A stretch of DNA of 64,000 nucleotides, counting the filler, from Chrysochromulina tobinii (Eukaryota), in the NCBI GenBank assembly GCA_001275005.1. It is 6 parts of 6 records of this genome, joined end to end, with 100 filler letters (N's around TTAATTAATTAA, not from the genome) between each part and the next. Parts side by side here need not be neighbours in the genome. Positions count along the whole stretch, not along the records: positions 1 to 21,761 come from JWZX01001297.1; 5 more parts are not named here. The stretch is one strand, 5' to 3'. The notes under the pieces are model-generated. The model was not told the origin of the DNA, ran no database searches, and saw only the letters and a program-made list of their open reading frames with translations. The position numbers and the translations under genes were made by a program. Within the stretch, counting starts at the first letter, position 1, and each line of letters begins with the position of its first letter. This document shows positions 1-64,000 of this stretch, one piece after another.

Positions 1-88
1 CGACAAGCCTCGACAGGCTCGACAGGCAAGGCCTCGACAGCAGCTCGACGGAGCCTCGACAGCTCGACAGCTCGACAGCCAGGGCTCA
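1..88. repeat. Degenerate tandem CTCGACAG array ending in CCAGGGCTCA; probable subterminal repeat of a dispersed or mobile element
   Basis: About 8 imperfect (CT)CGACA/G units visible directly; cut by the window start. Confidence 0.65.
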
Positions 89-296
89 CATTCGCATACC
101 CCACTTCGCACTCTAGACTCTTGATCATTCTCGTTTAGTCTCTCGTCTCGTCTACTGTATCGTCTTTATAGTTTTTTACTTGTTTGTAACTTCCTACTTT
201 TCCCATCGCGATCGCAGTTTCAGAGATCTCTTACTATAACACGGATAGCGTATTTCCGATGCGCGTTCGCGACTTCTATTCATCCCGAACGCCGCC

Positions 297-2246
297 TCAC
301 CACCGCCACCTCCGAAAGGCACGGTTTCGTGCCGAATCTGCTGTGCGTAGCCAGGATAGCCCGATGGCACCTGCCCATAGTTTGGTGGCATTAGGCTCCA
401 GCCAGGCACCTGCTGCCCTGGCACCTGCTCCTCTTCGCGCTGAGCGGGTGTGAAGGGAGCGGACCCCGCGGAGCCAACGGGTCCGATGTACTGTCGGACC
501 AGGGTCGGGCGCTGGATCGGGGTCTGTCGAGTAGGGCAGGACCAGGGTCGGGCCTGCCAGCCTGTGCGGAAGCGTGCGCGCGCCACGCTTCGAGAAGCGG
601 TTGTATATGAGGTAGCATGCGAGACTCACCGTCAAAAAACTCACAACGAAAGTCGCGAGGACGGCGACCAAAACGACGACCGATGAGGACCAAAATGAGG
701 GCGTGATGGGCGGCGACGACGGCGGTCTGGGCCTGGGAGGCGGGAAAGGAGGCCTCGGTGGGGGGGTTTTGGGCCAGGGTGGGGGTGGCGACGGCGGCGG
801 CGCCTGCGCAACCCGGAAGAGGTAAGCCGATCCGACGATCGACGAGCTGTCCCCTGAGTTGCTGTGTCCGTCCGCGCCAAGCACGAGAGCGTCGCCGGAG
901 ACGGAGCACGAGCCGCCTAAGTTGTCGTAGGGCTCGGCGTCCATGGCCACCAGGACACGCCTCCTGGCAGCTGATTGTGGGACATGCGATAGCGAGCGTC
1001 GGGGGGCTCGGTGGGCCACCTCCTCGTCGAAGGAATCCGAGTGGCGCAGGCTGCGTCGAAATAGTGGCTCAGAAAGGGGGATACCCCCGGCGTTCTCGAC
1101 TTCGTGGCCTTCAGTAGAGCTGGCTCCGCTCAGGCCCTGCAGCAGCACGCCGTGGCCCGCTTCGGCACCATTCATTGTCTGCCTTTTGGGGGCGCCGACG
1201 AGGGCCATGTCCGCGCCCAAAGATACGCAAGAGCCAAAAAAGTCATTCGGAAGGCTTTGATCGACGAACGTCACGGAGACGTTGGATGCCGAAGCGTAGC
1301 GGAATAGGTGAACAGCCCCACTGTCCGAGTTGCGCCGCGGCGAGCCGACCATGACGGCCCCCTGGAAGGTTGCGACCGACGATCCAAAGCGGTCGCCAGT
1401 CGCGTCGGCACCGAATGGCGAGACGAGGCGTTGGCGGAGCTGTCCGGTGATAATGTCGAAGACGTAGGCTGCCCCGGAGCCCGCCGCGGTCGCGGCCTCG
1501 TTGGGCGCTCCTACGACTATGAGGCCAGCGTGCGCGGCGACCGCGGTGCCAAACCTGGCGAGCGCCTGCACGGAGGAAGGGACGAGCCTTCTCAGCAAGA
1601 AGCCGCTGGTGCCGTCGAAGACGTACACGGTTCCGGCCATGTTTTGTCCACCCTGTGCGTGCGCCCGAGCGCCGACGATGGCGCGCCCGGCGTGGAGTGC
1701 CACTGTGAAGCCAAACTCATCGTTCGCAGCACCGTCGAATGGGATGAGCTTGCGCGTCTGGAGACCTGTCGATGCGGAGAAGATATACGCAGCGCCCGTT
1801 CGGGTGCCGATGCCCGTGAATGCCCCCGGTGCTCCGACGAGGGCGAGATTTTGGACAGCGTCCAGAGGGTGGTCGCCAGAGGGCAACGAGACCGAGGCGC
1901 CAAACTCAGCACGGGTGGGATCATATCCAGGGTCATCGGGACTGAGCACCATATTCAAGCGGCTTGTGGACAAGTCGAAGAGATACGCCGCACCGGAGAA
2001 GCCGCCGCGTGTATACTCGTAGGGTGCCCCAACGAGTACCATTGTCGTCCCGGTACTCACTGCCCAGCCAAACCGCGTTCCTTGAGCGATGTTTCCTCCT
2101 GGCACGATTGTGGTGCCAGAATAGTATTGCGGACCCGGCGGCGGCAAAGGCGGTGGGGGTGGCGGCAGCGGCGGAGATGACGGCGGCAAGGCTAGCGGAG
2201 GCGAGGGCGAGGGCGGTGGAGGCGATGGCGGCGACGGTGGTGCCAT
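297..2246 (-). CDS. FG-GAP repeat (integrin-alpha-like beta-propeller) single-pass membrane protein with Pro-rich stalks
   Basis: About 7 repeats of FG.SV...(L/I)VGAP...GAAY(L/V)F, PPSP tracts on both sides, TM VVVLVAVLATFVVSFLTVSLACYLIY. Start and cytoplasmic tail are uncertain (possible intron near 490-580). Confidence 0.8.
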   Translation of the reverse strand: MAPPSPPSPPPPSPSPPLALPPSSPPLPPPPPPLPPPGPQYYSGTTIVPGGNIAQGTRFGWAVSTGTTMVLVGAPYEYTRGGFSGAAYLFDLSTSRLNMVLSPDDPGYDPTRAEFGASVSLPSGDHPLDAVQNLALVGAPGAFTGIGTRTGAAYIFSASTGLQTRKLIPFDGAANDEFGFTVALHAGRAIVGARAHAQGGQNMAGTVYVFDGTSGFLLRRLVPSSVQALARFGTAVAAHAGLIVVGAPNEAATAAGSGAAYVFDIITGQLRQRLVSPFGADATGDRFGSSVATFQGAVMVGSPRRNSDSGAVHLFRYASASNVSVTFVDQSLPNDFFGSCVSLGADMALVGAPKRQTMNGAEAGHGVLLQGLSGASSTEGHEVENAGGIPLSEPLFRRSLRHSDSFDEEVAHRAPRRSLSHVPQSAARRRVLVAMDAEPYDNLGGSCSVSGDALVLGADGHSNSGDSSSIVGSAYLFRVAQAPPPSPPPPWPKTPPPRPPFPPPRPRPPSSPPITPSFWSSSVVVLVAVLATFVVSFLTVSLACYLIYNRFSKRGARTLPHRLAGPTLVLPYSTDPDPAPDPGPTVHRTRWLRGVRSLHTRSARRGAGARAAGAWLEPNATKLWAGAIGLSWLRTADSARNRAFRRWRW

Positions 2247-2443
2247 CTTGCAGCGCCGGACGCAGGGGCTGTTCACGTCCGAGCTCGGAGAAGGACACTC
2301 GCGTCTCCCGCGGTTCGCGGTCGCGCACGGCGCCCATACCGATTTTGGCGACGCTGTGAGTCGGTTCGGTTCAGGCGGTTGCTATCATGGCATTTCGCCA
2401 GCGGTGTGTTCATAAAGTGTGTTGCGGAATTTCGGCAGTGGAA

Positions 2444-5400
2444 ATGGCTTCCCGCCGAAAGAGCAATCGCGAGGCCGCGACGTCGACGCGCCTTTCAGCG
2501 GCAGTGCGGTCGCAGCTCGAGGCTGCGATCGATGACCTCGACGCGGTGGGCGTGCGCGAGCTGCTCCCTCCACCTCCGGCCGCCGTTGACGTTGATGACC
2601 TCGTTGATGACAACGGCACGCCGCTCCTGGTTCGGGCCATCTTTGCCAGTGACCCAAAGCAGAGCGACGCCTCGCTCGCCCTCGTCAAGGCGCTCTTGCA
2701 AGCGGGCGCGTCGCCAACGGCTGCTGATGAGGACGGCAACACCTCGCTGCACGTGTGCGCGAGCAAGCTCAAGCTCGAGCCTGAGTTTGCTGTCGCTGCA
2801 ACTGAAATGCTTCTGGACGAGCTCGCGGGGCAGCCGCCCGACGCATACGGCAGCACGCCGCTCGAGCACGCGATGGCTCTCGCCGACTGTGAGGGCCGCA
2901 CACCGCTCGCCGTCGTCATCAGGCAGGGCCGTCAACTTAGCCCAGCGGGGGGTGAGGCGGCGGGCGAGGCGGCGATGGTGGATGCGGCGCGGCTGTATGT
3001 GTCTCGCGGGGCGGGACTGCTACTGCCGTCGCCGCCGGCGGCGGCGCGGGCAGAGGCCGATCACATGGCAACCGCTGAGGCCGACGCGACGCCACCGCAA
3101 CCCGCGAGTGCCGCCGCGCAGAGGGCGACTAGCACGCTGCTTCACGAGGCTGCAGAGTGGGCACCACCGACGCTCGTGAGTGTGTTACTCGAGGCGGTTG
3201 ACGTGGAGGCGGCCATGGCGGTGGCGAACGCGCAGGGCGACGGGCCGCTGCAGGTGGCCCTCGCCAGGGGGCAGCGCGCCACCGCCGCCGCCCTCCTCGA
3301 CGCCTTCCCTGCGGCGTGTGAGGGCCCCTGGCAAGGCGCGCCACGCCCTGCTGCCCGCTCGCTCGCGGCGGCGTTGCATCGGCTGGTGCGCACAGTGGTG
3401 GAGACGCCCGCGAGTGCGCCGGTGCCACCGCCCATGCCTCCCGACTACGCCGGCTGCGTGCGCCTGCTCGTGGAGCGCAAGGGAGCCCCTGTCGACTCCC
3501 GGGATTCCTGTGGGCGCACTCCGCTCGCCGCGTCGCTCGTCCTCGGGGCACCCACCGCCATCTCGCACGCGCTGCTCCGACACTGCCGAGCCATCGAGGC
3601 GGCGGATACGGACGGGCGCTGTGCCCTGATGCATGCGGCGGCGGCGGGCGACGCACCGCTCTTGTCCGGAGTCCTTCAGGCTCTCCGTCGCGCCGCCCTG
3701 AGCGCTGGCTCCGGCGCGACCGCCGCTGCGCCGCCCGGCGGCGACCGCCATGGCGAGCGCCGTGGCGAGCGCGTGTCTCTCGCCGATCGTGCGCTCCTCT
3801 CGGCCGCACCGCCGCTGCCGGCAGCACCCCCCTCGGTCCTGCTGCGCCGAGTTCTCGCCGTCGATGTGCGCGGCGAGAGTGCGCTGTCGCTCGCGAGTGC
3901 CGCCCGCAGCTCGGCGTGCGTCCGAGCGTTGCTCGAGGCTCACGCTGATGTGCGCGGTGTGAATGCCGACGGGCGAGGCCCGATGATGATGGCCCTGAGC
4001 GGCGGCGGCAAGAGCGCCAAGGATGGGCGCGCCGAGAGTGAGCTCGTCGAGGTGCTGCGATTGCTCGCCGCGCCACCCACTGACACGTGCCTCGCTTTCG
4101 CTCGTAGGGCCGCCGCCGCCACAGCCGCCGCCACAGCCGCCGCCACAGCCGCCGCCACCGCCGCCGCCGCCGCCACAGCCGCCGCCACAGCCGCCGCCAC
4201 CGCCGCCGCCTCAGCTGCCGCCGCCACAGCCGCCGCCTCGGACGAGGAGCTGACGGCGGCAGGTGCACGGGCGGCGGCGCTGATGGCGCTCGTGTGCGAC
4301 GCGCGTGGTGAGTGTGCTCTCGCACTCGCTGCCGCGCGGCCCGCGAGTGCAGATGCTTTCGAAGCGCTCGTGACAGCGCTCGCGGCATGCGGCGTGAGCG
4401 TCGATAAGGGCGGCGGGAGCGCCTTGATCGCGCTCGCGGCGCGCGGCGAGCGCATCGGGGTGGAGCGGCTTCTGGCCATGGACCACGCCAAGGCTCTCAC
4501 GGCACCCACCACCATGCACATACCTTTGGCCGACCTCGCCTCGCCTTTGGTGCCCCTCGCGGGCGCGGGCCCACCCGCGCAGTCCTCACACTCGTCTGCG
4601 ACTGCGCTCGGCACGCGCGCAGGCAGCGCCGCCGTGGCCGCGGCGCGTGGCGGGCACGCGGAGACGCTGCAGGCGCTGCTCGCTCACGATGGTGCGAGTG
4701 CGAGTGTGCCAGTCGGGCCGGCGGAGGAGACAGCCCTGATGGCGGCGGCGGCGGCGGGTTCGACCGAGTGCGTGCAGCTGCTGCTGCGGCAGGTGGCCGG
4801 CGGCGGCGAGGCAAGTCGTACCGACGCTGCCGGCCGGACGGCCCTGATGCACGCGGCGCGTGGCGGCGTGCTCGGGTGTGTCGAGGCGCTGCTGGGTGCG
4901 CGTGTCGACTCGCACGCCTGCGACCGGTACGGCCGCTCATGCCTCGCACACGCCGCCGCGGGCGGGTCGGTCGCGTGCATAGAGGTCCTCCATCGCTGCC
5001 TCGGGAGCGGCGGAGCGGAGACGCTCGAGGCAGTGGATGCACTTGGTTCGACGCCTCTCCTCGAGGCTGCCGCACGCGCCCATGACGACGCGATCGCCGC
5101 CCTCGTCAGCATGGGAGCTTCCCTCGAGATGGCCCTCGACGCCGCCCTGCGCGGCCCCCCATCCGGCCTCGCGCAGGGCCGCGCGCATGGCGACGTCGGG
5201 CTCGGCGACGGCGGCGACGGAGGCGACGGAGGCGACGGAGGCGACGGCGGCGACGTCGATCCCGCCATTGGCGGTGACGCTGGTGAAGCCGCTGCGGCGC
5301 CGGCGTGCGCGGCTCCGGCGGAGGCGGCGGCCGCTGTGGGCTTTTGGCTCCAGGCCGCTCACACCCTCGCCCGGGTCGGCGGGAACGGCTTGCTCAGCTG

Positions 5401-6004
5401 GCGTGCCGTGCAGCTGCGCAGCCCGGCGGCGATGGTGCTGCCGCTGCTGCGCAGCCTGCGGCGCGCGGGCATCCTCGATGAGGAGGCGGCCCACCGCGAC
5501 CACGGGCGATCGCTCCTGCATGCCGCCGTCTTGGGCGTCGCCGACGGGGTGCTGAGCGAGGCACATGCTTGTGCCTACGCGTCAGGGCTGCCGCATGCAC
5601 AGCTGCTCGTGCGGGACGGCGAGGGTCTGACAGCGATCGGGCTGACGGCCGAGCGTGGGCTGGAAGCCCTCGGCCTTGCGCTCGAGACGATCGTGCTGCG
5701 TCGGCTGCGAGCACTCATCGAGATTGCACACGCGCCCGCGCACGAGGCACACGCCCGACGGGTGGCGGCGCAGCTGCACGCCTACTGGCCACAGCTCGAG
5801 CTGCGCGTGCACGCGCACGCGCACGCCGCCGCGCACGCCTCCGCCTTTGACGTGCTCTGGCTCGAGCGCTGGGGCGCTTCGCGCACCTCGCACGTGCTCT
5901 ACACGCACGCCGGCCGCGCCCTGTCGAAGCTGCCCGGCGAGCGTGCCCTCTGGCGCGAGGTGAGCCTCAAGATCGACGGCAAGGCCGTTCTCCTCAACCT
6001 GTAA
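2444..6004 (+). CDS. Large ankyrin-repeat protein
   Basis: Many D..G.T(P/A)L(H/M).AA..G motifs (DEDGNTSLHVCA, DAAGRTALMHAARGG, DALGSTPLLEAA); ATG 2444 is the likely start. Confidence 0.85.
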   Translation: MASRRKSNREAATSTRLSAAVRSQLEAAIDDLDAVGVRELLPPPPAAVDVDDLVDDNGTPLLVRAIFASDPKQSDASLALVKALLQAGASPTAADEDGNTSLHVCASKLKLEPEFAVAATEMLLDELAGQPPDAYGSTPLEHAMALADCEGRTPLAVVIRQGRQLSPAGGEAAGEAAMVDAARLYVSRGAGLLLPSPPAAARAEADHMATAEADATPPQPASAAAQRATSTLLHEAAEWAPPTLVSVLLEAVDVEAAMAVANAQGDGPLQVALARGQRATAAALLDAFPAACEGPWQGAPRPAARSLAAALHRLVRTVVETPASAPVPPPMPPDYAGCVRLLVERKGAPVDSRDSCGRTPLAASLVLGAPTAISHALLRHCRAIEAADTDGRCALMHAAAAGDAPLLSGVLQALRRAALSAGSGATAAAPPGGDRHGERRGERVSLADRALLSAAPPLPAAPPSVLLRRVLAVDVRGESALSLASAARSSACVRALLEAHADVRGVNADGRGPMMMALSGGGKSAKDGRAESELVEVLRLLAAPPTDTCLAFARRAAAATAAATAAATAAATAAAAATAAATAAATAAASAAAATAAASDEELTAAGARAAALMALVCDARGECALALAAARPASADAFEALVTALAACGVSVDKGGGSALIALAARGERIGVERLLAMDHAKALTAPTTMHIPLADLASPLVPLAGAGPPAQSSHSSATALGTRAGSAAVAAARGGHAETLQALLAHDGASASVPVGPAEETALMAAAAAGSTECVQLLLRQVAGGGEASRTDAAGRTALMHAARGGVLGCVEALLGARVDSHACDRYGRSCLAHAAAGGSVACIEVLHRCLGSGGAETLEAVDALGSTPLLEAAARAHDDAIAALVSMGASLEMALDAALRGPPSGLAQGRAHGDVGLGDGGDGGDGGDGGDGGDVDPAIGGDAGEAAAAPACAAPAEAAAAVGFWLQAAHTLARVGGNGLLSWRAVQLRSPAAMVLPLLRSLRRAGILDEEAAHRDHGRSLLHAAVLGVADGVLSEAHACAYASGLPHAQLLVRDGEGLTAIGLTAERGLEALGLALETIVLRRLRALIEIAHAPAHEAHARRVAAQLHAYWPQLELRVHAHAHAAAHASAFDVLWLERWGASRTSHVLYTHAGRALSKLPGERALWREVSLKIDGKAVLLNL
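4110..4237 (+). repeat. Coding minisatellite (GCCGCCGCCACA)n, poly-AAAT
   Basis: Direct tandem repeat within the ankyrin gene. Confidence 0.85.
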
Positions 6005-6319
6005 TCAGCCGAGCGGGGATTTCCATGGCATCGTCCTGAGCACAAATTAAGCACAAACCAGGTATTCACGAAACGGGGCATGGCCTCACACGTTTCACAT
6101 TGTCGGCGGTATGGGTTGAAACAGTCCCTTTCACAGCCACTTTGGTATATTCACAGTTGATTTTCTCGCTACCTCGAACAACATGCGGCGTCGCGAGGAG
6201 ACACGCATCGGTTATTCGGCGAGGTGAAGACAGCCCACGGAGCCCACGGACACCAATAGCGAGCAGCGCACCAGCTTTGAGTCCTTGGGGATCTCATATA
6301 CTCCCAGATTTCTGAGCAC

Positions 6320-7375
6320 ATGGTGCGGCTCGACCAAGCAGTCCTCGCCGACCTACGCTCGCGAGGCGCGCCCAAGGCTTCGCTCAAGGAAGCACAGCGG
6401 CTCATCCGAGCAGGCAACGTGCTCCTGGCAGGAAGCGTCACGCGCGAGCCAAAGATGCAGTTCGTTCCCGGCGTCGAGCCTGTGGCACTGGCCGCGTGTG
6501 GCACACCGCTCTCCTTGGGCGAGCACCAGTTCTACATCATGCACAAGCCCGTGGGATACGTGTGCCAGCGCCACCCGCGCGAGCCGAACGTGTACGATCT
6601 CATCCCCGAGCATTTGCGGCGTCACGACCTCGGTTGTGTCGGCCGCCTGGACCGCGACACGACGGGCACGCTGCTGCTGTGCACTGATGGCGGCGTGCAG
6701 AGCCTGCTGTTGCACCCGAGCTCACGGGTGTGGAAGACGTACACGGCCGAGCTCGACCCTTTGCAAGGCCGCCTATCACCTGACGCCGAGGCGCGCTTCC
6801 GTGCGGGCATGACGCTCGAGGACGGCACGCGGTGCGCGCCAGCAACGCTGGAGACGCTCTCCTCGGACGGCTTGCAAGTGCGCGTGACGGTGCACGAGGG
6901 CTTCTTCCACCAGGTGAAGCGCATGCTCGCACACTGCGGTGGCCTCGTGCGGCAACTCCACCGCGACCGCTTCGGGTTGCTGCGGGTCGGCGGCGGGACC
7001 GAGGGCGGCGGCGGCGGCGGCGAGGGCGTGGGCACGTTGCAAAGCGACAGCTCTGCTCCGTTGGCTCCGGGTGCGATGCGTGCTCTCACCGCCGTTGAGC
7101 TACTCTTGCTTGTGGCGATGCTGCCAGTCGACCGGTGTGCGAAAAGAGCGCTCGAGGGTCTGCGCCGGGGCGAGGCCGAGGCGGTGGAGGCCGAGGCGGT
7201 GGGGGCCGAGGCGGTGGGGTCCGAGGCGGTGGGGGCCGAGGCAGTGGACGAGGAGCAGTCCGCAGTGGAGGTGCGCACCGTACCCCTCGAACTCGGCGTG
7301 GATAGCAGGAGCGCTGCATGCACTGTAACGGCGAAACGGCGTTTCGAGGAGACTCGAGAAGACGACGGCGACTAG
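6320..7375 (+). CDS. RsuA-family rRNA pseudouridine synthase with N-terminal S4-like domain
   Basis: MHKPVGYVC, VGRLDRDTTGTLL (catalytic Asp), VTVHEGFFHQVKRM, LHRDRFG. Confidence 0.92.
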   Translation: MVRLDQAVLADLRSRGAPKASLKEAQRLIRAGNVLLAGSVTREPKMQFVPGVEPVALAACGTPLSLGEHQFYIMHKPVGYVCQRHPREPNVYDLIPEHLRRHDLGCVGRLDRDTTGTLLLCTDGGVQSLLLHPSSRVWKTYTAELDPLQGRLSPDAEARFRAGMTLEDGTRCAPATLETLSSDGLQVRVTVHEGFFHQVKRMLAHCGGLVRQLHRDRFGLLRVGGGTEGGGGGGEGVGTLQSDSSAPLAPGAMRALTAVELLLLVAMLPVDRCAKRALEGLRRGEAEAVEAEAVGAEAVGSEAVGAEAVDEEQSAVEVRTVPLELGVDSRSAACTVTAKRRFEETREDDGD

Positions 7376-7600
7376 CGTCTAGCCAAAGGTCCGACGGCGC
7401 AAAGCGGCGCGTCCCCGCGCATTCGACGTCGATATGACTTCACGGGTGTGGCTGGGGTTAAACATGGAAAATTAAGATTTGCACTTTACACAGCGCAGTC
7501 ACGAGTCATTACACACGAGGACCCGGCGGACGAATCGAGATGCCCTCGATGAGCGGGGCGGGCCACGGACACGGGACATCGTCCTAACTCCTAAGTATGT

Positions 7601-8476
7601 CTACAACTCGTCCCTTTCTCGGGTCGTATCCATTCCTCCTACCGCCTCACCGCCATCCGCATCCTCGTGCTCGGCTGGCGCCAGTGCGGCTGGGCTGCCG
7701 TCACTTTCGATCGAGCCGTCGTGCAGACCAGCCGCCTCTCCCTCTAGCCGCCCCGTGGGCCGCCTCGCAAGCATCTCATCGGCGAAGGCACGCAGCCGAC
7801 GGAAGGTGGGCGGCCCGTCGTGCCACACGGGCTCGCGCTCGTGCGCCGCGCTGTGCAGCCACAGGACAGCCGGCGTCGCATTCACGCCCAGGCGCTCCGC
7901 GATCGCCGCGGTCCGCGGCGTCGACGAGTGCACACGCACCTCGAGCACGAGGAGCTGACCTCGCAGCGTTGACGAAAGAGCCTTAAGAAGCGGCGGCGTC
8001 GTCGATGAAGCGCGCCGCCGCACGAAGCACAGCATGCGCGGCAACCGCCAGGCGGCCGCGCTGCTGCCTGCCCGATCCCACGCCTCCTGGTCCTCCACAA
8101 CGGTCACGAAGCTCGGCATGAGCGCAGCCGCAAAGCTGGCAAGGTCTGCCACCTGGCGGCTCCCGTCGTAGTCGACGAGACGAGCGCCGCCGGTGGCACT
8201 CGGGACCACGGCACGGATGGTGGGCGTCGCATTCGCCTCGCCGAGCAGCGGTGGTAGCGTCTGGTGGGCGTGCGCATCCCAGGAGCCGACGACGACCTCG
8301 TGGCGCAGCTGCTTAGCGAGCTGCTCCCAGCGCGGCGTGAGGGCCTGGCAGAAGCCGCACGACGGGCGACAGATATTGACGAGCCAGAGCAGCGACGATG
8401 GGCCGCCGCTCGCCGCAAGCATTTCCGGCGAGAGCGCCACGACCGAGCCAGCGGCCTGGAGCTGCGTCGCCATCAT
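7601..8476 (-). CDS. Thioredoxin-fold / protein disulfide isomerase-like protein
   Basis: PSCGFCQALTPRWEQLA (CxxC), TPTI cis-Pro motif, YDGSR, a second inactive Trx-like domain, C-terminal RDEL ER-retention signal. Confidence 0.85.
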   Translation of the reverse strand: MMATQLQAAGSVVALSPEMLAASGGPSSLLWLVNICRPSCGFCQALTPRWEQLAKQLRHEVVVGSWDAHAHQTLPPLLGEANATPTIRAVVPSATGGARLVDYDGSRQVADLASFAAALMPSFVTVVEDQEAWDRAGSSAAAWRLPRMLCFVRRRASSTTPPLLKALSSTLRGQLLVLEVRVHSSTPRTAAIAERLGVNATPAVLWLHSAAHEREPVWHDGPPTFRRLRAFADEMLARRPTGRLEGEAAGLHDGSIESDGSPAALAPAEHEDADGGEAVGGMDTTRERDEL

Positions 8477-8740
8477 TTTCTAGTGACTGTGAATGGATTG
8501 TGAATAGGTATGGAAATCGAAGGGGAGGGGGGGGAGGGGGGGGGGGAAGAATCCTTACAGGGAGTCCGGGGACCTGCGTTCACGGCGCGTGTTGTTTTTC
8601 ACATCGCCTTTTCGATTTTGGGATGAGTTTTCTCTTCCTCTCGCTCTAGTCTCCGCTTCTGGCTCCGTGCTCCAACTAGGCTCCGGCCCGTGCTGCATTC
8701 CCGCGTCCAGAATCCTCCGTATTTCTGCGGGCGTGGGAAG

Positions 8741-11700
8741 ATGAAAGTGGCCATGTGCATCCTTCTAGCTTGGGTGGTTGGGTCGAGCGAGGGCAATGAC
8801 GATTGGGATGAACCCGTCGCAGATCAAGAAGATCCGGGCAGAGGAGCGCGAGCGGAGTGTCGCTGTCAGGCGCGCCTGGACGTGCAACTCGTGGTACCTT
8901 TGCTTCTCGAGCGCGATCATCGCCATCGCCTTCATCCACCCGCTCCTTTCATCGACGGGCTGAGAAAGGGCATGCGCCAGGACTTTGAGATCGCGTTCGA
9001 GGAGCTCTTCATCGAGGGCAAGCTCTGGGACGCTGGCGTCAAGTCCTCGTTCCCGTACGGCCAGACGAATGCGAACGAGGACGCTGCGGGCGACGGGCCC
9101 GTCGAGGAAGCGGCGAAAAGGGACGGGATACCTTTGCGGTGGGTGGAGCGCTTCGACGGCGGCGCACTCGTGCTGCTCTGGCTCGGGTTGCTCGGGTTCA
9201 TCTTTGCAGTTTGCTCGGAGCAGGATCGGTCCAGCCGGAACAAGCGCTTCGCAATTCGGTCGAAAACCAATCGCTCCCACCGTAACAAGTGGTTCGAACT
9301 GGCCTTGCTCGCGCACATGGTCCCGCGCGTCGCCGACGCACAGAGCGCCTACTTTGCCGTCACCTCTGGCCGTTGCACCGTCGATCCGAGCGCGTGGAAC
9401 TGCATTCGCTCGCCCAACTTTCCGTATGATTACGTCAACAGTCAGACGTGCTCCATCACGCCGACTGCGCTCGCCATTGGAAGGCCTTTGACAGCGACCT
9501 CCTTCATTACGGAGTCTTGTTGCGACTACCTCCGCATACCTAGCCACCCGTCGGGGACGTTGACGGCGTTCTCAGGATGGACCGGACCTTCCAATTTCAT
9601 CTTGGGCCCGGGGACGATCCAATGGTCTTCAGACAGCAGAGTCACCCATACCGGCTGGCGAGTGTGCGCGGGCTCGGCGGGCTCGGCGGGCTCGGGCGGG
9701 ATCGCTCGACTTGTGGAGCTCACTCGCAGCGGCAGCGCGGTGGAAAAGGAGAACGCGGCGGCGGAGCTGTCGACCCTTGCCTACAACAACGCCGACAACC
9801 AAGTGGCGATCGCGCGCGCGGGCGGGATCGCTCCACTCGTCGAGCTCACTCGCAGCGGCAGCCTGGTAGCGAAGGAGAAGGCGGCGGGGGCGCTGTGGAC
9901 CCTTGCCTACAACGCCGACAATAGAGTGGCGATCGCGCGGACGGGCGGGATCGCTCCACTCGTCGAGCTCACTCGCAGCGGCAGCGCGGTGGCGAAGGAG
10001 AAGGCGGCGGGGGCGCTGTGGAACCTTGCCGTGAACGCCGACAACAAAGTGGCGATCGCGCGCGCGGGCGGGATCGCTCCACTCGTCGAGCTCACTCGCA
10101 GCGGCAGCGCAATGGCAAAGGAGCATGCGGCGGCGGCGCTGTGGAACCTTGCCGTGAACGCCGACAACAGCGTGGCGATCGGGCAGGCGGGCGGGATCGC
10201 TCCACTCGTCCAGCTCACTCTCAGCGGCAGCGCGGTGGCAAAGCAGAACGCGGCGGCGGCGCTGTGGACCCTTGCCTTGAACGACGACAACAAAGTGGCG
10301 ATCGCGCAGGCGGGCGGGAACGCCAACGACCAAGCAGCGATCGCGCAGGCGGGCGGGATCGTCACACTCGTCGAGCTCACTCGCAGCGGCGGCGCGGCGG
10401 CAAAGGAGCAGGCGGCGGGGGCGCTGTGGGTCCTTACACGGAACGCCACGAACAGCGTGGCGATCGCGCGCGCGGGCGGGATCGCTCCACTCGTCGAGCT
10501 CACTCACATCGGCAGCGCGGTGGCAAAGGAGAACGCGGCGGGGGCGCTGTGGAGCCTAGCCTTGATCGACGACAACAGCGTGGCGATCGCGCGCGCGGGT
10601 GGGATCGCTCCACTCGTCGAGCTCACTCACATCGGCAGCCCGAGGGCACAGGAGAACGCGGCGGGGGCGCTGTGGGTCCTTGCACGGAACGCCGACAATA
10701 GAGTGGCGATCGCACAGGCGGGCGGGATCGCTCCACTCGTCGAGCTCACTCGCAGCGGCAGCGCGGAGGCAAAGGAGAAGGCGGCGGCGGCGCTGCGGAA
10801 CCTTGCCGTGAACGACGACAACAAAGTGGCGATCGCGCGCGCGGGCGGGATCGCTCCACTCGTCGAGCTCACTCGCAGCGGCAGCGCGGTCGCAAAGGAG
10901 AAGGCGGCGGCGGCGCTGTGGAACCTTGCCGTGAACGACGACAACAGCGTGGCGATCGCGCAGGCGGGCGGGATCGCTCCACTCGTCGAGCTCACTCGCA
11001 GCGGCAGCGCGGTCGCAAAGGAGAAGGCGGCGGGGGCGCTGCGGACCCTTGCCGTGAACGCCGACAACCAAGTGGCGATCGCGCAGGCGGGCGGGATCGC
11101 TCCACTCGTCGAGCTCACTCGCAGCGGCAGCGCGGAGGCAAAGGAGAACGCGGCGGCGGCGCTGCGGAACCTTGCCGTGAACGCCGACAACAGAGTGGCG
11201 ATCGCGCAGGCTTGTGGGACACTCGTCGAGCTCACAGCGGCAGCGGGGGCACAGTTTTGGGGCTTGGTTCTGGTTTGCTTGCTTCTGGCTTGCTTCCCGC
11301 TGATGCATGCCTGTTGTTGCCTGCCAAAAAACCCGCCAGTGAAGATAGTCAAAGTTGCAGATGAGGAGGGGGAAAACACAGAATTGCTTCCAGTCGGGAC
11401 TGCCAGGAGCAACGCCGGGCATGCCATCGCGCCTCCACCGAGGTGGGACAAGGCGGCAGCAGAGAGGGCGCTGCCTCTGCCACTGATTGCCTTGCCCCCT
11501 GCCATCTTTCTCGACGTCCCTTTTCAAGTTGTGCGTGCCCTCGTGCTTCCTGATTGCTTGCGACGAAGCGCCGTGCTGGGCACCACGTGCTTTTCACTGA
11601 GTATCCTACTGCCCTGCCATTTCGAGGTCGACCGTTCTCAAGCGCCAAGTTGTGCGTGCTCTCGCGCTTCCACAGGGGCGAGGCAGAGCGGCGCGAGGCA

Positions 11701-13149
11701 GAGCAGCGCGAGGCAGAGCGGCGCGAGGAAGAGCGGCGTGAGGCCGAGCGGCGCGAGGCGCAGCAGCGCGAGGCAGCGCGGCGCGAGGCAGAGCGGCGCG
11801 AGGCAGCGCGTCGCGAGGCAGAGCGGCGCGAGGCAGAGCGGCGCGAGGCAGAGCGGCGCGAGGCAGAGCGGCGCGAGGTGCAGCAGCGCGAGGCAGAGCG
11901 GCGCGAGGAAGAGCTGCAACGCGAAGCGGAGGCCGCGGCGGAGGAGCTGCGGCGCCGAGCAACGGCGCTGGGGCTACTGCAGGTGCTCACGAATGCCGGC
12001 GTCGCCGACGACGCGACGTTGAAGAAGTCGATCGCGTGGTGCGACGAGGAGGGCGTGACGAACGTCTCCGACATTGTCAAGCACAAACTGGTCGACAAAT
12101 TTGTTCTCCATCTCGGCCTGAAGAATGTCCCCGGCATGGAGCTGCGCAGCTTGTTGCAACGCGCCCCGATGAGCAACCGCGGCTGGCCGAGCATCCCCAG
12201 CTGGTTGACGTCGTTCGGACTGCCGGTCGCGGGGAACGGGGCTGCCGACGAGAAGTATCAACGCGCACTGCAGGAGGACGGCTTCGCCCTCCGGGCTCTT
12301 CTGCCGGGGACCGATAAAAGCACGCTAAAATCGCTCGAGGCGCTGCTCAAGATAGATCGCCCAAAGTGGCTCGGCAAGGGCAACGACGTGTCGAAAACGT
12401 ACGGCCCGTATGACAAGCTGAAGCTCGCGTGTGCGTGGGAGGTCAACCATCCACTACTGCGATCCAAGTACACGGCCGGCTCACTCACGGTGCAGCAGGA
12501 GCTCAGGCAGCTTCAGAATAGGGGCAAGGATGTCACCACTGTGCCCGGCCTGCCCGTGAAGACGGCTCGCGTGCGCGGCTTCGAACTCTCGGAGGATTGC
12601 AATGAGGTCATTCTCTTGCATGGCGTCAACCGAGAGAAGCTGTTTAACCTGCTGTCTACGGGCCTGAACGAGCGCTTCGCCGGCATCGGTGCGGGCGCCG
12701 CCTTCGGCGCCGGCGTCTACCTCGCGGAGGACGCTGGCAAAACGGATCAGTACGTCAGCGCTGATAGCGCGTACGACCCGAGCAGTGAGCTGCACAAGCG
12801 GCTGTATGACGAAACCATGCCCCACCCGGAGGACGTCTTCTACGTTCTCGTGGTGCGCGCCGCCCTCGGCTTCCCCGTGCGCACGCAGCATACGGGCGAG
12901 GGGGCCACCTCGATGGACAATGAAGCGCCCATCTTCCCCGTCGCCTACCGTGAGCTCTCGGCGGTGCCGGGCGTCAATCCACCAATCTTCCACCATTCGC
13001 TGATTGCCGAGCTGGGCAAGGATATCGTGCGCTACCGCGAGTTTGTTTTCTTCCACTCCGACTACGTGCACATCGACTACGTCATCGCCTACCACCGCTA
13101 CAATGGCGACCAGAAGCTGCGCACGACAGTCTGTCCCGTATCTGTGTGA
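8741..13149 (+). CDS. Two-exon receptor-like protein: signal/TM - CUB - armadillo repeats - TM - coiled coil - SAM-like - PARP/tankyrase-type ADP-ribosyltransferase (exons 8741-11442, 11676-13149)
   Basis: CUB (CIRSPNFP..Y..C.I, F.TESCCDYLRI, WSSD.VT..GW); 12 full ARM repeats; TM FWGLVLVCLLLACFPLM; GT 11443...CAG 11675 joins the ORFs in frame; ART motifs NEVILLHG, FGAGVYLAEDAGKTDQY, HHS, YREFVFF. Confidence 0.8.
9695..11236 (+). repeat. Tandem array of ~123-nt units encoding 41-aa armadillo repeats (12 full, 1 internally deleted, 1 partial)
   Basis: Near-identical DNA scaffold GCGGGCGGGATCGCTCCACTCGTCGAGCTCACTCGCAGCGGCAGC repeated. Confidence 0.95.
11443..11675 (+). other. Phase-2 GT-AG intron joining the ARM ORF to the ART ORF
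   Basis: CCG AG|GTGGGA ... TTCCACAG|G GGC rebuilds the AGG (Arg) codon and moves into the ART frame. Confidence 0.75.
11680..11910 (+). repeat. 15-nt coding minisatellite (GAGGCAGAGCGGCGC)n, EAERR charged helix
   Basis: Direct tandem repeat of about 15 units. Confidence 0.9.
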
Positions 13150-13604
13150 GGCTAACTAGCAAGCATGGCAAGTTCTAGGCGCCGGCCACCGGCCCAGGTT
13201 ATGCGTGCGGGAGAGTCGGGAGCATAGCATGCGGTCCATGGAGCCGGCAGCCGGGACGTCGGTCGGTCGCGTGTGACGGCGAGCGTTTCCTCTCACGGAC
13301 ACCCGACCGCGGACCGGTCTCGCCGCGTAGTCCGCGGTCGTGGAGAAATAAAAATATCCTCTAACTGGTGGGTTCCAGCGCGATAGCGCTTGATTGGTTG
13401 TCTTCAGGGGAGAACGACGTCAAGGGCGGCAGGCGCAACAGCTCGACGTGAGCTAGATGCGCCGGCCGGGCGGGTGATAGAAACGGTCAAATTATGGGGC
13501 GCACGTCAATTGGGCGCATTTGCATGTAATCCATGAGTGCCGGCCAAAATGCATACTGTACTTACCAAATCGGGCAGAGCGTTCAGAACGTCGTGACGTC
13601 ACGA

Positions 13605-14561
13605 TCACGTCGCCCGAAGCGCGTCGCGCATTGTGTCCTGGTCAGCGGCTCCGCCGCGTTTGTCGTGCCGCGACTGGCGCCAGAAAAAGGCCGTCCCTTG
13701 CTCGGCTGTCTCGTGGGGCACTGCGCCAGCGAGGGGCGGCGCGGCTTCTTCCCATCCGTCGGCCGCTCGCAGCCGTCGGTTGACGGTCACCACGACCGTG
13801 TCGGCGGGCAGAGCGCTCGCGGCGAGCGCTGCGGAGAGCCGCTCGACATGCACGCCGTCAGAGGACTCGAATTTCGTGGCATACGCGTACACGACGGCGG
13901 CACCGGCGCAGGTCGTCTGCAGGGTCGCAAGGTCGTAGATGCTCCCGCGCACGGCGATAGCACGGGCGAGGGCCGGGTCGCTTGCACTCGCGATGGCGTA
14001 CGCGGCCGCTCCGATAGCATGCAATTCGGGCATCAGCTCGAGTGACGTGCATGCGCCACCCAGACGCACCGGCTCTTCTCGCGCAGCCGCAAGGGCCAGT
14101 GACCCCTTGCCGCCGCCGAGATCGCAAAAGCTGCGACGTGAGCCGGCGACCGGACTCACGAGGGCGAGCGCGGTTTGCAAGCACTGTAGGAAGAAGGAGA
14201 GGTCACTCTCTCCATAGATGAACTCGTCGCCGCCGTACGCATCGTCGTCGTCGTCAAGTGAGTCCATCGGCCTCGCCAGGGCGGCACCATCTTCGTCGTG
14301 GGCATCGATGGTGTCGTCATTATATGCCTGCGCATCCGTCTCCGGAAAGAGCACTGCCTCGTAGTCGATGGCATCGTAAGTAGCGGCGAGGAATTCTTCG
14401 CAGCTGAGCAGTGCAGTCCCAGCACATATGAGAGTCGATCGGCTGCTCAAGCTGATGGATTTGCGACCGCAGAGTGGCAGTGGCGAACATCGAGTCGGCG
14501 GCGGCGCGCTAGCTGGCGTCAACCAGCCGCTGACCGTCGTCGCGAATGCGAGAGCAATCAT
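13605..14561 (-). CDS. Class I SAM-dependent methyltransferase (DOT1-like), probably plastid-targeted
   Basis: IYGE...F, FCDLGGGKG (motif I), SLELMPELH, VRGSIYD; signal peptide plus Ser/Pro-rich leader. Confidence 0.75.
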   Translation of the reverse strand: MIALAFATTVSGWLTPASAPPPTRCSPLPLCGRKSISLSSRSTLICAGTALLSCEEFLAATYDAIDYEAVLFPETDAQAYNDDTIDAHDEDGAALARPMDSLDDDDDAYGGDEFIYGESDLSFFLQCLQTALALVSPVAGSRRSFCDLGGGKGSLALAAAREEPVRLGGACTSLELMPELHAIGAAAYAIASASDPALARAIAVRGSIYDLATLQTTCAGAAVVYAYATKFESSDGVHVERLSAALAASALPADTVVVTVNRRLRAADGWEEAAPPLAGAVPHETAEQGTAFFWRQSRHDKRGGAADQDTMRDALRAT

Positions 14562-14654
14562 TTCTTTTCAGACCAAAAAGATCGGGTGCTCGACTCGACG
14601 CGACCTGAAAAACACCAAACGCGCATGTTGGCACACGACGCCCGTTACACGGTC

Positions 14655-15569
14655 CTAGTACTTGAATACCTCGGCCTCGTGGAAGCCCGCCTCGGCAAGC
14701 AGCCCCGTGAGTGGCCCCTGGATCTTGGGCCCCTTGGAGCCATCGGCCTTCTTTGGGCCACGTCCCGTCTTGCCGCCCCACGTGTCCACGAAGCCATCTG
14801 TGCCGCACACGAAGATCATCGTCATGCCGTTGGGCGCGCCAGGCGGCGGCAGTGCGGACTGGATCATCGCCAATGAGCCACGCCCCGTGAAGCCGGGCCA
14901 GCCAGAGTACACGGGACCGGTGAGGCTGTAGGCCACCTGGAAGCGCTCCGGGTGCGCCGCGGCCATTGCGTCCAGCTCCGCTTTCATGAGGATGTCCTCT
15001 TCATGGCGATTGATGCTCAACATGCGCACCGTCGTGAGGTCGTGTGGGTCGTCGAGCACGATGCGTGCAATCTGGATGAGCGGCGCGATGCCCGTGCCGC
15101 CGCCTACGAGCCCGATGGCCCGCCATCGGCGGGTCACTTCTGCGCTGCCGTGCACCATGCGCTTCTTCTTCAGGGTCGCCTGCATGGTTTCACCAATTTC
15201 CAGATTGCAAATGAACGAGCCGACGCCACCGCCCGGCCTCGGCACGTACGCCTTGACCAGCAGGTCCACAACGCCCTCGAGCGCCGGGTGAGAAACGGGC
15301 GAGTAGCTCTTCTCGAGAACCGTTGGTGTACCAGCCTCGTTCGTACCGTCCGGGTATGCCACCGTGATGCAAGTCGGCAACGTCGGGTCCTCACCAAGGA
15401 AGCGTTTGGACGGCGGGAGCGAGAAGCGAAGCAGCCACGCGTCGGGACTCGTTCGAGTCTTGGAGAGGAGCGTGTATGGCAGTGGGCCGTCCACCGACGA
15501 GCACGCTGCCGTGCTCGTTGCGGCCGCCCGCGTCAGGGCGCACACGAGGACGCGCGAAGCTCGCCGCAT
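14655..15569 (-). CDS. NADH-cytochrome b5 reductase family flavoprotein
   Basis: KSYSPVS, DLLVKAY..GG..S, GLVGGGTGIAPLIQ, IFVCG, VFKY C-terminus. Confidence 0.92.
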   Translation of the reverse strand: MRRASRVLVCALTRAAATSTAACSSVDGPLPYTLLSKTRTSPDAWLLRFSLPPSKRFLGEDPTLPTCITVAYPDGTNEAGTPTVLEKSYSPVSHPALEGVVDLLVKAYVPRPGGGVGSFICNLEIGETMQATLKKKRMVHGSAEVTRRWRAIGLVGGGTGIAPLIQIARIVLDDPHDLTTVRMLSINRHEEDILMKAELDAMAAAHPERFQVAYSLTGPVYSGWPGFTGRGSLAMIQSALPPPGAPNGMTMIFVCGTDGFVDTWGGKTGRGPKKADGSKGPKIQGPLTGLLAEAGFHEAEVFKY

Positions 15570-15987
15570 GTGTGTGTCGTCAGCAATGGTTTTCTACCCA
15601 AAGTTCGTACCAAAAATATCGAGAGATACAATTATGAGCGTGGGGGACCGCATACCGGTAAAAAGACACCGGGGGGAGCCGGGACACACACGGGACACGC
15701 GGACGCACAAAGGCACACGGACCGCACAGACGAGCCTCACAACCATCCAAACCCACCAACAACACACAACCCGCACGTCAGCGCGACGACCAAAGCCGCG
15801 GCCGACCGCGTACGGTAGTCTGCCTGACTGTCAACAAGGGGCGCGCAAGTTTGAATTCAGAAGTGCCGATTTGGACAGCGCCCGTATGTATCATGCTGAA
15901 TTCCTAATATGGACCGCGTTACCGGTATTTGTCATGAAATACATCCGTCGGCGTCGGTGTGGCCGTGTGATCGTCCGCCCCTGTGCA

Positions 15988-17346
15988 ATGCGCTTCGTTC
16001 TGGTCGCATCTGTGGCTGCGACAGCGAGCGCGTTGCCGTGCGGCGCGCCGACGATCCTTGGCTTCTTCACGCCCAAGTGCGACGCGAACGGTCTGCTGCT
16101 CGCGCCCTTCGCCGGCGGCGTGCAGGAGGCGGTCGACCGCAGCGTGGCCTACTATGCGGCCGCGCCCTACGACCTGCCGCTGTCGCACAACTTCCAGCCC
16201 TTCGTCTGGGCCACATTCATGTCGGGCTTTGACTACTTGCCGACTTCATTGGACATCATCGCGGGAATGCAAGATGGCATGGGCCTGCTCAGCTACGTGA
16301 AGCTCTACAAGCGCGCCAAGGCCGGCCGCGGCGGCAACGCGACGGCCGCGCTTTCCGCCGCCGTTCAGCTCGGCGACTACCTCACAATCTGGGCGCTCAC
16401 GCCGGCACATGGCGTCTGGGCCAACGTCTCGCGCTCGACGGGCCTGAACATCGAGTGGCCGCTCAAGACCGCCTCGCAGGGCGATGCCGCCTTTGGCATC
16501 AACTGCATCGAGGTCGACCGCGTGGCCATGACCGCCTTCGCGCTGCTGCGCCTCTACGAGGCCGTGCCGACGCCGCGCTACCTCGCGCATGCCGTGCACT
16601 CGGCGCGCGTGCTCGCGGCCACACAAGTCGACGGCAACGCAACGGACGCGCCGTGGCCCTTCCGCGTCGACGCCGTCTCCGGTGCCTTTCTCAACGGCCA
16701 CAAGAACGGCGAGATGGCCTTTGCGCTGCGCCTCTTTCGCGCGCTCGCGGCGCCGCCTTACAGCATGCCCGAGTTCGCGCAGCCAGCTGCGCGGCTTTGG
16801 GCCTGGGTCCGCGACGTGCAGTTGCCCACGGCGCGGCCGGACGTAACGCCAGCAGAGTGCCTCTTTGTAAACTTCTTCGAGGACCGCACGACGACGCTCG
16901 ACAACAACCGCAATAGCTGGACGGCCATGGAGCTCGCGCGCCTGCTTGTCGAGGAGAAGGCGGCGCTCGACCCGGACTGGCAGGCGCACGTTGAGAGCAT
17001 CTTCGCGTACGTCCTTGCTCTCTTTGGCCACGCGTCAAACGTGGGCAATGCGACCATTGTGGGCGAGCAAGACGACGACAACAAGCCCTGGGGTGGTGCT
17101 AACTCGAAGCTCGCCGGCGTGGCCTCGCTCTACGGCTGCGCCTCAGGCAAGGCCGCCTTCAGCACACTTGGACGCCTGAACGCCTTCCACATGGCGCACT
17201 TCACCGATCCGACTGACGGAGGCCGCTCCGCAAACGCCTACGACGTCGACGTTGCGCCGACGCGCGGCGGGTGGACCCAGGATGCTTGGCTCGACGTGCT
17301 GCACAATCTGGTCGATCACCTCGAGGCCGAGGACGGCGTGTGCTGA
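15988..17346 (+). CDS. Secreted protein, probable alpha/alpha-toroid (six-hairpin glycosidase-like) enzyme
   Basis: Signal peptide MRFVLVASVAATASA; helical hairpin pattern ALLRLYEAVPTPRYLAHAV; PWPFRVDA motif. Function is inferred only. Confidence 0.5.
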   Translation: MRFVLVASVAATASALPCGAPTILGFFTPKCDANGLLLAPFAGGVQEAVDRSVAYYAAAPYDLPLSHNFQPFVWATFMSGFDYLPTSLDIIAGMQDGMGLLSYVKLYKRAKAGRGGNATAALSAAVQLGDYLTIWALTPAHGVWANVSRSTGLNIEWPLKTASQGDAAFGINCIEVDRVAMTAFALLRLYEAVPTPRYLAHAVHSARVLAATQVDGNATDAPWPFRVDAVSGAFLNGHKNGEMAFALRLFRALAAPPYSMPEFAQPAARLWAWVRDVQLPTARPDVTPAECLFVNFFEDRTTTLDNNRNSWTAMELARLLVEEKAALDPDWQAHVESIFAYVLALFGHASNVGNATIVGEQDDDNKPWGGANSKLAGVASLYGCASGKAAFSTLGRLNAFHMAHFTDPTDGGRSANAYDVDVAPTRGGWTQDAWLDVLHNLVDHLEAEDGVC

Positions 17347-17496
17347 AGCGCGCGAGGGAGAAAGTACAGAGAGTCAGTAGAGAGTCAGAGACCGTGTAGT
17401 TAACACCAGTATGCTACGCGCTCGACCGCTCCCAACCGGGCGTGTGCAGCGTGTACGGGTGATGCGGGTGGACGGTGGCGGGTGGTGCGTGTGCAA

Positions 17497-17653
17497 AGCG
17501 TGTATGGCAGTGGGCCGTCCGCCGCTGAGCACGCTGCCGTGTGCTCGGTTGCGGCCGCCCCGCGCCCGCGTCACCGGCGTCACGCCGGTCAGGGCTCGCG
17601 TAAGGGCGCGCACACGAGGACGCGCGAGAAGCATCCGACGCGTCACGCGCATG
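17497..17653 (-). pseudogene. Degenerate, insertion-rich copy of the first ~100 nt of the cytochrome b5 reductase gene (15469-15570)
   Basis: Shares AGCGTGTATGGCAGTGGGCCGTCC, GAGCACGCTGCCGTG, TTGCGGCCGCCC and GCACACGAGGACGCGCGA in the same order. Confidence 0.8.
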
Positions 17654-17726
17654 CACTGCCAGCATTGTGATGCATGCATCTGCATCCCAAATAGGATATG
17701 AATATAATAGTAGTTTGGTCTGATCG

Positions 17727-19139
17727 ATGATAGACATGCAGTCGAGACTCTACAGAGTCATCGCGAACCTCATCGTCCTAGCTTTGAGCGCCGCTGTTGC
17801 AGTCGCCACAGCCGTGTCCCTTGCTGCGACGCCCCCGAAGGATTGGCGGAATATACCAACGGGAGCACCGCGCCACCTAGTCGAAGGGGGTATCGGTGAT
17901 GCTGTCTCCGGAATGGTGCCAACGTTGCCAATGTTGCCAACAATGCCGATAGAGACTCTCGTCTACAAATGGGCCGTGCAGTACGCCCTCTCGACGGTCC
18001 TCTCGTCACAGTCGGGCGTGCGCGCCTTCACGCCGGCCCTCATCCTATCGCTCATGGCGATGGTCAATCCGGACGTCATCGAGCTCGACTCGAGCATGCA
18101 GTGGTTGCGCCATCCGGCCGCCGCCGCTGTGTTTTGTGTCCTCGCCGTGCTCGAGATCGTTGCCGAGTTTGTTCCTGCGGTCGACCACGTGCTGCACCAG
18201 ATCATGACCTTTGTGCATCCAGTCACTGGCATCATGATCGCGATTGCGCCCAAGCTCGGAGACGAGACCGTCACTGGCTTCGTGCAGGCTCCGATGGCCA
18301 TCTTCGATGGCGGCACGGTCGCGCTCATCTTCCACCTCATCAAGCTCCTGCTGCGCCTCTCCGGTTGCGGCTGCCTCTCGCCGGTCATCGCCGCCATCGA
18401 GACCACCGTCGTCGTGCTCGCCGTGCCTCTCGCCATCCTCTTCGGAGTGCTCGCGCTCGTGCTTGCCGTAGCGGTGCTGCTGGCCATCGTGCGCTGGCTC
18501 GTGCACACGTGCGTTCAGACGGGCCACGGGATTGAGGAGGCGCTCTTCGGGCCTCCGAACAACCCGGCGCGCCGCACTCTCAACTACATGCGGCGCGAGC
18601 ATCTCGTGCTCAATCTGGCGGTGCGGAGGCGTAACAAAGGGCTCGAACGCCCCGTGCGCGTCCTTCTACTCCTGGCCGTGCTCCTGTTCCAGCTGTACAT
18701 GGTAGGCGTCCTCGCGAGCGACGAGCTTCTCTCGCCACTCGGACGTGTGCTCCTCATCGCACTCGCTGCCATCCCGTTCCGCACCGCCTGTGTGCTCGTA
18801 CTCGGATGGGTGAGCCAGTGCGATCCGCCCGCCGCGCCACCAACGAAATCGTCGAAAGCGGACGAGCGTGATGGCGCCCCGACCTCGCTTTGTGCACAGC
18901 CGCGCGCCACGGTCGCCATCGTGCTCATCGTCGGGCTCGTCCTATGGCGCGCTGAGGTGAGGCTGGGTAGCGAGCACGTGCGCACCCCCGCCCAAGTGGG
19001 CGTTGACTACGTGTCCGCGATCGTCTTCGCGCTGTGCGTCTTCGAGCCGATGGAGCTCTTCGTGCTCCACCGCTGCTGCGGTAAGTGCTGCGCGTGCTGC
19101 TTCGATGACGGTGAGCTAGAGCCCCTCCTCTTAGCTTGA
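17727..19139 (+). CDS. DUF4126-like multi-pass membrane protein
   Basis: SGVRAFTPALIL...WL...LAVLEIVAEFVPAVDHVL...TFVHPVTG pattern; many TM segments; start uncertain. Confidence 0.7.
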   Translation: MIDMQSRLYRVIANLIVLALSAAVAVATAVSLAATPPKDWRNIPTGAPRHLVEGGIGDAVSGMVPTLPMLPTMPIETLVYKWAVQYALSTVLSSQSGVRAFTPALILSLMAMVNPDVIELDSSMQWLRHPAAAAVFCVLAVLEIVAEFVPAVDHVLHQIMTFVHPVTGIMIAIAPKLGDETVTGFVQAPMAIFDGGTVALIFHLIKLLLRLSGCGCLSPVIAAIETTVVVLAVPLAILFGVLALVLAVAVLLAIVRWLVHTCVQTGHGIEEALFGPPNNPARRTLNYMRREHLVLNLAVRRRNKGLERPVRVLLLLAVLLFQLYMVGVLASDELLSPLGRVLLIALAAIPFRTACVLVLGWVSQCDPPAAPPTKSSKADERDGAPTSLCAQPRATVAIVLIVGLVLWRAEVRLGSEHVRTPAQVGVDYVSAIVFALCVFEPMELFVLHRCCGKCCACCFDDGELEPLLLA

Positions 19140-19329
19140 GGGCCCCACCCTGGGGCCCCAGGGGGTTCATCCAGAAATTCCAGATCAGTACCAGATCGAT
19201 CCGGGTCACCCGCAGGTTGCAACACAAGAAGGAAACACAGGCGGGTACACACGCCGGATATGTTTAGGGGATGGTGTACTTCCGTCTCGAGCTATTCACA
19301 GTGAGCCAGTGTGAGGGTGAGAGGAGAAG

Positions 19330-20973
19330 ATGCTGTTCTTCATCATCGGCCTCGCAGTCGCCCTCAATGCGCCGGCGCCATCCATCGGTGGTCAGATTGA
19401 GGCCGCCACGAGCGGTGCCGCAGTCCTGGCTGCCGCCTCGCGCATTGAGTCGCCGACGCCTCCATTCTCGGCTCCACATTTAGCCCAGGACGTCCATCAG
19501 CTCAAGCGGCAGTCGCTGGCCTGCAATGCACTCGATGCGCTCGCGCGATTGCTCATTGGTTCAAGGAGCGATGCGGCGCGGCACGAGACGCTGCGTGACC
19601 CGCGCATGGCACCGCTCGTTCGCTGCGCCGCTGCGCCGAGCGTGTGCCGCGCTGACGGCGAGGTGGCTGCGCTGGACATGCAGTCGGCTCGCACAGTTGC
19701 CGTGTCGCTGACCGCGCTGGGCACGCTGTGCTCTGCGGACGCAGTGTTCTGCGCGCAACAAGGCGTAGCCCGTTCTGCTGATGCGGCATCGGCTCTCGGG
19801 CCTCTGCGCGACGCGGCGGCGCAGCTCGTAGGCCGTGCTGAGACGCTGGCTTGGCACATGGAGCTACAGGACGCCGTCGCCTCCCGCTGGGCAGCCCGCC
19901 GGCTGCTTGGCGCGCGTGCGAGCACCGACCGGCTCAACGAGCGCACCTGCCGCTTACCTTACGACTTCGTGCCCGGGCTCATCGCCCTTCCTTCTGCCGA
20001 CGCGTCGCTCAACCAGCCGTACCTGCCGTCGTTGGCCACCCTGGTGAGCTCGCTCAGCGCCGACGCTCTCGCCTCCCAGATCCAGTTTGAGCAGCAGGCG
20101 CTGATGACGGCCGATGGGCGCAAGGTGAGGGAGCGGCGGCACACGTGTTGGCTCGCCGAGGAGGGCATCGGCGCCCTCGCGTACTCAGGGAAGCTGATGA
20201 GTCCCGTGCCGCTGAGGCGGAGCGTTTTGGTGGCCGCGCTTCGTGATGCATTGCATGCAGACCTCAAGGAGCGCTTCGACTGCTGCCTGGCGAACCTGTA
20301 CCCGAGCGGTGGCACTGCGGCGTGCGCGTGGCACCGCGACCCTGAGCATGGCGACGCCATCGATGATGCCAAGTGGGACCGATCCACATACGTAGTCAGC
20401 TGCGGAGAGGCCCGCCGCTTTGCGCTGCGGCCTTGCCAGGTGGCGCCGCCGGCCGCGATCGTGGCTGCAGCGGCCGGCGCGGGGAGTGCCACGCCGCACG
20501 GCGACGCGGCGTCATTGATGAGTTCCGAGGCGATGCGCCACGTCGTCCCTCTGTACACCGGCGATGTGATGGTCATGCACTCGAATTGTAACGACGACTT
20601 CGAGCACTCAGTGCTGGCCGCACAGGGCGAAGGCAACGCGGGCGCGCGCGTCTCTCTCGTGTTCAAGCGCGCACTCGTCGGACGAGACGGCCGGCGCGGC
20701 CACACGCTCGAGGGGCAAGGGCGACGAGCGCGCGCAGCGCGCGCGCGCACAGAGGGAGAGGAGCGCCAGCATACGATCTCAGAGCGAGCTACGATCTCCG
20801 AGCGAGCTACGATCTCCGAGCGAGCTACGCGTGCGGTCGCGGCTCCTTCGTCGAGCCGAGCCAACGGCCGAGCCAACGGCCGTGGCAGCGGCCGTGGTGG
20901 CGACGGGGCCCGTGGACGGCGCGGTGCCGGCGGCGCTCGGCGCCGCGGCACCTCAGGTAGATACTCCAGCTGA
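19330..20973 (+). CDS. AlkB-family (ALKBH2/3-like) 2OG-Fe(II) dioxygenase with targeting leader and RGG-rich tail
   Basis: LAYSGK, CLANLY, WHRD (HxD), VSCGEARRF, HSV, RVSLVFKR. Confidence 0.85.
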   Translation: MLFFIIGLAVALNAPAPSIGGQIEAATSGAAVLAAASRIESPTPPFSAPHLAQDVHQLKRQSLACNALDALARLLIGSRSDAARHETLRDPRMAPLVRCAAAPSVCRADGEVAALDMQSARTVAVSLTALGTLCSADAVFCAQQGVARSADAASALGPLRDAAAQLVGRAETLAWHMELQDAVASRWAARRLLGARASTDRLNERTCRLPYDFVPGLIALPSADASLNQPYLPSLATLVSSLSADALASQIQFEQQALMTADGRKVRERRHTCWLAEEGIGALAYSGKLMSPVPLRRSVLVAALRDALHADLKERFDCCLANLYPSGGTAACAWHRDPEHGDAIDDAKWDRSTYVVSCGEARRFALRPCQVAPPAAIVAAAAGAGSATPHGDAASLMSSEAMRHVVPLYTGDVMVMHSNCNDDFEHSVLAAQGEGNAGARVSLVFKRALVGRDGRRGHTLEGQGRRARAARARTEGEERQHTISERATISERATISERATRAVAAPSSSRANGRANGRGSGRGGDGARGRRGAGGARRRGTSGRYSS

Positions 20974-21513
20974 CTCCAGAGCTCCCTGTTACATCTGTTG
21001 CGGGTGTGCCCGTAGTGTGGTGCGACGGACGCACGCTCACACGCACTGGTTCGTGGTTTTTGGTCTTTAGTTTGTCCGCTTTGAGCCCTCGCACACCCGA
21101 ACCAAACCCGAACCATGGTGCATGGAGACAAACAACGAGACCGGACGGTGATCCATCGGGCGACCATGCGGTGATTTCTGAAGTACCACAAGAAATGTTC
21201 TTTGTTGTCGGGGGTGGACGTGTGGTAACTTCAAACTTCCATTCCCTGGATGGGTGGGTAAAGACAGCAAGACACGCGGTATCCACGCGCCATCTTCCGA
21301 GCGCTCGCGGACTGATGACAAGTAAGGCACTCCTGTACCCGCTTGTACATGCTTGTATACCCGGTGTAGCGCCGCGCCGGTGACACACAGTCACACACGT
21401 TTACCTCACTCTCATATGACACCTGGGGAAACTTGGAAACTTACGGCCAGAACTTCAGCGCCGCGCGCGTGTGTCGAAGTCGCCTTGTGCTTACCCGGTT
21501 TGTCTCTGCTCAG

Positions 21514-21761
21514 ATGTACCACGACGATACCTTCGTGCCTTCGATCGCCCTAGAAGGCACGAAGCACGATGCCGAGCCCATCTGGGTACCTGCCTCGCGA
21601 CTCGGTGGGAAGGACGAGCCACCCATGCCACTCTTCTGGACCGTCGACTCGGGCGACCTGAAGCAAGGGGCCGTCGGCGATTGCTGGCTGATCGCTGCAG
21701 TGTCATGCCTCGCCAACTACCCCGAGGAGATCGAGGCCCTCTTCTTCGGCCACGGCGCAGA
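21514..21761 (+). CDS. Calpain (CysPc) catalytic-domain fragment, truncated by the contig end
   Basis: DLKQGAVGDCWLIAAVSCLA active-site motif; preceded by an acceptor-like CTCAG. Confidence 0.8.
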
Positions 21762-21861
21762 NNNNNNNNNNNNNNNNNNNNNNNNNNNNNNNNNNNNNNN
21801 NNNNNTTAATTAATTAANNNNNNNNNNNNNNNNNNNNNNNNNNNNNNNNNNNNNNNNNNNN
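21762..21861. other. Artificial contig linker (44N-TTAATTAATTAA-44N)
   Basis: Identical 100-nt spacer with six-frame stops occurs five times. Confidence 0.98.
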
Positions 21862-22195
21862 TGTGTCCCATCTGTGCATGGTCGACGACGAATGCAACGT
21901 GATGAACGATGAGGCCGCTTCTTGCGGCCGCTTCTACACGCGTAGATGCATCTAGCATGAACGCTGCGTCTGTGTAGAGCAACGTGATGAACGATGAGGC
22001 CGCTTCTTGCGGCCGCTTCTAGACACGCGTAGATGCGTCTAGCATGAACGCTGCGTCTGTGTAGAGCTGCTCGGCATGTCAGATCCACCCGAGGCTTGCA
22101 AGGTCAGCTTCCACGCAAGACTCAACATGAGCTCGTTGAGGTGTGTCCCATCTGTGCATGGTCGACGACGAATGCAACGTGATGAACGATGAGGC
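21862..22195. repeat. Complex ~280-nt-period repeat, also present at 24227-24450
   Basis: TGTCCCATCTG(TG)CATGGTCGACGACGAATGCAACGTGATGA at about 21864, 22144 and 24343; CAGATCCACCCGAGGCTTG..AGGTCAGCTTCCACGCAAGACTCAACATGAGCTCGT at about 22080 and 24280. Confidence 0.9.
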
Positions 22196-22206
22196 CAGCG
22201 GCGCGC

Positions 22207-22356
22207 ATGGCGCTTCGCGAGCGCAACCTCAGCTCGGAGCGACCCAGCGAGACGACGCTCAAATCGCTGGACTCGTCATTGAAGAAGGTCGCCGCGTTCC
22301 TACAGAAGATCAAGGAGCGGCTCGGTGAGGAGACGCGAAAGCAGCTCCTCGAGGAG
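22207..22356 (+). pseudogene. UPF2: Isolated fragment resembling the first MIF4G domain of UPF2
   Basis: LRERNLSSERPSETTLKSLDSSLKKVAAFLQKIK matches the recalled UPF2 pattern LR..N....RP......LDSSLKKNTAF..KLK; ORF stops at 22425. Confidence 0.65.
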
Positions 22357-22419
22357 CCGAGCACAGTCAGCGCAAACGGTGCCCAGCTCACGGTTTCCAC
22401 GGCCTCGTGCGCCGTCGCT

Positions 22420-22721
22420 CTCTAGATACAATGTAGAACGGAGTGTCCCATTTGAGTGTCCCATTTTTTGGGACACTCGCGATCTGGTTCAACGAGCTCA
22501 TTCCTACCTTCATGCATGTTCGATGCATGGATTACACGTCCATGCAGCATGCTATGGACTTCACGCATGTTCACGTCGGTGAGATAGCTATGCCGTAGCT
22601 CATACTTCACGCACAAGGTACCGGTCAGACGAACATGCATGAAGGTAGGTATGAGCTCGTTGAACCAGATCGCGAGTGTCCCAAAAAATGGGACACTCCG
22701 TGGGACACTCCGTATCTAGAG
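22420..22721. mobile_element. MITE-like element with ~90-100-nt terminal inverted repeats
   Basis: 22420-22522 is the near-perfect reverse complement of 22630-22721; TCTAGA at both ends; internal GAGTGTCCCA/TGGGACACTC palindromes. Confidence 0.85.
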
Positions 22722-22903
22722 TACCGGGTAGGCTGTTACACGCCTGAAAGGGAGATTGTGGTCACTTTGTGTCTCACCTTATAATGCAAAGCATACGCGT
22801 GGTTGTTCAACGTACAGCCACACATCGATAGCTGTGAATTCACACGTACATTTGTCCCTTTTTTTGGTGTCTAAGGCGCCATGCAAAGTGTGCCTATCCA
22901 TCC

Positions 22904-23863
22904 ATGCGCGACAGTAGTGACGACGAGGAGGAGAGGGAAGTCGAAGGCGCAAGGGCTCGGATGAAGGCGGCGAGGGAGCGTGCAGCATCTGGCAAGAAAG
23001 CATTCAACACGGCCGATGTTCTGGTTGCTGTTCTCGGGAGCAGCGGTGCCGACGGCGCAAAGTTTTCGAAGGGTGTTATGGGACACATGCCATCCCACTT
23101 CCCGCAGGAAGTGGTCGAGAACTGGAAACAATGGGCAACGAACACGCCTAACTCTCTCGGCGAAATACCAATGGAGAAAAGATTACGTGTGTGCGAGATG
23201 CCAATGAAGTGCTCAGCTGCGCCCACAGCTCCCGTCACACAGGAGCATCGCATGCAGACGGAGCTCATTACCTACGACAACCCTGGCGGCCGATCGTTCA
23301 ACAAAGAGCAGCGCCAGCGTGACCTAACTGCTCGCTCCGCACTCAAAGAAGGTGACGTGACTCTTGGGGCCACTGTTGCATTGAAACGGGATGAGGATGC
23401 CACCGTCTCCACCTCAGAGATTGGCGGTTTTGGTACGCCTTTCTACGTCGGCGACGTGCGCGAGGTCAAGCTCGACCCAGTGGGTTCTTCGAGTGGAAAA
23501 GCGTGCGTGTCCAAGGTTACGATTCACTACAGAATGCCAATCTATCGAGACAAGTTCGTCAATATCATCACCAAGCCTTGGGCGCTCGCGTGTCACGGTC
23601 AACACAAGTGGACGACAGGGTGCGAGAGGCGCATCACTTGTAAGAAGGCGGCTCAAGAAGCGGGAAGCGACACGGCAGCTTGGCTGCATGAGGCGGATGC
23701 CGAAGAAATCATGGAGACTGCGCTGGAGCTGACGACCGCTGCTGTGCTCACGAAGAAGTCGAAGGAGCGGCTTGCCGAGCACGGCGATTGGCATTCGGAG
23801 CTTGGCATTGAGAAGAGAGCCGAAATGCCAGCCCGAAAGAAGAGGCAGCGCCAGAAGAGGTGA
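22904..23863 (+). CDS. Hypothetical transposon-associated protein with C-terminal NLS-like motif
   Basis: 319-aa ORF of lower GC inside a repeat-rich contig; FYVGDV..V...VTIHY beta-barrel-like segment; RKKRQRQKR. Confidence 0.45.
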   Translation: MRDSSDDEEEREVEGARARMKAARERAASGKKAFNTADVLVAVLGSSGADGAKFSKGVMGHMPSHFPQEVVENWKQWATNTPNSLGEIPMEKRLRVCEMPMKCSAAPTAPVTQEHRMQTELITYDNPGGRSFNKEQRQRDLTARSALKEGDVTLGATVALKRDEDATVSTSEIGGFGTPFYVGDVREVKLDPVGSSSGKACVSKVTIHYRMPIYRDKFVNIITKPWALACHGQHKWTTGCERRITCKKAAQEAGSDTAAWLHEADAEEIMETALELTTAAVLTKKSKERLAEHGDWHSELGIEKRAEMPARKKRQRQKR

Positions 23864-24226
23864 ATGCACGGTCGCTGCGTCTCTGCACGGGCGCTGTGCG
23901 ACCGGGCGAGGTTAAAGCGTTAAGCGGCCCGGCCGGTCGGCTGATCGAGTATCAATGGTTGACAGAGTGTGATAAGAAACTACATAAGGGGGTGCGCCAG
24001 GCTGGGGTCCCGAGCTATAGTGGTACAAGGGTGTCAACTATAACCAAATTATAACCATTGGCTGTGATTATCGTTACTTACACGTGCACAAAAGGTGTAG
24101 TTACATTATATAAGGACCTTTCACATAGCGATCGACGTTTAGGGCCGACAAAAGAGCCGATCGATGCATCGTAGACGAAATGCGAGAACCGAGCGTGGCG
24201 GCGGGGATGCAAAGCGCACGGCGGAT

Positions 24227-24450
24227 CGATGAGGCCGCTTCTTGCGGTCGCTGCGTCTGTGTATAGCTGCTCGGCGTGTCAGATCCACCCGAGGCTTGAA
24301 AGGTCAGCTTCCACGCAAGACTCAACATGAGCTCGTCGAGGTGTCCCATCTGCATGGTCGACGACGAATGCAACGTGATGATCGATGAGGCCGCTTCTTG
24401 CGGCCGCTGCTTCACGCGTAGATGCGTCTAGCATGAACGCTGTGTCTGTT
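24227..24450. repeat. Second copy of the 21862-22195 repeat, direct orientation
   Basis: Direct sequence match. Confidence 0.9.
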
Positions 24451-25081
24451 CATCGCTACTCTCAGCGTGAACAAAGCCCGGTCTATTTCAAGACTTCAGC
24501 GCTTCCACGCGATCAACCTTGTCAAAGATAGCACCGCACTATGCAACCTAGCCTGCTCTTACTTGCGAAAGCGCTAGCCTTGCGTTAGCCTTGAGTACTT
24601 CATGTCGGACTCTGACATTCGGCAGCTATACGCAGAGGCAGCGCCCGTGCTGTATGCATCTACGCGTGTAGCAGTCGAGTGGCCTTGTTTTACAGAAGCA
24701 ATAAGTCTCACAGTGCCGCCGTCGCGTGAGTATAGAACTGGAGAGATACGAAGGGGCCGAGACAGGGGCCGAGAATAGGCCGAGAAAGGACGCTCCGTCG
24801 CAAATGCAGATTGCCAGATTCCTCGACCGCCACTGCGCGAACATCGAGTGCAGCGTGAGGCGGTGGAAAGTAAGAAACTGCGAGCTGGGCAGCGTGCCCC
24901 CACCGATTGCGCTGTGTAACGGTGCTTCGTTCGTTGGATGCTAAGAAAGTATGGCGGTCAGGCGGCCGAGCGTGATGCTTCAGGAGAGTGACGGTGAGGT
25001 GCGATGCTCACGGTTCACGCCCGCTCGCATCGTGTGTCTTACTATAGACTGAGCGAATAAACATACTCAACATTTCTCATT

Positions 25082-26322
25082 TCATTCGCGTGGCGCAAAA
25101 AACTCTTTTTCTTGTGGGGCTACCTGTGCTGGATCCTTGGGCTCAAATCCCGGCTCGAAGAGCTCAATTCCATCAGGGTCAGTCACCAACGGACCGCCCC
25201 CTGTTGCCAAAGGAGGCAGCCAAATAGGATCTGCAGCCAACTCCTTATAATGTAGCACGACCCGTTTGTCAGACGCGCGTTTATGAATCCAGCATGTATG
25301 CGGAACCTTAGTCTGATTAGCCTCCTCGAAATTAGCATGCTGGATGCCTTCTGGGACCTTCTTGCGCAATGAGGGTTTCAGGTAGGTGTCCCAGTCAAGA
25401 ACGCTGAGCACGTTGGAGAAAGTTGCCTTCGCACTCTTTTGCATGGCCTCCCTCAGCTCGGCCTCAAACTGTTGCGGGTCCAAAACATGTCCCAGCTGCT
25501 TCAAGAATCGAGACAGTACGGAGAACACTTGATCGATGTCCTCATGGGTGTGACCCACGATGAGGAAAGAGAAATAGATGTCATCAGTGTATCCGTGGTA
25601 CACAAGCATTGCGAGGAAGAGCAAGACCGTCCAGCACTTATTGTCGGATGCATTGTCCGCCTGGATGAAAAGCGTTCGTGGCAAAGGCCTCGTCCTGCAA
25701 AGGTCTACCAGCGTACGCCGAATGCCTTCAATGTTTAAATTTGCACCACCGCTTACAGTTCTGTTCACCGTGTAGAAATAGTGGCAGTTGGGCAGGCCAT
25801 GTACCAAGACCCCAAGGACCTTTTGCTCAAGCACCTCGTGTTTCAGCGCTGTCCACCAATGGCCAGGTGGTCTTGCAAAGTACGGGACGGTTGTTTTGTT
25901 AGAATCCCATTTATCCAAGATGAGGCTGAGATGATCGTTTGATGTACGTCCCTTCTCTCGGTTTCTGTAGTACTCGAGTCGCTCGTTTCGCACCTCGGCA
26001 TGATGTGCAGCACGTGTAGCTCGAGCAGTAGCGATAGTCTGGGCGTCATTCGATTTGTGTGCTGCCTTCACAGCGGCATTGAGGTTGTCACACTTCGTGC
26101 AGTGCTGAAAATTGAGTAGCCGCCGGGCGCGTACTATGTGCGCCACCTCGGGAGCTGTTCCAATTATGCGACAGAAGAAAGAATAAGCAGCAGCATCGTC
26201 GCCTAGAGCTAACTCGTATTCCTCATACTCATCCTGGCGATCACGTCGAGGGACCACGAGCTCGTTTGAGTCTGGCATCCAATCACCCATCGATTCCGCA
26301 TACCCAATATACCATCCGATAA
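25082..26322 (-). mobile_element. DUF7869 / Sola-like DDE(D) transposase, 5'-truncated by the gap
   Basis: CTKC, H....R..Y, LILDKWD, LFIQADNASDNK, FLIVGHTHEDIDQVFS motifs; lower GC than host genes. Confidence 0.8.
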
Positions 26323-26422
26323 NNNNNNNNNNNNNNNNNNNNNNNNNNNNNNNNNNNNNNNNNNNNTTAATTAATTAANNNNNNNNNNNNNNNNNNNNNN
26401 NNNNNNNNNNNNNNNNNNNNNN
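26323..26422. other. Artificial contig linker
   Basis: 44N-TTAATTAATTAA-44N. Confidence 0.98.
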
Positions 26423-27079
26423 GGCGGGGGGCGGCAGGGGGCGGCGGGGTGGCGGCGACGACGATTCGCCTTCGTCACGCCTCCGGCGGCGCAGCCGCCG
26501 CATGATGCGCGACGATGAGGACGGTGAGGACGAGGAGGACGAGGACCATGCGCGAGCGCGTCGCCCTCGGCGCGCGTGCGTGGCGGCGGCCGCCGCGGCG
26601 GCGGAGGATGAGGACGAGGCGTTGCCATCGTTCGAGGACGACGACGGCGACTGGCGGCGCGCGGGTCAGCGCGACAAGGTGCGGCGGAAGCGCCAGGCCG
26701 AGCAACGGCGTGACCAGGTGAGGCGGCGCCGGCGCGTGGTCGATGACTCGGATGAGGACAGTGAGGAGGACGAGGAAGAGAGCTTCGGGGAGGAGGACGA
26801 GGACGAGGACGACGAGGACGAGGACAGCGCAGTCAGCTACGACGATGACTCAGAGGAGGACGAGGACGAGGACGAGGACGAGGAGGACGAGGCCGAGAAT
26901 CGGGTGCCACGAAACTCAAAGAGGCGCGAGAGTCAATCTCGCCATCAATCTCGCCGCCCCTCGAAGCGTGCAGCAGCCAAGCGCGCGACTGCGGCGGTGG
27001 TGGCCGCACGTCGCGGCGGCGGCGGCAGCAGCCGAGCCGGCGGTGGCAGCAGACGAGACCCCGAGCGTGCAGGCGCCCG

Positions 27080-27113
<34 letters not shown>

Positions 27114-27995
27114 AATGGCGATGGCGGCACCCGAGCGAGACGAAGCGAGGTGGAGGAGCTGGCCGCGGCTGCCGGCGCGAGCAGCAGCCCAGACGCCCAT
27201 CTCGATCGTGCCGGGAGGCGGCAGCGCCACTCGGCTCCTGCCCCCCCTGTGCGGCAGGTGGCACTGCAGCATGCCCTCACGCGCATTGGCGAGCGCGCTC
27301 CCACGACAGAACCGTTACCGCCCGAGAAGAATTGGCTTCGTCGCAAGGAGTTAGTCGAGGCACATGCGATCGGCGAGGACGAGAATGACCATGGGTTTGA
27401 GCACCAGTGGTTCACCGCCCGAGTCGTCTCAGTGGACCGAAAGAACTGCCACGCGTTGCTCGAGTTCGAGGAGCTGCTGAACGACGATGGGCAGAGCAAG
27501 CTCATGGAACGGATTGAGCTCTCGAAGATCCGCCCGATACCCCCGAGCGGCGCCGCCCAGGTATGCCTTGACGACTGCCCCTGGAAGCCGGAGAGGGGCT
27601 TTGCCAAGTCGGTGGACTCGGCCGAGTACGCGGCGCAGCTTGCGTGGGTCCGAAGTCTACCGATCGGCGCGGCCGTTGAATGCTACGCTGATGACGCGTG
27701 GTGGGCCGGCGTATGCATGGGAGAGGTTTCTGTCGACGAGGCCCGCGCCCACGCCGACGCGTACGAGGCGGCCGTGGCGGCGGCCGCTGCGGAGGACCCA
27801 GCTGCCCCGTCTCCCGACCGGCCCGACCCCACCAACGAGGGCCCTCACTTTTTAGTACGCTACTTTGTGGACCCGTCCGCTGACAAGTGGGGCGCGCCGC
27901 ACTTCGACCCGCGCTTCCTGCGGCCGCGGTGGGAGTTTGACGTCGACAAGACATTGTGGGAGCACGACGACGCGCTCTACGCGATCCTTGACTGA
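26423..27995 (+). CDS. Tandem Agenet/Tudor-like chromatin protein with acidic N-terminal region (5' partial)
   Basis: LVEA...GFEHQWFTARVV...LLEFEELLNDDG..KLMERI....IRPIPP and IGAAVECYADDAWWAGV...FLVRYF...LRPRWEF. Confidence 0.8.
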
Positions 27996-28243
27996 GAGAG
28001 AATTCTTCGAGAGAGTGTGAGAGAGAGAGATGCGCGGCTCGAGGAGAACTGGAGCGTGCAGAGAGAGAGAGAGAGAGCCCTGCGCCCACAGGCCTCAGGG
28101 CGGGTGAGTTTATGCGGACAGGCGTATGTTTCTTCACAGCCAATGTTTATAATTCGACACCCTCGACACCGGTTCGGGGCGGTTCGGGCAAGCGGCGGGG
28201 GGCGAAAAGGGCCGCTGCGAACGTTGGACGCGCAAAAGAGAGG

Positions 28244-31200
28244 ATGGTGAAGCCGGTGCAGAAGCAAGTACGTAACTCGTGGGGACCAGGCACCTCTGGC
28301 GGCTGCCCTCGCGTGCCCTCGTGGACGAAGAACCCGCAGTACCTCCTAACGCCGAGCGCGCCCGGCTCCTTCACGATCGTGCTCCGGTGCAATGCACAGC
28401 CGCTCCTGGACATTGGCTTCGTGGTGCTCAAGCAGCAGAGCGGCGACCGTGGCGGTCGCAAGACATCTCCAAAGGTGAGCAAGCGCGAGCTCGTGACTAA
28501 GACCACGTGGAAGCCCGTCGACGTGCAGACGGCCGAGGTGGACCTGCCGCCTCTGGCGAGCGGCGAAGCACTGGGCTACATCATCGTGCCGTGCACCTTC
28601 GACCCTGGCCACCAGGCGGCCTTTGAGCTGTCTGTCGCCTCCGTGGCCGGCGTCGCCTTCACGCTCACCGAGCTCCGCGACGACGCCGGCGCGCCGTCGC
28701 GTCCGGCGGTGCAGCCAGTGACTCTGACGGAGGCGAATGTCGCCGCCGCCAACGCGGCCAACGCCGCCTCGGGAGGGGTGCCGGCCAAGCTGCCCGCGGC
28801 CAAGGCGGCGGCCGCACCGGTCAGCGGTGGCGCGGCGGCAACGCCCTCCATCGCCAAGGCGGAGGTTCCGGTGGCCGAGAATGAGGTGCAGCCCATCTCG
28901 GAGGGCCAGGGCCTTTCTAAGAGGCAGCAGGCCGACGTGGCACGTCTCATCGCTGAGGCGGAGGCGGCGGCCGCGCAGAACGGTGGGCTGTTCGTGGACC
29001 CCAACTTTGTGGCGGGCCCGTCCTCACTCTGGGCGGACGGGCGCGCCCCGGGCGCCGAGCTGCGTGCGAGCGGGCTCCCGGCCGATCCCGTCATCGCGTG
29101 GCGCCGACCGTCCGAATTTGCGGCCGACCTGCCGTCAGGCTCGGGTGTGCCCCGGCTCTTCTCCGACGAGCGGAGCGGCGGCGTGAGCGGCGTGGTCGCC
29201 TCGGCGCTGCTCAACCACTGGCTCCTCGCCGCGTGCAACATCGTGGGCGGCGACCTGGGCGTGCTCGAGCGCGTCTTTGTCGACCGTTCACATGGCGCCC
29301 AGGGCTTCTATCTGGTACGCTATTGCGTGGACGACCCAAATTCGGACGAGCCGCCAGAGCTCTGCATGCATGTGCTCACCACGGCGCCTCGTCCCCCTCC
29401 CCACAGGTACGCTTCTACGTGGACGACCCAAAGTCGGACGACGACTGGCACGTGGTGATCGTGGACGACAGGCTGCCGTGCGGCAAGGACGGCCTTCCGT
29501 GCTTCGCGCGCACGCCCTCGCCCGCCGTGCTCTGGCTCCCGATCCTCGAGAAGGCCTTTGCCAAGTATAAGGGATGTTATGAGAAGACCGGCGGCGGCTC
29601 TGTCGAGGATGGACTTCTGTACCTGACTGGCGGCCTGTCCCGCGAAGTGGGCGTGTTGCCCTCGAATGACCCCGAGCTCGTGGACGCGCTCTGGGGCCAG
29701 ATGATGCAGTGGTGGCAGACTTCGCACGTCATCGGGTGCGAGCACCGCGTCGACGGCGAGCCGCCCGACGAGCTGACCCGAAAAGGGTTGCTCGCCAACC
29801 TGCCGTATTGCGTCATCGTGGGCGGCGAGTTCTACGGCCATCGGATGGTGAGGCTGCGCACCTTTTATGGCTATTCGGAGTGGCGCGGCAAGTGGGCCGA
29901 CGACGACCCGTCGTGGACCACGCAGATGCGCCAGCTGATGGCGTACCGTAACAATAGCGAGGACGGCACGTTCTGGATGGGCTTCGACGACTTCGTGCTC
30001 TGGTTCAACGTGCTCTTCACGTGCCGGATGGCCGACGACCGCTGGACGAAACTCACCATGCGCTCGCGCTGGCAGGGCGCGACCGCGGGGGGCTGCTGCC
30101 CCAACTTCGCCACGTGGCGCTGCAACCAGCAGTGGCTGCTCACCACCAAGCAGCCGCTCCGCCTCACCATCTCCCTGTCCGTGCCGGCTCCCTCGAGCGC
30201 GTCCACCACGGACCACGAGGCACTCTTCCCGCCCGAGGGTGCTCTAGGGATCACGATCCTCAAGGGCAACCCTGGCGCGGACGCCAAACGGCGCAAGCTG
30301 CTCCTCACCTCGGCCGACGAGCTCATTGTCCGAGCGGAGCCTCGACAGGTGCGCCGCCTCGTGCAGGACGTGACGCTCGAGCCGTCGGAGACGCCGTATG
30401 TGCTGCTGCCGCACACGTTCACACCAGGATGCGAGACTCCGTTCACGCTCGTGCTGCGCGCGGACGACGAGAACGACGACGGTCTTCCCGATTTCCATCT
30501 CGAGCCGGTGCGCCCCGAGACGGACTGGTACCAGAAGACGTTTGACGTAACCTGGGCGACAGCACTCGAGATTGTGTGCCAGCCCTCAGATCTTGCGAGC
30601 CCTCGAGACGATGGCAAGACCGCGGCGCTCAAGGCGGCACTCAGGCGTGATAAGCAGGCGGCGGGCGCGGACGACGACGACGACGACGACGATGGTAAGC
30701 CGGCCAAGCCCAATTTCGACTTCGGCGGCGCGCCGCCGGGCGGCCCGCCCAAATCGCGTGGCTTTGTGGCCAATCCTCAGATTGCCCTCAAGGCCGAGAA
30801 GGTGGGTCGCTTCTTCATAGTCGTCGATCAGCTTGGCGTCAACCTCGACGGCCGCATGAGCGAGGGCCCCTCGTCCGATATGTACCCCGAGGTGGGCGTC
30901 GCAGTCCTCGCCTCGGTCGCGGCGCTCGACGACGGCCGGCTGGACGACGGCGAGATCTTGCACGATGAGCGCGCTGCGGCTGACTCGGTCATGCTGGCGT
31001 GCGGTCTGGCCACCTCGGAGGTGGCGTACTGCGTGGTTCCCTACCTGGCCAGTCCGAAAAAGGCTCTCGCAGACCATCCCAACCTGCGCTGCCGCGTGTG
31101 CGTGTACGCTGACGTGCCCTTCACGCTCGACAGCGGCGCACCGAAGCTTGGCGCCGAGCACGCGATGAAAGAGGACGGCACGTGCACGTGCTGGAACCTG

Positions 31201-31365
31201 GGGAAGATGCCCGATCAGCAGAATGAGATGACGTGCCCCATTCTGCGCGTGTACAACTCGCTCAAGAAGATTGAGCGCGGCCTCGACCGGCAGCTCAAGT
31301 ACCTCGACACGCTCGCCCCCTTCCCGCGCGAGGCCGGCCTTGCCAACCGTGACACGAGCGGTTGA
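28244..31365 (+). CDS. Calpain-like protein (C2L/domain III - degenerate CysPc - C2L - C2L); exons 28244-29314 and 29407-31365
   Basis: WGPGTSGGC..W.KNPQY, FVDPNF, WRRP, VIVDDRLP, LEKAFAKYKGCY, EWRGKWAD, DGTFWM.FDDF; splicing restores GFYL|VRFY. Confidence 0.88.
29315..29406 (+). other. 92-nt phase-0 intron whose first 35 nt duplicate the next exon (family A tail)
   Basis: GT...CAG repairs the frame; 31/35 identity of 29315-29349 to 29407-29441; tail TGCATGCATGTGCTCACC...CCCCACAG. Confidence 0.9.
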
Positions 31366-31587
31366 CATGGACTTACGTAGTTAGCGAGTCCGTTGTCTCG
31401 TTGTCGTCTCGCCCTCACGGCTTTATCATGTACGGTCTTCAGTGCTCGGTTTGTCGGCTGGGTGGTACATGTTCATGTACAATCTGTTGTCTTGGCTGTG
31501 GAAGTAGTTTTGGAAAATGAACCACTTGGCGTAGAAGCCGAGCCAAAAAAGGCGAATTCCTGTGGACTTCCTGTGTGTGGTCTCAGA

Positions 31588-32991
31588 ATGGAAAAGGTGT
31601 CCATGCAGAAGGTGCCCATGGCGGAGCCGATGGACGTGGACATGGACTCGAATTGGAGTCCAGGTCCAGGTTCTCCTTTCAGCTCTCCTTCCAATTCTCC
31701 TTTCAGCCTATCTACCCGCATGTATACTGCAACTTTCAGCTCTCCTTCCAGTTCTCCTTTCAGCCTTTCTACCCGCATGTATACTGCAACATGTGTTGTA
31801 GGGATTTTCCTATTCGTCACTGGCGGCTCCGTCTCGCTTGCAAGTCGTTTTGTGCCCACGCCCAAAGATCCCACGGAGGCCACAGGCCTGAGCGGCACGT
31901 CATGGCTACAACTCTCTCCATCTCGACCCTTACCCTCGGTGCCACCACTGCCGCCCTCGCCGCCTCTCGATCCTCCACCATCGCTGCCGCCACAACCGAC
32001 GCCGCCGCTGATGCCGCCGCCGCTGATGCCGCCGCCGCGCTCGCCGCCGCCGCCGCCGCCGCCTCCTCAGCCTCGGTCGCCCTCGCCGTTTCCGCCCCCG
32101 CACCCCCCCAGCAACGCTGTTGAGGTCGCAAGTCGCCTCAACCTTCGCTTCCGAGCCGGTGCCGCCTCCAATGTGCTCAAAGAAGCGGGTGTGGTGATAC
32201 ATCAGTTCGATGGATACGAGGCATCATGGAACGAGCCGTGGAAATGCCCATTAGACGGCCAGTTTGGTGGGCGGCTCAGCGCCATGCTCGCCTTTCGTGG
32301 CATGAGAGCTCGCCGTGATCGCGTGGCGGTGCCACTCATCAGCAATGACGGGGGCGTGGTCGTCAGCCCATCCATTCCCATCGCGTGCGCATACGGCGAC
32401 GATGGCACGACGTATCGAGCACGAGAGAATGGCTGCTATGACCAATGGTGCCAGCGCAAGGACCCGTACGCAGGTTCAGAGACTGGCGGCCGGAAACCGT
32501 GCGGCTTCGGCAGCCAGGGCCAGATCAACGCCGCATGGCGCCCGAGCGATCTCAACGTGATGCTCGGCTTGTACAACGAGCACTCGCAGCCCTACCGCAC
32601 GCCATCCTTCTACTCTGGGTACAATGAGCTCGTGTACGGCTGCAGGGCGTGGAACGAGCGCCTCGACCGAACAATCGAAGCCTTCTTCATCGTCCAGACC
32701 AACACTCCAATCGACCTGACGAACAATCCGACGGCCCGCCGGCATCGCGACTTCCTCCAGCACACGCCTGGGCTGTCTCTGAGCAGTGCGGACCAGGTGC
32801 CTCTCCTAATCTTCAACCCACGCGACTGGGAGAGCCCCTTTAGCGTGGTTGGCGGGAGCCACGCCACGCCAGCTGTCACGCAGGCAAGGCAAAGATCTTG
32901 CCAAAGTGCGCCCTTATGGTGCACGACTTGGACGTGTGATGGACCATGGTGTAGTGGAGGGCAGCTGCCCGAGCCTTGCACTAGGTGCTGA
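31588..32991 (+). CDS. Type II membrane protein: TM, Pro-rich stalk, uncharacterised Cys-containing domain, small Cys/Trp C-terminal module
   Basis: TM CVVGIFLFVTGGSVSLA; PPSP stalk; GVVIHQFDG...YNELV...W...IEAFF; 57-nt tandem duplication at 31678-31791. Confidence 0.7.
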   Translation: MEKVSMQKVPMAEPMDVDMDSNWSPGPGSPFSSPSNSPFSLSTRMYTATFSSPSSSPFSLSTRMYTATCVVGIFLFVTGGSVSLASRFVPTPKDPTEATGLSGTSWLQLSPSRPLPSVPPLPPSPPLDPPPSLPPQPTPPLMPPPLMPPPRSPPPPPPPPQPRSPSPFPPPHPPSNAVEVASRLNLRFRAGAASNVLKEAGVVIHQFDGYEASWNEPWKCPLDGQFGGRLSAMLAFRGMRARRDRVAVPLISNDGGVVVSPSIPIACAYGDDGTTYRARENGCYDQWCQRKDPYAGSETGGRKPCGFGSQGQINAAWRPSDLNVMLGLYNEHSQPYRTPSFYSGYNELVYGCRAWNERLDRTIEAFFIVQTNTPIDLTNNPTARRHRDFLQHTPGLSLSSADQVPLLIFNPRDWESPFSVVGGSHATPAVTQARQRSCQSAPLWCTTWTCDGPWCSGGQLPEPCTRC

Positions 32992-33331
32992 GAGCTGCAC
33001 TGCCGAGGCGCTCGGGAGCTGCACACAGGATGCACTCAGGGTCGGGTTGAGGGTATACAACTTAGTACCGCGGCTGACGCGGGACGCGGTCTACCGACGC
33101 GCCACGCCGAACCCGCTTACTTTTCCTTACGTACAATGTACCGATCATCGATAATCCTTGATCGAAGACTCCTATACACTAATCGAATGTATTCCGTTCG
33201 CTCATCGCGTCCGGTCATCGCATTCCGCGACGATGAAAACGGCCCGCCTCCGATTTCTGCAACGTATCGGCCGACGTCTACCGCCCTCTATGCTCGGCTG
33301 CCCTGGCGCTCGACCTTGAGGCACCAGTGTC

Positions 33332-35227
33332 TCACTCCGCAGCAGGGTCGGGCTCATCGCCCTCTGGCTCTGCCTCTGTCGACAGCAGCAAGAAGCCATC
33401 CTCGAGCCGCCGCCTGAGCTCGCTCAGGTCCTCGTCTCCCAAGGCCTCCGCTCCGTCCTCGTCCTCGAGCTTCATCAAGTCTAGGCCCAGCTCGGCCGCC
33501 GCCATGGCTCTGAGCGACGCGAGCTCTCCCTCACCAGACATAATGGAGGAGACCACGCCCTGGCCCGCCTGGCCTACGCGACCCGTCCTGCCGGCCACGT
33601 GTACATACTCCGCGGCACTGAGCGGCGGGAGCCCAAGTGTGAACACGTGCGTCACGTTGGCGAAGTCCAGGCCACGCGCCGTCGCGAGCGGCGCCACGAG
33701 CACGGAGGCGCTCTGGCCCGCCGCCACCCCCGGCTTGAAGCCCTGCTGCGCGCCACCCGCCCGTCGAAAGCGATCGGCGAGAAGCATCGGCTCCATCCCG
33801 GTCTCGGGCAGCAGCACCGCGATCGCGTGGTCGCCCCACAGAGCGTCTCGGAGGGCCCTCGCCACCTCCTTAGCTGCGGGCTCGTCCGCCGCAAACACAA
33901 CGGCTCGGGGACGTGGGCCGAGCGCCTGCACAGCGCTCTCGGCGGCCTCCTCGGCGAACGCCTCGGCGGCGGCCGCCTTCACAGCCCGCTCGTTCACAGC
34001 CCGCTCGTACGCGCGAAGGTCCGATCGCATCATGCGCACGAGGAGCAGCAGGCGCTCACCTTCAGTAGGCGCGAACGTCGCCTGGTGAATGAGCGACGGG
34101 GGCAGCGCCGTGCGCCGCTTGGGCACAGCCTCCCCCACAAAGGCCTCCGTCAGAGTCCGACTGCTTCCATCGCCCTCAGCGAGGCACGCTGGTGCACGGA
34201 GCAGCCCTCGCTCCATGACGGCAGCGATCACGCCGTCTGTGAGTGTCGCGCCGGCCACAAAGCGTACGCACGAGGGCGGCGCGCTCCGAAGCAGCCATTG
34301 GCACCCCGGCGCATCCAGCAGTGCATCTGCCTCATCGAGAATGATGGCCGCGAGCGAGCCCAGCGGCAAGGCATCGGTGGTAGCGGCGGCGGCAGAGGCC
34401 AATCCGTCCGGGGTCGTGATCAGGAGGTCGCAGTCGGCCGCACGCAATCCCGAGGCTGAGTCACCCGTCGTCCCGGCCCATAGGACGATGCGAGAGCCCT
34501 TAGGCCCTTTGAACTTGAACAGGGAGTCGCGGGCTCCCGGCTCCCACGTGCGGCTCGCCCTCGCGTAACCACCGAGCAGCGAGTAGGCTATGCCGCCCAC
34601 CTGCTCGCACAGAGCCTCGTTCGGCACCACGATGATCGCGAGCGGAGCGCCGCGAAGCGTGAGCGACTCAGGGGTCGATTTGGCTCGCTCGGACCGCATG
34701 GTGATGAGAGCAGGCGCGAGGACGGCCATAGCGTCAGTGGGCGAGAGATTCGGTGCGGAGGCCACGGCCTCGCTCGTGCGCACGCCGCGGGCTTCGAGTG
34801 GCTGAGCGAGGACCACAGCGAGCAGCGGCATGAGATACGCGAGCGTTTTTCCCGCGCCGGTCGCCGCTCTCAGGACAACATCCTGAGCCGGTCGGGCGGA
34901 GAAGGCTGCCACCTGGACAGGCGTTGGATAGCGAAACCCGAGTTTCTCGCACCGATCGAAGAGCCACGCTGGGACGAGCTCTGTCGGCCAGCCGGACGGC
35001 TTGGCGCCCGCGTCGGCAATCAGCTTTTTCAGCCGAGCGGCCTCGGCGTAGTCCTCGGCCTCCACTGCGGCGTTCATAGCAGTGATGGCCGCGTTGACAT
35101 CGAATTCGTTGAACGATTGCATGACAGCCGTGCGCTGTAGGCAGAGCAAGCGTGGCCCACGCGCCGCAGCGGGCCCACGCGATACAGCGAAAGCCATGGC
35201 GATCGCCGGAACCAACGACGTGAACAT
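33332..35227 (-). CDS. DEAD-box RNA helicase with UVR motif, probably plastid-targeted
   Basis: Q motif GFRYPTPVQ, ATGAGKT, DEAD, GAT, ARGLD, HVAGRTGR; AVEAEDYAEAARLK; signal peptide ending AMA-F. Confidence 0.92.
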   Translation of the reverse strand: MFTSLVPAIAMAFAVSRGPAAARGPRLLCLQRTAVMQSFNEFDVNAAITAMNAAVEAEDYAEAARLKKLIADAGAKPSGWPTELVPAWLFDRCEKLGFRYPTPVQVAAFSARPAQDVVLRAATGAGKTLAYLMPLLAVVLAQPLEARGVRTSEAVASAPNLSPTDAMAVLAPALITMRSERAKSTPESLTLRGAPLAIIVVPNEALCEQVGGIAYSLLGGYARASRTWEPGARDSLFKFKGPKGSRIVLWAGTTGDSASGLRAADCDLLITTPDGLASAAAATTDALPLGSLAAIILDEADALLDAPGCQWLLRSAPPSCVRFVAGATLTDGVIAAVMERGLLRAPACLAEGDGSSRTLTEAFVGEAVPKRRTALPPSLIHQATFAPTEGERLLLLVRMMRSDLRAYERAVNERAVKAAAAEAFAEEAAESAVQALGPRPRAVVFAADEPAAKEVARALRDALWGDHAIAVLLPETGMEPMLLADRFRRAGGAQQGFKPGVAAGQSASVLVAPLATARGLDFANVTHVFTLGLPPLSAAEYVHVAGRTGRVGQAGQGVVSSIMSGEGELASLRAMAAAELGLDLMKLEDEDGAEALGDEDLSELRRRLEDGFLLLSTEAEPEGDEPDPAAE

Positions 35228-35395
35228 CGCGAGAGCACTCACTCGCTGAGTGCCACGCTCGCATTCTTCTGATTGACTTCCTCATCACAAACCTCTCCTC
35301 TCCCGCCTCCGTTCACACTACTGCAGTGTTCCCCCTTTCGTCAAAACCAGGATGGGTTCCAAGCCCCTCCCGAGCGCCCCGCTTCGTGGCGCCGC

Positions 35396-36994
35396 ATGAC
35401 CAAAATGAAGAAGAGCGGAGCCCCGGCCGACGGAGCACCGTCGGACGGAACGTCGACGAAGAAGACGGGCGCCAGCCAAAAGCCAAAGCGCTCGGACACG
35501 TCCAGGATGATGCTGTGGGCTGCGCCGGTTGTTGTCCTGCTGGCCGCTGGCATTGCATTTGTGTCCAAAACTAAGCTGTGGCACGATACTACTCCAACCC
35601 ATGCGCAATACGCGGCTCAAACCCGGCAAGGCACGGCTCCGGAGAAGGAGAATTCAACGCCATCCAAGACCGCTGCCAAAGGGCTGGGTGTGGACCCGAC
35701 AACGAGCGCCAAACTGCCAAAGGGCTGGAGCTCTGCGACGGACCCGACGACCGGCGCGCAGTACTATTTCAAGCAGGGATCGCGCGAGACGCAGTGGGAG
35801 TTTCCGACCGAGGCGGTCGCCGTTGAGGCGCCTGGAGGAGGAGCGAGCGTCGCGCCCGCGGCGGGTGAGCCCGGTGAGCCCGCGGACTGCGCCGCATGGG
35901 CGGCGGCTGGCGAGTGCACTGCCAACCCGGCCTTTATGCGTACGGAGTGCAAGGTGACGTGCGAGCGAGCGGATGAGGCCGCATCGGCCCATCTAGTGGA
36001 CCTGTACACGCCCAAGGCCGAGTGCGTCCAATGGGCGCAGATTGGCGAGTGCGAAAGCAACAAGGCCTTCATGCAGGCGCAGTGCGCGTTCTCATGCTCT
36101 CCCGCAGGCATCGGGGGCAAGGTCGATTCGCTGCGTGCCCAATACCGCGCTCGCTGCCCGCGCGCGCCCGACGTCAAGCCCGCCCTCGCTCCGGATGCGA
36201 TGAACGCGACGTTCGAGCGCGTGATGTCGGAGTTTGGCGATCTCGAGCCCGAGATGCTCTCCAGTGACCCCCCGGTTGTCCTCTTCCACAACTTCTTGAG
36301 CGAGGCTGAGGCGGAGGCGTTCATCAGGCATGGGAAAGGCAAGTACACGGAGTCGCGCGGCGTCGGCATCGACAAGAATGGCAAGACTATCGAGGTGTGA
36401 GGCCTGTGACTAGCCCTCTGATGGCCCATGATTGCCGCTCACGACGACTTATGATAGCCTCCCTCTCATCAGGTGAAGACCGAGATCCGCACTTCGCGCC
36501 ATGCCTGGTGCATGGAGAGCGCCTGCCTCGAGGACCCACTAGTGCAGGCCGTCCAGCAGCGTGTGAGCGACGTCACACAGGTACCCGTGCCCAACACTGA
36601 GTTCGCACAGCTCGTGCATTACAATGCGTGCCCGAAGCACGACGACCCCACATGCGCCTTCTACCGGCGTCACTCGGACTGGATCGACGGCGACATCCAC
36701 CTCGTGCAGGGCGTGCGCCTCTACACAATGTTCATGTACCTCAACGACGTTCCGGAGGACGGCGGCGGCGGCACGCGCTTCACCGACCTGCCGGGAGGGC
36801 CGCTCACCATCCAACCCAAAAGGGGGAGGGCCGTGCTATGGCCCTCGGTGCTCGCGAGCGACCCAGGCAAACAAGACCACCGCACGCACCACGAGGCGAT
36901 GACCGTGTTCAAGGGCGAGAAGTTTGGCGCCAACTTTTGGATCCACCAGTACGACTTCCGCACGCCGTACAAGATTGGGTGCACCCTAAATTAG
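35396..36994 (+). CDS. Prolyl 4-hydroxylase with TM anchor, WW domain and two ShKT domains; exons 35396-36394 and 36473-36994
   Basis: LPKGWSSATDPTTGAQYYF...TQWEFP (WW); C..WA..GEC..N..FM...C...C twice; FHNFLS..E, RTS, HSD, FMYLNDV..GGGT.F, HEA..V..GEK. Confidence 0.92.
36395..36472 (+). other. 78-nt phase-0 intron (family B tail)
   Basis: GAG|GTG...CTGATGGCCCATGATTGCC...GCCTCCCTCTCATCAG|GTG removes the in-frame stop. Confidence 0.9.
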
Positions 36995-37568
36995 CCACAC
37001 CACACGAGAGGGACGACGGGGCGGGCGCGATCAATTCCATCCGGCCGTCCTTGCGCGTTGCGGCCATAAAGCGGATCCGCGTTGATTGTGAGGCCCCGGC
37101 AGGGCCGCGCAGGGGCCGCGCGACAGGACACGGTCTCTACCGGGCTGTGCGGTCGTGGTGTAATCTATAACACGCCATCGCGCATCGGATATCTCTGACC
37201 GTCGCAGCGATAAGCAAACCTCCACGACCACGAGTGCATGTCTCCCCGGATCGGATCGGATGTATGGTGTTTCCCTCTATCGGTCCGATTTAGGTCCGGT
37301 CCGATTAATCGGTTCTCGGCCGGCTTTTTCCGGGCGAGGCAGCGCCGACAACGCGGTCGACCCGTCTGTCCCTCCCCATCGCCGAAACCCGAACCCTCGC
37401 CGGAAAACCGAACCTTACTTCGACCTTGCCAACTCTTTATGGCCCTCTTCACTTCCGTTGGAGCTCGTTGGCATCTCCCGAGGACCGCATCCAACCGCCA
37501 CGGCGCACCCGGCGCCATGCCGGTTGTTAAGCCGGTTGCCGCGCCCGCTCCCGCTTCCCATTCGAATG

Positions 37569-39317
37569 TCATACACTCACGCGCCTCGCAAGCCACGCCG
37601 AGGGTGGGAGCGCTTGCAGCGCAAAGAGGCGCGGCCGCACAAGAACGAACCACGCCACCCCGACGAGCAAGCTGAGCATGCATGTGGCTGTGTACCCGTC
37701 GATGAGCACCTCGGGCTTACACTTGCACGGGGCGGCCACCGCTACTCCAAATACCTTGCCAATCGACTTGCCAAGAGCTTGCCAAGGCATGGCAAGAGCT
37801 TGCAGTGCGCCCGCCGTGGCTGGCGGCTCGCAGGAGCACGGGCGAGTGTGGTGCATCGCATCAATTAGGAAGAGCGCCGCGGTGTTGGGCCACGCAGCGC
37901 CCAGGTTGGCAATGGTGTTGAGCATGGTCATGTACGTGCCACCGATGCTCGGGTCGGCCACACGGTTAAAGAAGGCCATGATGGCCACAAAGCCCGTCTC
38001 CTGCACCGCCACCTGCACGAGGATGGAGAGAGTGACCACCGCGTAGAGCCAATAAGGCAAGCCGCCCGAGCTGCCCCGGTGCGCGCCCACAACGGTCACG
38101 AGCGTGAGTGCAACCAGTCCCATGAGCAGCCGTGCCGGGTAGAGGCGCGCGAAGATGTGCAGCGGCTTGGCCTCCTCGCCGGCCGCGCCCGTCGTCAAGA
38201 AGCGGCCGGAGACGTAGAGCTGCACGCCCATCCCAAGAACCTGTGGGCAGAGGGGAGTGGGGAGGGCGAAGGGGTGAGCACTTGCATGCGCGCACTCCGA
38301 GGAGCGCTGCCCCCCAAGCACCTGTGCGACGGAGACCATGATCGCGAGGTGCTCCTTCGGCATGCCCGCCTGCGTGATGCGCAGCGAGGTGGCCGAGCCG
38401 AAGACACCGAGCGCCGCACGGCACGTGAGCAGCGCGAGCGCCATCGAGCGAACGGCGGGCAGTCGCAGCACGAGCCACATCTCCTCGTACGCGTCGCGCA
38501 GGAGGGTGCCGAGGGAGCCACGGAGTGGCATGTGCTCGTCGCCACGCGAGAGTAGCGCCACCCAAAGGGTCGAGGCGAGGAAGACCCATCCCCAGAAGAG
38601 CATGAACCCGCCCAGCGTGACGAGTCCATGGGTTTCGTCAAACGCAGCCGCCGGGCGCAAGTAGGCGTTACAAAACTCAGGCGAGTAGAGCGCGAGGAAG
38701 CCGGTGCTCGAGATCAGATATCCGAACGACTGGCCGATGGTGTTGCACGTCGCGCCGAGCTCCTTGTTGGCCGGCGATAGGATCGTGAGGGCGAGGCCAT
38801 CCACTGCGATGTCCTGTGTGGCCGCCAGGAAGAAGAAAGCGAAGAAGAGCATCGTGAGCGTGCCCACCTCCACGGGCACGTCGACGCCACCGCCCTCGCC
38901 AAGCCACACATCGATGTGCGGCGCCGCCCACAGCAGCAGCGCGCCGATCGCCAACTGTGCGGGCACGATCCACGTCTTACGTCGGCCGAAGCGACTGTGG
39001 TACAGCGAGTCGACAAGGGGCGCCCATAGCAGCTTGAGCGAGAACGGCCAACTCGCAAAGGAAAACTTGCCCTGGTCGGAGTCCCGCAAGTTCTTTTTTT
39101 GCATCAGAAAAGGCACGGCGCTCGCGATGCCCATGGGTACGCCCTGCAGCGTGTACAGCAGCAGCAGCAGGCTGATCGCGAAAATGTCCTGCCGCCAGCC
39201 GACGACGGGCACCGTGTCGGCCGCTGATGCTTGCTTGCGCAGCTCAATGTCAGCTTCTGACCGCGCTGAGGAGCCAGAGGGTTGACTGCTGCTGCTGCGA
39301 TTTCTGATCTCTGCCAT
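37569..39317 (-). CDS. SLC33A1: Acetyl-CoA transporter 1 (AT-1, MFS); intron 38241-38321
   Basis: LLLLYTLQGVPMG, WPFSLKLLWAPLVDS, GRRKTWIVP.Q, ATQDIAVDG, DPSIGGTYMTMLNTIANLG. Confidence 0.93.
   Translation of the reverse strand: MAEIRNRSSSSQPSGSSARSEADIELRKQASAADTVPVVGWRQDIFAISLLLLLYTLQGVPMGIASAVPFLMQKKNLRDSDQGKFSFASWPFSLKLLWAPLVDSLYHSRFGRRKTWIVPAQLAIGALLLWAAPHIDVWLGEGGGVDVPVEVGTLTMLFFAFFFLAATQDIAVDGLALTILSPANKELGATCNTIGQSFGYLISSTGFLALYSPEFCNAYLRPAAAFDETHGLVTLGGFMLFWGWVFLASTLWVALLSRGDEHMPLRGSLGTLLRDAYEEMWLVLRLPAVRSMALALLTCRAALGVFGSATSLRITQAGMPKEHLAIMVSVAQVLGGQRSSECAHASAHPFALPTPLCPQVLGMGVQLYVSGRFLTTGAAGEEAKPLHIFARLYPARLLMGLVALTLVTVVGAHRGSSGGLPYWLYAVVTLSILVQVAVQETGFVAIMAFFNRVADPSIGGTYMTMLNTIANLGAAWPNTAALFLIDAMHHTRPCSCEPPATAGALQALAMPWQALGKSIGKVFGVAVAAPCKCKPEVLIDGYTATCMLSLLVGVAWFVLVRPRLFALQALPPSAWLARRVSV
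38241..38321 (-). other. 81-nt in-frame intron (family A tail)
   Basis: CACAG|GTGCTTGGG...GCATGCAAGTGCTCACC...CCCACAG|GTTCTTGGG; if retained it interrupts a TM helix. Confidence 0.8.
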
Positions 39318-39732
39318 TGTCGCTTCAAAGTCCCAGCGAACTGTGGGCGGGCAAAACGCGTGTGGACGATCGCGAGAGACTTTTGTGTCTCCCCCTGCGA
39401 AGCGTCGTTCCAAGCGCGAATTTTGGAACACGACTCTTCATGTACCCACCGTTGGAACTGGGGGGCTTAACATCGAGTAGGCAGAAAAGTGTTTGGTTCC
39501 TATTCGCTATTGTGTGAATTGCCGCTTCAGGGGGCGGCGTGCAAATTTCTACTCGGCGCCGCCCCTTGACTACTAGCCCATTTGGGGGTTCACCGCCCAC
39601 GCCGCACTTTCTTTTTATGGCTGTTTCTCAGCACGCCGTATTGTTTTCACGGCTATTCTGTTCACGATTTGTGTGTGTTCATGTTGCCGCCACATACAAG
39701 TAAGGCGCTAACGCGCGCTGGTCGGCTCGCCG

Positions 39733-42700
39733 ATGGAGCTGAGCTCCCCGCAGCGCCGCATACTCGAGTCGACGCGCAACACCGTGTCGCTTGCCAAGTC
39801 AAAGCTCTCGGTGCTGCAGCAGGCGATCGACGAGCGCTTGTCCGCGGCGCTCGCCAAGAATGCTGAGCTGCACGCGGAGCTGATGGGCACGAAGGAGAGG
39901 CTGCGTGCCACTGAGGAGAGGCTGCACGCCACTGAGGAGCACACGAAGGCGGCCACACGCGCGAGCTCGAGCGAGATCGAGGCCATTCGACAGGAGGCAG
40001 CCATCTGCGCTCGCCGTGCGCATGCGGCAGAGGACAAGATGCAGCAGTTGGCGGCGCGGGAGCATCCTCTGCTTGAGAGGAGCATGGCTCTCGAGCGCCG
40101 TGCGACGCAGGCCGAGGAGGCGGTCAAGAACCTGGCGCACCAGGCCGAGATTCGCGCCGCGCTTTCGAATGCGGCGCTCGAGGCCGAGGTCGACAACCGG
40201 CGGGCGCTCGAGCGCTCGCTCGGCGCCGAGCTGGCCGCCGCGCAGAACGAGGCTTTACGTCAGCGGCAGCGCGCCGACGAGGCGTCAGGGGCGCTCTCGG
40301 CCGAGCGGCTTGGCGTCGTGACGAGCAGTGAGACGTTCGCGCGCGACGCCGAGCGCCAGGTCTCCGCTGCGGCCGAAGCGGTGAACGTGAATGAGAGAGA
40401 GGCTGCGATCGCGCGCTCGGCTGAGGCTGTGCGGCGTGCGGAGTCGGCAGAGCGTGAGGTGGGGCGTGCACGGAGTGCCGCGGCCAGCGCGGAGGCGCGC
40501 GCGCGGACGCTCGAGGCTGAGGCCGCGGAGGTGCGCGCGGCGGCGGCCGAGTGGCGAGCGCGCGCCGAGGCGGCTGAGGAGGCGATCGCGGCAGCAAGGG
40601 ACGCGGCGAGTGCGGAGGCGGCTCAGCGCGCGCGGCTCGCGTCGGAGCTGCCCTTGGCGCTCGAGGAGCGCGCGCATGCACGCCGGCGTGCCGAGGCCGC
40701 CGAGCGAGCCGCAGCGGAGGCGACTGGCGAGGCGGCAGCGGCCAAGGCGGCTGAAGGGCGTGCACGAAGTGCCGCGACCAGCGCGGAGGCGCGCGCGCGG
40801 ACGCTCGAGGCTGAGGCCGCGGAGGTGCGCGCGGCGGCGGCCGAGTGGCGCGCGCGCGCCGAGGCGGCCGAGGAGGCGATCGCGGCAGCGACGGATACCG
40901 CGAGTGCGGAGGCGGCGGAGGAACGCACCCGCGCGCGCCGGAGGATAGAGGTGGCAGAGCGAGTCGCGGCGGAGGCGGGCCGCAACGCCTCAGACAAGCT
41001 CGCGAACGCGTCGGCGACGGTGCGCAAGGCGCAGGAGGAGGCGGCGGTGGCGACGGCGCGCGCGAAGAGTGCGGTCGAGCGCCTGCAGCTGCTTGAAGCG
41101 GAGCTCGGGCGGGAGCGCTCGTACGTCAGCCAGGCGTCGCGGCGAATCGCTGAACAAGCGGCGGCTCTCGAGGCGACCAAGGCGGCCGTTGAGCAAGCGA
41201 GGCAGCAGGCGGCGAGCCACGCCCGATATCGGCAGACGATCGTGCAGCACCACCGGCTCACTGAGCAGCATCACAACGCGCTCGGTGCGCCCTTGGGGCC
41301 TATGATGGTCACTGATTGCCTCTGAGTGCCTCTGATGGGCCTATGATGGCGTCCCTCATCAGGTGCGCACGCGGCCGCCTTTGATTGCGTCCCTCATCAC
41401 CTCTGATTGCGTCCTTCATCAGGTGCGCACGCGGCCGCGCTCCATGGAGCTCTGATGACGTCTGATGATCACTGATGACCCATGATTGCCTCCTTCATCA
41501 GGTGCGCACGCGGCCGCGCTCCATGGAGCTCTCACACACGCCACCTCAGGCGCGCCCCTCGAGCCTCCCCAGGCCCATCTGCTTCTTGCCACGTCGCAGC
41601 TGCTCTCTCGCTCGATCGAGCAGCTGCGCCAGCGCCACGCCGCGCTCACGGCGGCGCTCGAGCCGGAGCCCAAGACAACGCCGGAGCCCAATCCTTGCGT
41701 AGGAGCCGGCTGCTGGGGAGCGCCCAAGACAACGCCCAGCGCGGAGGCGCCGCCGACAGCCGCGGCCCCGTCGTTGGCGGAGGTTCCGTCCTTGTCGGCG
41801 CTTCCGTCGTTGGCGGCGGCACAGGCAGCGAGCTCCGCGGAGCTCGAGCGCCAAGCTGAGCGCCAAGCTGAGCGCCAAGCTGAGCGCCAAGCTGAGCGCC
41901 TAGCCGTGACGGCGCGCGAAGCCATGGCGCCCGTGACGGCGCGCGAAGCCATGGCGCTCAGCATGGCGCTCGTCGCCGCGTCGGCCTCCGAGAGTGCATG
42001 CTGGCGGGGCGAAGCCGCCGCGGCTGTGCACGCACGCCGGGCCACCGAAGAGGTTGCGAACGAGAAGGCCCGGCGCGCGGCCGCCGAGGTGGCGCGGTGG
42101 AAGGCCGAGGCCGAGGCGGCGCAGCATGCAGTGGCGAGGGCGGAGGCGCAGGCGGGGATGACGCCGGGGGGGGGCGGCCAGGAGGCCTACCCCCGTCGCC
42201 TCTCTGACTACGCCGCCGGGCTTCCTAACCTCCCGCTGCTACCGTCACTCTGGCCAGAGACGCCCCAGTACAAGCCACGCACCGCCGGGCGCATGGCGCT
42301 CGACATGGCGCCGCCGGCCACCGCCACGGCGCTCGCGCTCGACTCGCTGCCACCATACCGGGAGCCGTCCTGGGCGCCTCGGCCACCCGCGGCCCCCTCC
42401 TCGAGCGCCGTCGTGGGCGCGTGCTCCGCCTACACAGGACTCGGTGCGCCGTACGGTGCGGACGTTCTGAGTGCGGAGGCGGTGGCTCGCGAGGTGATGC
42501 GTTCCATCGACCTCGCAGCGGAGCAGCTCAGCCAGGCCGAGATGCGCGCGAATGCATGCGTCGGGTTCGCGACTCCGACGCCACCATCGGCGGCGGCGCA
42601 ACTGCTACCGGTACGATCGGCCGCTGATTGAGGGGGCACTGATGGCGCCTGATTGCGTCTGATGACCTCTGATTGCCTCCCTAATCAGGTACCGGTACGA

Positions 42701-42973
42701 TCGGCCGGAGGAGGAGAAGCCGCAGGGCCAGTTGCATCGCGCGATGCACCCAGCTCGACCCCGTGTGTCTCGATGGCTCCGCCGAGCCCCGATCTCAACG
42801 GCTTCACACCCAATGCGACCGCCGGTGTGAATGCGAGGCCAGCGGCAGAGCGGCTCGACGACGAGCTCATGCGCATCGACAACGAGATTGCCAAGTTGCA
42901 GCAGGCGCTACAAACGGCGAGCACGACCGAGGGAGATCCAGGACGCATGGAGTGCCGGACTGCGAGTGCATAG
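39733..42973 (+). CDS. Long Ala/Glu/Arg-rich coiled-coil protein; exons 39733-41284, 41502-42610, 42689-42973
   Basis: Three consecutive ORFs joined in frame by GT-AG introns; internal ~54-aa duplication at 294-nt spacing. Confidence 0.75.
41285..41501 (+). other. Compound 217-nt intron of three stacked GT...CATCAG units (41285-41362, 41363-41422, 41423-41501)
   Basis: Phase-1 splicing joins ORF 39733 to ORF 41486; each unit starts with GTGCGC and ends in TCATCAG. Confidence 0.85.
42611..42688 (+). other. 78-nt phase-0 intron (family B tail) with an 18-nt host duplication
   Basis: TACCGGTACGATCGGCCG at 42606 and 42690; tail CTGATTGCCTCCCTAATCAG. Confidence 0.8.
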
Positions 42974-43335
42974 CGGAGTTTAATCAATATCAATGACATG
43001 CAATTATGTGGCCTGGTCGCATAGTTAAACGCCGTCGCGGGCCACACACGTAACACACACGCCGACCGATTGTGCGACGCGGGGTCTTTGTACAAGCTGC
43101 CACAAATATTCAAATTATTTATTAGGCAAGATTTGTAACCAGGTTGTCTGTTATTTAGTAACTTGAACTTGAACTTGTCAAGAACTACTTGTATGGGTGA
43201 AAACTACCCATGGGCGCCTTGAAGTTCTATTAGGAATTCAAACGAAAGTCCGACAAAAGTCTGCAAATAAGGAATTCCTACCCGCGGGTCTCGTTCCATA
43301 GACCTCTAACAAGCGACGGTTTTCTGGGTTCGGTC

Positions 43336-44853
43336 ATGGATGCGCCCCAATGCACCCCGACAAATCGTCTCGGTTTAGACAGCGGTGAATCCGAGGCGGC
43401 AAACGCCGAGCTCTCGCACGACAAGATCGAGCACCGAAATACAGTGAGCACAGAAAAAGTGCTCCTCGGCGCGACCGACATTGAGCGTGTGGAGCAGATG
43501 ATAAAACTGGCTCGTGAGCAGATCAAGCGGTTGGCTCTGGTAGATGAAAAGGACATAGCAATCATCAATCGCGAGGTGGCGCAGCTTGGTGGACAGGATA
43601 CCGCCGGCATGCTGTTGCGCCTTGCGCGCCTCGACTTGACGCACGTGGATGACGGTGAGGAGCACCTCACCCAAGAAGAGTTTTCGGACTTCATGAAAGA
43701 AACGAAGCAGCTTTTGGATGGCATGAAGTCATCCGTTCTCAATCAGTCGGTCGTGTCGGCGCTTCTGCTCACCGTAGCAGGACCCAGCTTGCTCGGCCCG
43801 TTCGACGTCTTGTTTCCGACCGCATGGCATGACGACCAAGCCACACCGAACGCGGCGCTCTTTCGTATCAACAGCGGCAGCATCGCGAGGACCGCGTGGG
43901 GCGACGCGGGCGCTTATTTCCGGCCCGACGACGAAGAAGCTGCCGCGCAAATCCGGCGCTCTTTCTTTGTGTGTGAGATGATCTCCGTTTCGCTGAGCTT
44001 CGCCTTCGCAGTGCTCGGACTTTTCGTTGGCAAGGGTGTGTACCAAGCATTGGTCGCGATGCCCGGAACGATTGCTTCGCTCTCCTTCGTGATCGACATG
44101 CGTGGCCGCGGGTTCGCCATCACGGCGTGGGCCAACGATCTCGCGATCATCTCACTTGTGACTGGCTACGTCTTTGCGGCTACGCGCATCAGCTTCGCCT
44201 CGTTCATCTGCCTGGCGAGCTCCTTGATGATGGTTGGGCTTTACCCGCTGTGTGGGCGCTTGATGGGCTTCAGTTCTACAGTGGCGGCGACCCGGGCCAT
44301 GCACAGCGAGGCGAAACGAGCGCTCTGCAAATTCGCTCGGTTCGAGGAGCATAGGAAGAATGCAAGAGCTGCCCAGATGGTGAAGTTCATCGGCACGGGC
44401 GCTGCGAACCTCGGCTCGGGTGCGCTCAACCTTGGCGCTAGCGCCCTCAGCTCAGGTGCGCTCAAGTTCGGCACAGGCGCTGTGAATCTCGGCGCAAGCG
44501 CCGTGGACATCGGCACGGGCGCTGCGAACCTCAGCTCGGGTGCGCTCAACCTTGGCGCAAGCGCCCTCAGCTCAGGTGCGCTCAAGTTCGGCACAGGCGC
44601 TGTGAATCTCGGCGCAAGCGCCGTGGACATCGGCACGGGCGCCATGAACCGCGTGACGCGGGGCATTTCAGAACGGGCAGCCAATCCTGGTCGGCCATCT
44701 GCATCACGTGTTGCGCCCGGGCTTGAAACAAACCACGACGCTTTTGCGGCCTCGGGGTCCCAGTCCGTCTCGCGTCGGGCATCGAGTGATTCATGGGTTT
44801 TGTCAGAGGACCAAAAGGGGGGGGAGGGAGCGACGGCGATTGAACAAAAGTAG
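43336..44853 (+). CDS. Hypothetical 4-TM membrane protein with Gly/Ala-rich amphipathic repeats
   Basis: Four hydrophobic segments; 120-nt tandem duplication (IGTGAANL.SGALNLGASALSSGALKFGTGAVNLGASAVD twice) at about 44389-44642. Confidence 0.65.
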   Translation: MDAPQCTPTNRLGLDSGESEAANAELSHDKIEHRNTVSTEKVLLGATDIERVEQMIKLAREQIKRLALVDEKDIAIINREVAQLGGQDTAGMLLRLARLDLTHVDDGEEHLTQEEFSDFMKETKQLLDGMKSSVLNQSVVSALLLTVAGPSLLGPFDVLFPTAWHDDQATPNAALFRINSGSIARTAWGDAGAYFRPDDEEAAAQIRRSFFVCEMISVSLSFAFAVLGLFVGKGVYQALVAMPGTIASLSFVIDMRGRGFAITAWANDLAIISLVTGYVFAATRISFASFICLASSLMMVGLYPLCGRLMGFSSTVAATRAMHSEAKRALCKFARFEEHRKNARAAQMVKFIGTGAANLGSGALNLGASALSSGALKFGTGAVNLGASAVDIGTGAANLSSGALNLGASALSSGALKFGTGAVNLGASAVDIGTGAMNRVTRGISERAANPGRPSASRVAPGLETNHDAFAASGSQSVSRRASSDSWVLSEDQKGGEGATAIEQK

Positions 44854-44901
44854 ACGTGGAAGAGAGCTGAACTCAAAACGTAACAAAATCAAAAACTAGA
44901 A

Positions 44902-45019
44902 AACGTGCAGCATATCGCCTTCCCGCGTGGTCCCCCACCGCAGTACTACCGATACTCGAGGCAGCTTAACTTCGCTGTTCGGATGGGAAGCGGTGACCCT
45001 GCCTGATGTGGCCGCACGT
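44902..45019 (-). rRNA. 5S ribosomal RNA
   Basis: Reverse complement ACGTGCGGCCAC...CCCATCCGAAC.GCGAAGTTAAGC...GTAGTACT..GGTGGGGGACCAC.CGGGAA...TGCTGCACGTT; helix I pairs; T4 terminator; TATA-like motif ~25-30 nt upstream. Confidence 0.95.
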
Positions 45020-45236
45020 AATAACAACCGTACAAAAGCAGATTATATACAGGTTCCTCATTTTTGCTCACCTGCTAACCGCGGCCTTAAAATGTGCTAA
45101 ATATTCGATCACACCACGCGCGCTCTTATAGTCTTATTCGATGTCTGGTTGTGGGCTTCGATATGACAGAGTGAGGGCTAAAAGGGGGGGGGCAGCCACC
45201 AAGTCGTTTTTTCCCTGGAGCCTCCTGTCTCGTGCG

Positions 45237-45804
45237 ATGGAGCGCATTAAAATGTGGGGGCGTCCCGTTCCGCGCGTGGAGAGTGCGTGGGACCCGCACA
45301 AACCCGCCTTTTACTTTTTGACACGAGAGGTCGTGCTTCAAGCCAGCACCAAGCAGCTGGGGCGTATGCAGGAGCTGCGCGACTCGCATGAGCTTTTGAG
45401 GCTGAACATCGACCTGAAGGACGCCTTCCAAGGCAAGGGGCTGATCCAGCGCATCCTCTTCGTCAGCCACAGGTGGGAAGACTTCGCGAGGCCCGACGAG
45501 ACCGGCGCGCAGCTGGCGGCGCTCCAGGAGCACCTGAGGGCCCACCCCGAGATCCAGTACGTCTGGTTCGACTACTCTTGCATGCCACAACGCTCGAGCG
45601 GCTGCCCGCAGGATCAGGACGACCGCACGCCCGCGGAGAAGGCCGAATTCGACCTTATGCTCAAAGCAATCGCCGACCTCTACTTGACGGCCAAGGTGCT
45701 GATCCTGCTCGACACCGCGTACCGCACGCGGTTCTGGACGACAATGGAGGGCTGGTGCGCGATGCAGCAGGTGACGTCGGAGGGCGTGCGCCCGGCAAGG
45801 GAGG
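45237..45804 (+). CDS. HET-domain (heterokaryon incompatibility, TIR-related) protein, 3'-truncated by the gap
   Basis: ILFVSHRW...PD..G.QL, YVWFDYSCMPQ, LY....VLIL, YRTRFWTTME. Confidence 0.8.
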
Positions 45805-45904
45805 NNNNNNNNNNNNNNNNNNNNNNNNNNNNNNNNNNNNNNNNNNNNTTAATTAATTAANNNNNNNNNNNNNNNNNNNNNNNNNNNNNNNNNNNNNNNN
45901 NNNN
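45805..45904. other. Artificial contig linker
   Basis: 44N-TTAATTAATTAA-44N. Confidence 0.98.
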
Positions 45905-48222
45905 ATAGTACCGATCGGACCGCTGCTCGCGGCGGCAGCCGCCGCGGCGGCGCGCACGCGCGCGCGCCGCGGTGGCGTCTCCCCCCGTAGTAACAGCGTC
46001 ACCTGTCTCACATGCACCTCGCGCGGCGCCTCGGGTGGGGGTACATACCGCACCCGCGGCACCCCTTGCGCCCGTGCTGCAAGCACGGCGGAGCGCCGGG
46101 CACGCGCGAAGGCCCGTCGCCGATCCTCGTCCTGCTGTCGCCGCGCCCGGAACGCCTGGAGCGCAGTATACTCCGCCGCGGACGCTGCACGTCGCGCTGC
46201 GCGCAGGGGGGGATCCATGGCGACAACGGTACGCCGCCGCGCGCGGGCGGCGTCGCGGGCGCGCGAGATCATAGCCGCGGCGTCGGGGCGCGAGGCGAGA
46301 AGGGCCATGGCGTGGACGTGCGCCCGTTCCCAGAGCGCGTGCTGGATGGCGTCGTCCGCCGCGGCATCCGCTTGCCGTCGGCGCTTGCGCCTGCCCAGGA
46401 GCACGCGGCGCTCGGCGGTCGTGAGATGAGGGGCAGCGGTAGCCCGCACGGCATTGGCCGCCCGGAGCAGCTGATATCCCTTCACCGCGGCCCGCTGGCT
46501 CGCGCGGATGAGGCCCGTGACCGTCTGGTCGACCCACGCCGCAAAATACTCTGCGGAGGCACGGCGTCTGCGGTCGTTTAGGGAGGCGACTGCGGCAGCA
46601 TCGAGGTCGCGCGTCGAGTTGGCAGCCTGGATCGCAGCCGCTCGGTGCGCGGCAATGGCGTGGTCGGCAGCGATGAGCTCCTGCTCTGAGAGGAGTTCGA
46701 AAGCCTCCCGCGCCTCGGCAGCCGCCACCGCCGCCTCGGCCGCCCCGCGTGCCGCATCGAGCGCATCCGCGTGCTTATCAGAAACACCAAGGCGAGTAAA
46801 GTACGCGCGTTGGGAGCAACTGGACTGCTGGGTCGCTTCATACGAGATGCGCCGGGCATAGACCTTAAGGCTCTCTAGGCGAGCCGGGCCGTTGATCCGC
46901 TGCCCCTCCCGTTGAGCGACGGCGCGAAGGGCCTTAGCGCCGTCGACCGGACGACGAGACCGTCGTACGTGCACGCCCGGTGCGAGCGACCCGGGCGGGG
47001 CACAGCAGCGGCACGGCGCCCCCGCTGGCTTGAGGTGCGTCCAGGTGTGGTACCGGACCTGCTCGAGCGCGCGGTGAAGCTGGGTCCGGCGACGGCATAC
47101 AATGTGAGCCGCCTGCAGCGTCTTCTTCGACGCGTGAATCGCAGCCGCCACCATGGAGAGGGTAGCCTGGAGCAGCGGCCGCGTGAGGGCCATGGTGGGC
47201 CGAAACCACTCTGTAGGCTCACGAACGATGCCCAGCACGTGGGCGAGGGCGGCAGATTCCGCCTCTTCCGCAGTGAAGCTCACGGGAGAGGAGCCGATGT
47301 ACGAGCTGTACGCGACCGGGCGCCGGCCCTGGTCGAGAGCGCGGCGCGCGATCGTGGATTCGGCATGATCCCTGGAGACCGGCTCGCAGCGGTCGAGGGC
47401 CTTGCCGAGAGCGATGCACGCCGGAGCGAGGAGCTTGCGTCGCCTCGTCGCGACACTGCACAGCTCGCAATCCCAGACGACGTGCGCGACAGTCTGCCTG
47501 CCCTTGCCACAAGGGCAGCCCATCTCGGTGAGCACCGCGCCGAGAGAGTGTGGGCCGGTGGCCTCGTACACTCGGCTGCCGAGAAGCCTGACGCGGTCGT
47601 CGCGCAGCGCCATCACCAGGCTGCGCTGCTGGTCATTGAGTTTGGCGTGCCGAAGGAACTCGAAGCAGCGGCGGTCGGCATACAGCGCGGTGGGCGTCGT
47701 GTACCTGGTGCACATGTGTAGGTTATGAACCTGCAGCATGAGTTCCCGCTCGGAGCCCTTGGCGTAGTGGCGGATGGAGCGATGGCGGCAGTAGGCGGGT
47801 GGGAGCGGCACCGGGTCGCCCCGTAGATACTCCTTGGCGAGTGCGTCGACCGCGGCCTCGGGTAGATGCCCGCAGTGCGAGTGCGACCACCAGTAGGTGA
47901 TCGACTCGAGACGCTGCTCGTGCGCCATCGCCCAGCCCTGCCAGTCGTCGCACAGCGCCCGGGAGCGCACCGAAAGGCTGGAGCGGCGAAAGTGCTCGCC
48001 CGCGAGGATCGGGGAGGTCGAGTCAAAGATGTAGAGCACCCGCTTCCCCGCGAGCACCGCCAGCGCATCCACGCGATGAGCGAGCTCCGCATCGTAGTTG
48101 TCGCGTGAACCGCCGATCAGATCGTCGGTGGCAAGAGCCCCACCGAGCCGCGTGCCATCGTGCAGCAGCGCCGCCCGTGCGATCCGTTGCGCCCGAGGAT
48201 CCCACGAGCCATCGCCGACCAC
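45905..48222 (-). mobile_element. 3' part of a non-LTR retrotransposon ORF (RNase H, CCHC zinc knuckle, long Arg/Ala tail), 5'-truncated
   Basis: GDGS, NYDAEL, VLYIFDS, WWSHSHCGH..EAAVDALAK (RNase H D-E-D-D); CPCGKGRQTVAHVVWDC; no RT domain present. Confidence 0.75.
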
Positions 48223-48412
48223 GGCCGCCGGCTGCGGCCCCTTGTGGCAAGGGCAGGCAGACTGTCGCGCACGTCGTCTGGGATTGCGAGCTGTGCAGCG
48301 TCGCGACGAGGCGACGCAAGCTTCTCGTTCCGGCGTGCATCGCTCTCGGCAAGGCCCTCGACCGCTGCGAGCCGGTCTCCAGGGATCATGCCGAGTCCAC
48401 GATCACGCGCCG
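47342..48412. repeat. 174-nt inverted repeat (arms 47342-47515 and 48239-48412)
   Basis: Both arms encode PCGKGRQTVAHVVWDCELCSVATRRRKLL.PACIALGKALDRCEPVSRDHAESTI on opposite strands. Confidence 0.95.
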
Positions 48413-48926
48413 ACTCTAGAGGGGGAGGCTGCGCCTCCCCCCGTGCCGCCGATTAACGGCCTGTGTAATAGCAGGTTGTGTCGGCCACACCTCCGTCCAT
48501 AGCGATAGAGGCCCTCGTGCTTGGGGGTCCGGAGGTTGTGCGCGTTGTGTTGAACAGCAGCAGCAGGGTCGGCAATTTTTTCCACGTCGTTCTAATCGGT
48601 CAATACGGTGCTCTTGAGTGCCTTATAGCTGAAAATATGCCTAATTCGCGCCATGCAGCGTCCCTAGACCATCTCGGTGGAAGCGCTGTCATTCTTGACG
48701 GCGCGCCCCGAACCCAAAGGCTCGTTAAGCGGGTACGCCTTCGAGCGAGTTACCGCGTGGTGGGGAGGCGTCGTGGCTACGGCGCTCCGACATCGACGAG
48801 CAGGGCTTCCTTGCAGGATGGGAAGAGAGGGCGAGCATGATGAGATTTAACTACGTCTTTGACGAGATGGGCTTTCTAGGCCTACGGCAAGGCGGAAGGC
48901 TTGAGTCACATCAGCTGGGGCAGTTG

Positions 48927-49026
48927 NNNNNNNNNNNNNNNNNNNNNNNNNNNNNNNNNNNNNNNNNNNNTTAATTAATTAANNNNNNNNNNNNNNNNNN
49001 NNNNNNNNNNNNNNNNNNNNNNNNNN
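48927..49026. other. Artificial contig linker
   Basis: 44N-TTAATTAATTAA-44N. Confidence 0.98.
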
Positions 49027-49338
49027 CCGCCGCCGCCCTCGCCGCCGCCCTCGCCGCCCTCGCCGCTCGCCGCCTCCGAACCCGCCGCCGACGCCGCCGC
49101 CTCGCCACCGCCCTCGCCGCCTCAGAGCCCGCCACCGCCGCCGCCGCCGCCGCCACCCCCCCCTATGGACGGGTGTGGGGGGTGATGCAGTGCACCCCTA
49201 TACTATACGGGTGGGGATGGTCCAGTGCCAGTGCGCTCCTATACTATGGTCCAGTGCCAGTGCGCTCCTATACTATATGTACGCCACAGAAGTGTATATG
49301 TATATAATTTTACATCTCCTCTCACCATAGGTCTCAAC

Positions 49339-50418
49339 TTACCAAGGACGAGCAAAAAAAAGCCCAACCTTAACACCTCCATAGGGACTCTCTACAGTTG
49401 AGTGGTACAAGGCTGAATCAAACAAATGGAAAGCTCCTACTTCCTTGTAGGGTGAAGGTTGGGAGGCACCTGCAATCATCATGCTGGATGCTCGCCCGTT
49501 CACATCGAACCGTAGCAAAACCACCATAGTCCACACGATTTGACGTCCACAGTGCTGCTCTTCATGATCTCGGTGCCATTTGAATGATGAGCCAAGTTTC
49601 TCTTGATCCAAAACGTGAGCATGTGATAATCTGACCTGTGGATCCAAACTATAGCCCAGCTTAGGGAGATTCTTCTCCAACGTCTGCAGGAGCATGGCTT
49701 CCATGTCCTTAGCCCACCTGGTACTGCAGTCATCTGCTGCATACGCTCCAGGCAACAGAGAACGTGGGAACGAACCAGCCCATGATTCCCACCCATCATA
49801 GTGTGTCCTTGACTGAGAGGAATCCAACCCGACTGTCCCAAGTCTTTGCAGCCTTACTTGTTCACTCAGTGCCAGCTCGTCAAAGCCGTGCACCTTGGGG
49901 TAGCTGTCAAATCCACACATTCGGAACCCGTCACGGTTCCTAATTACCACCCCATCAGGCCTCAATAGGCTAGCATCTACCCCTCTCTGCTGGTCCATTA
50001 GAATGAGGAACGGCTGCAGTAATTCCAACTCCTCCCCCTCAAATTGCCCAGCCAAAGTGCACAGCCGGGCGTGGGGGTGATGCTCGTGATACAACTCATT
50101 GTAGTGCCTGGCTTCTGGTTCACACAAGAATCGAACTGAGCGCTTGCTGCGTCTTTGGGGTGGGCTCTCTTCCATTGAGCGCGCTTCCTGCAAGCGCGCT
50201 TCAGCCTCTTGTGCTCGAGCAGTAGCAGCAGCTGCTGCAGCAACAGCAGCTTCAGCAGCTGCTTGGGCTGCAGCAGTAGCAGCAGCCGCAGCCGCTGCCC
50301 CAGCCCCTCCCCGCAACCTCATCGCCTTCTGCCTACACGCCCCATTGCAACTCTTCTGATTCGACTTCATCGGCAGCATTTTGCCGCACGCTGTGCACTC
50401 CTTGGGCGTCTTCGGCAT
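49339..50418 (-). CDS. C4 zinc finger plus 2OG-Fe(II) oxygenase-like protein
   Basis: CTACGK...KSCNGACRQKA.R; FKWHRD (HxD), WTMVVLL, LFDSALYH, VKVGLFF; lower GC than neighbours. Confidence 0.65.
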   Translation of the reverse strand: MPKTPKECTACGKMLPMKSNQKSCNGACRQKAMRLRGGAGAAAAAAATAAAQAAAEAAVAAAAAATARAQEAEARLQEARSMEESPPQRRSKRSVRFLCEPEARHYNELYHEHHPHARLCTLAGQFEGEELELLQPFLILMDQQRGVDASLLRPDGVVIRNRDGFRMCGFDSYPKVHGFDELALSEQVRLQRLGTVGLDSSQSRTHYDGWESWAGSFPRSLLPGAYAADDCSTRWAKDMEAMLLQTLEKNLPKLGYSLDPQVRLSHAHVLDQEKLGSSFKWHRDHEEQHCGRQIVWTMVVLLRFDVNGRASSMMIAGASQPSPYKEVGAFHLFDSALYHSTVESPYGGVKVGLFFARPW

Positions 50419-50468
50419 GAGTGAGTCCTCGTGCGCGGAAAACCGTGACGTGACGTTTCGGAGACTTT

Positions 50469-50540
50469 GGCTTACTTCGGCTTACTTCGGCTTGCTTTTG
50501 GCTTACTTCGGCTTACTTCGGCTTACTTCGGCTTACTTCG
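50469..50540. repeat. (GGCTTACTTC)x7 tandem repeat
   Basis: Direct observation; one copy imperfect. Confidence 0.95.
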
Positions 50541-50700
50541 CCTAAATCCCAACAACCCGCACTTGGGAAACACATACTCATAAGACGCACATGTAACTTA
50601 CCGAAAAATAAGACGGTAGAAAACTTACTGGTAAGCGCATCGCTTAACAGTAAAGAACCGATCATCTGTGAATGAACGCGCGCGCTGACAGAACATAGAT

Positions 50701-52236
50701 ATGCTGAGAGGGCTGCTGGCGCTAACGTTGGCCGCCTCGTTCACCATCGTGGCGGCGCAGTCCTGTGGCACAAGCTGCGCAGTCCTGGGCTGCGATTTTT
50801 ACGAAAAGGGTTGCCCGTGCCAGTGCAGCAAGTGTGTCAAGCATAACGACTGCTGCAGCGACTGGGATGCTGCATGTGACGGCGGGCATGGCTCGGCGGC
50901 TGGGCCGGACGCTGGTCCAGAGCAGCATCACCTGTCGCTGACCGCATCACCAAGCGAGATGGTGGTGAGCTTTGCCACTTCAAATAAACCGTCGTATCAA
51001 GCCACGCCCATCTGCACGCTGGTTGCACCCGACGGATCCAACGTCACCTTCTCTGGCGCCTCGCACACCTACACAACGAACGTCTCGAGCCCGTGGCAAG
51101 GTCTGCTTCACACGGTACGATTCACGGGCTTGACGCCGTCGCAGCGCTACAAGTACACGTGCCGCGTCGGCTCTAGCGAGGGCGCGCAGCACTCTTTCCT
51201 CGCGGCGCCGCCGGTAGGCTATCTGCCCGTGACGGTGGCTGTCGTGGGCGACATGGGCGAGGGATGCAACATGGACGATCACGGGCGTGACGGCTGTGCC
51301 AACGCGACCATCGCGCGCCTTCAGGCCGACGTGGCCAAGGCGAGCGAGGAAACATCCGCGTCGGCCGAAGCGAACAATGGCACCGCCCCTTTTTCGCTCC
51401 TGGTCCACGTGGGAGACATTGCGTATACGGGTGGCGTGGAGACGGTCTACGATGGCTTCCTGAATGAACTCGAGCCCGTCGCCGCGAGTGTGCCTTACCA
51501 GGTGTGCGTGGGCAACCACGAGCACTACTTCAACTTCTCCGGCTTCCTCGCTCGCTTCGCTATGAGCGAGTCAAGTCAAGTCATGTCAAGTCAAGTCGAC
51601 CCAAATAGGATGTCGGCTTCGGCGCAGCTGCGGCTGCCGGCGACGCCGGCAGCACCAGCTGCTCCGGCGGCCGATCCGCTCGTGGTCAACAACCTGTTTT
51701 ACTCCTTCGACTATGGCGGTGTGCACTTTGTGGCCTACTCAACGGAACATGATCTCGCTCCGCAGCTCAACTTCATCTCCGCCGATCTCGCCGCCGTCAA
51801 CCGCACGAGGACCCCGTGGGTGGTCGCATTCGCGCACAGGCCAGTGTACTGCAGCACGAACGATCACAACGACTGCGACATCGGTGGGCCGAAGTTTGGC
51901 CAGCAGCTCGAGCCCTTGTTTAGTCAATTCAAGGTCGACCTTGCATTATTTGGGCATCTGCACAATTACGAGCGCACGTGGCCCGTCTATCAAGGGCAGG
52001 TGAGCGCGCGCTCGTATGCGAATCCGTCCGCGACTGTACATGCGGTGGTCGGCATGGCGGGCGACATCGAAGGGCTCACGGACGATTTCTCGCCGACGGT
52101 GCCGTCATGGTCGGCGGTGCGCGACTCGAGGCTCGGGTACGCAAGGCTGCACTTCGTAAGTGCGACCCGTATGAGTCTCTACTACACCCTCGCGAGCAAT
52201 GGAAGCGTGGCCGACGAGTTCACGATCACAAAGTAG
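50701..52236 (+). CDS. Secreted purple acid phosphatase with N-terminal somatomedin-B-like domain
   Basis: Signal peptide; CQCSKCVKHNDCCSDWDAAC; FN3-like domain; GDMG, GDIAY, GNHE, VAFAH, GHLH. Confidence 0.93.
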   Translation: MLRGLLALTLAASFTIVAAQSCGTSCAVLGCDFYEKGCPCQCSKCVKHNDCCSDWDAACDGGHGSAAGPDAGPEQHHLSLTASPSEMVVSFATSNKPSYQATPICTLVAPDGSNVTFSGASHTYTTNVSSPWQGLLHTVRFTGLTPSQRYKYTCRVGSSEGAQHSFLAAPPVGYLPVTVAVVGDMGEGCNMDDHGRDGCANATIARLQADVAKASEETSASAEANNGTAPFSLLVHVGDIAYTGGVETVYDGFLNELEPVAASVPYQVCVGNHEHYFNFSGFLARFAMSESSQVMSSQVDPNRMSASAQLRLPATPAAPAAPAADPLVVNNLFYSFDYGGVHFVAYSTEHDLAPQLNFISADLAAVNRTRTPWVVAFAHRPVYCSTNDHNDCDIGGPKFGQQLEPLFSQFKVDLALFGHLHNYERTWPVYQGQVSARSYANPSATVHAVVGMAGDIEGLTDDFSPTVPSWSAVRDSRLGYARLHFVSATRMSLYYTLASNGSVADEFTITK

Positions 52237-52253
52237 ACGGCCGCGCCATGTTG

Positions 52254-52382
52254 AATCGCGAATGCAGGGGCGCTGTGGTGGGCGTATCGAATCGTGAATG
52301 AAGGGGCGCTGTGGTGGGCGTAATCGTGAATGCAGGGGCGCTGTGGTGTGCGTAATGCGAGGGGCGCTGTGGTGCGCGCGTA
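52254..52382. repeat. Minisatellite, four copies of core AGGGGCGCTGTGGTG
   Basis: Direct observation, ~27-36-nt period. Confidence 0.9.
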
Positions 52383-52824
52383 GCATTTCCCGAAGCCGCA
52401 TTCCCCAAGGCAGCGCGTTGACGAGGCCTGCCCCGCGTAGCCAAAGTGCAGAGTGGAGAGGGTGACGGTTCGAGGTGACGCATGAGATTCGTCTGTAGGG
52501 CGTGAAATCACAGAAGTGTGTGAACTCACAGAGGGTGACGGTTCGAGGTGACGGTGAGGCCCACGGGCGTCGGCCCGGCGCAGACCTGGACAATCAACAA
52601 TCATGACGCGCCCGTGGGCGCCTTCGCCCTTCGCCCCTGCGCCCTGGCCCCGCAACGCGCAAGGACCAAGGTGGGCGGGCTGGAGCGGCGGCAAGCTCGT
52701 GAAGGGGCGGACATGTTCCTCTTGTTTGTTACACCGTGATCAAACGAGGCTCTGTGGCCGTCGCGTAATTGAAAGGGGGCACAATACAACGTAACGATAA
52801 CGATCATTGGGGAAAAATGTAAAA

Positions 52825-53649
52825 TCAAACATCGACGACGTCTTCAGAAGGCACCAGCTCGTGCCTTCTTGATGCAGCGAGGATCCATGGGAGCTTGGAG
52901 TGTGCTCGCTTGATGGCAGTGGTTGCGCCGATCATGATGATGATCAGCAAGCCGAGGCCCGCAGCGGCAACCTGGGTGGTCTGATGCGCACCAGTCACAT
53001 CCATAGGGCAATAGCGCACGTCAATAGCGCACCAGACAGTCGATATGGCCGGCGGCGACGGCGGCGACGGTCGCGGAGGCTGGAGCGGTCGCGGGGGCGG
53101 CGTCTGCGGTCGGGGTGGCCTCGGGGAGGGCGGGGGTGACAAGGGTCTTGGTGGAGGCGGCTCTGGTGGCGGTATAGGTGGCAGCCGTGGCAACGGACTC
53201 GGCGGCGGCCAGTGCGGTGGCTTTGGTGGCGGCGGCAACGGCGGCGAAAGGGGCGGTGGCGGGCTCGGTGGCTCCATCTGAACGCACGTGAGCGTGATCT
53301 GGCCGAGCTGTGGGGCCGACTCGCCCCTCAACATCCCGTTGATCCCGCACCCGAAGCGTCCAACCGTTCCGCCGATTTGAGCCACGGCATTGGGCTTCAG
53401 GTGGACGGTCAGGCTGGTCTCGCTGTGTGCCCAGAGTTGGACGTTCTGATCGCAAGCGTTTTCACGCACCTCCACGGGCTCTCCAAAGTCGAGCACTGCA
53501 AGTGTCGTGGTGTCCCAAAATGGGTGATCACGGGTGGCGCTCACGAGCACCTCGATGTAAAACCCTCCGGACCAGCGGTCTTGCAGCAGACTTTCAGGCG
53601 AGTTCCAACGCTCCGAGTTGAGGCGGAGAGGGCATGCTTGCGTACTCAT
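52825..53649 (-). CDS. Pro-rich single-pass membrane protein with N-terminal beta-rich domain
   Basis: PPSP stalk; TM VAAAGLGLLIIIMIGATTAI. Confidence 0.6.
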   Translation of the reverse strand: MSTQACPLRLNSERWNSPESLLQDRWSGGFYIEVLVSATRDHPFWDTTTLAVLDFGEPVEVRENACDQNVQLWAHSETSLTVHLKPNAVAQIGGTVGRFGCGINGMLRGESAPQLGQITLTCVQMEPPSPPPPLSPPLPPPPKPPHWPPPSPLPRLPPIPPPEPPPPRPLSPPPSPRPPRPQTPPPRPLQPPRPSPPSPPAISTVWCAIDVRYCPMDVTGAHQTTQVAAAGLGLLIIIMIGATTAIKRAHSKLPWILAASRRHELVPSEDVVDV

Positions 53650-53992
53650 TTCTCCTCAGCACATGTACTTCACTCGAGTGCACAGAAGTCGCGGGGCGGC
53701 AAGGACTCTTCGGTTGGGTCGGGTGAGATCGAAAAAAAAAGGTAAAAACTCGAGCATGCAATTGTTTCTCAAGAGAAACGTCGTACGACCCCTGTTCATG
53801 CTTCTCCATGTAGATGTGTCCAGAATCGTCAACTCTTCACCATCCCTCATGCGCCAGCTTGCAGCCTCGAGTAGCCTCGCCGCAGAAGACGACGCGTGCC
53901 AGAAGGAGTTGCGAGTTCGCTCGCCGTGCTGAGCTATGGCACGGGCGTTGTTGTTGTTGGTTCGTCTTCTACTTATTGCCAGATAGTCACAC

Positions 53993-55199
53993 CTATCTCT
54001 TCTTGCCAAACAAGGCCTTGCTCAGCGACCAGGGAGCGCCGCCCTGAGCGCCGCTCTCGCTAAGGCTCTGGACGGTGCCAGAGTGGAGCAGTCGTTGCTT
54101 CTCGATTCCGACGAGGATGTCTTTCGGATTCGTTGTGACTGAATGGCTGAGGCCATTCTGGATCCGCTCGTTCGCCGCGATTCGCTCCTCGTTCGCAAGC
54201 GCATCGGTCTTAATGCCACAGACATCGTAATGGAAGAGGACTCGGTAGCAGAGCACCTTGGCGGTGTCCTGGATGACGAAGAAGACGCCGCAGAAGCACC
54301 ACGTGAACACCACGTGCTCAAAGTCGAGGCCGATCAGCTGGACGTCCTCCTGGTGCTCACGCGCCGCCTCCTCGCCCTCGAGGTACAAGACTTCGTCAAA
54401 CCGAATGTCCTGGAAGGGCCAGGTGACCGAGAAGTAGGTTGACGTGAGCGTGGCGAAGAGAGCGGCGGAGGCGACGATCTTGCTAGGCGCGCGTGTCCAG
54501 CACCAGTCTTGGGTGCGCGCAGCAAAGATGGTCCACCAGTCCGAAAGGGAGATCTTGAGGTACATCATGGCGATGATCTGGCCGTACGAGAGGGAAGACG
54601 AGAGACCGAGCTGGCGCATTGGCGAGTCGGGGTCCTCGGATGAGAGAGCCCAGTCGAGGAGCAGGAGCGACGAGCCACACGCGACGAAGCCTATCCACGC
54701 CGCGACGATGAAGAGGATGGGAAGGTTCCACTTCTCCGGCAGCTGCGACGCTTTGACGTTGTCGTACGCGGTCGAGACGATGGTCGCGTCGTTGAGGATG
54801 ACGATCACGACGAGGGCGATCACGGGCAGGTTGAAGGTGCCCGGGATGTCGAGGCCGATCTCGCGCTCCGTCATTCTGAAGCCGTACTCAAAGTGCGCGA
54901 CAGAGCCATCGGACAGGACCTTGTCGTACTTATACGGATGGCCGGGGAGCTGCTTGAACTTGTCGTTGTACCAATGGGGCTCGAAGGCGAAGACGGCGAC
55001 GAAGAAGAACAAGAGGAGCTGGATAGTGCACGCGACGCGGTAGATGACGTAGTTCTTCATGCGCTGGAAGATGGCGCGAGAGATCTCGATGGCGTCGACG
55101 ATGACGGAAAGGCCCGGGGCGGTGAGGACGAGGTCCGCCGCAGCACGCGCCGCGTCGGTCGCGCCCTCGACGGCGATGCCCACGTCGGCCTTCTTGAGG

Positions 55200-55232
<33 letters not shown>

Positions 55233-56953
55233 CCGACCGAGTGGCCGAGCTGACGCAGCGTCTCGACGATGAGGAACTTGTGCTCGGGGTAGACGCCGGC
55301 AAAGCCGTCCGAGTTGGTGATCATCTCGCCGTAGTCGCGGCCGAGGGTCGTAGGGGGAGCGTCGCCAGCCGCGAGGGTGGGGAGATTCGCAGCGCTGGAG
55401 ATGTTGTCGCCCATGCCGAGCTGGCGCGCCGTCTCGCGCGCGATCGCTTGGTGGTCACCCGTGATCATCTTGACGGAGACACCCTGCATCATCGCATTAC
55501 GGATCGTCGCCTTCGTGTCCGGCCGAGGGGGGTCGAGGAAGGTAAGCATCCCGACCATCTTCATCACGCCGCCCTTATCCTTCTTGGCGACCGCGAGGGC
55601 ACGGATGCCACGCTCCGCAAGGTTGTCTACCTTGGCCTGGAACGCATTGCCAATCGCCGCGTAGTTGGACTTGTCGATCAAGGTGAGCAGCACGTTTGGC
55701 GCGCCCTTGACCACTTCAAACTCGGCGCCATTAGGGCCCCTCAGGGTCGCCTCGGTGCGCTTGCGCTTCGGGTCAAACGGAACAAAGTCGAGCTGCACGT
55801 GCTTGTCGCAGTACTCGCGGTCGAGCTTGTCCGACATGAGCACGAGAGTGTCGAGAGCATCCTTCGGAGGCTCCTTCCACCGAATCGCTAGGGCCGCATA
55901 GGTGAGGATCTCGGGCCCCTGGATCTTGTCGTCGTAGCTGACCATCTCCTGCAAGACCATCTTGTTGAGGGTGAGGGTGCCGGTCTTGTCCGAGCAGAGG
56001 ATCGTCATGCCGGCCAGCTGCTCGATTGAGGCGAGCCGTGCCACGATCGCCTTCTTCTCCGCGAGCATGCGTGAGCCAAGCGCCATCGTCGCGGTGCACA
56101 CGACCTGCATCGCAATCGGGATCGACGCGACCAGCAGCACAACGCCAAACGAGACAGCCTCCCACAGCTGGCCGGGGTCACGCATGATGAGATGGACCAC
56201 CGCGATCGTGACGAGCACCGACGAGAAGGCGAAGAGCACCTGCGTGATCGAAAGCACCACCTTTTGGAAGTTGCCCTCATCGTGCGTCGAGCCGATGAGC
56301 GCGGCCGTCTTGCCAAAGAACGTGTTGATGCCCGTATTGCACACCACGCCATCGACCTCGCCAGAGACGACCGTAGAGCCCATCATGATCTGGCTGCCCG
56401 CAGACATGCTCACCGGCAGCGACTCGCCAGTCAGAGCCGCCTGATCGACTTGGATCTCCATGCCGTGACTCACGATGCAGTCGGCCGGCACGCTGAAACC
56501 GGCAGCGAGCGAGACACGATCGCCAGGCACCAGCAAAGAGGCGTCAATCTTGCGCCAGCGGCCATTCCGCTTCACAGTAGCCTCCGGCTTGAGCGAAGCT
56601 TTCAGCGCCGCAACGGCATCTCCCGCCCGCATGTCCTCCCAGAAGCCAACAAAGCCGTTGAGGAAAAGCAGCGTCATCAGCGTGTAAAAGTCGGGCCACT
56701 CTTTCAGGAGGTACTCGATAAGGCACGCCAAGACGATCATGCCCGGCATGAGGCCAGTGAAGTGCGACAGGAAGATCACGTACCATGGCGTGGCGTTGTC
56801 TGGCAGCTCGTTAAGCCCAAACTGTTTCAGCCGGATCTCAGCCTCGGCCTCGTCCAGGCCTTCCTCACTCGTCGCATCGACATGTGCACCTGGCTCTCCG
56901 GTCAGATCGAGCACGGAGGCCTTGTGATGGAGGGTGCGGGGCGTCTCTTTCAT
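53993..56953 (-). CDS. PMA1: Plasma-membrane P3A-type H+-ATPase
   Basis: LTGES, IPIAM, CSDKTGTLT, KGAP, DPPR, MITGD, TGDGVNDAPALKKAD, ILND, AYD. Confidence 0.97.
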
Positions 56954-57077
56954 GGCTTCTCTTCCGCCAATACCTCTGGCAAGGCACGTCCGCCACGAGA
57001 GGCGCCTCAAGTCGTCCTAGGGATGATGAGGCGTACCACCTGGGAGGGTTTTGGCGCAATCGCAGTCATTAGTTAAT

Positions 57078-57131
57078 TAAGTCAAGTCAAGTCAAGCCAA
57101 GTCAAGTCAAGTGAAGTCCAAGTTAAGTCAA
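57078..57131. repeat. (AAGTC)n microsatellite
   Basis: About 10 imperfect units; the same motif lies inside the phosphatase CDS at 51570-51597. Confidence 0.85.
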
Positions 57132-57657
57132 TTCGATACGCTTCCGTTCAGTTGCCTGTTGTTCATGTATGATACTCAAAGCGACGCCGGCGACATCTCC
57201 GACCGGAGCGCTGTGAGCGCGGAGATAGCGGAGCGACGACAAAACACAAATTGTACTCAAGTAACGAGCGAAGAGCAACGCGAACGAGCGGCGAAATGTC
57301 CCGGTTGTCGCTGCCTGTCAAGTGTCAACCGAATTCCGACGTTGAGGCTGCCTGCGCCTTACAGTACACGATATTACATCTATTTTCAGCTGTACTGACG
57401 CTACACAGTGTACAGTTTGGTTGTTCCGGGGTACAGCTGTTCAGTATACCGTCACCCGTCAACGTCAACCTGGCACGTACGAGCACACTCACGCATGAGC
57501 TGAATGTGTTCCGACCACCGACAACCGACGCCGACCCCCCAAGCCCCGGAAAGACTGCATTTCGTGCCGTACTTGAGCCGTTGACACGTCTTCCATCTTC
57601 CCCTCTTCCATCTCCTCATCAAACTTCCCTTCCGGCGGAAGCGTGTTCAGCATCAAT

Positions 57658-57745
57658 GGCTCTGGACGGTGCCAGAGTGGAGCAGTCGTTGCTTCTCGAT
57701 TCCGACGAGGATGTCTTTCGGATTCGTTGTGACTGAATGGCTGAG
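57658..57745 (-). repeat. Exact 88-nt copy of the H+-ATPase 3' region (54064-54151); probable tail of a tandem paralogue cut by the contig end
   Basis: Identical sequence; diverges after ...HSGTVQS. Confidence 0.85.
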
Positions 57746-57845
57746 NNNNNNNNNNNNNNNNNNNNNNNNNNNNNNNNNNNNNNNNNNNNTTAATTAATTA
57801 ANNNNNNNNNNNNNNNNNNNNNNNNNNNNNNNNNNNNNNNNNNNN
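57746..57845. other. Artificial contig linker
   Basis: 44N-TTAATTAATTAA-44N. Confidence 0.98.
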
Positions 57846-58067
57846 CGGAGGGGTGCTTTAGGGTGGAAGTGTTTCGGTGTCATGCATTGTGTTTACATGT
57901 TGTTTGTGATTGTAGTTTAAGTTGAGTGCCTTAAGCAACCTAAAATGAGCTTGATGCTTTTATGAGGTTATTAGACTGATGACATACTGATGACACCATG
58001 ATCACATCCGCTGATCGCAACAGTATGGGAACAACACACTGATGACATACTGATGACCTGGTGTATG

Positions 58068-60610
58068 TCAGTGGGTGGCCCGGTGCTTTCGTTTCTCCCA
58101 CATGCCAGGATAATCGCGATGATTAGGGTCAATGCGCCAAAAATCTGGAATGAGAGTGAGAATGACACCCGATGCACTGTACCTCTGAGCGGCAAAGGCA
58201 ACTGCTTCCCTCCACTGAGGATATGCAGTCCCCTCGCCACTCAGACTCAGCATCAAGTCGAAGGGCACTGGTGTATGGCGAGTGCTGGCGATGCCGTGAT
58301 GTTGATGTTGGCGGATGAGAAAGTCTGATGCCCGCCGTGCCTCGTCCGACGCAGCTACCTTCCAGTCCCCCCCATCGGACCTCGGGGGTGCTCGCATTGC
58401 TCGTAATTGTGAGTCTCGCAAGCCACCTGGTTCTGGTCGCGCCTGCACAATATCGATGATGATGCTGCCAGCAAAGCACCGAGCGAGGGCAATCGCAAAA
58501 GCGCACCCGACGTTGCAAGTGGTCCACTTCCCTGACTGAAGGTACCGGCCTCTCTCGGTGACGCACATGGCCACAGCCAACATGGGTGAGGCAATGTAAG
58601 CGGTCCACAAAGCCTTATCATTGATGTGATCCTGCATGACGATCGATGGTACTGACGGATGGAGTAAACTGCGTGATGGTTCACTGGCGGATGGAGTAAA
58701 CTGAACCACATATCGTGCGCCGTCAACTGTACTCACAATCCAACCCGCCTGCTCAAAGAGCTTGCGATATGGCGCTGACTGGGTGAATCGATTGATGCAA
58801 GAGTGCAACGGCACGCAAGCTGTCATCATGTGGCTATCCAAGTATGCACTTACGACCCCAAGGGCCTCTCTTGCAAAACCTTGTCGTTCGTGATTCGGGT
58901 CGGTATAGAGAGATAATAGAAACGCAACTGCTGCTGGTGCTGCTTGACGTGTGCCACGCGATTGGTGCCTGCTGGACACAGCGAGCGCCGCCAAAGAGTA
59001 GAGGCCGCTATTATCAACACGCACCGACATGACGAGCTTTTCGATTCTTCCACAGAATCCTGGATTCTCGTTGAAATTGAACGGTTGCCTGCGCAGCCAC
59101 TGCTGGATGCCATCTACAACGACATGCGTGATAGGGTGTGCATCAAGACGAAGGCCCGCATCTGTCCACTTTGTTTGTAAGGCCTCAAGGTGGGAGTGGA
59201 ATGACGACAACTGCGCCTCGTCACTTTCCGCTGATAACTCGATTAGGGTTAAGGTGGGCGTCGCAAACGAAACCGCGCCAACCACTGCGCGTCGCTGCAC
59301 CATGTCGGCCTGAATGGATCCCATGAAGAACACTGCCCCCACCGACCAGTCAGTGCCACTGGTAAAGGATTTGAACACCGCTTCCCGCGGAACTGCCCAC
59401 CGCATGAATATGCTCGATGGCGCAAAATGATCCAGTGCCGCGGCGACCGTCATGCGAAAGTGCTTGGCAACGTCCTTGCCATCGGGAGCGTTGGCCACAG
59501 AGAAATCCAGTAGATCAAACGGCACAACCACCGACGTGTAAGGCTCGCCCAAAGTGATCTTCAGGTCCCTGAACCATGAGTGATAATAATGAGTTCCAGC
59601 TGCATCCACACCAAGCTCCGAGATCACGTCAGGATTGTAGTTGTTTCGGCCGAGACCAAAGACACAGGCAGCCGCCTCAACTTCAAGGTCAATCGAAGTG
59701 CTCTGCAACTGCGCTTCCCAGCGATCCCGAAGCAAAACGCTCAATTTGCATCCCGCGGTGAAATCACCTCCCAAGACGTGCTCTGCTTGTATATAATCTT
59801 CCTTCATCCCGTGACCGCATTCGGGCCTGGGGGATTTGCAGATTGAAAAGACATCCGGAAGGCAGAAGGACAGCTTCGTAGAGCCTTCAAGCTTGTAAAA
59901 GCAGGCAGCACCACTTTTTATCGGCACTGCACGCCGGGCGAGCTCCAAGTCCACTAGCTTTGAAAGTCGCCCTGCCGACATTGTCGACAGAATGCCGTTG
60001 ATGTGCCAGTACGCGGGAGCACCACCGCTTAACAGTACGAGCTGTGATGCTCTCAGGTTTGGCAGCCGCTCACCAGCGCTGGCAAATGAATGAATCGTCG
60101 CATCCAAAAATGTGCTTGCGGCGTCGAGTCGGATTTGTGCCTCGCTGATTGAATCGCCCAGAAGGAGCTGCGCAACATAGCAGTGGAGACCCCAAAAAAG
60201 CAAATCATCGTTGCGCGCTTGATGCGCCGCCCGGACATCAATGAGAACATCGGCAAGAGCCAAGCGTGCACGGGCAATGAGCTCTTTAGAAGCATAAAGG
60301 TACCAAGGAGTGAAATCACGCCTCAGTTGATTTCCTGCGGCCTCAAATAACGTCTCTGACGACAATCGTTTGGAATCGTAGCCAAAGCTCCAAAGGACAG
60401 CTCTGAAGTGTTGAGCTAGGATAGCAAATTGAGGCGACCCAAGCTCATCAAACAAATCAGAAGGAGGGGTGGCCACCTCGAGTGCATGATGTACGGCCAT
60501 GCGAACATAACTCGTTGGATATGCGATCAACGGATAGCCCACAGGGAACATAACCTCAACGCCATTCGCAGTACTGCGATCGTTCAAGAACGAAGGATGA
60601 CATAAGATCC
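58068..60610 (-). CDS. Large low-GC hypothetical protein with a GNAT-like acetyltransferase motif
   Basis: Over 800 open codons; FLLSLYTDPNHERQGFAREAL resembles GNAT motif A; acceptor-like CACAG at 60611-60615; true start unknown. Confidence 0.55.
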
Positions 60611-61825
60611 CTGTGTGGCGGCGATCGGGGCGGGTGAGATAGGCAAAGAGGCGAAAGGCGAAAAGAGGCGAGCAGAAGGCGAGCAGAAGCAGAAGGCGAG
60701 CAGAAGGCGAGCCGAGGGCGAGCAGAAGGCGAGCAGAAGGCGAGCAGAAGGCGAGCCGAGGATGGCGGCAAAGGTGGAATGTGGGGGTATGGGCGGCGGA
60801 GAGGGAGGGGGCGGCGAAGGGGGTGGCAGGGGTGGCGAGGGAGGTGGCGAGGGTGGAGGCGAGGGCAGTGATGGAGACGGCGGTGGCGGCGAAGGAGGTG
60901 GCGGCGACGGCGGTGGCGGCAAAGGAGGTGGTGATGGTGGCGGCGACGGCGGTGGCGGCGAGGGCGGCGGCGAGGGCGACGGCGGAGGAGGACACGCTTC
61001 TGCAAAGGTGGTCGCCACTATGAGGTTGCGGATCGAGAGGGTCCAGGGTGGTGTCGAGTTCGTCTGACGGAAAGCGACTGCGCTGATCGTGGTATCAGGC
61101 GCGACGGGGTTAGCCGTCATGATGCGCGTGGAGGCCTCCGAGGAGGGGTTGACCCAGAGCGTGCACCTGCCTGTGGTGGTGTTGAAGCTGTTGACCAGGC
61201 GATATGTGGTGCCATACGCCATCTCGGTTGTGTAGGACTGCCCCAACCTCAACTTGTAGCCTGTGCTATTGTGGCCAGTCGGGCGAACGAGACATATGGA
61301 GATGGAGGAGTTGAAGACGTTGAAGTGCGTGAAGGCACTTATGTGCAAGATATCCAGCGAAGACGGAGTGGCATGGTTGATGTCCATGCCGGCGTACACC
61401 GAGCCCGTAGACACCACCGCTGTGAAGTTGCTGTAGAAGTCCTCTGCAAGAGCACTGCTGACGGTGAGTGCACCTTGGCTGACAGTGACAGGACCCGAGC
61501 CTTGACCCGTATAATCTAGACCGTTCGTCTGGAATGCCCACACGCCGCCCACGTCTGGCGTCGACCCCACAAGGTTGCCGTCGGTCGAGAAGTCGTCCCT
61601 CATGAGGATGGTAGTATGTGCGCCGGTGAAGCCCACCATCATGGCGAGGAAGATGATGCGGGCGAGTCGAGGCGCGGACCCCAAGCGGACCGCCGCGGGT
61701 CGTCGCGCAAGAGAGGTGACGACCCAGACACGATGAGGCCCAGGTGGCGGTGGTGAGGCCGACGTGAAGGACAGCGGACGCCCCGCCCCGGGTAGGCTTG
61801 TGAGCTCCTCGGACAGTGGCGACAT
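60584..61825 (-). CDS. Secreted beta-sandwich (bacterial PEP-CTERM-protein-like) domain plus PPSP stalk; 3' end unresolved
   Basis: Hydrophobic leader IIFLAMMVGFTGA; DDF..DGNLVG.TP..GG.W, S.ED, YAG, GTTY.LV, TLWVNP..E, A.RQ, NL.VATTF.EA. Confidence 0.65.
   Translation of the reverse strand: MSPLSEELTSLPGAGRPLSFTSASPPPPGPHRVWVVTSLARRPAAVRLGSAPRLARIIFLAMMVGFTGAHTTILMRDDFSTDGNLVGSTPDVGGVWAFQTNGLDYTGQGSGPVTVSQGALTVSSALAEDFYSNFTAVVSTGSVYAGMDINHATPSSLDILHISAFTHFNVFNSSISICLVRPTGHNSTGYKLRLGQSYTTEMAYGTTYRLVNSFNTTTGRCTLWVNPSSEASTRIMTANPVAPDTTISAVAFRQTNSTPPWTLSIRNLIVATTFAEACPPPPSPSPPPSPPPPSPPPSPPPLPPPPSPPPPSPPPPSPSLPSPPPSPPPSPPLPPPSPPPPSPPPIPPHSTFAAILGSPSARLLLAFCSPSARLLLAFCFCSPSARLFSPFASLPISPAPIAATQGSYVILRS
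60667..60760. repeat. (GGCGAGCAGAA)n tandem repeat
   Basis: About 8 imperfect 11-nt units. Confidence 0.9.
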
Positions 61826-62829
61826 GGCGGGCGTCGTGATGGTGCCGTTCCCCTCCTTGACAAAGAGGGGCTCCTCGGACTCTGCGATCTGCTCCTTGGA
61901 AAGCTGCTCGTCACCCGACCTGCAAGCATCGGGGAGAGAGGCCCGTCAGCAAAAGCAAAAGGGCCGGGCGGAGGAAGCTGCCCGGAGGACGAGCAATGGC
62001 GTGCGCGCGGCCGGAGCGCTGCGCGCATTACGCGCGCGCTGGAACGCGCCAAGGCCAGTCGGGACCTGAGGCTGCCGCAGCGGGACGGAAAGGCGAATGC
62101 GCGAGGCTTCTTTCTATGAATGCACTGTGAATAGTGCCTCAAGACGACGCGTTTCGTCAGTTTTTGTTAGTTTTTTGTTGACAAACAAACAAAGCGCACG
62201 CTGCCACTTCCGCTGCGCGGTGTCTTGCGCGAACTATCCTTAGTCGGGGGCACACGCCACACGGGCTCCCGCGCTGCCGCTCGGCGGTTCCGAAAGTTTC
62301 GCATTGTTTTCGTTACACTTCGCCGCCCAACCCGTACGGTCCGTGTAGCCGATCCGCCGTAGTCGCATCTCACTGATACCCATGCCGCTTGGGCCCGCAC
62401 GTTTGTTCACAGCGAGGGCCAATTAGGGCACCGCTTAATGGGCGACCGGCGACGAGACCGGCATGGCGGCAACCGGCATGGCAGACATGCCTCTCGGCCC
62501 ATGACGCACTAGCACTCTTCATGCACTACCGCTTAGCACTGCCCCACTGCCTATAACCGAATAGTCGGCCCCGCACAGCGCAGGGAACGAGCAACGACAT
62601 CGCCGCGCGCTGCCCTTCGTGGCGCGTAATCCCAGTGCACACCTTTGCCACCCTTACATCGGCCGTGGACTGCTCAAACAAGTCATGAAGCCCTCCACCC
62701 AGCTCCGCTTGCCCACTCAACCACGACATAGGAACTCAACTAGGACATAGAACCGAGCACATAGAATCCCCTTCAGCCGCACACTGCCCTAGTGTCTTGC
62801 CCCTTGGTGCTTGGTGACACCTCTGTTTC

Positions 62830-63560
62830 TCGCACGTTAGCACGAAGGCAGCGGGAGGAACAACATCACGAGGACAATTGAAGTTAGATCGCCGGTTTCG
62901 AAGCTCGTCTTCCGTGCGCACAGCGGTTGGTGGAACAGTGGGCTCCAGCACCTGCCACCCTGTCAGCCTCAGCAGCGCTGCGCCGCCTCCTCCGCAGCCA
63001 CCCTGGCAGCCTGGCAGCCGGGCCGCCGCGTGATTGCCAAACTGCACACACACGAGTCGCGACCCCGCCGGCATGCACACTTACCCGTTACCTCACACTT
63101 TCATGGACCGCTGCACGGGCGGACTGGAGACGTGTGGAAGAGCAAGAGGCAACCCACCAGACCCACTCCTCCCAGGTCAACCGCTCGCGTCGCTTGGGAC
63201 CCATGCCCTCGAATCTCCCCAACCCGCCGCCCGGCATGGATGTCCATATTCCGCCGCCCCGCCCCGGCATGCCCCGTGCGGCAAACAATGCTCGAACCGG
63301 CGAACATCACCCCCCTGTGAACATCAACCCCCTACAGCCGCACACTGTCTTGCCCCCTGGTGACATCTCTCACATTAGCGAAGGCAGCGGGAGGAACAAC
63401 ATGACGAGGAAAGTTGAAGGTCGATCGCCGGTTTCGAAGCTCGTCAACCGTGCGCACAGCGGTCGGTGGCACAATAGGCTCCATCACCTGCACCCTGGCA
63501 GCCTCTGGAGCCTGCGCCTCCTCCTCCTCCGTAGCTGCCCTGGCAACCTCAGCAGCCTGT
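62830..63560. repeat. Diverged direct duplication (about 62830-63015 vs 63370-63560)
   Basis: Shared CGAAGGCAGCGGGAGGAACAACAT and GATCGCCGGTTTCGAAGCTCGTC..CCGTGCGCACAGCGGT. Confidence 0.85.
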
Positions 63561-64000
63561 GCCGCCTCCTCCGCAGCCACCTTGACAGCCTCAGCCTGCG
63601 CCGCCTCAGCCTGCGCCGCCTCCTCCGCAGGTTCGGGCTCTTGGGCGGCCTGGAAAGGGAAAAAGACGGCGGCGCGAGCAGAGTACAGAAGACCCTCGAC
63701 CATATCAACCGCACGCAGATCTTTGTCGCTGCACGTCTTTGCCTTCCTGGAGCCAAGCCGTTCGAGCTCCACCGTGTAGAGTGCCTTCTCCGCATCGTAC
63801 TCCTTCACAAACGCGACCGTCTCCTCTCCGTTGCTGCGCTTCACGTACACGCTGCTGCCGATGGCGTAGCGCAGCTCTAGGGAGGGGATGACATTCGGGG
63901 CGACCGCAGCTGACGTGAGGTCCGGCAACCTCGGCACGAGCACTGACTGCGACTGCGCCTCGAGCTTGGCTGGCACGTTAACGCTGACGTTGATTCCGAG
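63332..64000 (-). CDS. Hypothetical protein (5' partial) with an SH3/Tudor-like module and Ala/Glu repeats
   Basis: YAIGSSVYVKRSNGEETVAFVKEYD...YTVEL; frame is open to the window edge. Confidence 0.5.
   Translation of the reverse strand, partial: LGINVSVNVPAKLEAQSQSVLVPRLPDLTSAAVAPNVIPSLELRYAIGSSVYVKRSNGEETVAFVKEYDAEKALYTVELERLGSRKAKTCSDKDLRAVDMVEGLLYSARAAVFFPFQAAQEPEPAEEAAQAEAAQAEAVKVAAEEAAQAAEVARAATEEEEAQAPEAARVQVMEPIVPPTAVRTVDELRNRRSTFNFPRHVVPPAAFANVRDVTRGQDSVRL

What the first reader, a model, noticed from the sequence alone, without database searches (positions are those of the whole stretch)
8741..13149. Hidden single gene for a receptor-type ADP-ribosyltransferase: CUB-ARM(n)-TM-coiled coil-SAM-like-tankyrase-like ART
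Seen: the ORF track splits this locus in two, but a GT-AG intron at 11443-11675 rebuilds an Arg codon and fuses them in frame. The C-terminal domain keeps the PARP-family H-Y-E triad (H 12619, Y 12718, E 13039) and tankyrase-like motifs (G.NER.A, FGAGVY.AE...K..QY, HHS). A ~65-aa helical segment (about 11965-12160) resembles a SAM domain. Established: tankyrase is ANK-SAM-PARP and SARM1 is ARM-SAM-TIR; both couple repeat sensors to NAD+-consuming effectors activated by SAM oligomerisation. Inference: this is a membrane-spanning analogue in which ligand binding on one side clusters a cytosolic ART, a candidate algal innate-immune or cell-death receptor. I know of no described protein with this architecture.
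Basis: partly seen in the sequence, partly recalled or inferred. Interest (0 to 1): 0.9.

Follow-up and report, generated by a model that had tools for sequence, protein, structure and literature searches.

The report
Algal membrane receptor with ADP-ribosylating tail
In a single-celled haptophyte alga, a spliced gene encodes a protein predicted to cross the membrane, with a varied armadillo-repeat array likely outside the cell and a SAM-like domain plus a tankyrase-like ADP-ribosylating enzyme inside; it would be an undescribed kind of immune-type receptor, although this copy likely joins halves of two sister genes by an assembly error.

Summary
The GT-AG intron at 11443-11675 fuses the two frames into 1,391 aa, and one RNA contig skips exactly these 233 bases. 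The ARM array and a PARP domain pass Pfam cut-offs. The enzyme folds like tankyrase with H-Y-E kept. The small helical domain ranks SAM domains first, at modest Z. Relatives encode the same order in one intron-free frame (P0004, P0123, L001).

Three corrections. (1) The fusion is not hidden: public model KOO34205.1 ('vacuolar protein 8', Chrysochromulina tobinii) already joins ARM to PARP, but splices out CUB and both membrane segments. (2) There are two membrane segments plus an internal signal-like segment. (3) Eight other records join this 5' half to a different, paralogous 3' half at a 55-nt repeat (10450-10505), so this copy is probably an assembly chimera; both 3' halves end in TM-SAM-like-ART.

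The SAM-like module is also fused to TIR, R-S-E ART and Roc-COR proteins. ARM variation falls on one helix face. Best reading: a diversified receptor ADP-ribosyltransferase. Activation, ligand and immune role are untested.

The parts
8741..8794 (+). Predicted N-terminal signal peptide (aa 1-18)
   Evidence: Sequence. Similar N-termini in P0004 and P0184. Judged by eye; no signal-peptide predictor was available.
8795..9157 (+). N-terminal module of unknown family, predicted luminal
   Evidence: No Pfam hit. Residues 72-138 recur in at least 17 relatives. RNA contigs of X1 and X5 show a second variant with 5 differences at 8840-8900.
9158..9214 (+). Hydrophobic segment 1 (aa 140-158), predicted membrane span
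   Evidence: Kyte-Doolittle 2.36; followed by a 25-aa loop with 9 K/R and 2 D/E.
9287..9340 (+). Internal signal-peptide-like segment (aa 183-200) in front of CUB
   Evidence: Relatives have a more hydrophobic version ending in a V-S-A-type cleavage motif (20 proteins printed). Inferred, not predicted by a tool.
9341..9667 (+). CUB-like domain
   Evidence: Pfam CUB E 0.04, CUB_M02D8 E 0.02, both below cut-off; eight matches in a cubilin-like protein; the same domain lies N-terminal of a strong membrane segment in P0186, P0187, P0188, P0190.
9695..11215 (+). Array of 12 armadillo repeats (41 aa each; one with a 13-aa insert)
   Evidence: Pfam Arm E 1.1e-80; repeats listed; variable positions on one face of helix 3.
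10450..10505 (+). 55-nt repeated word where the window and other assemblies part (possible mis-join)
   Evidence: L001 and L002 match window 1-10505 with one difference, then diverge; the word occurs 3 times in the L001 array.
11255..11329 (+). Hydrophobic segment 2 (aa 839-860) with a Cys cluster and lysines behind it; predicted main membrane span
   Evidence: Kyte-Doolittle 2.48; read through by RNA contigs of X1, X2, X3.
11443..11675 (+). 233-nt GT-AG intron, phase 2
   Evidence: Frame restored; skipped by one X2 contig; holds a duplicated acceptor-like stretch at 11525 and 11646.
11677..11958 (+). Charged pentapeptide-repeat helix / coiled-coil linker (about 15 EAERR-type units)
   Evidence: Sequence; coiled coil inferred from composition.
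11959..12162 (+). SAM-like domain, a module shared across the family
   Evidence: Model pLDDT 81.6; top ten structural matches are SAM domains, Z 4.9-5.6, rmsd 2.4-4.0; 71 representatives at E<=0.001.
12253..13149 (+). Tankyrase-like ADP-ribosyltransferase domain with H (12619), Y (12718), E (13039), then stop
   Evidence: PF00644 above cut-off; tankyrase best by sequence and by fold (E 1.8e-14, TM 0.76 on the target); H 63 of 65, Y 65 of 65, E 64 of 65 rows.

Best explanation
This spliced gene encodes a predicted membrane receptor whose CUB and armadillo repeats likely face outward and whose SAM-like domain and tankyrase-like ADP-ribosyltransferase likely face the cytosol, so that binding of an outside ligand would cluster the SAM-like domains and switch on NAD+-dependent ADP-ribosylation, likely as a defence signal. 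Shown here: the splice, the domain order, the H-Y-E enzyme fold, the same order in intron-free relatives, at least two paralogous 3' halves in the same RNA runs, and repeat variation concentrated on one helix face. Inferred: the topology (from signal peptides, charge bias and CUB), the SAM assignment (fold match at modest Z), activation by clustering (by analogy with tankyrase), and the immune role (from the partner domains and the diversification). The exact 5'-to-3' join in this window is probably an assembly error between two paralogues of the same design.
For: Splice: and one RNA contig. One-frame relatives: P0004 is signal peptide-ARM-TM-charged helix-SAM-like-ART in 601 aa, with nothing between signal peptide and ARM. 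P0123 and L001 (1,491 aa, no intron) have the same order; P0114 is ARM-TM-SAM-like; P0184 is signal-N module-CUB-CUB-ARM. Enzyme. SAM. Membrane-ART is a recurring design in this family: P0007, P0008, P0010 have a Pro-rich ectodomain, a membrane span, RRRRR and the ART; P0028, P0036, P0039, P0129 also have membrane segments before the ART. These fall on several branches of a quick ART tree (45 rows, SH-aLRT only). The SAM-like module is shuffled among immune-type effectors: in the 25-row alignment TIR_2 7, R-S-E ART 3, PARP 3; also Roc-COR, ankyrin, MIB/HERC2 and, in weak hits, NACHT and TPR. Diversification: in 18 distinct repeats of the two paralogues the variable sites are positions 16, 20, 23, 27, 30; pN 0.120 vs pS 0.108 overall; the helix-3 variability is one-sided (92 of 20,000 shuffles reach it). 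That this face is the peptide-binding groove of ARM proteins is recalled; PMC11228518 (passages) says helix H3 forms the pockets. SAM polymerisation activates tankyrase catalysis (PMC9712121, abstract).
Against: No activity, ligand, localisation or infection data. The splice rests on one contig in 1 of 4 runs, and unspliced contigs are deeper. SAM Z-scores are below 8, which the tool says can be a common arrangement; Pfam and Foldseek gave no significant SAM hit. Armadillo repeats are, to my knowledge, intracellular, and the outward topology of this copy needs a degenerate internal signal segment that holds His, Arg and Asp. Many ART relatives, including the P0007 type, lack the SAM-like domain, so it is not needed for the receptor design. 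dN/dS of 0.84 between the two ART domains fits relaxed selection as well as diversifying selection. The repeats are related by duplication and come from error-prone assemblies, so the variability statistics are not independent samples. The window's own join is contradicted by 8 records.
Confidence: 0.5

Rival explanations
1. This particular copy is an assembly chimera: the 5' half (signal, CUB, ARM 1-6) belongs to the gene seen in L001, and the 3' half (ARM 7-12, TM, intron, SAM-like, ART) to a paralogue elsewhere in the genome. This concerns the identity of the copy and is compatible with the best explanation.
For: L001 and L002 equal window 1-10505 except for one base, then diverge at a 55-nt word repeated in the array; L001's downstream 6.4 kb has no counterpart in the window beyond three hits of 43-52 nt. 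All 8 long records with this 5' half other than the public model (P0121, P0122, P0164-P0168, P0170) end in the other 3' half. The window's first frame is not in the protein collection (2 start variants tried). RNA holds both 3' halves and a second 5' variant. The public assembly was a Phrap merge of short-read assemblies, and the alga is thought haploid (PMC4580454, passages).
Against: The 8 records disagree among themselves inside the array (11 or 14 repeats, mixed residues), so they too are unreliable there, and they may derive from one culture lineage and similar assemblers. The public assembly used 8-kb paired 454 reads. Real recombination between arrays would give the same picture.
Confidence: 0.65
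2. The protein is a membrane-tethered intracellular sensor in the manner of SARM1: ARM repeats in the cytosol hold the enzyme off until they bind an inside ligand, and the hydrophobic segments serve only as anchors.
For: Armadillo repeats are known as cytosolic or nuclear (recalled; best PDB matches are Vac8, beta-catenin, ARMC4). The internal signal-like segment of this copy is weakly hydrophobic (not detected at threshold 1.5). The L001 paralogue has several hydrophobic segments after ARM, so an even number of crossings is possible there.
Against: P0004 has a signal peptide directly before ARM and one strong hydrophobic stretch after it. CUB, a disulphide-type extracellular domain, lies next to ARM, and sits in ectodomains in relatives. 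The Cys cluster and lysines follow segment 2 on the enzyme side.
Confidence: 0.15
3. It is a receptor enzyme, but for ordinary sensing (prey or partner recognition, adhesion, trafficking), with mono-ADP-ribosylation as a reversible signal and no role in defence or cell death.
For: The alga is mixotrophic and phagocytotic (PMC4580454, passages). The same ART domain is fused to protein kinases and other non-immune domains. The gene is present in RNA of all 20 listed mixed-culture runs, with no infection on record in the listing.
Against: The shared SAM-like module couples to TIR, ART and Roc-COR domains typical of conflict systems; one-faced repeat variation and paralogue turnover resemble immune receptor families.
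Confidence: 0.25
4. The fusions are near-neutral by-products of repeat-driven shuffling in a repeat-rich genome and have no coherent function.
For: dN/dS 0.84 in ART and pN about equal to pS in ARM; frequent unspliced RNA; the same modules occur in many odd combinations.
Against: Open frames of 1,391 and 1,491 aa; catalytic residues kept in 63-65 of 65 rows; 17 of 41 ARM positions invariant while one face varies; the order ARM-TM-SAM-like-ART recurs on more than one branch.
Confidence: 0.1

Closest known systems
Tankyrase (TNKS1/2; PARP clade 4)
   Same: SAM next to an H-Y-E ADP-ribosyltransferase, behind a helical repeat array; best match by sequence and fold. SAM polymerisation activates it (PMC9712121, abstract).
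   Different: [quoted passage not shown]
SARM1
   Same: ARM-SAM-NAD+-consuming effector order; its SAM domains are among the top structural matches; relatives here carry SAM-like-TIR.
   Different: SARM1 has tandem SAMs and a TIR NADase, and its ARM domain is intracellular (recalled); here one SAM-like domain, an ART, and a membrane span between ARM and SAM.
Public model KOO34205.1 'vacuolar protein 8' (P0160)
   Same: Maps letter for letter to this locus in three blocks (8972-9139, 9638-11197, 11986-13146) and already joins ARM to PARP.
   Different: Its predicted introns remove the signal peptide, both membrane segments, CUB and the charged helix; RNA contigs of X1 and X3 bridge its second donor and contigs lie inside its first intron. 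The name reflects ARM similarity only.
Single-pass receptor enzymes and pattern receptors (receptor kinases, Toll-like receptors, Eph receptors with SAM); membrane ARTs (PARP16, ecto-ARTs)
   Same: Repeat ectodomain, membrane span, cytosolic effector switched by clustering (recalled).
   Different: The effector here is a PARP-family enzyme and the ectodomain an ARM array. PARP16 is tail-anchored and ecto-ARTs face outward (recalled); I know of none with a receptor ectodomain.
Brown algal LRR-ROC-COR candidate immune receptors
   Same: Algal repeat sensors under shuffling and diversifying selection (PMC11378527, abstract).
   Different: Those are LRR GTPases with one exon per repeat; here the ARM array is a single exon and the effector an ART.

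Membership tests
PARP-family (ARTD) ADP-ribosyltransferases | PARP catalytic domain by profile and fold | tested here: met
   PF00644 38.2 bits vs cut-off 26.7; Foldseek E 1.8e-14 to tankyrase-1; model pLDDT 91.8.
PARP-family (ARTD) ADP-ribosyltransferases | H-Y-E triad | tested here: met
   H 63 of 65, Y 65 of 65, E 64 of 65 rows. This copy has H-G-V where 51 of 65 rows have H-G-T.
PARP-family (ARTD) ADP-ribosyltransferases | Mono- or poly-ADP-ribosylation activity | not testable with these tools
   Needs an enzyme assay.
Tankyrase (PARP clade 4) | 15-18 ankyrin repeats | tested here: not met
   Repeats are armadillo; definition from PMC2964712 passages.
Tankyrase (PARP clade 4) | SAM domain before the catalytic domain | tested here: inconclusive
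   SAM-like fold, tankyrase SAM Z 4.9, rmsd 2.8 over 62 residues, 8% identity; no sequence match.
SAM domain | Five-helix SAM fold | tested here: inconclusive
   Ten best of 48,161 chains are SAM domains, but Z is only 4.9-5.6 and non-SAM rows follow at 4.8; Foldseek not significant. I rate it likely.
SAM domain | Head-to-tail self-association | not testable with these tools
   Needs a biochemical test.
SARM1 | ARM followed by tandem SAM and a TIR NADase | tested here: not met
   One SAM-like domain and a PARP domain, no TIR.
CUB domain | Sequence match with Cys pattern and S-P-N-[FY]-P motif | tested here: met
   Pfam below cut-off, but eight matches to a cubilin-like protein, best 45% over 55 aa. 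Fold not modelled.
Type I membrane receptor | Signal peptide, ectodomain, membrane span, cytosolic effector | tested here: inconclusive
   Hydropathy and charge bias only; simple in P0004, needs an internal signal segment in this copy. No topology predictor was available.
Vac8 (name on the public model) | ARM-only soluble protein without catalytic or membrane domains (recalled) | tested here: not met
   Similarity is limited to ARM; this protein has CUB, membrane segments and an ART.

The most novel reading that the evidence does not exclude
Chrysochromulina-type haptophytes have a combinatorial innate-immune receptor kit: outward-facing armadillo arrays that diversify their binding groove and swap halves by recombination through the repeats, wired across the membrane through a shared SAM-like oligomerisation exon to interchangeable NAD+-consuming effectors (tankyrase-like PARP, R-S-E ART, TIR). 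This gene would be the first receptor PARP, and a tankyrase/SARM1-type switch rebuilt independently in a single-celled alga.
Probability: 0.33. Interest if true: 0.9.

Novelty: new variant of a known kind. Interest (0 to 1): 0.73.

Why it matters
How single-celled algae sense viruses and bacteria is largely open. A membrane protein that likely couples a variable outer repeat array to an inner SAM-ART unit gives a concrete, assayable candidate in a cultured, probably haploid alga. It would add two things I could not find in print: an ADP-ribosyltransferase as the effector of a surface receptor, and armadillo repeats used outside the cell. The shared SAM-like module, which has no Pfam family, marks a wider set of TIR, ART and Roc proteins. 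The case also shows how a gene caller hid the receptor features by inventing introns over the membrane segments.

Tried and rejected
Two separate genes: rejected (spliced contig; one-frame relatives). Public model's introns: no joint for them in 4 + 4 run layings; contigs cannot show absence, but X1 and X3 bridge its second donor. RNA bins without cover (parts of the ARM array, the charged helix, the flanks) were not used as evidence. No contig shown bridges the 10450-10505 join in either version (tables cut), so RNA could not settle the chimera question. Complex prediction of two SAM-like copies gave 'no answer' (score 0.00, mark 0.32): no evidence either way. Foldseek on the SAM-like model: nothing at E<=0.001. 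Profile search with the CUB alignment hit only Pro-rich sequences because full-length rows were aligned. Viral contigs: 33 pattern matches, none a relative of the ART. A census of membrane segments before ART (10 of 127) missed known cases such as P0007 and was dropped. The careful ART tree did not finish; only the quick tree is cited, with 45 hand-picked rows and labels set by me. The protein atlas did not complete. No whole genome is held, so copy number was not counted. Earlier findings of the scan: three look-ups, nothing. PMC12480563 and PMC10732462 (passages) and PMC4580454 (passages) do not mention PARP or armadillo proteins in their main texts; their supplements were not read and may list domain expansions.
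Full report
1. What is in the sequence. Frame 1 opens at the ATG at 8741 and frame 2 ends at the stop at 13147-13149. Removing 11443-11675 (GT...CAG, 233 nt) rebuilds an Arg codon and gives 1,391 aa without an internal stop. By sequence alone this is 1 of 112 frame-keeping GT-AG pairs, so RNA was needed. Twenty RNA runs hold 24-43% of the sampled words. Of four laid, X2 has one contig that skips 233 nt with GT..AG ends (depth 2, 27 nt on the short side); contigs break at the donor in X2 and X3; contigs that run into the intron are seen in X1, X2 and X3. The splice is real but thinly sampled, and unspliced RNA is common.

2. Domains. Pfam gives Arm (E 1e-80) and PARP (38.2 bits, cut-off 26.7), weak CUB, and nothing for SAM. 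The enzyme's best PDB matches are tankyrase-1 and -2 by single sequence, by a 65-row profile (E 1.7e-18) and by fold (model pLDDT 91.8; Foldseek E 1.8e-14). H, Y and E are kept in 63, 65 and 64 of 65 rows. The segment 11959-12162 folds into short helices (pLDDT 81.6). Against 48,161 chains its ten best matches are SAM domains, among them those of SARM1 and tankyrase, at Z 4.9-5.6. That is a consistent but modest signal, and Foldseek found nothing significant. The CUB-like part matches eight stretches of a cubilin-like protein.

3. Topology. There are two strong hydrophobic segments, aa 140-158 and 842-860. Two spans alone would put CUB-ARM in the cytosol and the enzyme outside. But the basic loop after segment 1 (9 K/R in 25 aa) ends in a segment that in relatives looks like a signal peptide with a V-S-A-type end. 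Used as an internal signal, it returns CUB-ARM to the outside and leaves the enzyme cytosolic, in line with the Cys cluster and lysines behind segment 2. The simplest relative, P0004, has a signal peptide directly before ARM, one membrane stretch, then charged helix, SAM-like domain and ART in one 601-aa frame. The same CUB-like domain sits in Pro-rich ectodomains before a membrane span in P0186, P0187, P0188 and P0190. Outward-facing ARM is therefore likely but is inferred from hydropathy and comparison.

4. Already annotated, wrongly. The cluster of the C-terminal frame contains KOO34205.1, 'vacuolar protein 8' of Chrysochromulina tobinii, on a 21,761-nt contig, the length of the window's first N-free segment. 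It maps to 8972-9139, 9638-11197 and 11986-13146: one ARM-PARP gene whose predicted introns delete CUB, both membrane segments and the charged helix. RNA contigs bridge its second donor (X1 11162-11612, X3 11106-11395) and lie within its first intron (X2, X3, X4).

5. This copy is probably a chimera. Loci L001 and L002 (2 of 30 candidate stretches confirmed) equal window 1-10505 but for one base, then diverge. The 55 nt before the break occur three times in the L001 array. L001 continues as one 1,491-aa frame: 14 ARM repeats, several hydrophobic segments, a short charged helix, SAM-like (90%) and ART (69-77%), no intron, with a different downstream flank. All 8 long records with this 5' half, apart from the public model, end that way, though they differ inside the array. 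Both 3' halves are in runs X1 and X2, and a second 5' variant appears in X1 and X5 (5 differences, 4 changing a residue). The genome paper describes a Phrap merge of short-read assemblies and a probably haploid cell (PMC4580454, passages). So the alga likely has at least two paralogues, and the window joins one's head to the other's tail (about 65%), or records a real recombination. Either way the 5' half with CUB-ARM is followed by TM-SAM-like-ART.

6. The family. The ART has 146 hits at near length and 39 longer ones; named hits are from Chrysochromulina parva, C. tobinii and, distantly, Chromera. It is fused behind ARM, TIR, ankyrin, TPR, kinase and plain ectodomain-TM modules. In a quick tree of 45 chosen rows the ARM-TM-SAM-like members and the other membrane members lie on several branches. 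The SAM-like module has 71 representatives among 1.84 billion proteins. Its partners include TIR_2 (7 of 25 aligned members), R-S-E ART (3 of 25) and PARP (3 of 25), also Roc-COR, ankyrin, MIB/HERC2 and ubiquitin; 47 of the 65 new representatives had no Pfam hit or only a low-complexity one at E<=0.001 (counted by eye). In 11 of 116 SAM-like proteins the charged helix starts with an R-W/D-D/W-K motif that matches the bases at this intron's 5' edge (12 regex hits, one unrelated), which suggests, without proving, a shared phase-2 exon module whose upstream exons the gene callers missed.

7. Signs of diversification. In 18 distinct regular repeats of the two paralogues (of 26 found), 17 of 41 positions are invariant, while 16, 20, 23, 27 and 30 vary; pN 0.120, pS 0.108. 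The variability within helix 3 is one-sided (92 of 20,000 shuffles). From the alignment to an engineered ARM protein and recalled structures this is the groove that binds peptides; PMC11228518 (passages) states that helix H3 forms the pockets. The two ART domains differ with dN/dS 0.84. Repeats are not independent and assembly errors may mix them.

8. Mechanism. Most likely: ligand binds the outer ARM/CUB part, receptors cluster, the charged helix lifts the SAM-like domains off the membrane, they associate, and the tankyrase-like domains are switched on as in tankyrase filaments (PMC9712121, abstract), ADP-ribosylating themselves or partners at the cost of NAD+. Architecture is shown; topology is inferred (about 0.75); clustering-driven activation and a defence role are analogies (together about 0.5). 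Mono- versus poly-ADP-ribosylation is unknown.

9. Relation to known systems. It works like tankyrase or SARM1 turned into a membrane receptor, but is a member of neither: no ankyrins, no TIR, and tankyrases are confined to animals (PMC2964712, passages). Seven literature searches (listings only) showed no description of this architecture or of outward ARM arrays; the library lacks most subscription journals. PMC12480563 and PMC10732462 were seen as passages, PMC11378527 as abstract, PMC4980433 as a listing.

10. Verdict. A real, transcribed, spliced gene of an undescribed haptophyte receptor-ART design, mis-annotated in public data, with a likely mis-join in this copy and untested function. 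New variant of a known kind; interest 0.73.

Noticed in passing
window 11443-12022: If the intron is retained, frame 1 reads on to a stop at 12020-12022 and gives CUB-ARM-TM with a tail but no SAM-like or ART domain; unspliced contigs are deeper than the spliced one. Possible decoy isoform.
   Followed up: partly
window 11443-11470; P0066, P0113, P0120 and others: The first bases of the intron encode the same R-W-D-K-A-A-A start that opens the charged-helix exon in relatives, and the intron holds a duplicated acceptor-like stretch: the intron may stem from a duplication of the module's 5' edge.
   Followed up: partly
window 8954-9340; P0184, P0185, P0191-P0209: A conserved 'luminal piece-TM-basic loop-internal signal peptide' cassette precedes many unrelated ectodomains in these algae. 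It has no Pfam family and may allow polyprotein-like processing.
   Followed up: partly
P0133-P0150: A sister clade fuses a protein kinase to the same ART; P0136 and P0142 also have a membrane span, that is a predicted receptor kinase-ART.
   Followed up: no
P0030, P0034, P0035: TIR and ART domains in one protein, including a Chrysochromulina parva gene model.
   Followed up: no
P0157, P0159: SAM-like domain followed by an unassigned C-terminal domain with a V-S-H-R-W motif, which by recall resembles HET-type effector domains; no Pfam hit there.
   Followed up: no
window 2360-8476 and 13605-15593: Neighbours are ordinary: ankyrin protein, pseudouridine synthase, a thioredoxin-like gene head to head with this one, and an FAD/NAD oxidoreductase; the frame at 13605-14567 has no Pfam hit but looks like a methyltransferase by eye.
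   Followed up: partly
L001 13400-19785: Downstream flank differs from the window: a kinase-like frame and two transporter-like frames, by eye.
   Followed up: no

What the first reader, a model, noticed from the sequence alone, without database searches (positions are those of the whole stretch)
9695..11236. ARM array with a frozen DNA scaffold and variation concentrated on helix-3 surface positions
Seen: 12 repeats of 41 aa share GGIAPLVELTRSGS..AKE.AA.AL..LA.N.DN.VAIA.A, nearly identical even at synonymous sites. Differences cluster at a few positions: K/N/H/Q, G/A, W/R/S, N/T/V/S, V/Y/L/R, and Q/R/K/S after DN. One unit is internally deleted (GG-NANDQAAIAQA) and variants recur in mosaic combinations. 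Established: the concave H3 face is the peptide-binding groove of armadillo proteins. Inference: unequal crossover or conversion shuffles specificity modules, like the hypervariable WD40/TPR/ANK arrays of fungal NLRs, giving a diversifying recognition system.
Basis: partly seen in the sequence, partly recalled or inferred. Interest (0 to 1): 0.8.

Follow-up and report, generated by a model that had tools for sequence, protein, structure and literature searches.

The report
Variable armadillo receptor with PARP tail
An alga carries genes for a predicted cell-surface receptor whose near-identical armadillo repeats differ mainly along their binding groove and whose tail is a PARP-type enzyme, likely a fast-changing recognition system, although this window's copy is probably two such genes joined by an assembly error.

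Summary
The array is real: 12 armadillo units plus a 13-residue remnant in one open frame, 88% identical in DNA, varying mainly on one face of helix 3 (the binding groove). The same pattern holds in 53 of 54 homogenised ARM arrays from other algae and an oomycete; this scan noted such arrays twice before on other DNA. Two corrections. First, the window's array is probably a chimera: other assemblies of the same clone hold two paralogs, A and B, and the window is A up to 10505 and B from 10404, switching in a 102-base shared stretch. Unit order here is not evidence. Gene B's start and one intron appear in RNA contigs. A third member comes from another metagenome. Related cytosolic arrays are fused to MLKL-N/kinase, HET, SIR2, ART and U-box domains. 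Best reading: a predicted surface receptor with a diversifying armadillo ectodomain and an NAD-consuming output. Positive selection is suggested, not shown (the whole gene runs near dN/dS 1); no ligand or phenotype is known.

The parts
8741..8794 (+). Predicted signal peptide (18 aa) of gene A; gene B has a homologous one directly in front of its ARM array
   Evidence: Read from sequence: basic start, hydrophobic core (mean hydropathy 2.8 in A, 2.3 in B over 10 aa), small residues at the end; in gene B an in-frame stop precedes the ATG and RNA contigs of two runs carry B's letters there. No signal-peptide predictor was available.
8795..9343 (+). Insert found only in gene A, with one hydrophobic stretch (9158-9214); exon structure unresolved
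   Evidence: No Pfam match; hydropathy 2.36; absent from gene B; RNA contigs of three of four runs give no cover at 9096-9269, which is no proof of an intron
9344..9676 (+). CUB-like domain (gene A only)
   Evidence: Pfam CUB E 0.034, below the curated cut-off; Atlas feature hits 0.90 to CUB clusters; a lead, not a firm match
9695..10474 (+). ARM units 1-6 and the 13-aa remnant (10313-10351): first half of gene A's array
   Evidence: Identical to L004 from 8600 to 10505 and the same units in L005, P0004, P0124
10404..10505 (+). 102-base stretch shared exactly by genes A and B, in which the window switches from A to B
10475..11212 (+). ARM units 7-12: last part of gene B's array
   Evidence: Identical to L002 from 10404 to 10942 and, after one extra unit in L002, from 10841 to 16971; to L001 from 10949 to 18116
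11264..11320 (+). Predicted transmembrane helix of gene B, ending in three cysteines and followed by lysines
   Evidence: Hydropathy 2.48 over 19 aa; counterparts in gene A, P0144 and L003
11443..11675 (+). GT-AG intron (233 bases) that joins the ARM/TM frame to the PARP frame
   Evidence: One RNA contig, depth 2, 27 letters on the short side; removal keeps the frame open to the stop at 13149; unspliced contigs also present; gene A and P0144 are open through this region without an intron
11676..11946 (+). Charged coiled-coil-like linker built on a 15-base repeat
   Evidence: Tandem repeat 11678-11914, translation
11947..12162 (+). Small five-helix domain, possibly SAM-like
   Evidence: Five or six helices at pLDDT about 72-87; 9 SAM domains among the top 50 structural rows, tankyrase-1 SAM Z 5.3, rmsd 2.8, 60 aligned, tied with unrelated helical folds; inconclusive
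12253..13149 (+). Tankyrase-like ADP-ribosyltransferase (PARP catalytic) domain; His at 12619, Tyr at 12718, Glu at 13039
   Evidence: Pfam PARP E 5e-9; closest solved sequences and folds are tankyrases; H225, Y258, E365 invariant in 36 of 36 aligned sequences

Best explanation
The array is the predicted outward-facing recognition domain of a small family of single-pass membrane proteins (signal peptide, armadillo array, transmembrane helix, coiled coil, small helical domain, tankyrase-like PARP domain) that likely serve a haptophyte alga as diversifying non-self receptors, and the window's copy is probably an assembly join of two members. Shown: domain order, intact H-Y-E, variation concentrated on the helix-3 face, homogenised scaffold, fine-scale mosaics, two paralogs in the same clone and a third member elsewhere. 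Inferred: frequent exchange between units keeps the scaffold uniform while groove residues change and are reassorted; binding of an outside ligand (viral, bacterial or other cell-surface protein) would cluster the receptor through coiled coil and helical domain and switch on ADP-ribosylation inside the cell, as a defence or cell-death signal. Odds by step: array and groove focus 0.95; window join is an assembly error 0.8; type I topology of gene B 0.7; groove under positive selection 0.55; defence role 0.5.
For: Groove entropy against tolerant non-groove surface positions: window 1.29 vs 0.59 bits, gene A 1.22 vs 0.60, gene B 1.06 vs 0.37 and 0.95 vs 0.35 (p 0.007-0.02); 53 of 54 homogenised arrays, 16 of 17 consensus clusters. 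Minimal-change count in the window: 22 nonsynonymous changes on 22.3 groove sites, 17 on 69 other sites. All four combinations at sites 4-8 bases apart (positions 30/33, 33/36, 36/37). Gene B starts signal peptide - cap - ARM after an in-frame stop, with matching RNA contigs in 2 of 4 runs. Transmembrane helix followed by cysteines and basic residues in A, B, P0144 and L003. P0144 has ARM-TM-helical domain-PARP with its own unit consensus varying at 30, 33, 36, 37, 40, 41. Related arrays fused to MLKL-N plus kinase, HET, SIR2, ART, U-box, GGDEF, RBR; the same PARP module fused to TPR/ANK, kinase, dynamin, ZNFX1-like helicase, TIR and other TM ectodomains. Join: all 8 full-length protein records with A's start end in A's tail, both contigs with B's tail start in B units.
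Against: dN/dS between the cytosolic parts of A and B is about 1.0 (0.62 in the catalytic core) and GC3 is 0.80-0.85, so the groove's ratio of about 2 (p 0.013-0.08) is not a safe sign of positive selection, and synonymous changes are also raised at groove codons. No single record shows gene B whole and intact: L002 has a frameshift inside the array and L001 lacks the start. The intron rests on one contig of depth 2, and unspliced contigs exist. Gene A has an extra hydrophobic stretch that would invert the topology if translated. Only 1 of 178 PARP-family hits checked carries ARM units (gene A records not counted), so the architecture is rare and may be a recent shuffle; a wild relative (L003) has lost the PARP domain. 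No ligand, phenotype or strain comparison.
Confidence: 0.55

Rival explanations
1. Neutral shuffle: a recently amplified ARM array from a cytosolic gene was spliced into a membrane-PARP gene in a genome full of reshuffled modules; the groove drifts because it binds nothing.
For: dN/dS near 1 over the cytosolic part and the signal peptide; patchwork insert in gene A; PARP module fused to many unrelated repeats; nearest unit consensus includes a U-box-ARM protein, P0182; L003 lacks the PARP domain.
Against: Surface positions that vary most in old arrays stay fixed here while the groove varies, in 53 of 54 homogenised arrays; drift would not pick one helical face. Frames stay open through 12-14 units, even across the 39-base remnant; catalytic residues invariant.
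Confidence: 0.2
2. Tankyrase-like substrate recruiter: the ARM array faces the cytosol or an organelle lumen and picks substrates or cargo for the PARP domain, as ankyrin clusters do in tankyrase; the variable groove tunes a housekeeping substrate range.
For: Closest catalytic domain is tankyrase; ARM repeats are normally cytosolic (own knowledge); gene A's extra hydrophobic stretch; only one N-glycosylation sequon in the array.
Against: In gene B one signal peptide and one transmembrane helix separate array and enzyme, so they would sit on opposite sides of the membrane; housekeeping recruiters are not expected to show homogenised, groove-variable units.
Confidence: 0.15
3. The window's join is real: an ectopic crossover between paralogs A and B made a new hybrid receptor in the sequenced culture.
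For: The join is in frame and in register inside a shared unit, as unequal crossover would give; the other assemblies are also short-read and disagree inside the array.
Against: Flanks are the same clone (1 mismatch over about 7,700 bases on the left, none over 7,168 on the right); 0 of 4 array contigs and 0 of 8 full-length protein records show this join; in four DNA runs A-only contigs lie at depth 41-47 and B-only contigs at 52-98 (a weak hint only); short-read assemblies are known to fail on such arrays (PMC12222747).
Confidence: 0.15
4. The whole pattern is an artefact of collapsed paralogs.
For: Unit order differs between assemblies.
Against: Variable units are carried without a difference on DNA contigs of 67-108 bases; the groove pattern recurs in unrelated lineages with their own consensus.
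Confidence: 0.03

Closest known systems
Highly internally conserved (HiC) WD40/TPR/ANK sensor arrays of fungal NLRs (het-d, het-e; PMC4986451, PMC12222747)
   Same: Near-identical tandem units, variable sites on the concave binding face, relatives fused to HET/MLKL-like effectors, unreliable short-read assembly
   Different: Armadillo units; no NACHT or NB-ARC domain; predicted membrane protein with the array outside; PARP output; positive selection and allelic length variation not shown here
Tankyrase (ankyrin clusters - SAM - PARP; architecture recalled, catalytic match)
   Same: Repeat binding domain, small helical domain and an H-Y-E catalytic domain whose closest solved relatives are tankyrases
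   Different: ARM instead of ankyrin; a transmembrane helix separates repeats from enzyme; repeats homogenised and groove-variable; SAM identity inconclusive
SARM1 (ARM - SAM - TIR; recalled, not tested)
   Same: ARM sensor ahead of a possible SAM and an NAD-consuming domain
   Different: SARM1 has divergent cytosolic ARM units and a TIR NADase; here the units are near-identical, predicted extracellular, and the enzyme is an ART
Ectocarpus ROCO-LRR and NB-ARC-TPR candidate receptors (PMC3341825, abstract)
   Same: Algal candidate immune receptors with shuffled, diversifying repeats
   Different: There each repeat is an exon; here the array lies in one exon, and the repeat type and signalling domain differ
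Designed armadillo repeat proteins and Vac8
   Same: Same fold and register; variable positions 30 and 33 are the designed proteins' peptide-contact positions Glu30 and Trp33
   Different: Natural, fused to an enzyme; the peptide-backbone-binding Asn37 (role recalled) is itself variable here (N, T, V, S)

Membership tests
Armadillo repeat proteins | Tandem 41-42 aa Arm repeats | tested here: met
   Pfam Arm E 5e-79; PDB matches to OR497, Vac8, beta-catenin
HiC repeat sensors (PMC4986451 definition) | At least 85% internal amino-acid identity over 100 aa | tested here: inconclusive
   Mean pairwise identity 0.78-0.84 over whole arrays, below 85%; the best 100-aa stretch was not scored separately
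HiC repeat sensors | Variable sites on the concave binding face | tested here: met
   register and PMC4756613 passages; no coordinates were mapped
HiC repeat sensors | Positive selection at those sites | tested here: inconclusive
   Groove nonsynonymous rate 1.7-2.2 times the synonymous rate (p 0.013-0.08), but paralog background near 1 and high GC3
HiC repeat sensors | Repeat number and order polymorphic between strains | not testable with these tools
   Only short-read contigs, apparently of one clone
NLR / STAND receptors | Central NACHT or NB-ARC domain | tested here: not met
   No such Pfam family in either reading frame of the gene or in P0144
PARP / diphtheria-toxin-like ART (H-Y-E clade) | PARP catalytic fold with His, Tyr, Glu triad | tested here: met
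   activity untested
Tankyrase | Ankyrin repeat clusters | tested here: not met
   ARM, no ankyrin family in the gene
Tankyrase | SAM domain before the catalytic domain | tested here: inconclusive
   Helical domain; SAM rows at Z 4.7-5.3 tied with unrelated folds
Type I membrane receptor | Cleaved signal peptide, one transmembrane helix, cytosolic signalling domain | tested here: inconclusive
   Hydropathy and flanking charges fit for gene B; no predictor or experiment; gene A ambiguous

The most novel reading that the evidence does not exclude
A new receptor class: cell-surface proteins that use a hypervariable extracellular armadillo solenoid, reassorted by exchange between units, to recognise viruses or other cells and signal through a tankyrase-like PARP; one branch of a wider, unreported algal and oomycete immune repertoire in which homogenised groove-variable ARM arrays replace the NLR sensor and are plugged directly onto MLKL-N/kinase, HET, SIR2, ART and PARP effectors.
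Probability: 0.35. Interest if true: 0.88.

Novelty: new variant of a known kind. Interest (0 to 1): 0.64.

Why it matters
How single-celled algae recognise their viruses and other enemies is largely open. These genes give concrete candidates with named variable residues and an assayable enzyme, and suggest that armadillo repeats are a fourth scaffold (after WD40, TPR and ANK) for conserved-yet-variable sensors, here possibly used outside the cell. They are also a natural parallel to engineered armadillo binders, varying at the positions that engineers target. The case is a warning too: short-read copies of such arrays can fuse paralogs.

Tried and rejected
No own genome was held, so paralogs were counted only from other assemblies. 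Reading unit order as biology was rejected: seven records of equal length (1414 aa) change at duplicated places together, as graph paths do. DNA contigs could not bridge the 102-base switch (none listed spans it), so they neither confirm nor deny the join directly. Lack of RNA cover at 9096-9269 did not give a convincing in-frame intron. SAM: no Pfam hit, no usable Atlas hit, no Foldseek match; absence is not evidence against. No relative of the PARP domain in viral contigs; neighbours are ordinary host genes, so an endogenous-virus origin was dropped. dN/dS between paralogs was meant to show purifying selection and did not. The control '19 of 93 divergent arrays' is partly circular, because the tolerant positions were chosen from 54 such arrays; the informative result is the reversal in homogenised arrays. 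The groove set was fixed after seeing the sequence, so only the other arrays are an independent test. No structure was predicted for the array and no complex was folded. Ten paper searches found no description of groove-variable ARM arrays or of ARM-TM-PARP proteins; subscription journals, figures and supplements were not seen.

Full report
Observation. The stretch 9695-11212 holds 12 armadillo units and a 13-residue remnant in one open frame (Pfam Arm E 5e-79). The 11 regular units are 88% identical in DNA and 79% in protein, with 79 of 123 bases invariant; pairwise pS is about 0.10, so the scaffold is homogenised rather than frozen. In the numbering of designed armadillo proteins (register; Glu30 and Trp33 named as peptide-contact positions in passages of PMC4756613; helix 3 as binding site in a passage of PMC10684580) the variable columns are 26, 30, 33, 36, 37, 40 and 4. 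My groove set (4, 26, 29, 30, 33, 36, 37, 40, 41) is recalled from the design literature apart from 30 and 33, and was fixed after I had seen the sequence. Independently of it, variability on helix 3 has a 100-degree periodicity (p 0.0045).

The window's copy is probably a join of two genes. A search with the array returned proteins that share the window's start and first units but end in a different membrane and PARP region. A DNA scan gave 5 loci. L004 and L005 (gene A) share the window's left flank and first seven units, then continue with other units; L004 ends in another tail and other downstream genes. L001 and L002 (gene B) share the last units and the right flank but begin with other units. 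The window equals A from 8600 to 10505 and B from 10404: a 102-base shared stretch. Flanks differ by one base in about 15 kb, so this is one clone. None of the 4 array contigs from it and none of 8 full-length protein records shows the window's join. In four DNA runs, A-only contigs have depth 41-47, a unit present twice in A 61-81, and B-only contigs 52-98, a weak hint that the halves differ in copy number. The other assemblies are themselves unreliable inside the arrays: seven 1414-aa versions change at duplicated places together and L002 has a frameshift. PMC12222747 (abstract and passages) reports the same failure for fungal arrays. I put the misjoin at 0.8 and a real recombinant at 0.15.

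What the genes are. Gene B (L002) begins, after an in-frame stop, with an 18-residue signal-peptide-like segment, a cap and about 20 ARM units. RNA contigs of 2 of 4 runs carry B's letters across the stop and start and link them to an ARM unit; DNA in those libraries is not excluded. After the array come a hydrophobic helix with cysteines and lysines behind it, a GT-AG intron seen removed in one contig of depth 2 whose removal keeps the frame, a charged linker, a five-helix domain and a PARP catalytic domain. The model of the cytosolic part has mean pLDDT 84.5; its closest folds and sequences are tankyrases, and His, Tyr and Glu are invariant in 36 of 36 aligned relatives. The helical domain may be a SAM: 9 of the top 50 structural rows are SAM domains but tie with unrelated folds. 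Gene A has the homologous signal peptide, an insert with a hydrophobic stretch and a CUB-like domain, 14 full units, three hydrophobic stretches and no intron; its topology is uncertain. P0144, from another metagenome contig and cut at its start, has ARM-TM-helical domain-PARP with its own consensus. The helical domain is 73% identical to a Chrysochromulina tobinii protein, so the host is likely a Chrysochromulina-like haptophyte.

Is the groove pattern more than surface tolerance? I took as control nine positions that vary most in old, divergent arrays. Groove entropy exceeds them in the window, in A and in both B contigs (p 0.007-0.02). Among 240 proteins (the best 120 of 376 and the best 120 of 553 hits), 173 had five or more units; 54 had mean unit identity of 0.6 or more, 93 under 0.45, and 26 in between were dropped. 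The groove exceeded the control in 53 of 54 (16 of 17 consensus clusters; two records are gene A itself) and in 19 of 93, the latter partly by construction. The homogenised arrays include named proteins of Chrysochromulina, Chrysophaeum, Aureococcus, Cladocopium, Effrenium, Pleodorina and Nothophytophthora. Of 33 scanned, partners include MLKL-N plus kinase, HET, SIR2, ART, U-box, GGDEF and IBR; TIR, trypsin and another PARP occur in three hits outside the 54. Only the window's family has a membrane helix between array and enzyme.

Mechanism of variation. All four combinations occur at sites 8, 8 and 4 bases apart (positions 30/33, 33/36, 36/37), each in two or more of four assemblies, too close for an assembler to invent; short conversion tracts or recurrent mutation must act. 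Counting minimal changes, the window has 22 nonsynonymous changes on 22.3 groove sites and 17 on 69 others; the groove rate is 1.7-2.2 times the synonymous rate (p 0.013-0.08 over four sets). Against reading this as positive selection: the cytosolic parts of A and B give dN/dS about 1.0 (0.62 in the core) and GC3 is 0.80-0.85, which inflates such ratios. The fourfold contrast inside the unit is firm; a ratio above 1 is not.

Reading. Most likely these are predicted type I receptors with a diversifying armadillo ectodomain and an NAD-consuming tail, part of a modular defence repertoire; the PARP module is also fused to TPR/ANK, kinase, dynamin, ZNFX1-like helicase, TIR and other ectodomains with membrane helices. 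Ligand-driven clustering and a defence role are inference. Rivals are a neutral shuffle, a cytosolic substrate recruiter and a real recombinant join.

Comparison and novelty. It works like the fungal HiC sensors (PMC4986451, passages; the word armadillo does not occur there) and the Ectocarpus candidates (PMC3341825, abstract) but is not an NLR, and it is not a tankyrase. A kinase with ten ARM domains is mentioned for Phytophthora without this pattern (PMC3019232, passages); the C. tobin genome paper has no occurrence of armadillo (PMC4580454, search listing); PMC11228518 (passages) did not give the position numbers. Ten searches found no description; supplements and figures were not seen. This scan noted groove-variable ARM arrays twice before on other genomes, none with this sequence or with a PARP tail. 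Verdict: real feature, unreliable local assembly, new variant of a known kind; interest 0.64.

Noticed in passing
L003:1-1230: A relative from another metagenome has ARM units and a membrane segment but no PARP domain, yet keeps the family's last residues and a 3' region 89% alike to window 13118-13477: a possible enzyme-less decoy or deletion allele.
   Followed up: partly
window 8809-8964 (+): A 51-codon frame with a hydrophobic stretch overlaps the start of gene A's insert in another frame; the insert looks like a patchwork of gene pieces.
   Followed up: no
proteins P0145-P0177, P0297-P0440: A tankyrase-like PARP module is a mobile C-terminal unit in this lineage, fused to homogenised TPR repeats plus ankyrins, 78-aa repeats, kinases, dynamin, ZNFX1-like helicases, TIR and ectodomains with membrane helices.
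   Followed up: partly
proteins P0014, P0039 (Chrysophaeum taylorii), P0071 (Pleodorina starrii), P0181 (Chrysochromulina): Homogenised ARM arrays fused to MLKL-N plus kinase, to HET and to SIR2: NLR-like sensor-effector proteins without a nucleotide-binding domain.
   Followed up: partly
window 9500-11800 (DNA runs X2, X4, X6, X8): Gene B contigs lie at roughly 1.5-2 times the depth of gene A contigs; gene A may be on one haplotype only, or gene B duplicated.
   Followed up: partly
window 27992-31365 (+): A calpain-like gene lies in two overlapping frames (intron or frameshift).
   Followed up: no
window 21762-21861, 26323-26422, 45805-45904, 48927-49026, 57746-57845: Assembly gaps come as pairs of 44 N around 12 bases; the window is a scaffold of several contigs.
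   Followed up: no
window 9536-9667: The CUB-like module has several paralogs in the same DNA runs, one followed by a proline run.
   Followed up: no

Follow-up and report, generated by a model that had tools for sequence, protein, structure and literature searches.

Where new spliceosomal introns come from has long been asked, and for most recent gains no source can be traced. Among the systems described so far, the closest to the case considered here are introners that carry a 3' splice site and take their donor from a target duplication, as reported for Symbiodinium, Polarella glacialis and Aureococcus; in P. glacialis, classes 4/5 and 6/8/10 have this polarity (bioRxiv 10.1101/2020.10.14.339549; PMC9860276). 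Haptophytes also harbor related elements. Family fam24 of Emiliania huxleyi, with five copies, is described as 'co-opt 5' carry 3'' with '10bp terminal direct repeats' and a mechanism unknown, and fam1 of the Pavlovales, which shows the same polarity as our case, is classed as non-LTR (PMC12130899). The introner of a marine Chrysochromulina has 4-bp duplications and the opposite polarity (PMC9860276, Fig. 2C legend), and for Chrysochromulina tobinii itself the accessible part of the 2025 introner survey gives 0 families (PMC12130899).

Other models of intron gain share single features with this case. Introns of Daphnia pulex attributed to staggered breaks have a direct repeat common to the intron and one adjacent exon, in their case of 4-12 bp (PMC4202315). 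In the tandem genomic duplication model a host exon becomes intron, for which no foreign insert is needed (PMC3443670). Intron transposition takes an existing intron as the source, and the proposed route, reverse splicing by lariat spliceosomes, copies the whole intron and by itself produces no duplication (PMC11146597). Replitron-1 of Chlamydomonas combines a precise end at a dinucleotide inside a variable duplication with another end that carries parental flank; Replitrons are not presented as intron makers in the accessible part of that source (PMC10288648). Further papers bearing on this comparison are PMC11282704 and PMC8557442.

Here we describe an intron of a calpain-like gene of C. tobinii, found in a window (the whole stretch of DNA analyzed, 64,000 nt) that consists of six contigs with N spacers between them; the intron lies inside the contig at 26423-45804. 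Our main reading, to which we assign a probability of about 0.6, is that this spliced intron was gained recently, consists of a 35-nt exon duplicate plus a cassette, and goes back to an existing intron, the 3' half of which was copied into a staggered DNA break. The relevant features are as follows.

28244..29314, plus strand: coding part of exon 1 of the calpain-like gene, with a Calpain_III domain and the start of the Peptidase_C2 region
29315..29406, plus strand: phase-0 GT-AG intron of 92 nt, with the ORF restored on removal and RNA contigs at the junction
29315..29349, plus strand: left target copy of 35 nt (36 with the G at 29314) with a GTACGC donor, showing 4 differences from the exon copy and polymorphic among strains
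29350..29363, plus strand: filler of 14 nt that does not match the continuation of the exon
29364..29388, plus strand: family core of 25 nt, consensus GCATGCAWGTGCTCACCACGGCGCC, with a predicted branch motif CTCAC at 29375-29379 and a predicted branch A at 29378
29389..29406, plus strand: pyrimidine-rich tail and acceptor of 18 nt, a family tail that ends in CCCCACAG
29407..29441, plus strand: right target copy, the start of exon 2 (VRFYVDDPKSD), conserved and matching 29315-29349
29407..31365, plus strand: coding part of exon 2 up to the TGA stop, with Peptidase_C2 (E 2.5e-37) and Calpain_III

The first-pass annotation of this DNA had described the front of the intron as a 35-nt duplicate of the next exon, and this description holds: 31 of the 35 positions match 29407-29441, with differences at 8, 9, 11 and 27, and the chance of at least 29 matches in 33 with the GT fixed is about 7e-13. 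Identity extends just 1 nt (G) further upstream. The predicted branch A was placed at 29378 because CTCAC in the core fits the general branch-point consensus YUNAY. The annotation had further held that the insert gives only a branch point and an AG. Both are there, the branch point as a prediction, while the restriction to these two does not stand, as the insert also brings the 14-nt filler and about 11 strongly conserved bases upstream of the predicted branch motif, which could be the mark of a cis-acting element. The filler was probably carried over from a template intron whose location was not found, and among the sampled events no parent of the focal intron was recovered, the best upstream match being 5 nt. 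An 11-nt inverted match of the filler at 28294 may be fortuitous and is not used as evidence. Folding of 29300-29445 is unremarkable (z -0.42), so no hairpin role is proposed, and a search of 29250-29480 in Rfam gave no match to E 10 and no tRNA, 5S or 7SL head, which a truncated copy could lack.

Splicing was followed in three RNA runs (X13, X14 and X15) and compared with one DNA run (X12), and a k=31 graph was used to predict the contig pieces. X13 and X14 break off at 29321 and start again at 29406; X12 shows no break at 29321. The graph predicts a piece of 52 nt for the spliced form, with differences at 31, 32, 34 and 50, and one of 144 nt for the unspliced form. Both pieces were found, X13 containing a 52-nt contig at 29292-29340 with 3 differences and X14 a 144-nt contig at 29292-29435, and the expected splicing of the junction is thereby confirmed; the focal junction is deduced from contig pieces, since the contig that spans the junction aligns to the duplicate. 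The 52-nt contig could in principle stem from an undecayed allele or one without the intron, but this was ruled out, as the DNA run has no branch at 29321. Spliced and unspliced forms thus coexist in these RNA libraries, and X15 lists unspliced pieces alone at this junction. Word depth in X13 is 6.7 for the spliced and 7.3 for the unspliced pieces, from contigs that do not measure levels. Carried-over DNA probably does not account for all of the unspliced form, because 10 of 30 bins covered by the DNA run have no depth in X13.

Relatives of the host protein bear on the age of the intron. In the closest protein cluster, for which 15 members are listed (from 40 of 79), eight members that are at least 99% identical begin just after the junction, four are shorter fragments, and three, 96% identical and encoded on contigs of 3.7-6.0 kb, are continuous across it. 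The 5.5- and 6.0-kb contigs of the latter are likely DNA, because RNA contigs span only about 3.3 kb. The uninterrupted junction motif also occurs in 22 of the 37 best hits, including calls on contigs of 48 kb and 90 kb, most of the remaining hits being fragments or distant paralogues. As far as protein calls show, the sister lineage therefore reads through, in line with the expectation that relatives lack the intron at this position. Removal of the intron joins 28244-29314 to 29407-31365 in an ORF of 1009 aa, and together with the 96%-identical sister this bears out the claim of a scarless gain; with the intron retained, the calpain-like frame stops after 404 aa. One distant homologue (P0025, 11.7-kb contig) has an in-frame read-through of about 60 residues just upstream of the junction; this probably represents another, independent intron located about 5 nt away. 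Two freshwater DNA runs compared at 85% likeness gave 1 piece (X19) and 13 cassette-only pieces (X21) but no orthologue, a result that is uninformative on its absence.

Strain variation is concentrated in the intronic copy. Fifteen read-through peptides are listed (from 39 of 46 cluster members), and their fourth intronic codon encodes C in 11, F in three and Y in one, the single Y allele retaining the exon state; more variants occur at codons 3, 10 and 11. The exon sequence, translated in the shifted frame, does not differ among the 15 peptides. At least three of the four differences between the duplicates sit on the intron side, so that the earlier claim of a decaying intronic copy is upheld. 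Judged from these sequences, the intron is common to the focal lineage, absent from the sister (on protein evidence) and drifting.

Hundreds of other introns share the cassette. Within this family (family A) the focal intron is typical, and its duplicate is longer than the median. Loci were collected by exact core match in metagenome contigs (at least 144 stretches, 138 loci analyzed), and because of this choice the sample leans to young copies. At least 278 distinct core copies occur in 139 sequences, 150 of them solitary with enough flank, and the core recurs in the DNA run X12 and in many RNA contigs. In X12, 10 contigs diverge before 29364 and nine behind 29388, which, with the other loci, agrees with the first-pass proposal that the tail is shared in the genome. 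A flanking direct repeat scoring at least 12 accompanies 118 of the 150 solitary cores (2% of 400 mismatched pairs), and a pyrimidine tail with YAG follows 125, in 98 of which the tail ends in CCACAG. In 99 of these 125 acceptor copies a duplicate of the exon start precedes the core (control, 1.1% of 1500). The duplicates measure 9-47 nt (median 27), are 94% identical and in 31 cases perfect; this is the distribution of duplication lengths that had been called for. The introns are 53-123 nt long, nearly all of them 64-99 nt.

The left copy starts with GT in 82 and with GC in seven of the 99 introns, the other ten having neither, and a G precedes it in 80 (background 27%). Since G|GTRCG reads in both target copies family-wide, the target was donor-like before insertion, and the co-option of a host GT through a long target duplication, first suggested for the calpain intron, extends to the family. 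Duplicate and filler lengths are anticorrelated, with rho -0.46 when gaps are allowed; the value of -0.59 from ungapped alignment was rejected as the full effect, being in part artefactual. Long fillers accompany short duplicates, as expected if introns must reach a minimum length. The frame is kept in 28 of 28 sites that a Markov model assigns clearly to sense coding on both sides; of the 99 sites the same model leaves 64 unclassifiable and calls six mixed and one antisense, and an earlier codon model had classed only 31. When translated directly, the site of the sole antisense call, L103, lies in an open sense frame. Two locus ORFs were compared with Pfam and matched no family.

Not every copy conforms to this pattern. 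In 25 of the 150 solitary cores no acceptor was called, and a duplicate is present in 13 of these, some of them being acceptor copies missed by the rule; because some acceptor-less cores still have a duplicate, an AG end is not obligatory. At L012+6000, L036+6564 and L049+2635, acceptor-less cassettes lie in sense coding sequence and lengthen the reading frame by 60-63 nt without a shift; the same process thus inserts peptides there. Complete cassettes at L052+657, L099-300 and L025-6000 have near-perfect duplicates starting with GA or AT, and represent either non-canonical donors or unspliced insertions. Head-to-tail arrays of duplicate plus cassette, with up to five units that each end AG|GT, were seen at L048+6597, L031+1542, L062-356 and L078+300; they likely arose from unequal crossover between the repeats and are candidates for recursive splicing. 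A subfamily at L012+6539, L012-7638, L068+1803 and L063-4310 has its own GT donor and repeats of the second family (below) ahead of the core, and with little or no duplication its members are whole-intron copies. One core copy with an acceptor was found on a contig of a viral collection (L001, 1501-1522), which is possibly host DNA.

A second, unrelated family (family B) consists of arrays of 10-mer repeats (TGATTGCCTC-like) that end in CCCTCATCAG or CATTGCATGCAG. It shows the same long duplicates of exon starts, also ends at AG and occupies dozens of loci. In 563 kb we counted 141 duplicate-flanked candidates, 65 with an intact core, the shuffled control giving 0. Besides the calpain intron, the window contains one further candidate of the cassette type and introns of family B.

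36395-36472, plus strand: family-B intron, spliced in RNA run X13 with the joint at 36392/36471
38241..38321, minus strand: second cassette-type intron candidate, 81 nt, in frame and without a stop, in an acetyl-CoA transporter gene, with a short decayed duplicate
41363-41501, plus strand: family-B intron with 10-mer repeats ending CCCTCATCAG
about 42600-42688, plus strand: family-B intron with 10-mer repeats ending CCCTCATCAG
about 42604-42706, plus strand: family-B intron, overlapping the preceding entry, whose left duplicate starts with CT, not GT

In the last of these the nearest GT lies a few bases inside the duplicate, and splicing there would leave extra bases in the mRNA. Because two unrelated cassettes leave the same footprint, a machinery that acts on introns, rather than on one sequence, fits these observations.

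An empty site was found at the DNA level. The locus L103 carries an 81-nt family intron with a perfect 33-nt duplicate, while L015 and L051, with 96-97% identical flanks, have one target copy and no cassette. The end of the filler and the tail of the L103 intron are those of an intron 476 nt downstream in the same reading frame, and a recent gain is favored because the duplicate is perfect and the cassette equals that of the neighboring intron; the presence/absence pattern could instead reflect an exact loss. A similar relation exists at L060, where the filler of the intron at +8534 corresponds to the end of the host-derived duplicate that belongs to the intron at +6000, 2.5 kb away, with 5 shared bases at the join. 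Fillers are common to different loci, and clusters like that of L060 occur at L054, L009 and L019, some of them on opposite strands.

Resemblance among neighbors was assessed by permutation for 143 events from mutually near-identical assemblies, comparing 212 within-region with 9941 between-region pairs. At least 5 shared upstream bases occur in 19 of 212 within-region against 261 of 9941 between-region pairs (p 8e-4), a signal that persists at p<=0.004 after removal of any of four rich regions, and shared rare core variants occur in 25 of 212 against 219 of 9941 (p 2e-4); tail likeness among neighbors was not significant (3 of 212 against 72 of 9941, p 0.2). The best match lies in the event's own region for about 14 of 120 events, where 3 are expected, and because only these are local, most parents are distant or unsampled. 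Since copies resemble neighbors within a few kb and L060 carries a neighbor's host-derived bases, existing introns are likely templates, although gene conversion after insertion could also produce such similarity. A single pre-mRNA template does not account for neighbor pairs on opposite strands (L019, L012) or for the occurrence of both directions.

The copying into a staggered break that we favor could proceed as follows. Two nicks 10-45 nt apart would open the host exon, and a free 3' end would prime copying at the AG end of the template intron, back through tail and core; synthesis would stop at the core or some bases past it, so that the 5' filler of the template can come along. The copy would then rejoin by 0-5 nt of microhomology, and fill-in would duplicate the target. 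A coding insertion would survive if it is in sense, its duplicate starts with a donor-like G|GTRCG and its total length is at least about 65 nt, since the original mRNA is then recovered exactly by splicing, and the intronic copy of the target would drift thereafter. Target-primed copying is suggested by the fixed end at the 3' splice site, the variable other end, the variable duplication, the microhomology and the inherited parental flank. The template is likely another intron, often a neighbor, rather than a single master element, and was probably presented as intron-containing RNA made nearby; the copier may be a reverse transcriptase acting in trans or a repair polymerase. We tentatively extend this reading, at somewhat less than even odds, to the notion that introns in this alga breed from one another without a dedicated transposon, any intron, frequently one in the same or an adjacent gene, having its 3' half copied from RNA into a staggered break, the host exon donating the 5' half through a 10-45-nt duplication, and the resulting chimera being able to serve as the next parent. 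On the same tentative terms, the process would still be active in natural populations, could be reversed through recombination of the repeats, and would be missed by introner searches that rely on end-to-end similarity.

The strongest competitor, which we regard as possible though unlikely, dispenses with RNA: a broken end would invade nearby intron DNA (synthesis-dependent, polymerase-theta-like), copy 25-70 nt and return, and selection alone would retain those copies that lie in sense and end at AG. Parents located on both strands and on both sides, microhomology at both junctions, acceptor-less copies joined by C-rich microhomology, reiterated cores and the many ordinary short tandem duplications in the same DNA are all natural under such repair. 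Random templates, however, would be expected to leave more unrelated inserts, and the two intron cassettes predominate among the inserts flanked by direct repeats: among 307 in 495 kb, at loci selected for family A, 80 belong to family A and 107 to family B, most of the 106 others resembling local tandem repeats on visual inspection. Such templates should also leave more copies that extend into the exon of the parent, of which one candidate, L027-1407, was found.

Still somewhat less probable is a conventional short non-autonomous element with a cis-acting core and a cognate enzyme, be it a SINE/Penelope-type retroposon or an HUH element similar to Replitron-1, in which one end is precise and sits at a dinucleotide target while the other is fuzzy and derives from the parent's flank. 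The sharp, highly conserved core with its palindromes and the subfamily with its own GT donor at several loci speak for such an element. LINEs and PLEs produce variable duplications and short 5'-truncated copies (PMC9977147), and family A likewise has duplications of variable length with one fixed and one truncated end. Replitron-1 places a dinucleotide target inside a variable duplication and carries parental flank, and a Replitron protein has been reported from one C. tobinii locus (PMC10288648); here the L060 pair has a fuzzy end of parental flank, and the variable duplication starts with GT or GC in 89 of 99 introns. Replitrons, however, measure 0.9-3.6 kb and have 6-bp terminal direct repeats and an HUH transposase (PMC10288648), none of which was seen at the loci sampled: inspection of the insert ends revealed no short terminal direct repeats, and a variable 5' end faces a CCACAG 3' end without a complementary partner. 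Nor do MITEs or other elements with terminal inverted repeats fit, the duplication being 9-47 nt rather than a fixed 3-9 nt and such repeats being absent. There is no poly(A) and no Rfam match, the tail being a variable C/T-rich stretch that doubles as the polypyrimidine tract and differs in nearly every copy. Two unrelated cassettes with the same footprint also argue against one element, and among 26 acceptor copies searched to 6 kb upstream there was no long autonomous copy or enzyme.

An old intron whose 5' half was replaced by a local exon duplication, or a plain tandem duplication in which a branch site evolved later, is highly improbable: the genome is rich in short tandem duplications and one distant homologue (P0025) has an insertion near the site, but the sister lineage reads through, a 25-nt core at hundreds of loci cannot be convergent, and the empty orthologous site has one target copy and no cassette, which contradicts such an origin.

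Against this background, the relation to the described systems can be made more precise. As with introners, the sequence is common to many introns at unrelated loci, splicing is precise, and orthologous sites are empty, at the DNA level for L103 against L015 and L051 and at the protein level only for the calpain sister. The likeness to the introners of Symbiodinium, P. glacialis and Aureococcus further includes a repeated family, scarless gain, a donor from the first bases of the duplication and an insert-borne acceptor. Those introners, however, have fixed 3-9-nt duplications, often terminal inverted repeats, and copies alike end to end, as far as the accessible parts of the sources describe them (bioRxiv 10.1101/2020.10.14.339549; PMC9860276), whereas here the 5' 9-47 nt, about a third of the intron, are locus-specific host sequence, the 3' half alone is shared, and neighbors resemble each other. 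The repeats are longer than those of D. pulex and the insert is a family cassette; in contrast to tandem genomic duplication, a 57-nt insert of non-host sequence supplies the acceptor. The present case thus combines the tandem duplication model with that of intron transposition. A search for the core motif in the accessible supplements of the introner surveys (PMC9860276, PMC12130899), whose consensus sequences may lie elsewhere, gave no match, and the open-access literature searched yielded no report of the family or of long variable duplications at haptophyte introns. While introner-type gain is already known, the long variable target duplications and the signs of copying from neighboring introns are unusual.

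Source, insertion footprint and empty site can here be read in one lineage, and the mechanism is directly testable, because only a few kb separate parent from daughter introns. Should half of every new intron be host sequence, introner surveys based on similarity would undercount this route, and after its duplicate has decayed such an intron looks ordinary. The route also explains in concrete terms how exon starts could come to carry donor-like sequences (AG|GT proto-splice sites), and points to new introns that leave the protein unchanged and are likely missed by current searches.

Some observations concern the host gene and the remainder of the window. Pfam identifies Peptidase_C2 and Calpain_III in the calpain-like protein, whose best named homologues are from Prymnesium parvum (57%), which marks the host as a haptophyte. 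Neither a match to the family core nor a relative of this protein was found in prokaryote genomes, and viral contigs contained no relative of the protein. Calpains canonically carry a DCW motif in addition to His and Asn motifs. By eye, the calpain-like protein (29206-29230 and 29795-29875, plus strand) has NHW at the usual place of DCW and no His/Asn motif, the NHW being present in close homologues too; measured against the canonical motifs, it is probably a pseudo-protease. Elsewhere in the window, at 9663-11231, lies an array of 123-nt coding repeats that appear armadillo-like by eye.

What the first reader, a model, noticed from the sequence alone, without database searches (positions are those of the whole stretch)
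41285..41501. Three introns stacked with zero-length exons, each starting with a longer copy of the downstream exon
Seen: units of 78, 60 and 79 nt each run GT...TCATCAG and abut as AG|GT. Their 5' ends match the true next exon (41502 onward) for 6, 16 and 31 nt respectively, then switch into (C)TGAT-rich repeats ending GCCTCC/GCGTCC(C/T)TCATCAG. Removing all three restores the frame (ALG|AHAAALHG). Inference: repeated rounds of 'copy the exon start, append a 3' splice-site cassette, restart at the exon start' at one site. This implies a serial intron-building mechanism and predicts recursive (ratchet) splicing in a tiny intron. Fixed-TSD DNA-transposon introners do not explain the variable-length duplications.
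Basis: partly seen in the sequence, partly recalled or inferred. Interest (0 to 1): 0.88.

Follow-up and report, generated by a model that had tools for sequence, protein, structure and literature searches.

The report
Stacked, self-built introns in haptophyte alga
In a freshwater alga, many introns, including these three stacked ones, consist of a variable-length copy of the next exon's start joined to a shared repeat cassette ending at the splice acceptor, a likely footprint of an undescribed, probably RNA-templated way of making new introns that can strike the same spot repeatedly.

Summary
The host is Chrysochromulina tobinii/parva-type. The triple is one case of a genome-wide pattern: 101 of 233 cassette ends carry a 13-60 nt copy of the exon start upstream (5.8 expected); joins show microhomology; cassettes are mosaics of 10-12-nt units without terminal inverted repeats; they sit in the sense of coding DNA, and removal restores frame in 17 of 18. 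A second, unrelated cassette is built the same way, once stacked on the first. A sister intron in this gene is spliced in one RNA set and apparently absent in lake strains. About half of stacked pairs are plain tandem copies, but this triple's cassettes are no more alike than random ones, so serial insertion is supported. The copying enzyme and template (RNA likely, DNA repair possible) are inferred. Recursive splicing is untested; only the whole 217-nt block was seen removed. A published introner survey lists 0 families for C. tobinii.

The parts
39733..41284 (+). exon 1 of host gene (long Ala/Glu/Arg-rich protein, no Pfam family, no homologue found)
   Evidence: open frame from ATG; Pfam none; searches empty; RNA contigs cover parts
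41285..41362 (+). unit 1: GT, 6-nt exon match, family-A repeat array with an internal 13-nt repeat, terminal ...GCGTCCCTCATCAG; in-frame stop at 41323-41325
41363..41422 (+). unit 2: 16-nt copy of exon start (41363-41378) plus two near-copies of the terminal segment
   Evidence: unitigs
41423..41501 (+). unit 3: 31-nt perfect copy of exon start (41423-41453), join by CTCT microhomology, three 10-nt units, terminal ...GCCTCCTTCATCAG
41502..42610 (+). exon 2; its first 31 nt are the duplicated target
   Evidence: RNA joint 41283->41501 in X14 and X16
42606..42707 (+). fourth family-A insertion: 18-nt duplication (42606-42623 = 42690-42707) around cassette 42624-42689 ending CAG+G; spliced as GT 42611..AG 42688, leaving two extra codons
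   Evidence: 78-nt GT..AG skip in X15; 84-nt skip in X14, X16 with 0 of 19 GY..AG registers
42689..42973 (+). exon 3 to stop codon
   Evidence: sequence; RNA contigs
36395..36472 (+). older family-A intron in the neighbouring WW/ShK/prolyl-hydroxylase-like gene; no long duplication left
   Evidence: 78-nt GT..AG skip in 3 of 4 RNA runs; paralogues called on DNA contigs run through this point
29315..29406 (+). family-B intron (core GTGCTCACCACGGCGC, end CCCCACAG) with a decayed 35-nt copy of the exon start, in a calpain-like gene
38241..38321 (-). family-B intron in the acetyl-CoA transporter gene
   Evidence: 81-nt skip in X15

Best explanation
The three units are abutting intron-shaped inserts, each built from a copy of the next exon's start plus a shared branch-point/acceptor cassette, and they were likely laid down in three separate rounds by a genome-wide, probably RNA-templated copying process. 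Shown: architecture, variable 13-60 nt duplication, microhomology at the duplication/cassette join, precise end at AG (sometimes AG+G), sense and coding bias, splicing of single units, two unrelated cassette families with the same build. Inferred: a reverse transcriptase working on or at a transcribed gene (primed at a staggered nick, or switching template from the gene's own RNA) copies the 3' end of an existing intron RNA from its AG back through the branch-point region, slips or hops between 10-12-nt units, then rejoins the target 13-60 nt downstream of where it left; the re-copied exon start supplies the 5' splice site and the cassette the branch point and acceptor. Each round regenerates G|GT on both sides, so the site can be hit again without changing the mRNA; simple tandem duplication also stacks units at other loci. 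Unit-by-unit (recursive) removal is predicted but untested; one-step removal gives the same mRNA.
For: Duplication excess 101/233 vs 5.8; same-locus control 96 vs 11, inverted 6, of 223, with matches peaking at the AG and decaying by about +30. Microhomology >=3 nt in 17 of 46 scorable joins vs 1.8. 31 young cassettes are not nested ends of one master (longest suffix shared with another locus 10-43 nt) and neighbouring units are identical in 80 of 207 vs 3.3%. Frame restored in 17 of 18 GY-starting units. Coding-sense 65, antisense 2, weak 25 of 92 ends vs 23/23/55% of random positions in the same loci, more than selection alone would give. Exact duplication reaches the AG in 24 of 45, starts one base after it in 4, and long foreign 3' carry-over is rare. 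Family B: 26 of 62 vs 2.9; B unit stacked on an A unit at L054. Triple's cassettes no more alike than random. Probable empty allele at 42.6 kb.
Against: No enzyme or donor was found: no genome was held and a crude RT-motif scan of the fetched loci found nothing. The extra G after AG (4 of 45; one backed by the empty allele) fits a DNA or pre-mRNA donor better than a spliced-out intron. 3 of 10 longer fillers match local sequence (0.4 expected), a mark of DNA end-joining. Arrays change length between strains after insertion (80 nt, L009 vs L011), which could blur a master sequence. 57% of ends show no detectable duplication (age or short duplications). 33 of 79 joins could not be scored for microhomology. 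The 84-nt skip could be an RT artefact between 18-nt repeats. The review passages read (PMC3443670) argue RT-based intron gain is rare.
Confidence: 0.45

Rival explanations
1. DNA-templated repair: a staggered, transcription-linked double-strand break with 3' overhangs is patched by polymerase-theta-like or synthesis-dependent annealing that copies the 3' end of another genomic intron, using GT.. homology on one side and microhomology on the other; overhang fill-in makes the duplication.
For: Microhomology, locally templated fillers 3 of 10 vs 0.4, extra G after AG, reiterated units; Daphnia new introns carry 4-12-nt repeats ascribed to staggered breaks (PMC4202315 passages).
Against: Needs an extra reason for the strong sense/coding bias and for near-precise ending at AG with little donor-exon carry-over; duplications here are longer (median 23) and the insert is a shared cassette.
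Confidence: 0.3
2. Non-autonomous element moved by a transposon enzyme with imprecise ends (Replitron/HUH-type or a non-LTR or Penelope-type partner), with a defined right end at CAG(G) and 10-11-nt repeats as binding sites.
For: Chlamydomonas Replitron-1 inserts with fixed orientation, variable duplications and donor-derived fuzzy ends, and one Replitron protein locus is reported in C. tobinii (PMC10288648, section 9 part 1 and passages).
Against: No fixed left end, no master copy, no stable hairpin (z -1.25 to +0.91), two unrelated cassettes behave alike, no long insert between distant duplications.
Confidence: 0.12
3. One original intron whose 3' end plus exon start was tandemly duplicated twice in cis (slippage), after which the arrays diverged; no new insertion at this site.
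For: 19 of 35 stacked pairs elsewhere are such copies; units 1/2 share GCGTCC and units 2/3 share CCTTCATCAG variants; arrays are unstable.
Against: The exon copies are perfect (16 and 31 nt) while the cassettes are at random-pair similarity (p 0.48, 0.35, 0.73); A+B stack at L054 cannot arise this way; does not explain single units with duplications.
Confidence: 0.1
4. Assembly or read artefact.
For: No single piece spans the block.
Against: Units differ; single-copy unitigs cross two unit borders; same pattern in loci from many independent assemblies.
Confidence: 0.02

Closest known systems
Introners with a co-opted 5' splice site (Symbiodinium microadriaticum type; Gozashti et al. 2022, PMC9860276, passages and supplement rows read)
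   Same: Element carries the 3' splice site, target duplication supplies the 5' site; occasional added codons; strong bias to genes.
   Different: Those have fixed 3-9-nt duplications, often TIRs, and end-to-end similarity. The Chrysochromulina example in that paper (marine MAG) has a 4-nt duplication and carries the 5' site, the reverse of this. The 2025 survey lists 0 families for C. tobinii (PMC12130899 supplement file 7).
Target-primed reverse transcription products of non-LTR retroelements (recalled, no paper read)
   Same: Fixed 3' end, ragged 5' end, variable duplication, microhomology at the 5' join.
   Different: No poly(A) or master element; end is a splice acceptor; inserts are unit mosaics; no RT partner identified.
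Intron gain by staggered double-strand-break repair in Daphnia pulex (PMC4202315, passages)
   Same: Direct repeat of exon ends, internal repeats, repeated gains at one site, strain polymorphism.
   Different: Repeats 4-12 nt and inserts unrelated to each other there; here 13-60 nt and two shared cassettes.
Tandem genomic duplication and RT template-switch/retrohoming models of intron gain (PMC3443670, passages)
   Same: Duplicated exon sequence gives the donor; template switching to intron RNA is a named, unproven model that could give this build.
   Different: Pure duplication needs no foreign cassette; the switching model was not described there with a long exon duplication.
Replitron-1 of Chlamydomonas (PMC10288648, section 9 part 1 and passages)
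   Same: Oriented insertion, variable duplication, donor-derived extra bases at one end.
   Different: Replitrons have fixed ends with direct terminal repeats, are 0.9-3.6 kb and are not reported as introns.
Fungal stwintrons/complex introns (PMC7138796, passages) and recursive splicing at zero-nucleotide exons (search listing; otherwise recalled)
   Same: Consecutive splicing reactions at one intron position; AG|GT points.
   Different: Stwintrons are nested inside a splice element; metazoan ratchet points are in very long introns; here 60-79-nt complete units abut, and stepwise removal is untested.

Membership tests
Introner (general) | Many introns share sequence across unlinked loci | tested here: met
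   356 unique family-A ends in 130 loci plus window; 70 family-B ends; sharing limited to the 3' part
Introner (general) | End-to-end similarity matching both splice boundaries | tested here: not met
   5' halves are locus-specific exon copies; longest shared suffix 10-43 nt for 31 young cassettes
Introner (general) | Spliced out of mRNA | tested here: met
   GY..AG skips at 36395, 42611 and 38241-38321 in RNA contigs; frame 17 of 18
Introner (general) | Recent insertion, empty sites | tested here: inconclusive
   84-nt non-spliceable skip in 2 libraries of one study, from RNA contigs only; paralogues lack the 36.4-kb intron
MITE/DNA-transposon introner | Fixed short target duplication | tested here: not met
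   13-60 nt, quartiles 19/23/31
MITE/DNA-transposon introner | Terminal inverted repeats | tested here: not met
   inverted 14-nt terminus within 3 mismatches in 3 of 321 upstream regions; the 42.6-kb copy has a loose one
Non-LTR (TPRT) insert | Variable duplication with 5'-join microhomology | tested here: met
Non-LTR (TPRT) insert | Copies are 5'-truncated pieces of a master element | tested here: not met
   only a small part of the genome sampled, so many-donor models are not excluded
Non-LTR (TPRT) insert | Autonomous RT/endonuclease partner | not testable with these tools
   no genome held; motif scan of fetched loci empty
Replitron-1 type | Donor-derived fuzzy end | tested here: inconclusive
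   extra G in 4 of 45; longer foreign ends rare
Replitron-1 type | Fixed left end with direct terminal repeats and Rep partner | tested here: not met
   ragged 5' ends; partner not testable
Recursive splicing at zero-nt exons | Abutting AG|GT points with own branch sites | tested here: met
   (sequence only)
Recursive splicing at zero-nt exons | Splicing intermediates or lariats at internal points | tested here: inconclusive
   no partial joint in 6 RNA runs, but only contigs, 2 covering the site
Tandem-genomic-duplication intron | Intron made only of duplicated exon sequence | tested here: not met
   acceptor half is a shared foreign cassette
Known structured RNA (ribozyme, snoRNA) | Rfam match above gathering score | tested here: not met
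   best hit over the units 18.7 bits vs 36, E 1.9

The most novel reading that the evidence does not exclude
A transposon-free intron factory: in this alga reverse transcription copies the 3' half of any existing intron into transcribed genes, rebuilding the 5' half from the target itself, so introns beget introns without a master element, escape introner screens, make up a large share of the genome's introns, and pile up as recursively spliced stacks.
Probability: 0.3. Interest if true: 0.93.

Novelty: new variant of a known kind. Interest (0 to 1): 0.8.

Why it matters
How new spliceosomal introns arise is a long-standing open question, and the only genome-scale mechanism on record is transposon-type introners. 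This is a thousands-of-sites pattern (rough estimate 2,800-9,600 sites per 59 Mb, from 3 sites in this window and 39 sites in 239.5 kb) with a different footprint, in a cultured alga with strain polymorphism, and it was scored as introner-free by a similarity-based survey. It gives direct tests of break-repair versus reverse-transcription models, suggests similarity screens undercount intron gain, and offers natural 60-80-nt back-to-back introns for testing recursive splicing in a unicellular eukaryote.

Tried and rejected
Host-protein homologue searches found nothing, weak evidence for a low-complexity protein. Hammerhead or C/D-box reading of the CTGATGA motif: no Rfam support; hairpin reading: no folding excess. 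TIR reading: rejected. Long autonomous copy between distant duplications: none (its two printed hits are index artefacts). Partial splice joints: none in 6 RNA runs; X17 and X18 barely cover the site, X15 and X19 showed no joint there, so this is no evidence against recursion. Polarity of stacking: 12 of 13 last units match the exon longer than first units, but pairs were chosen on the last unit's match, so not counted. Strain-pair alignments among fetched loci gave no further presence/absence case. Viral contigs: 6 hits for family A, 5 chance and 1 likely chimeric; 0 for family B. Literature searches found no description of these cassettes; subscription papers are not covered, and supplement files 13-14 of PMC12130899 were not searched.

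Full report
Observation. The three units, their lengths, ends and 6/16/31-nt matches to the exon start are exactly as described. The flanking exons join into one open frame only when all three are removed. Unitigs from 2 of 2 DNA runs cover the block without mismatch at single-copy depth and show no joint that drops a unit, though none spans it and the runs may share the window's source. The 6-nt match is the commonest donor-like hexamer here (40 of 321 ends) and proves little; the 16- and 31-nt matches are real.

Host. The window is eukaryotic, about 63% GC, with few introns. The neighbouring gene's spliced 80-residue junction peptide is 100% identical to annotated proteins of Chrysochromulina tobinii and C. 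parva. The host gene itself has no Pfam family or homologue.

RNA. Contigs of four RNA runs were laid on 35200-43200 and two more on 40950-42900. Two lake libraries of one study (X14, X16; other strains, with substitutions) join 41283 to 41501, a 217-nt GT..AG skip; this may be splicing or an empty allele. No partial joint appeared. Single cassette introns at 36395 (3 of 4 runs), 42611 (X15) and 38241-38321 minus (X15) are skipped at GY..AG. At 42.6 kb X15, whose pieces match the window without change, skips 78 nt and keeps two extra codons, whereas X14 and X16 skip 84 nt, for which 0 of 19 registers give GY..AG. The simplest reading is an empty allele: an insert of 66 nt ending CAG+G with an 18-nt target duplication. 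An RT slip between the repeats is not excluded.

Genome-wide pattern. I dropped 14 loci as chance prokaryote or phage matches (L001, L003-6, L014, L015, L025, L066, L087, L088, L105, L118, L129); L002, a likely chimeric viral contig, stayed in the family-A counts (2 ends); ends were de-duplicated by exact flanks, so a few strain orthologues may count twice. Before dropping, 292 ends were followed by G in 246 and T in 209. After dropping, 356 ends remained, 321 with full flanks. Of 233 ends followed by non-cassette sequence, 101 have an upstream copy of that sequence, scored blind to the first five bases, against 5.8 in shuffled pairs; a same-locus control gave 96 vs 11 (60 nt further on) and 6 (inverted) of 223. 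Detected copies are 13-60 nt; in 79 clean cases the quartiles are 19/23/31, unit length 70/79/90, and copy length and cassette length are anticorrelated (rho -0.39, n 73), as if total intron size is constrained. Removing GT/GC..AG at the copy start keeps the coding frame in 17 of 18 testable cases (21 tested, 30 set aside for nearby cassettes). Cassettes lie in coding sense in 65, antisense in 2 and weak/non-coding sequence in 25 of 92 cases, against 23, 23 and 55% of random positions.

Cassette anatomy. The end is a near-fixed 19-mer, TGATTGCCTCCCTCATCAG and variants, whose CTGAT fits a branch-point consensus (recalled). Upstream are 10-12-nt units from a small vocabulary; neighbours are identical in 80 of 207 cases vs 3.3%. 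Thirty-one young cassettes are not nested ends of one master. At 46 of 79 scorable joins, 17 show 3 or more bases of microhomology vs 1.8 expected; 3 of 10 longer fillers match local sequence vs 0.4. The exact copy reaches the AG in 24 of 45, starts one base later with a G in 4. No TIR, Rfam family or stable fold.

A second family. A control on other acceptors turned up an unrelated cassette (core GTGCTCACCACGGCGC, pyrimidines, CCCCACAG) with the same build: 19 of 52 vs 1.3, then 26 of 62 vs 2.9. Two copies lie in this window. At L054 a family-B unit with a 37-nt exon copy sits directly on a family-A end, which cis duplication cannot make.

Stacks. Of 222 family-A clusters, 38 have a further GT/GC-starting unit within 140 nt; in 23 of these (hand count) the last unit copies 11 or more bases of the exon. 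Of 35 stacked pairs, 19 have a second cassette clearly copied from the first (p<=0.02) and 11 are like random pairs (p>0.2), including both pairs of this triple. So stacks arise both by tandem duplication and by fresh insertion; this one looks like the latter. The order of events cannot be read from the sequence.

Mechanism. Shown: copy of exon start + cassette + AG, ragged 5' join with microhomology, reiterated units, gene and sense bias. Inferred: a polymerase leaves the target at a G|GT-like point, copies an intron 3' end backwards from its AG, hops among units and rejoins 13-60 nt downstream, so the target's own sequence becomes the donor site. The gene/sense bias and the precise AG end favour an RNA template (0.45); the extra G and local fillers keep DNA break repair alive (0.3); a transposase-driven element (0.12) and cis slippage alone (0.1) fit less well. 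Because each round restores AG|GT, any order of splicing, or one-step removal, yields the same mRNA, which explains why stacks are tolerated. Each unit has the size and 3' signals of the single introns shown to be spliced, so unit-by-unit removal is plausible (about even odds) but unshown.

Known systems. It works like an introner that borrows its donor from the duplication (PMC9860276, passages, supplement rows) but fails the fixed-duplication, TIR and end-to-end tests. The 2025 survey lists 0 introner families for C. tobinii (PMC12130899: passages, section 6, supplement search, files 13-14 unsearched). Daphnia break-repair introns have 4-12-nt repeats (PMC4202315 passages). Replitron-1 shares variable duplications and fuzzy ends (PMC10288648). 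Template-switch and duplication models are named in PMC3443670 (passages); stwintrons in PMC7138796 (passages); PMC11282704 (passages) and 10.1101/051292 (first part) describe nothing like it; the C. tobinii genome paper gives 59 Mb and about one intron per gene (PMC4580454 passages). Ten searches found no account of these cassettes.

Verdict. Real, not a local oddity: the clearest example in the window of a genome-scale intron-gain footprint that I could not find in print. New variant of a known kind, with a fair chance of a distinct mechanism. Interest 0.8.

Noticed in passing
window 29315-29406 (+), 38241-38321 (-); L008, L020, L054, L058, L060 and others: Second intron cassette family (B) with the same variable exon-start duplication; its start shares GCATGC with one family-A unit type.
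   Followed up: partly
window 42606-42707: Insertion adds two codons after splicing and appears absent in lake strains; its 5' end loosely mirrors its 3' end.
   Followed up: yes
L002 (IMG/VR contig), minus-strand positions about 2940-3278: AT-rich phage-like sequence switches to a stacked algal cassette intron at a GCCTCTGATGG match: likely a chimeric assembly in the viral collection.
   Followed up: partly
L028, L083, L057, L020: The whole 21-23-nt terminal segment including its AG is repeated head to tail up to three times, giving several tandem acceptors.
   Followed up: no
L120, L027, L044, L013: Some stacked units are only 38-44 nt, below the usual size, so such stacks may be spliced as one intron.
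   Followed up: no
L009 vs L011: Array length differs by 80 nt between strains at the same intron.
   Followed up: partly
window 21762-21861, 26323-26422, 45805-45904, 48927-49026, 57746-57845: Five scaffold gaps, each two runs of 44 N around 12 bases.
   Followed up: no
window 40460-40900, 41845-41955, 44420-44600, 9860-11090: Coding tandem repeats: a 150-nt duplication and short repeats in the host gene (length variants in X16), a 120-nt repeat in the next gene, armadillo repeats.
   Followed up: no
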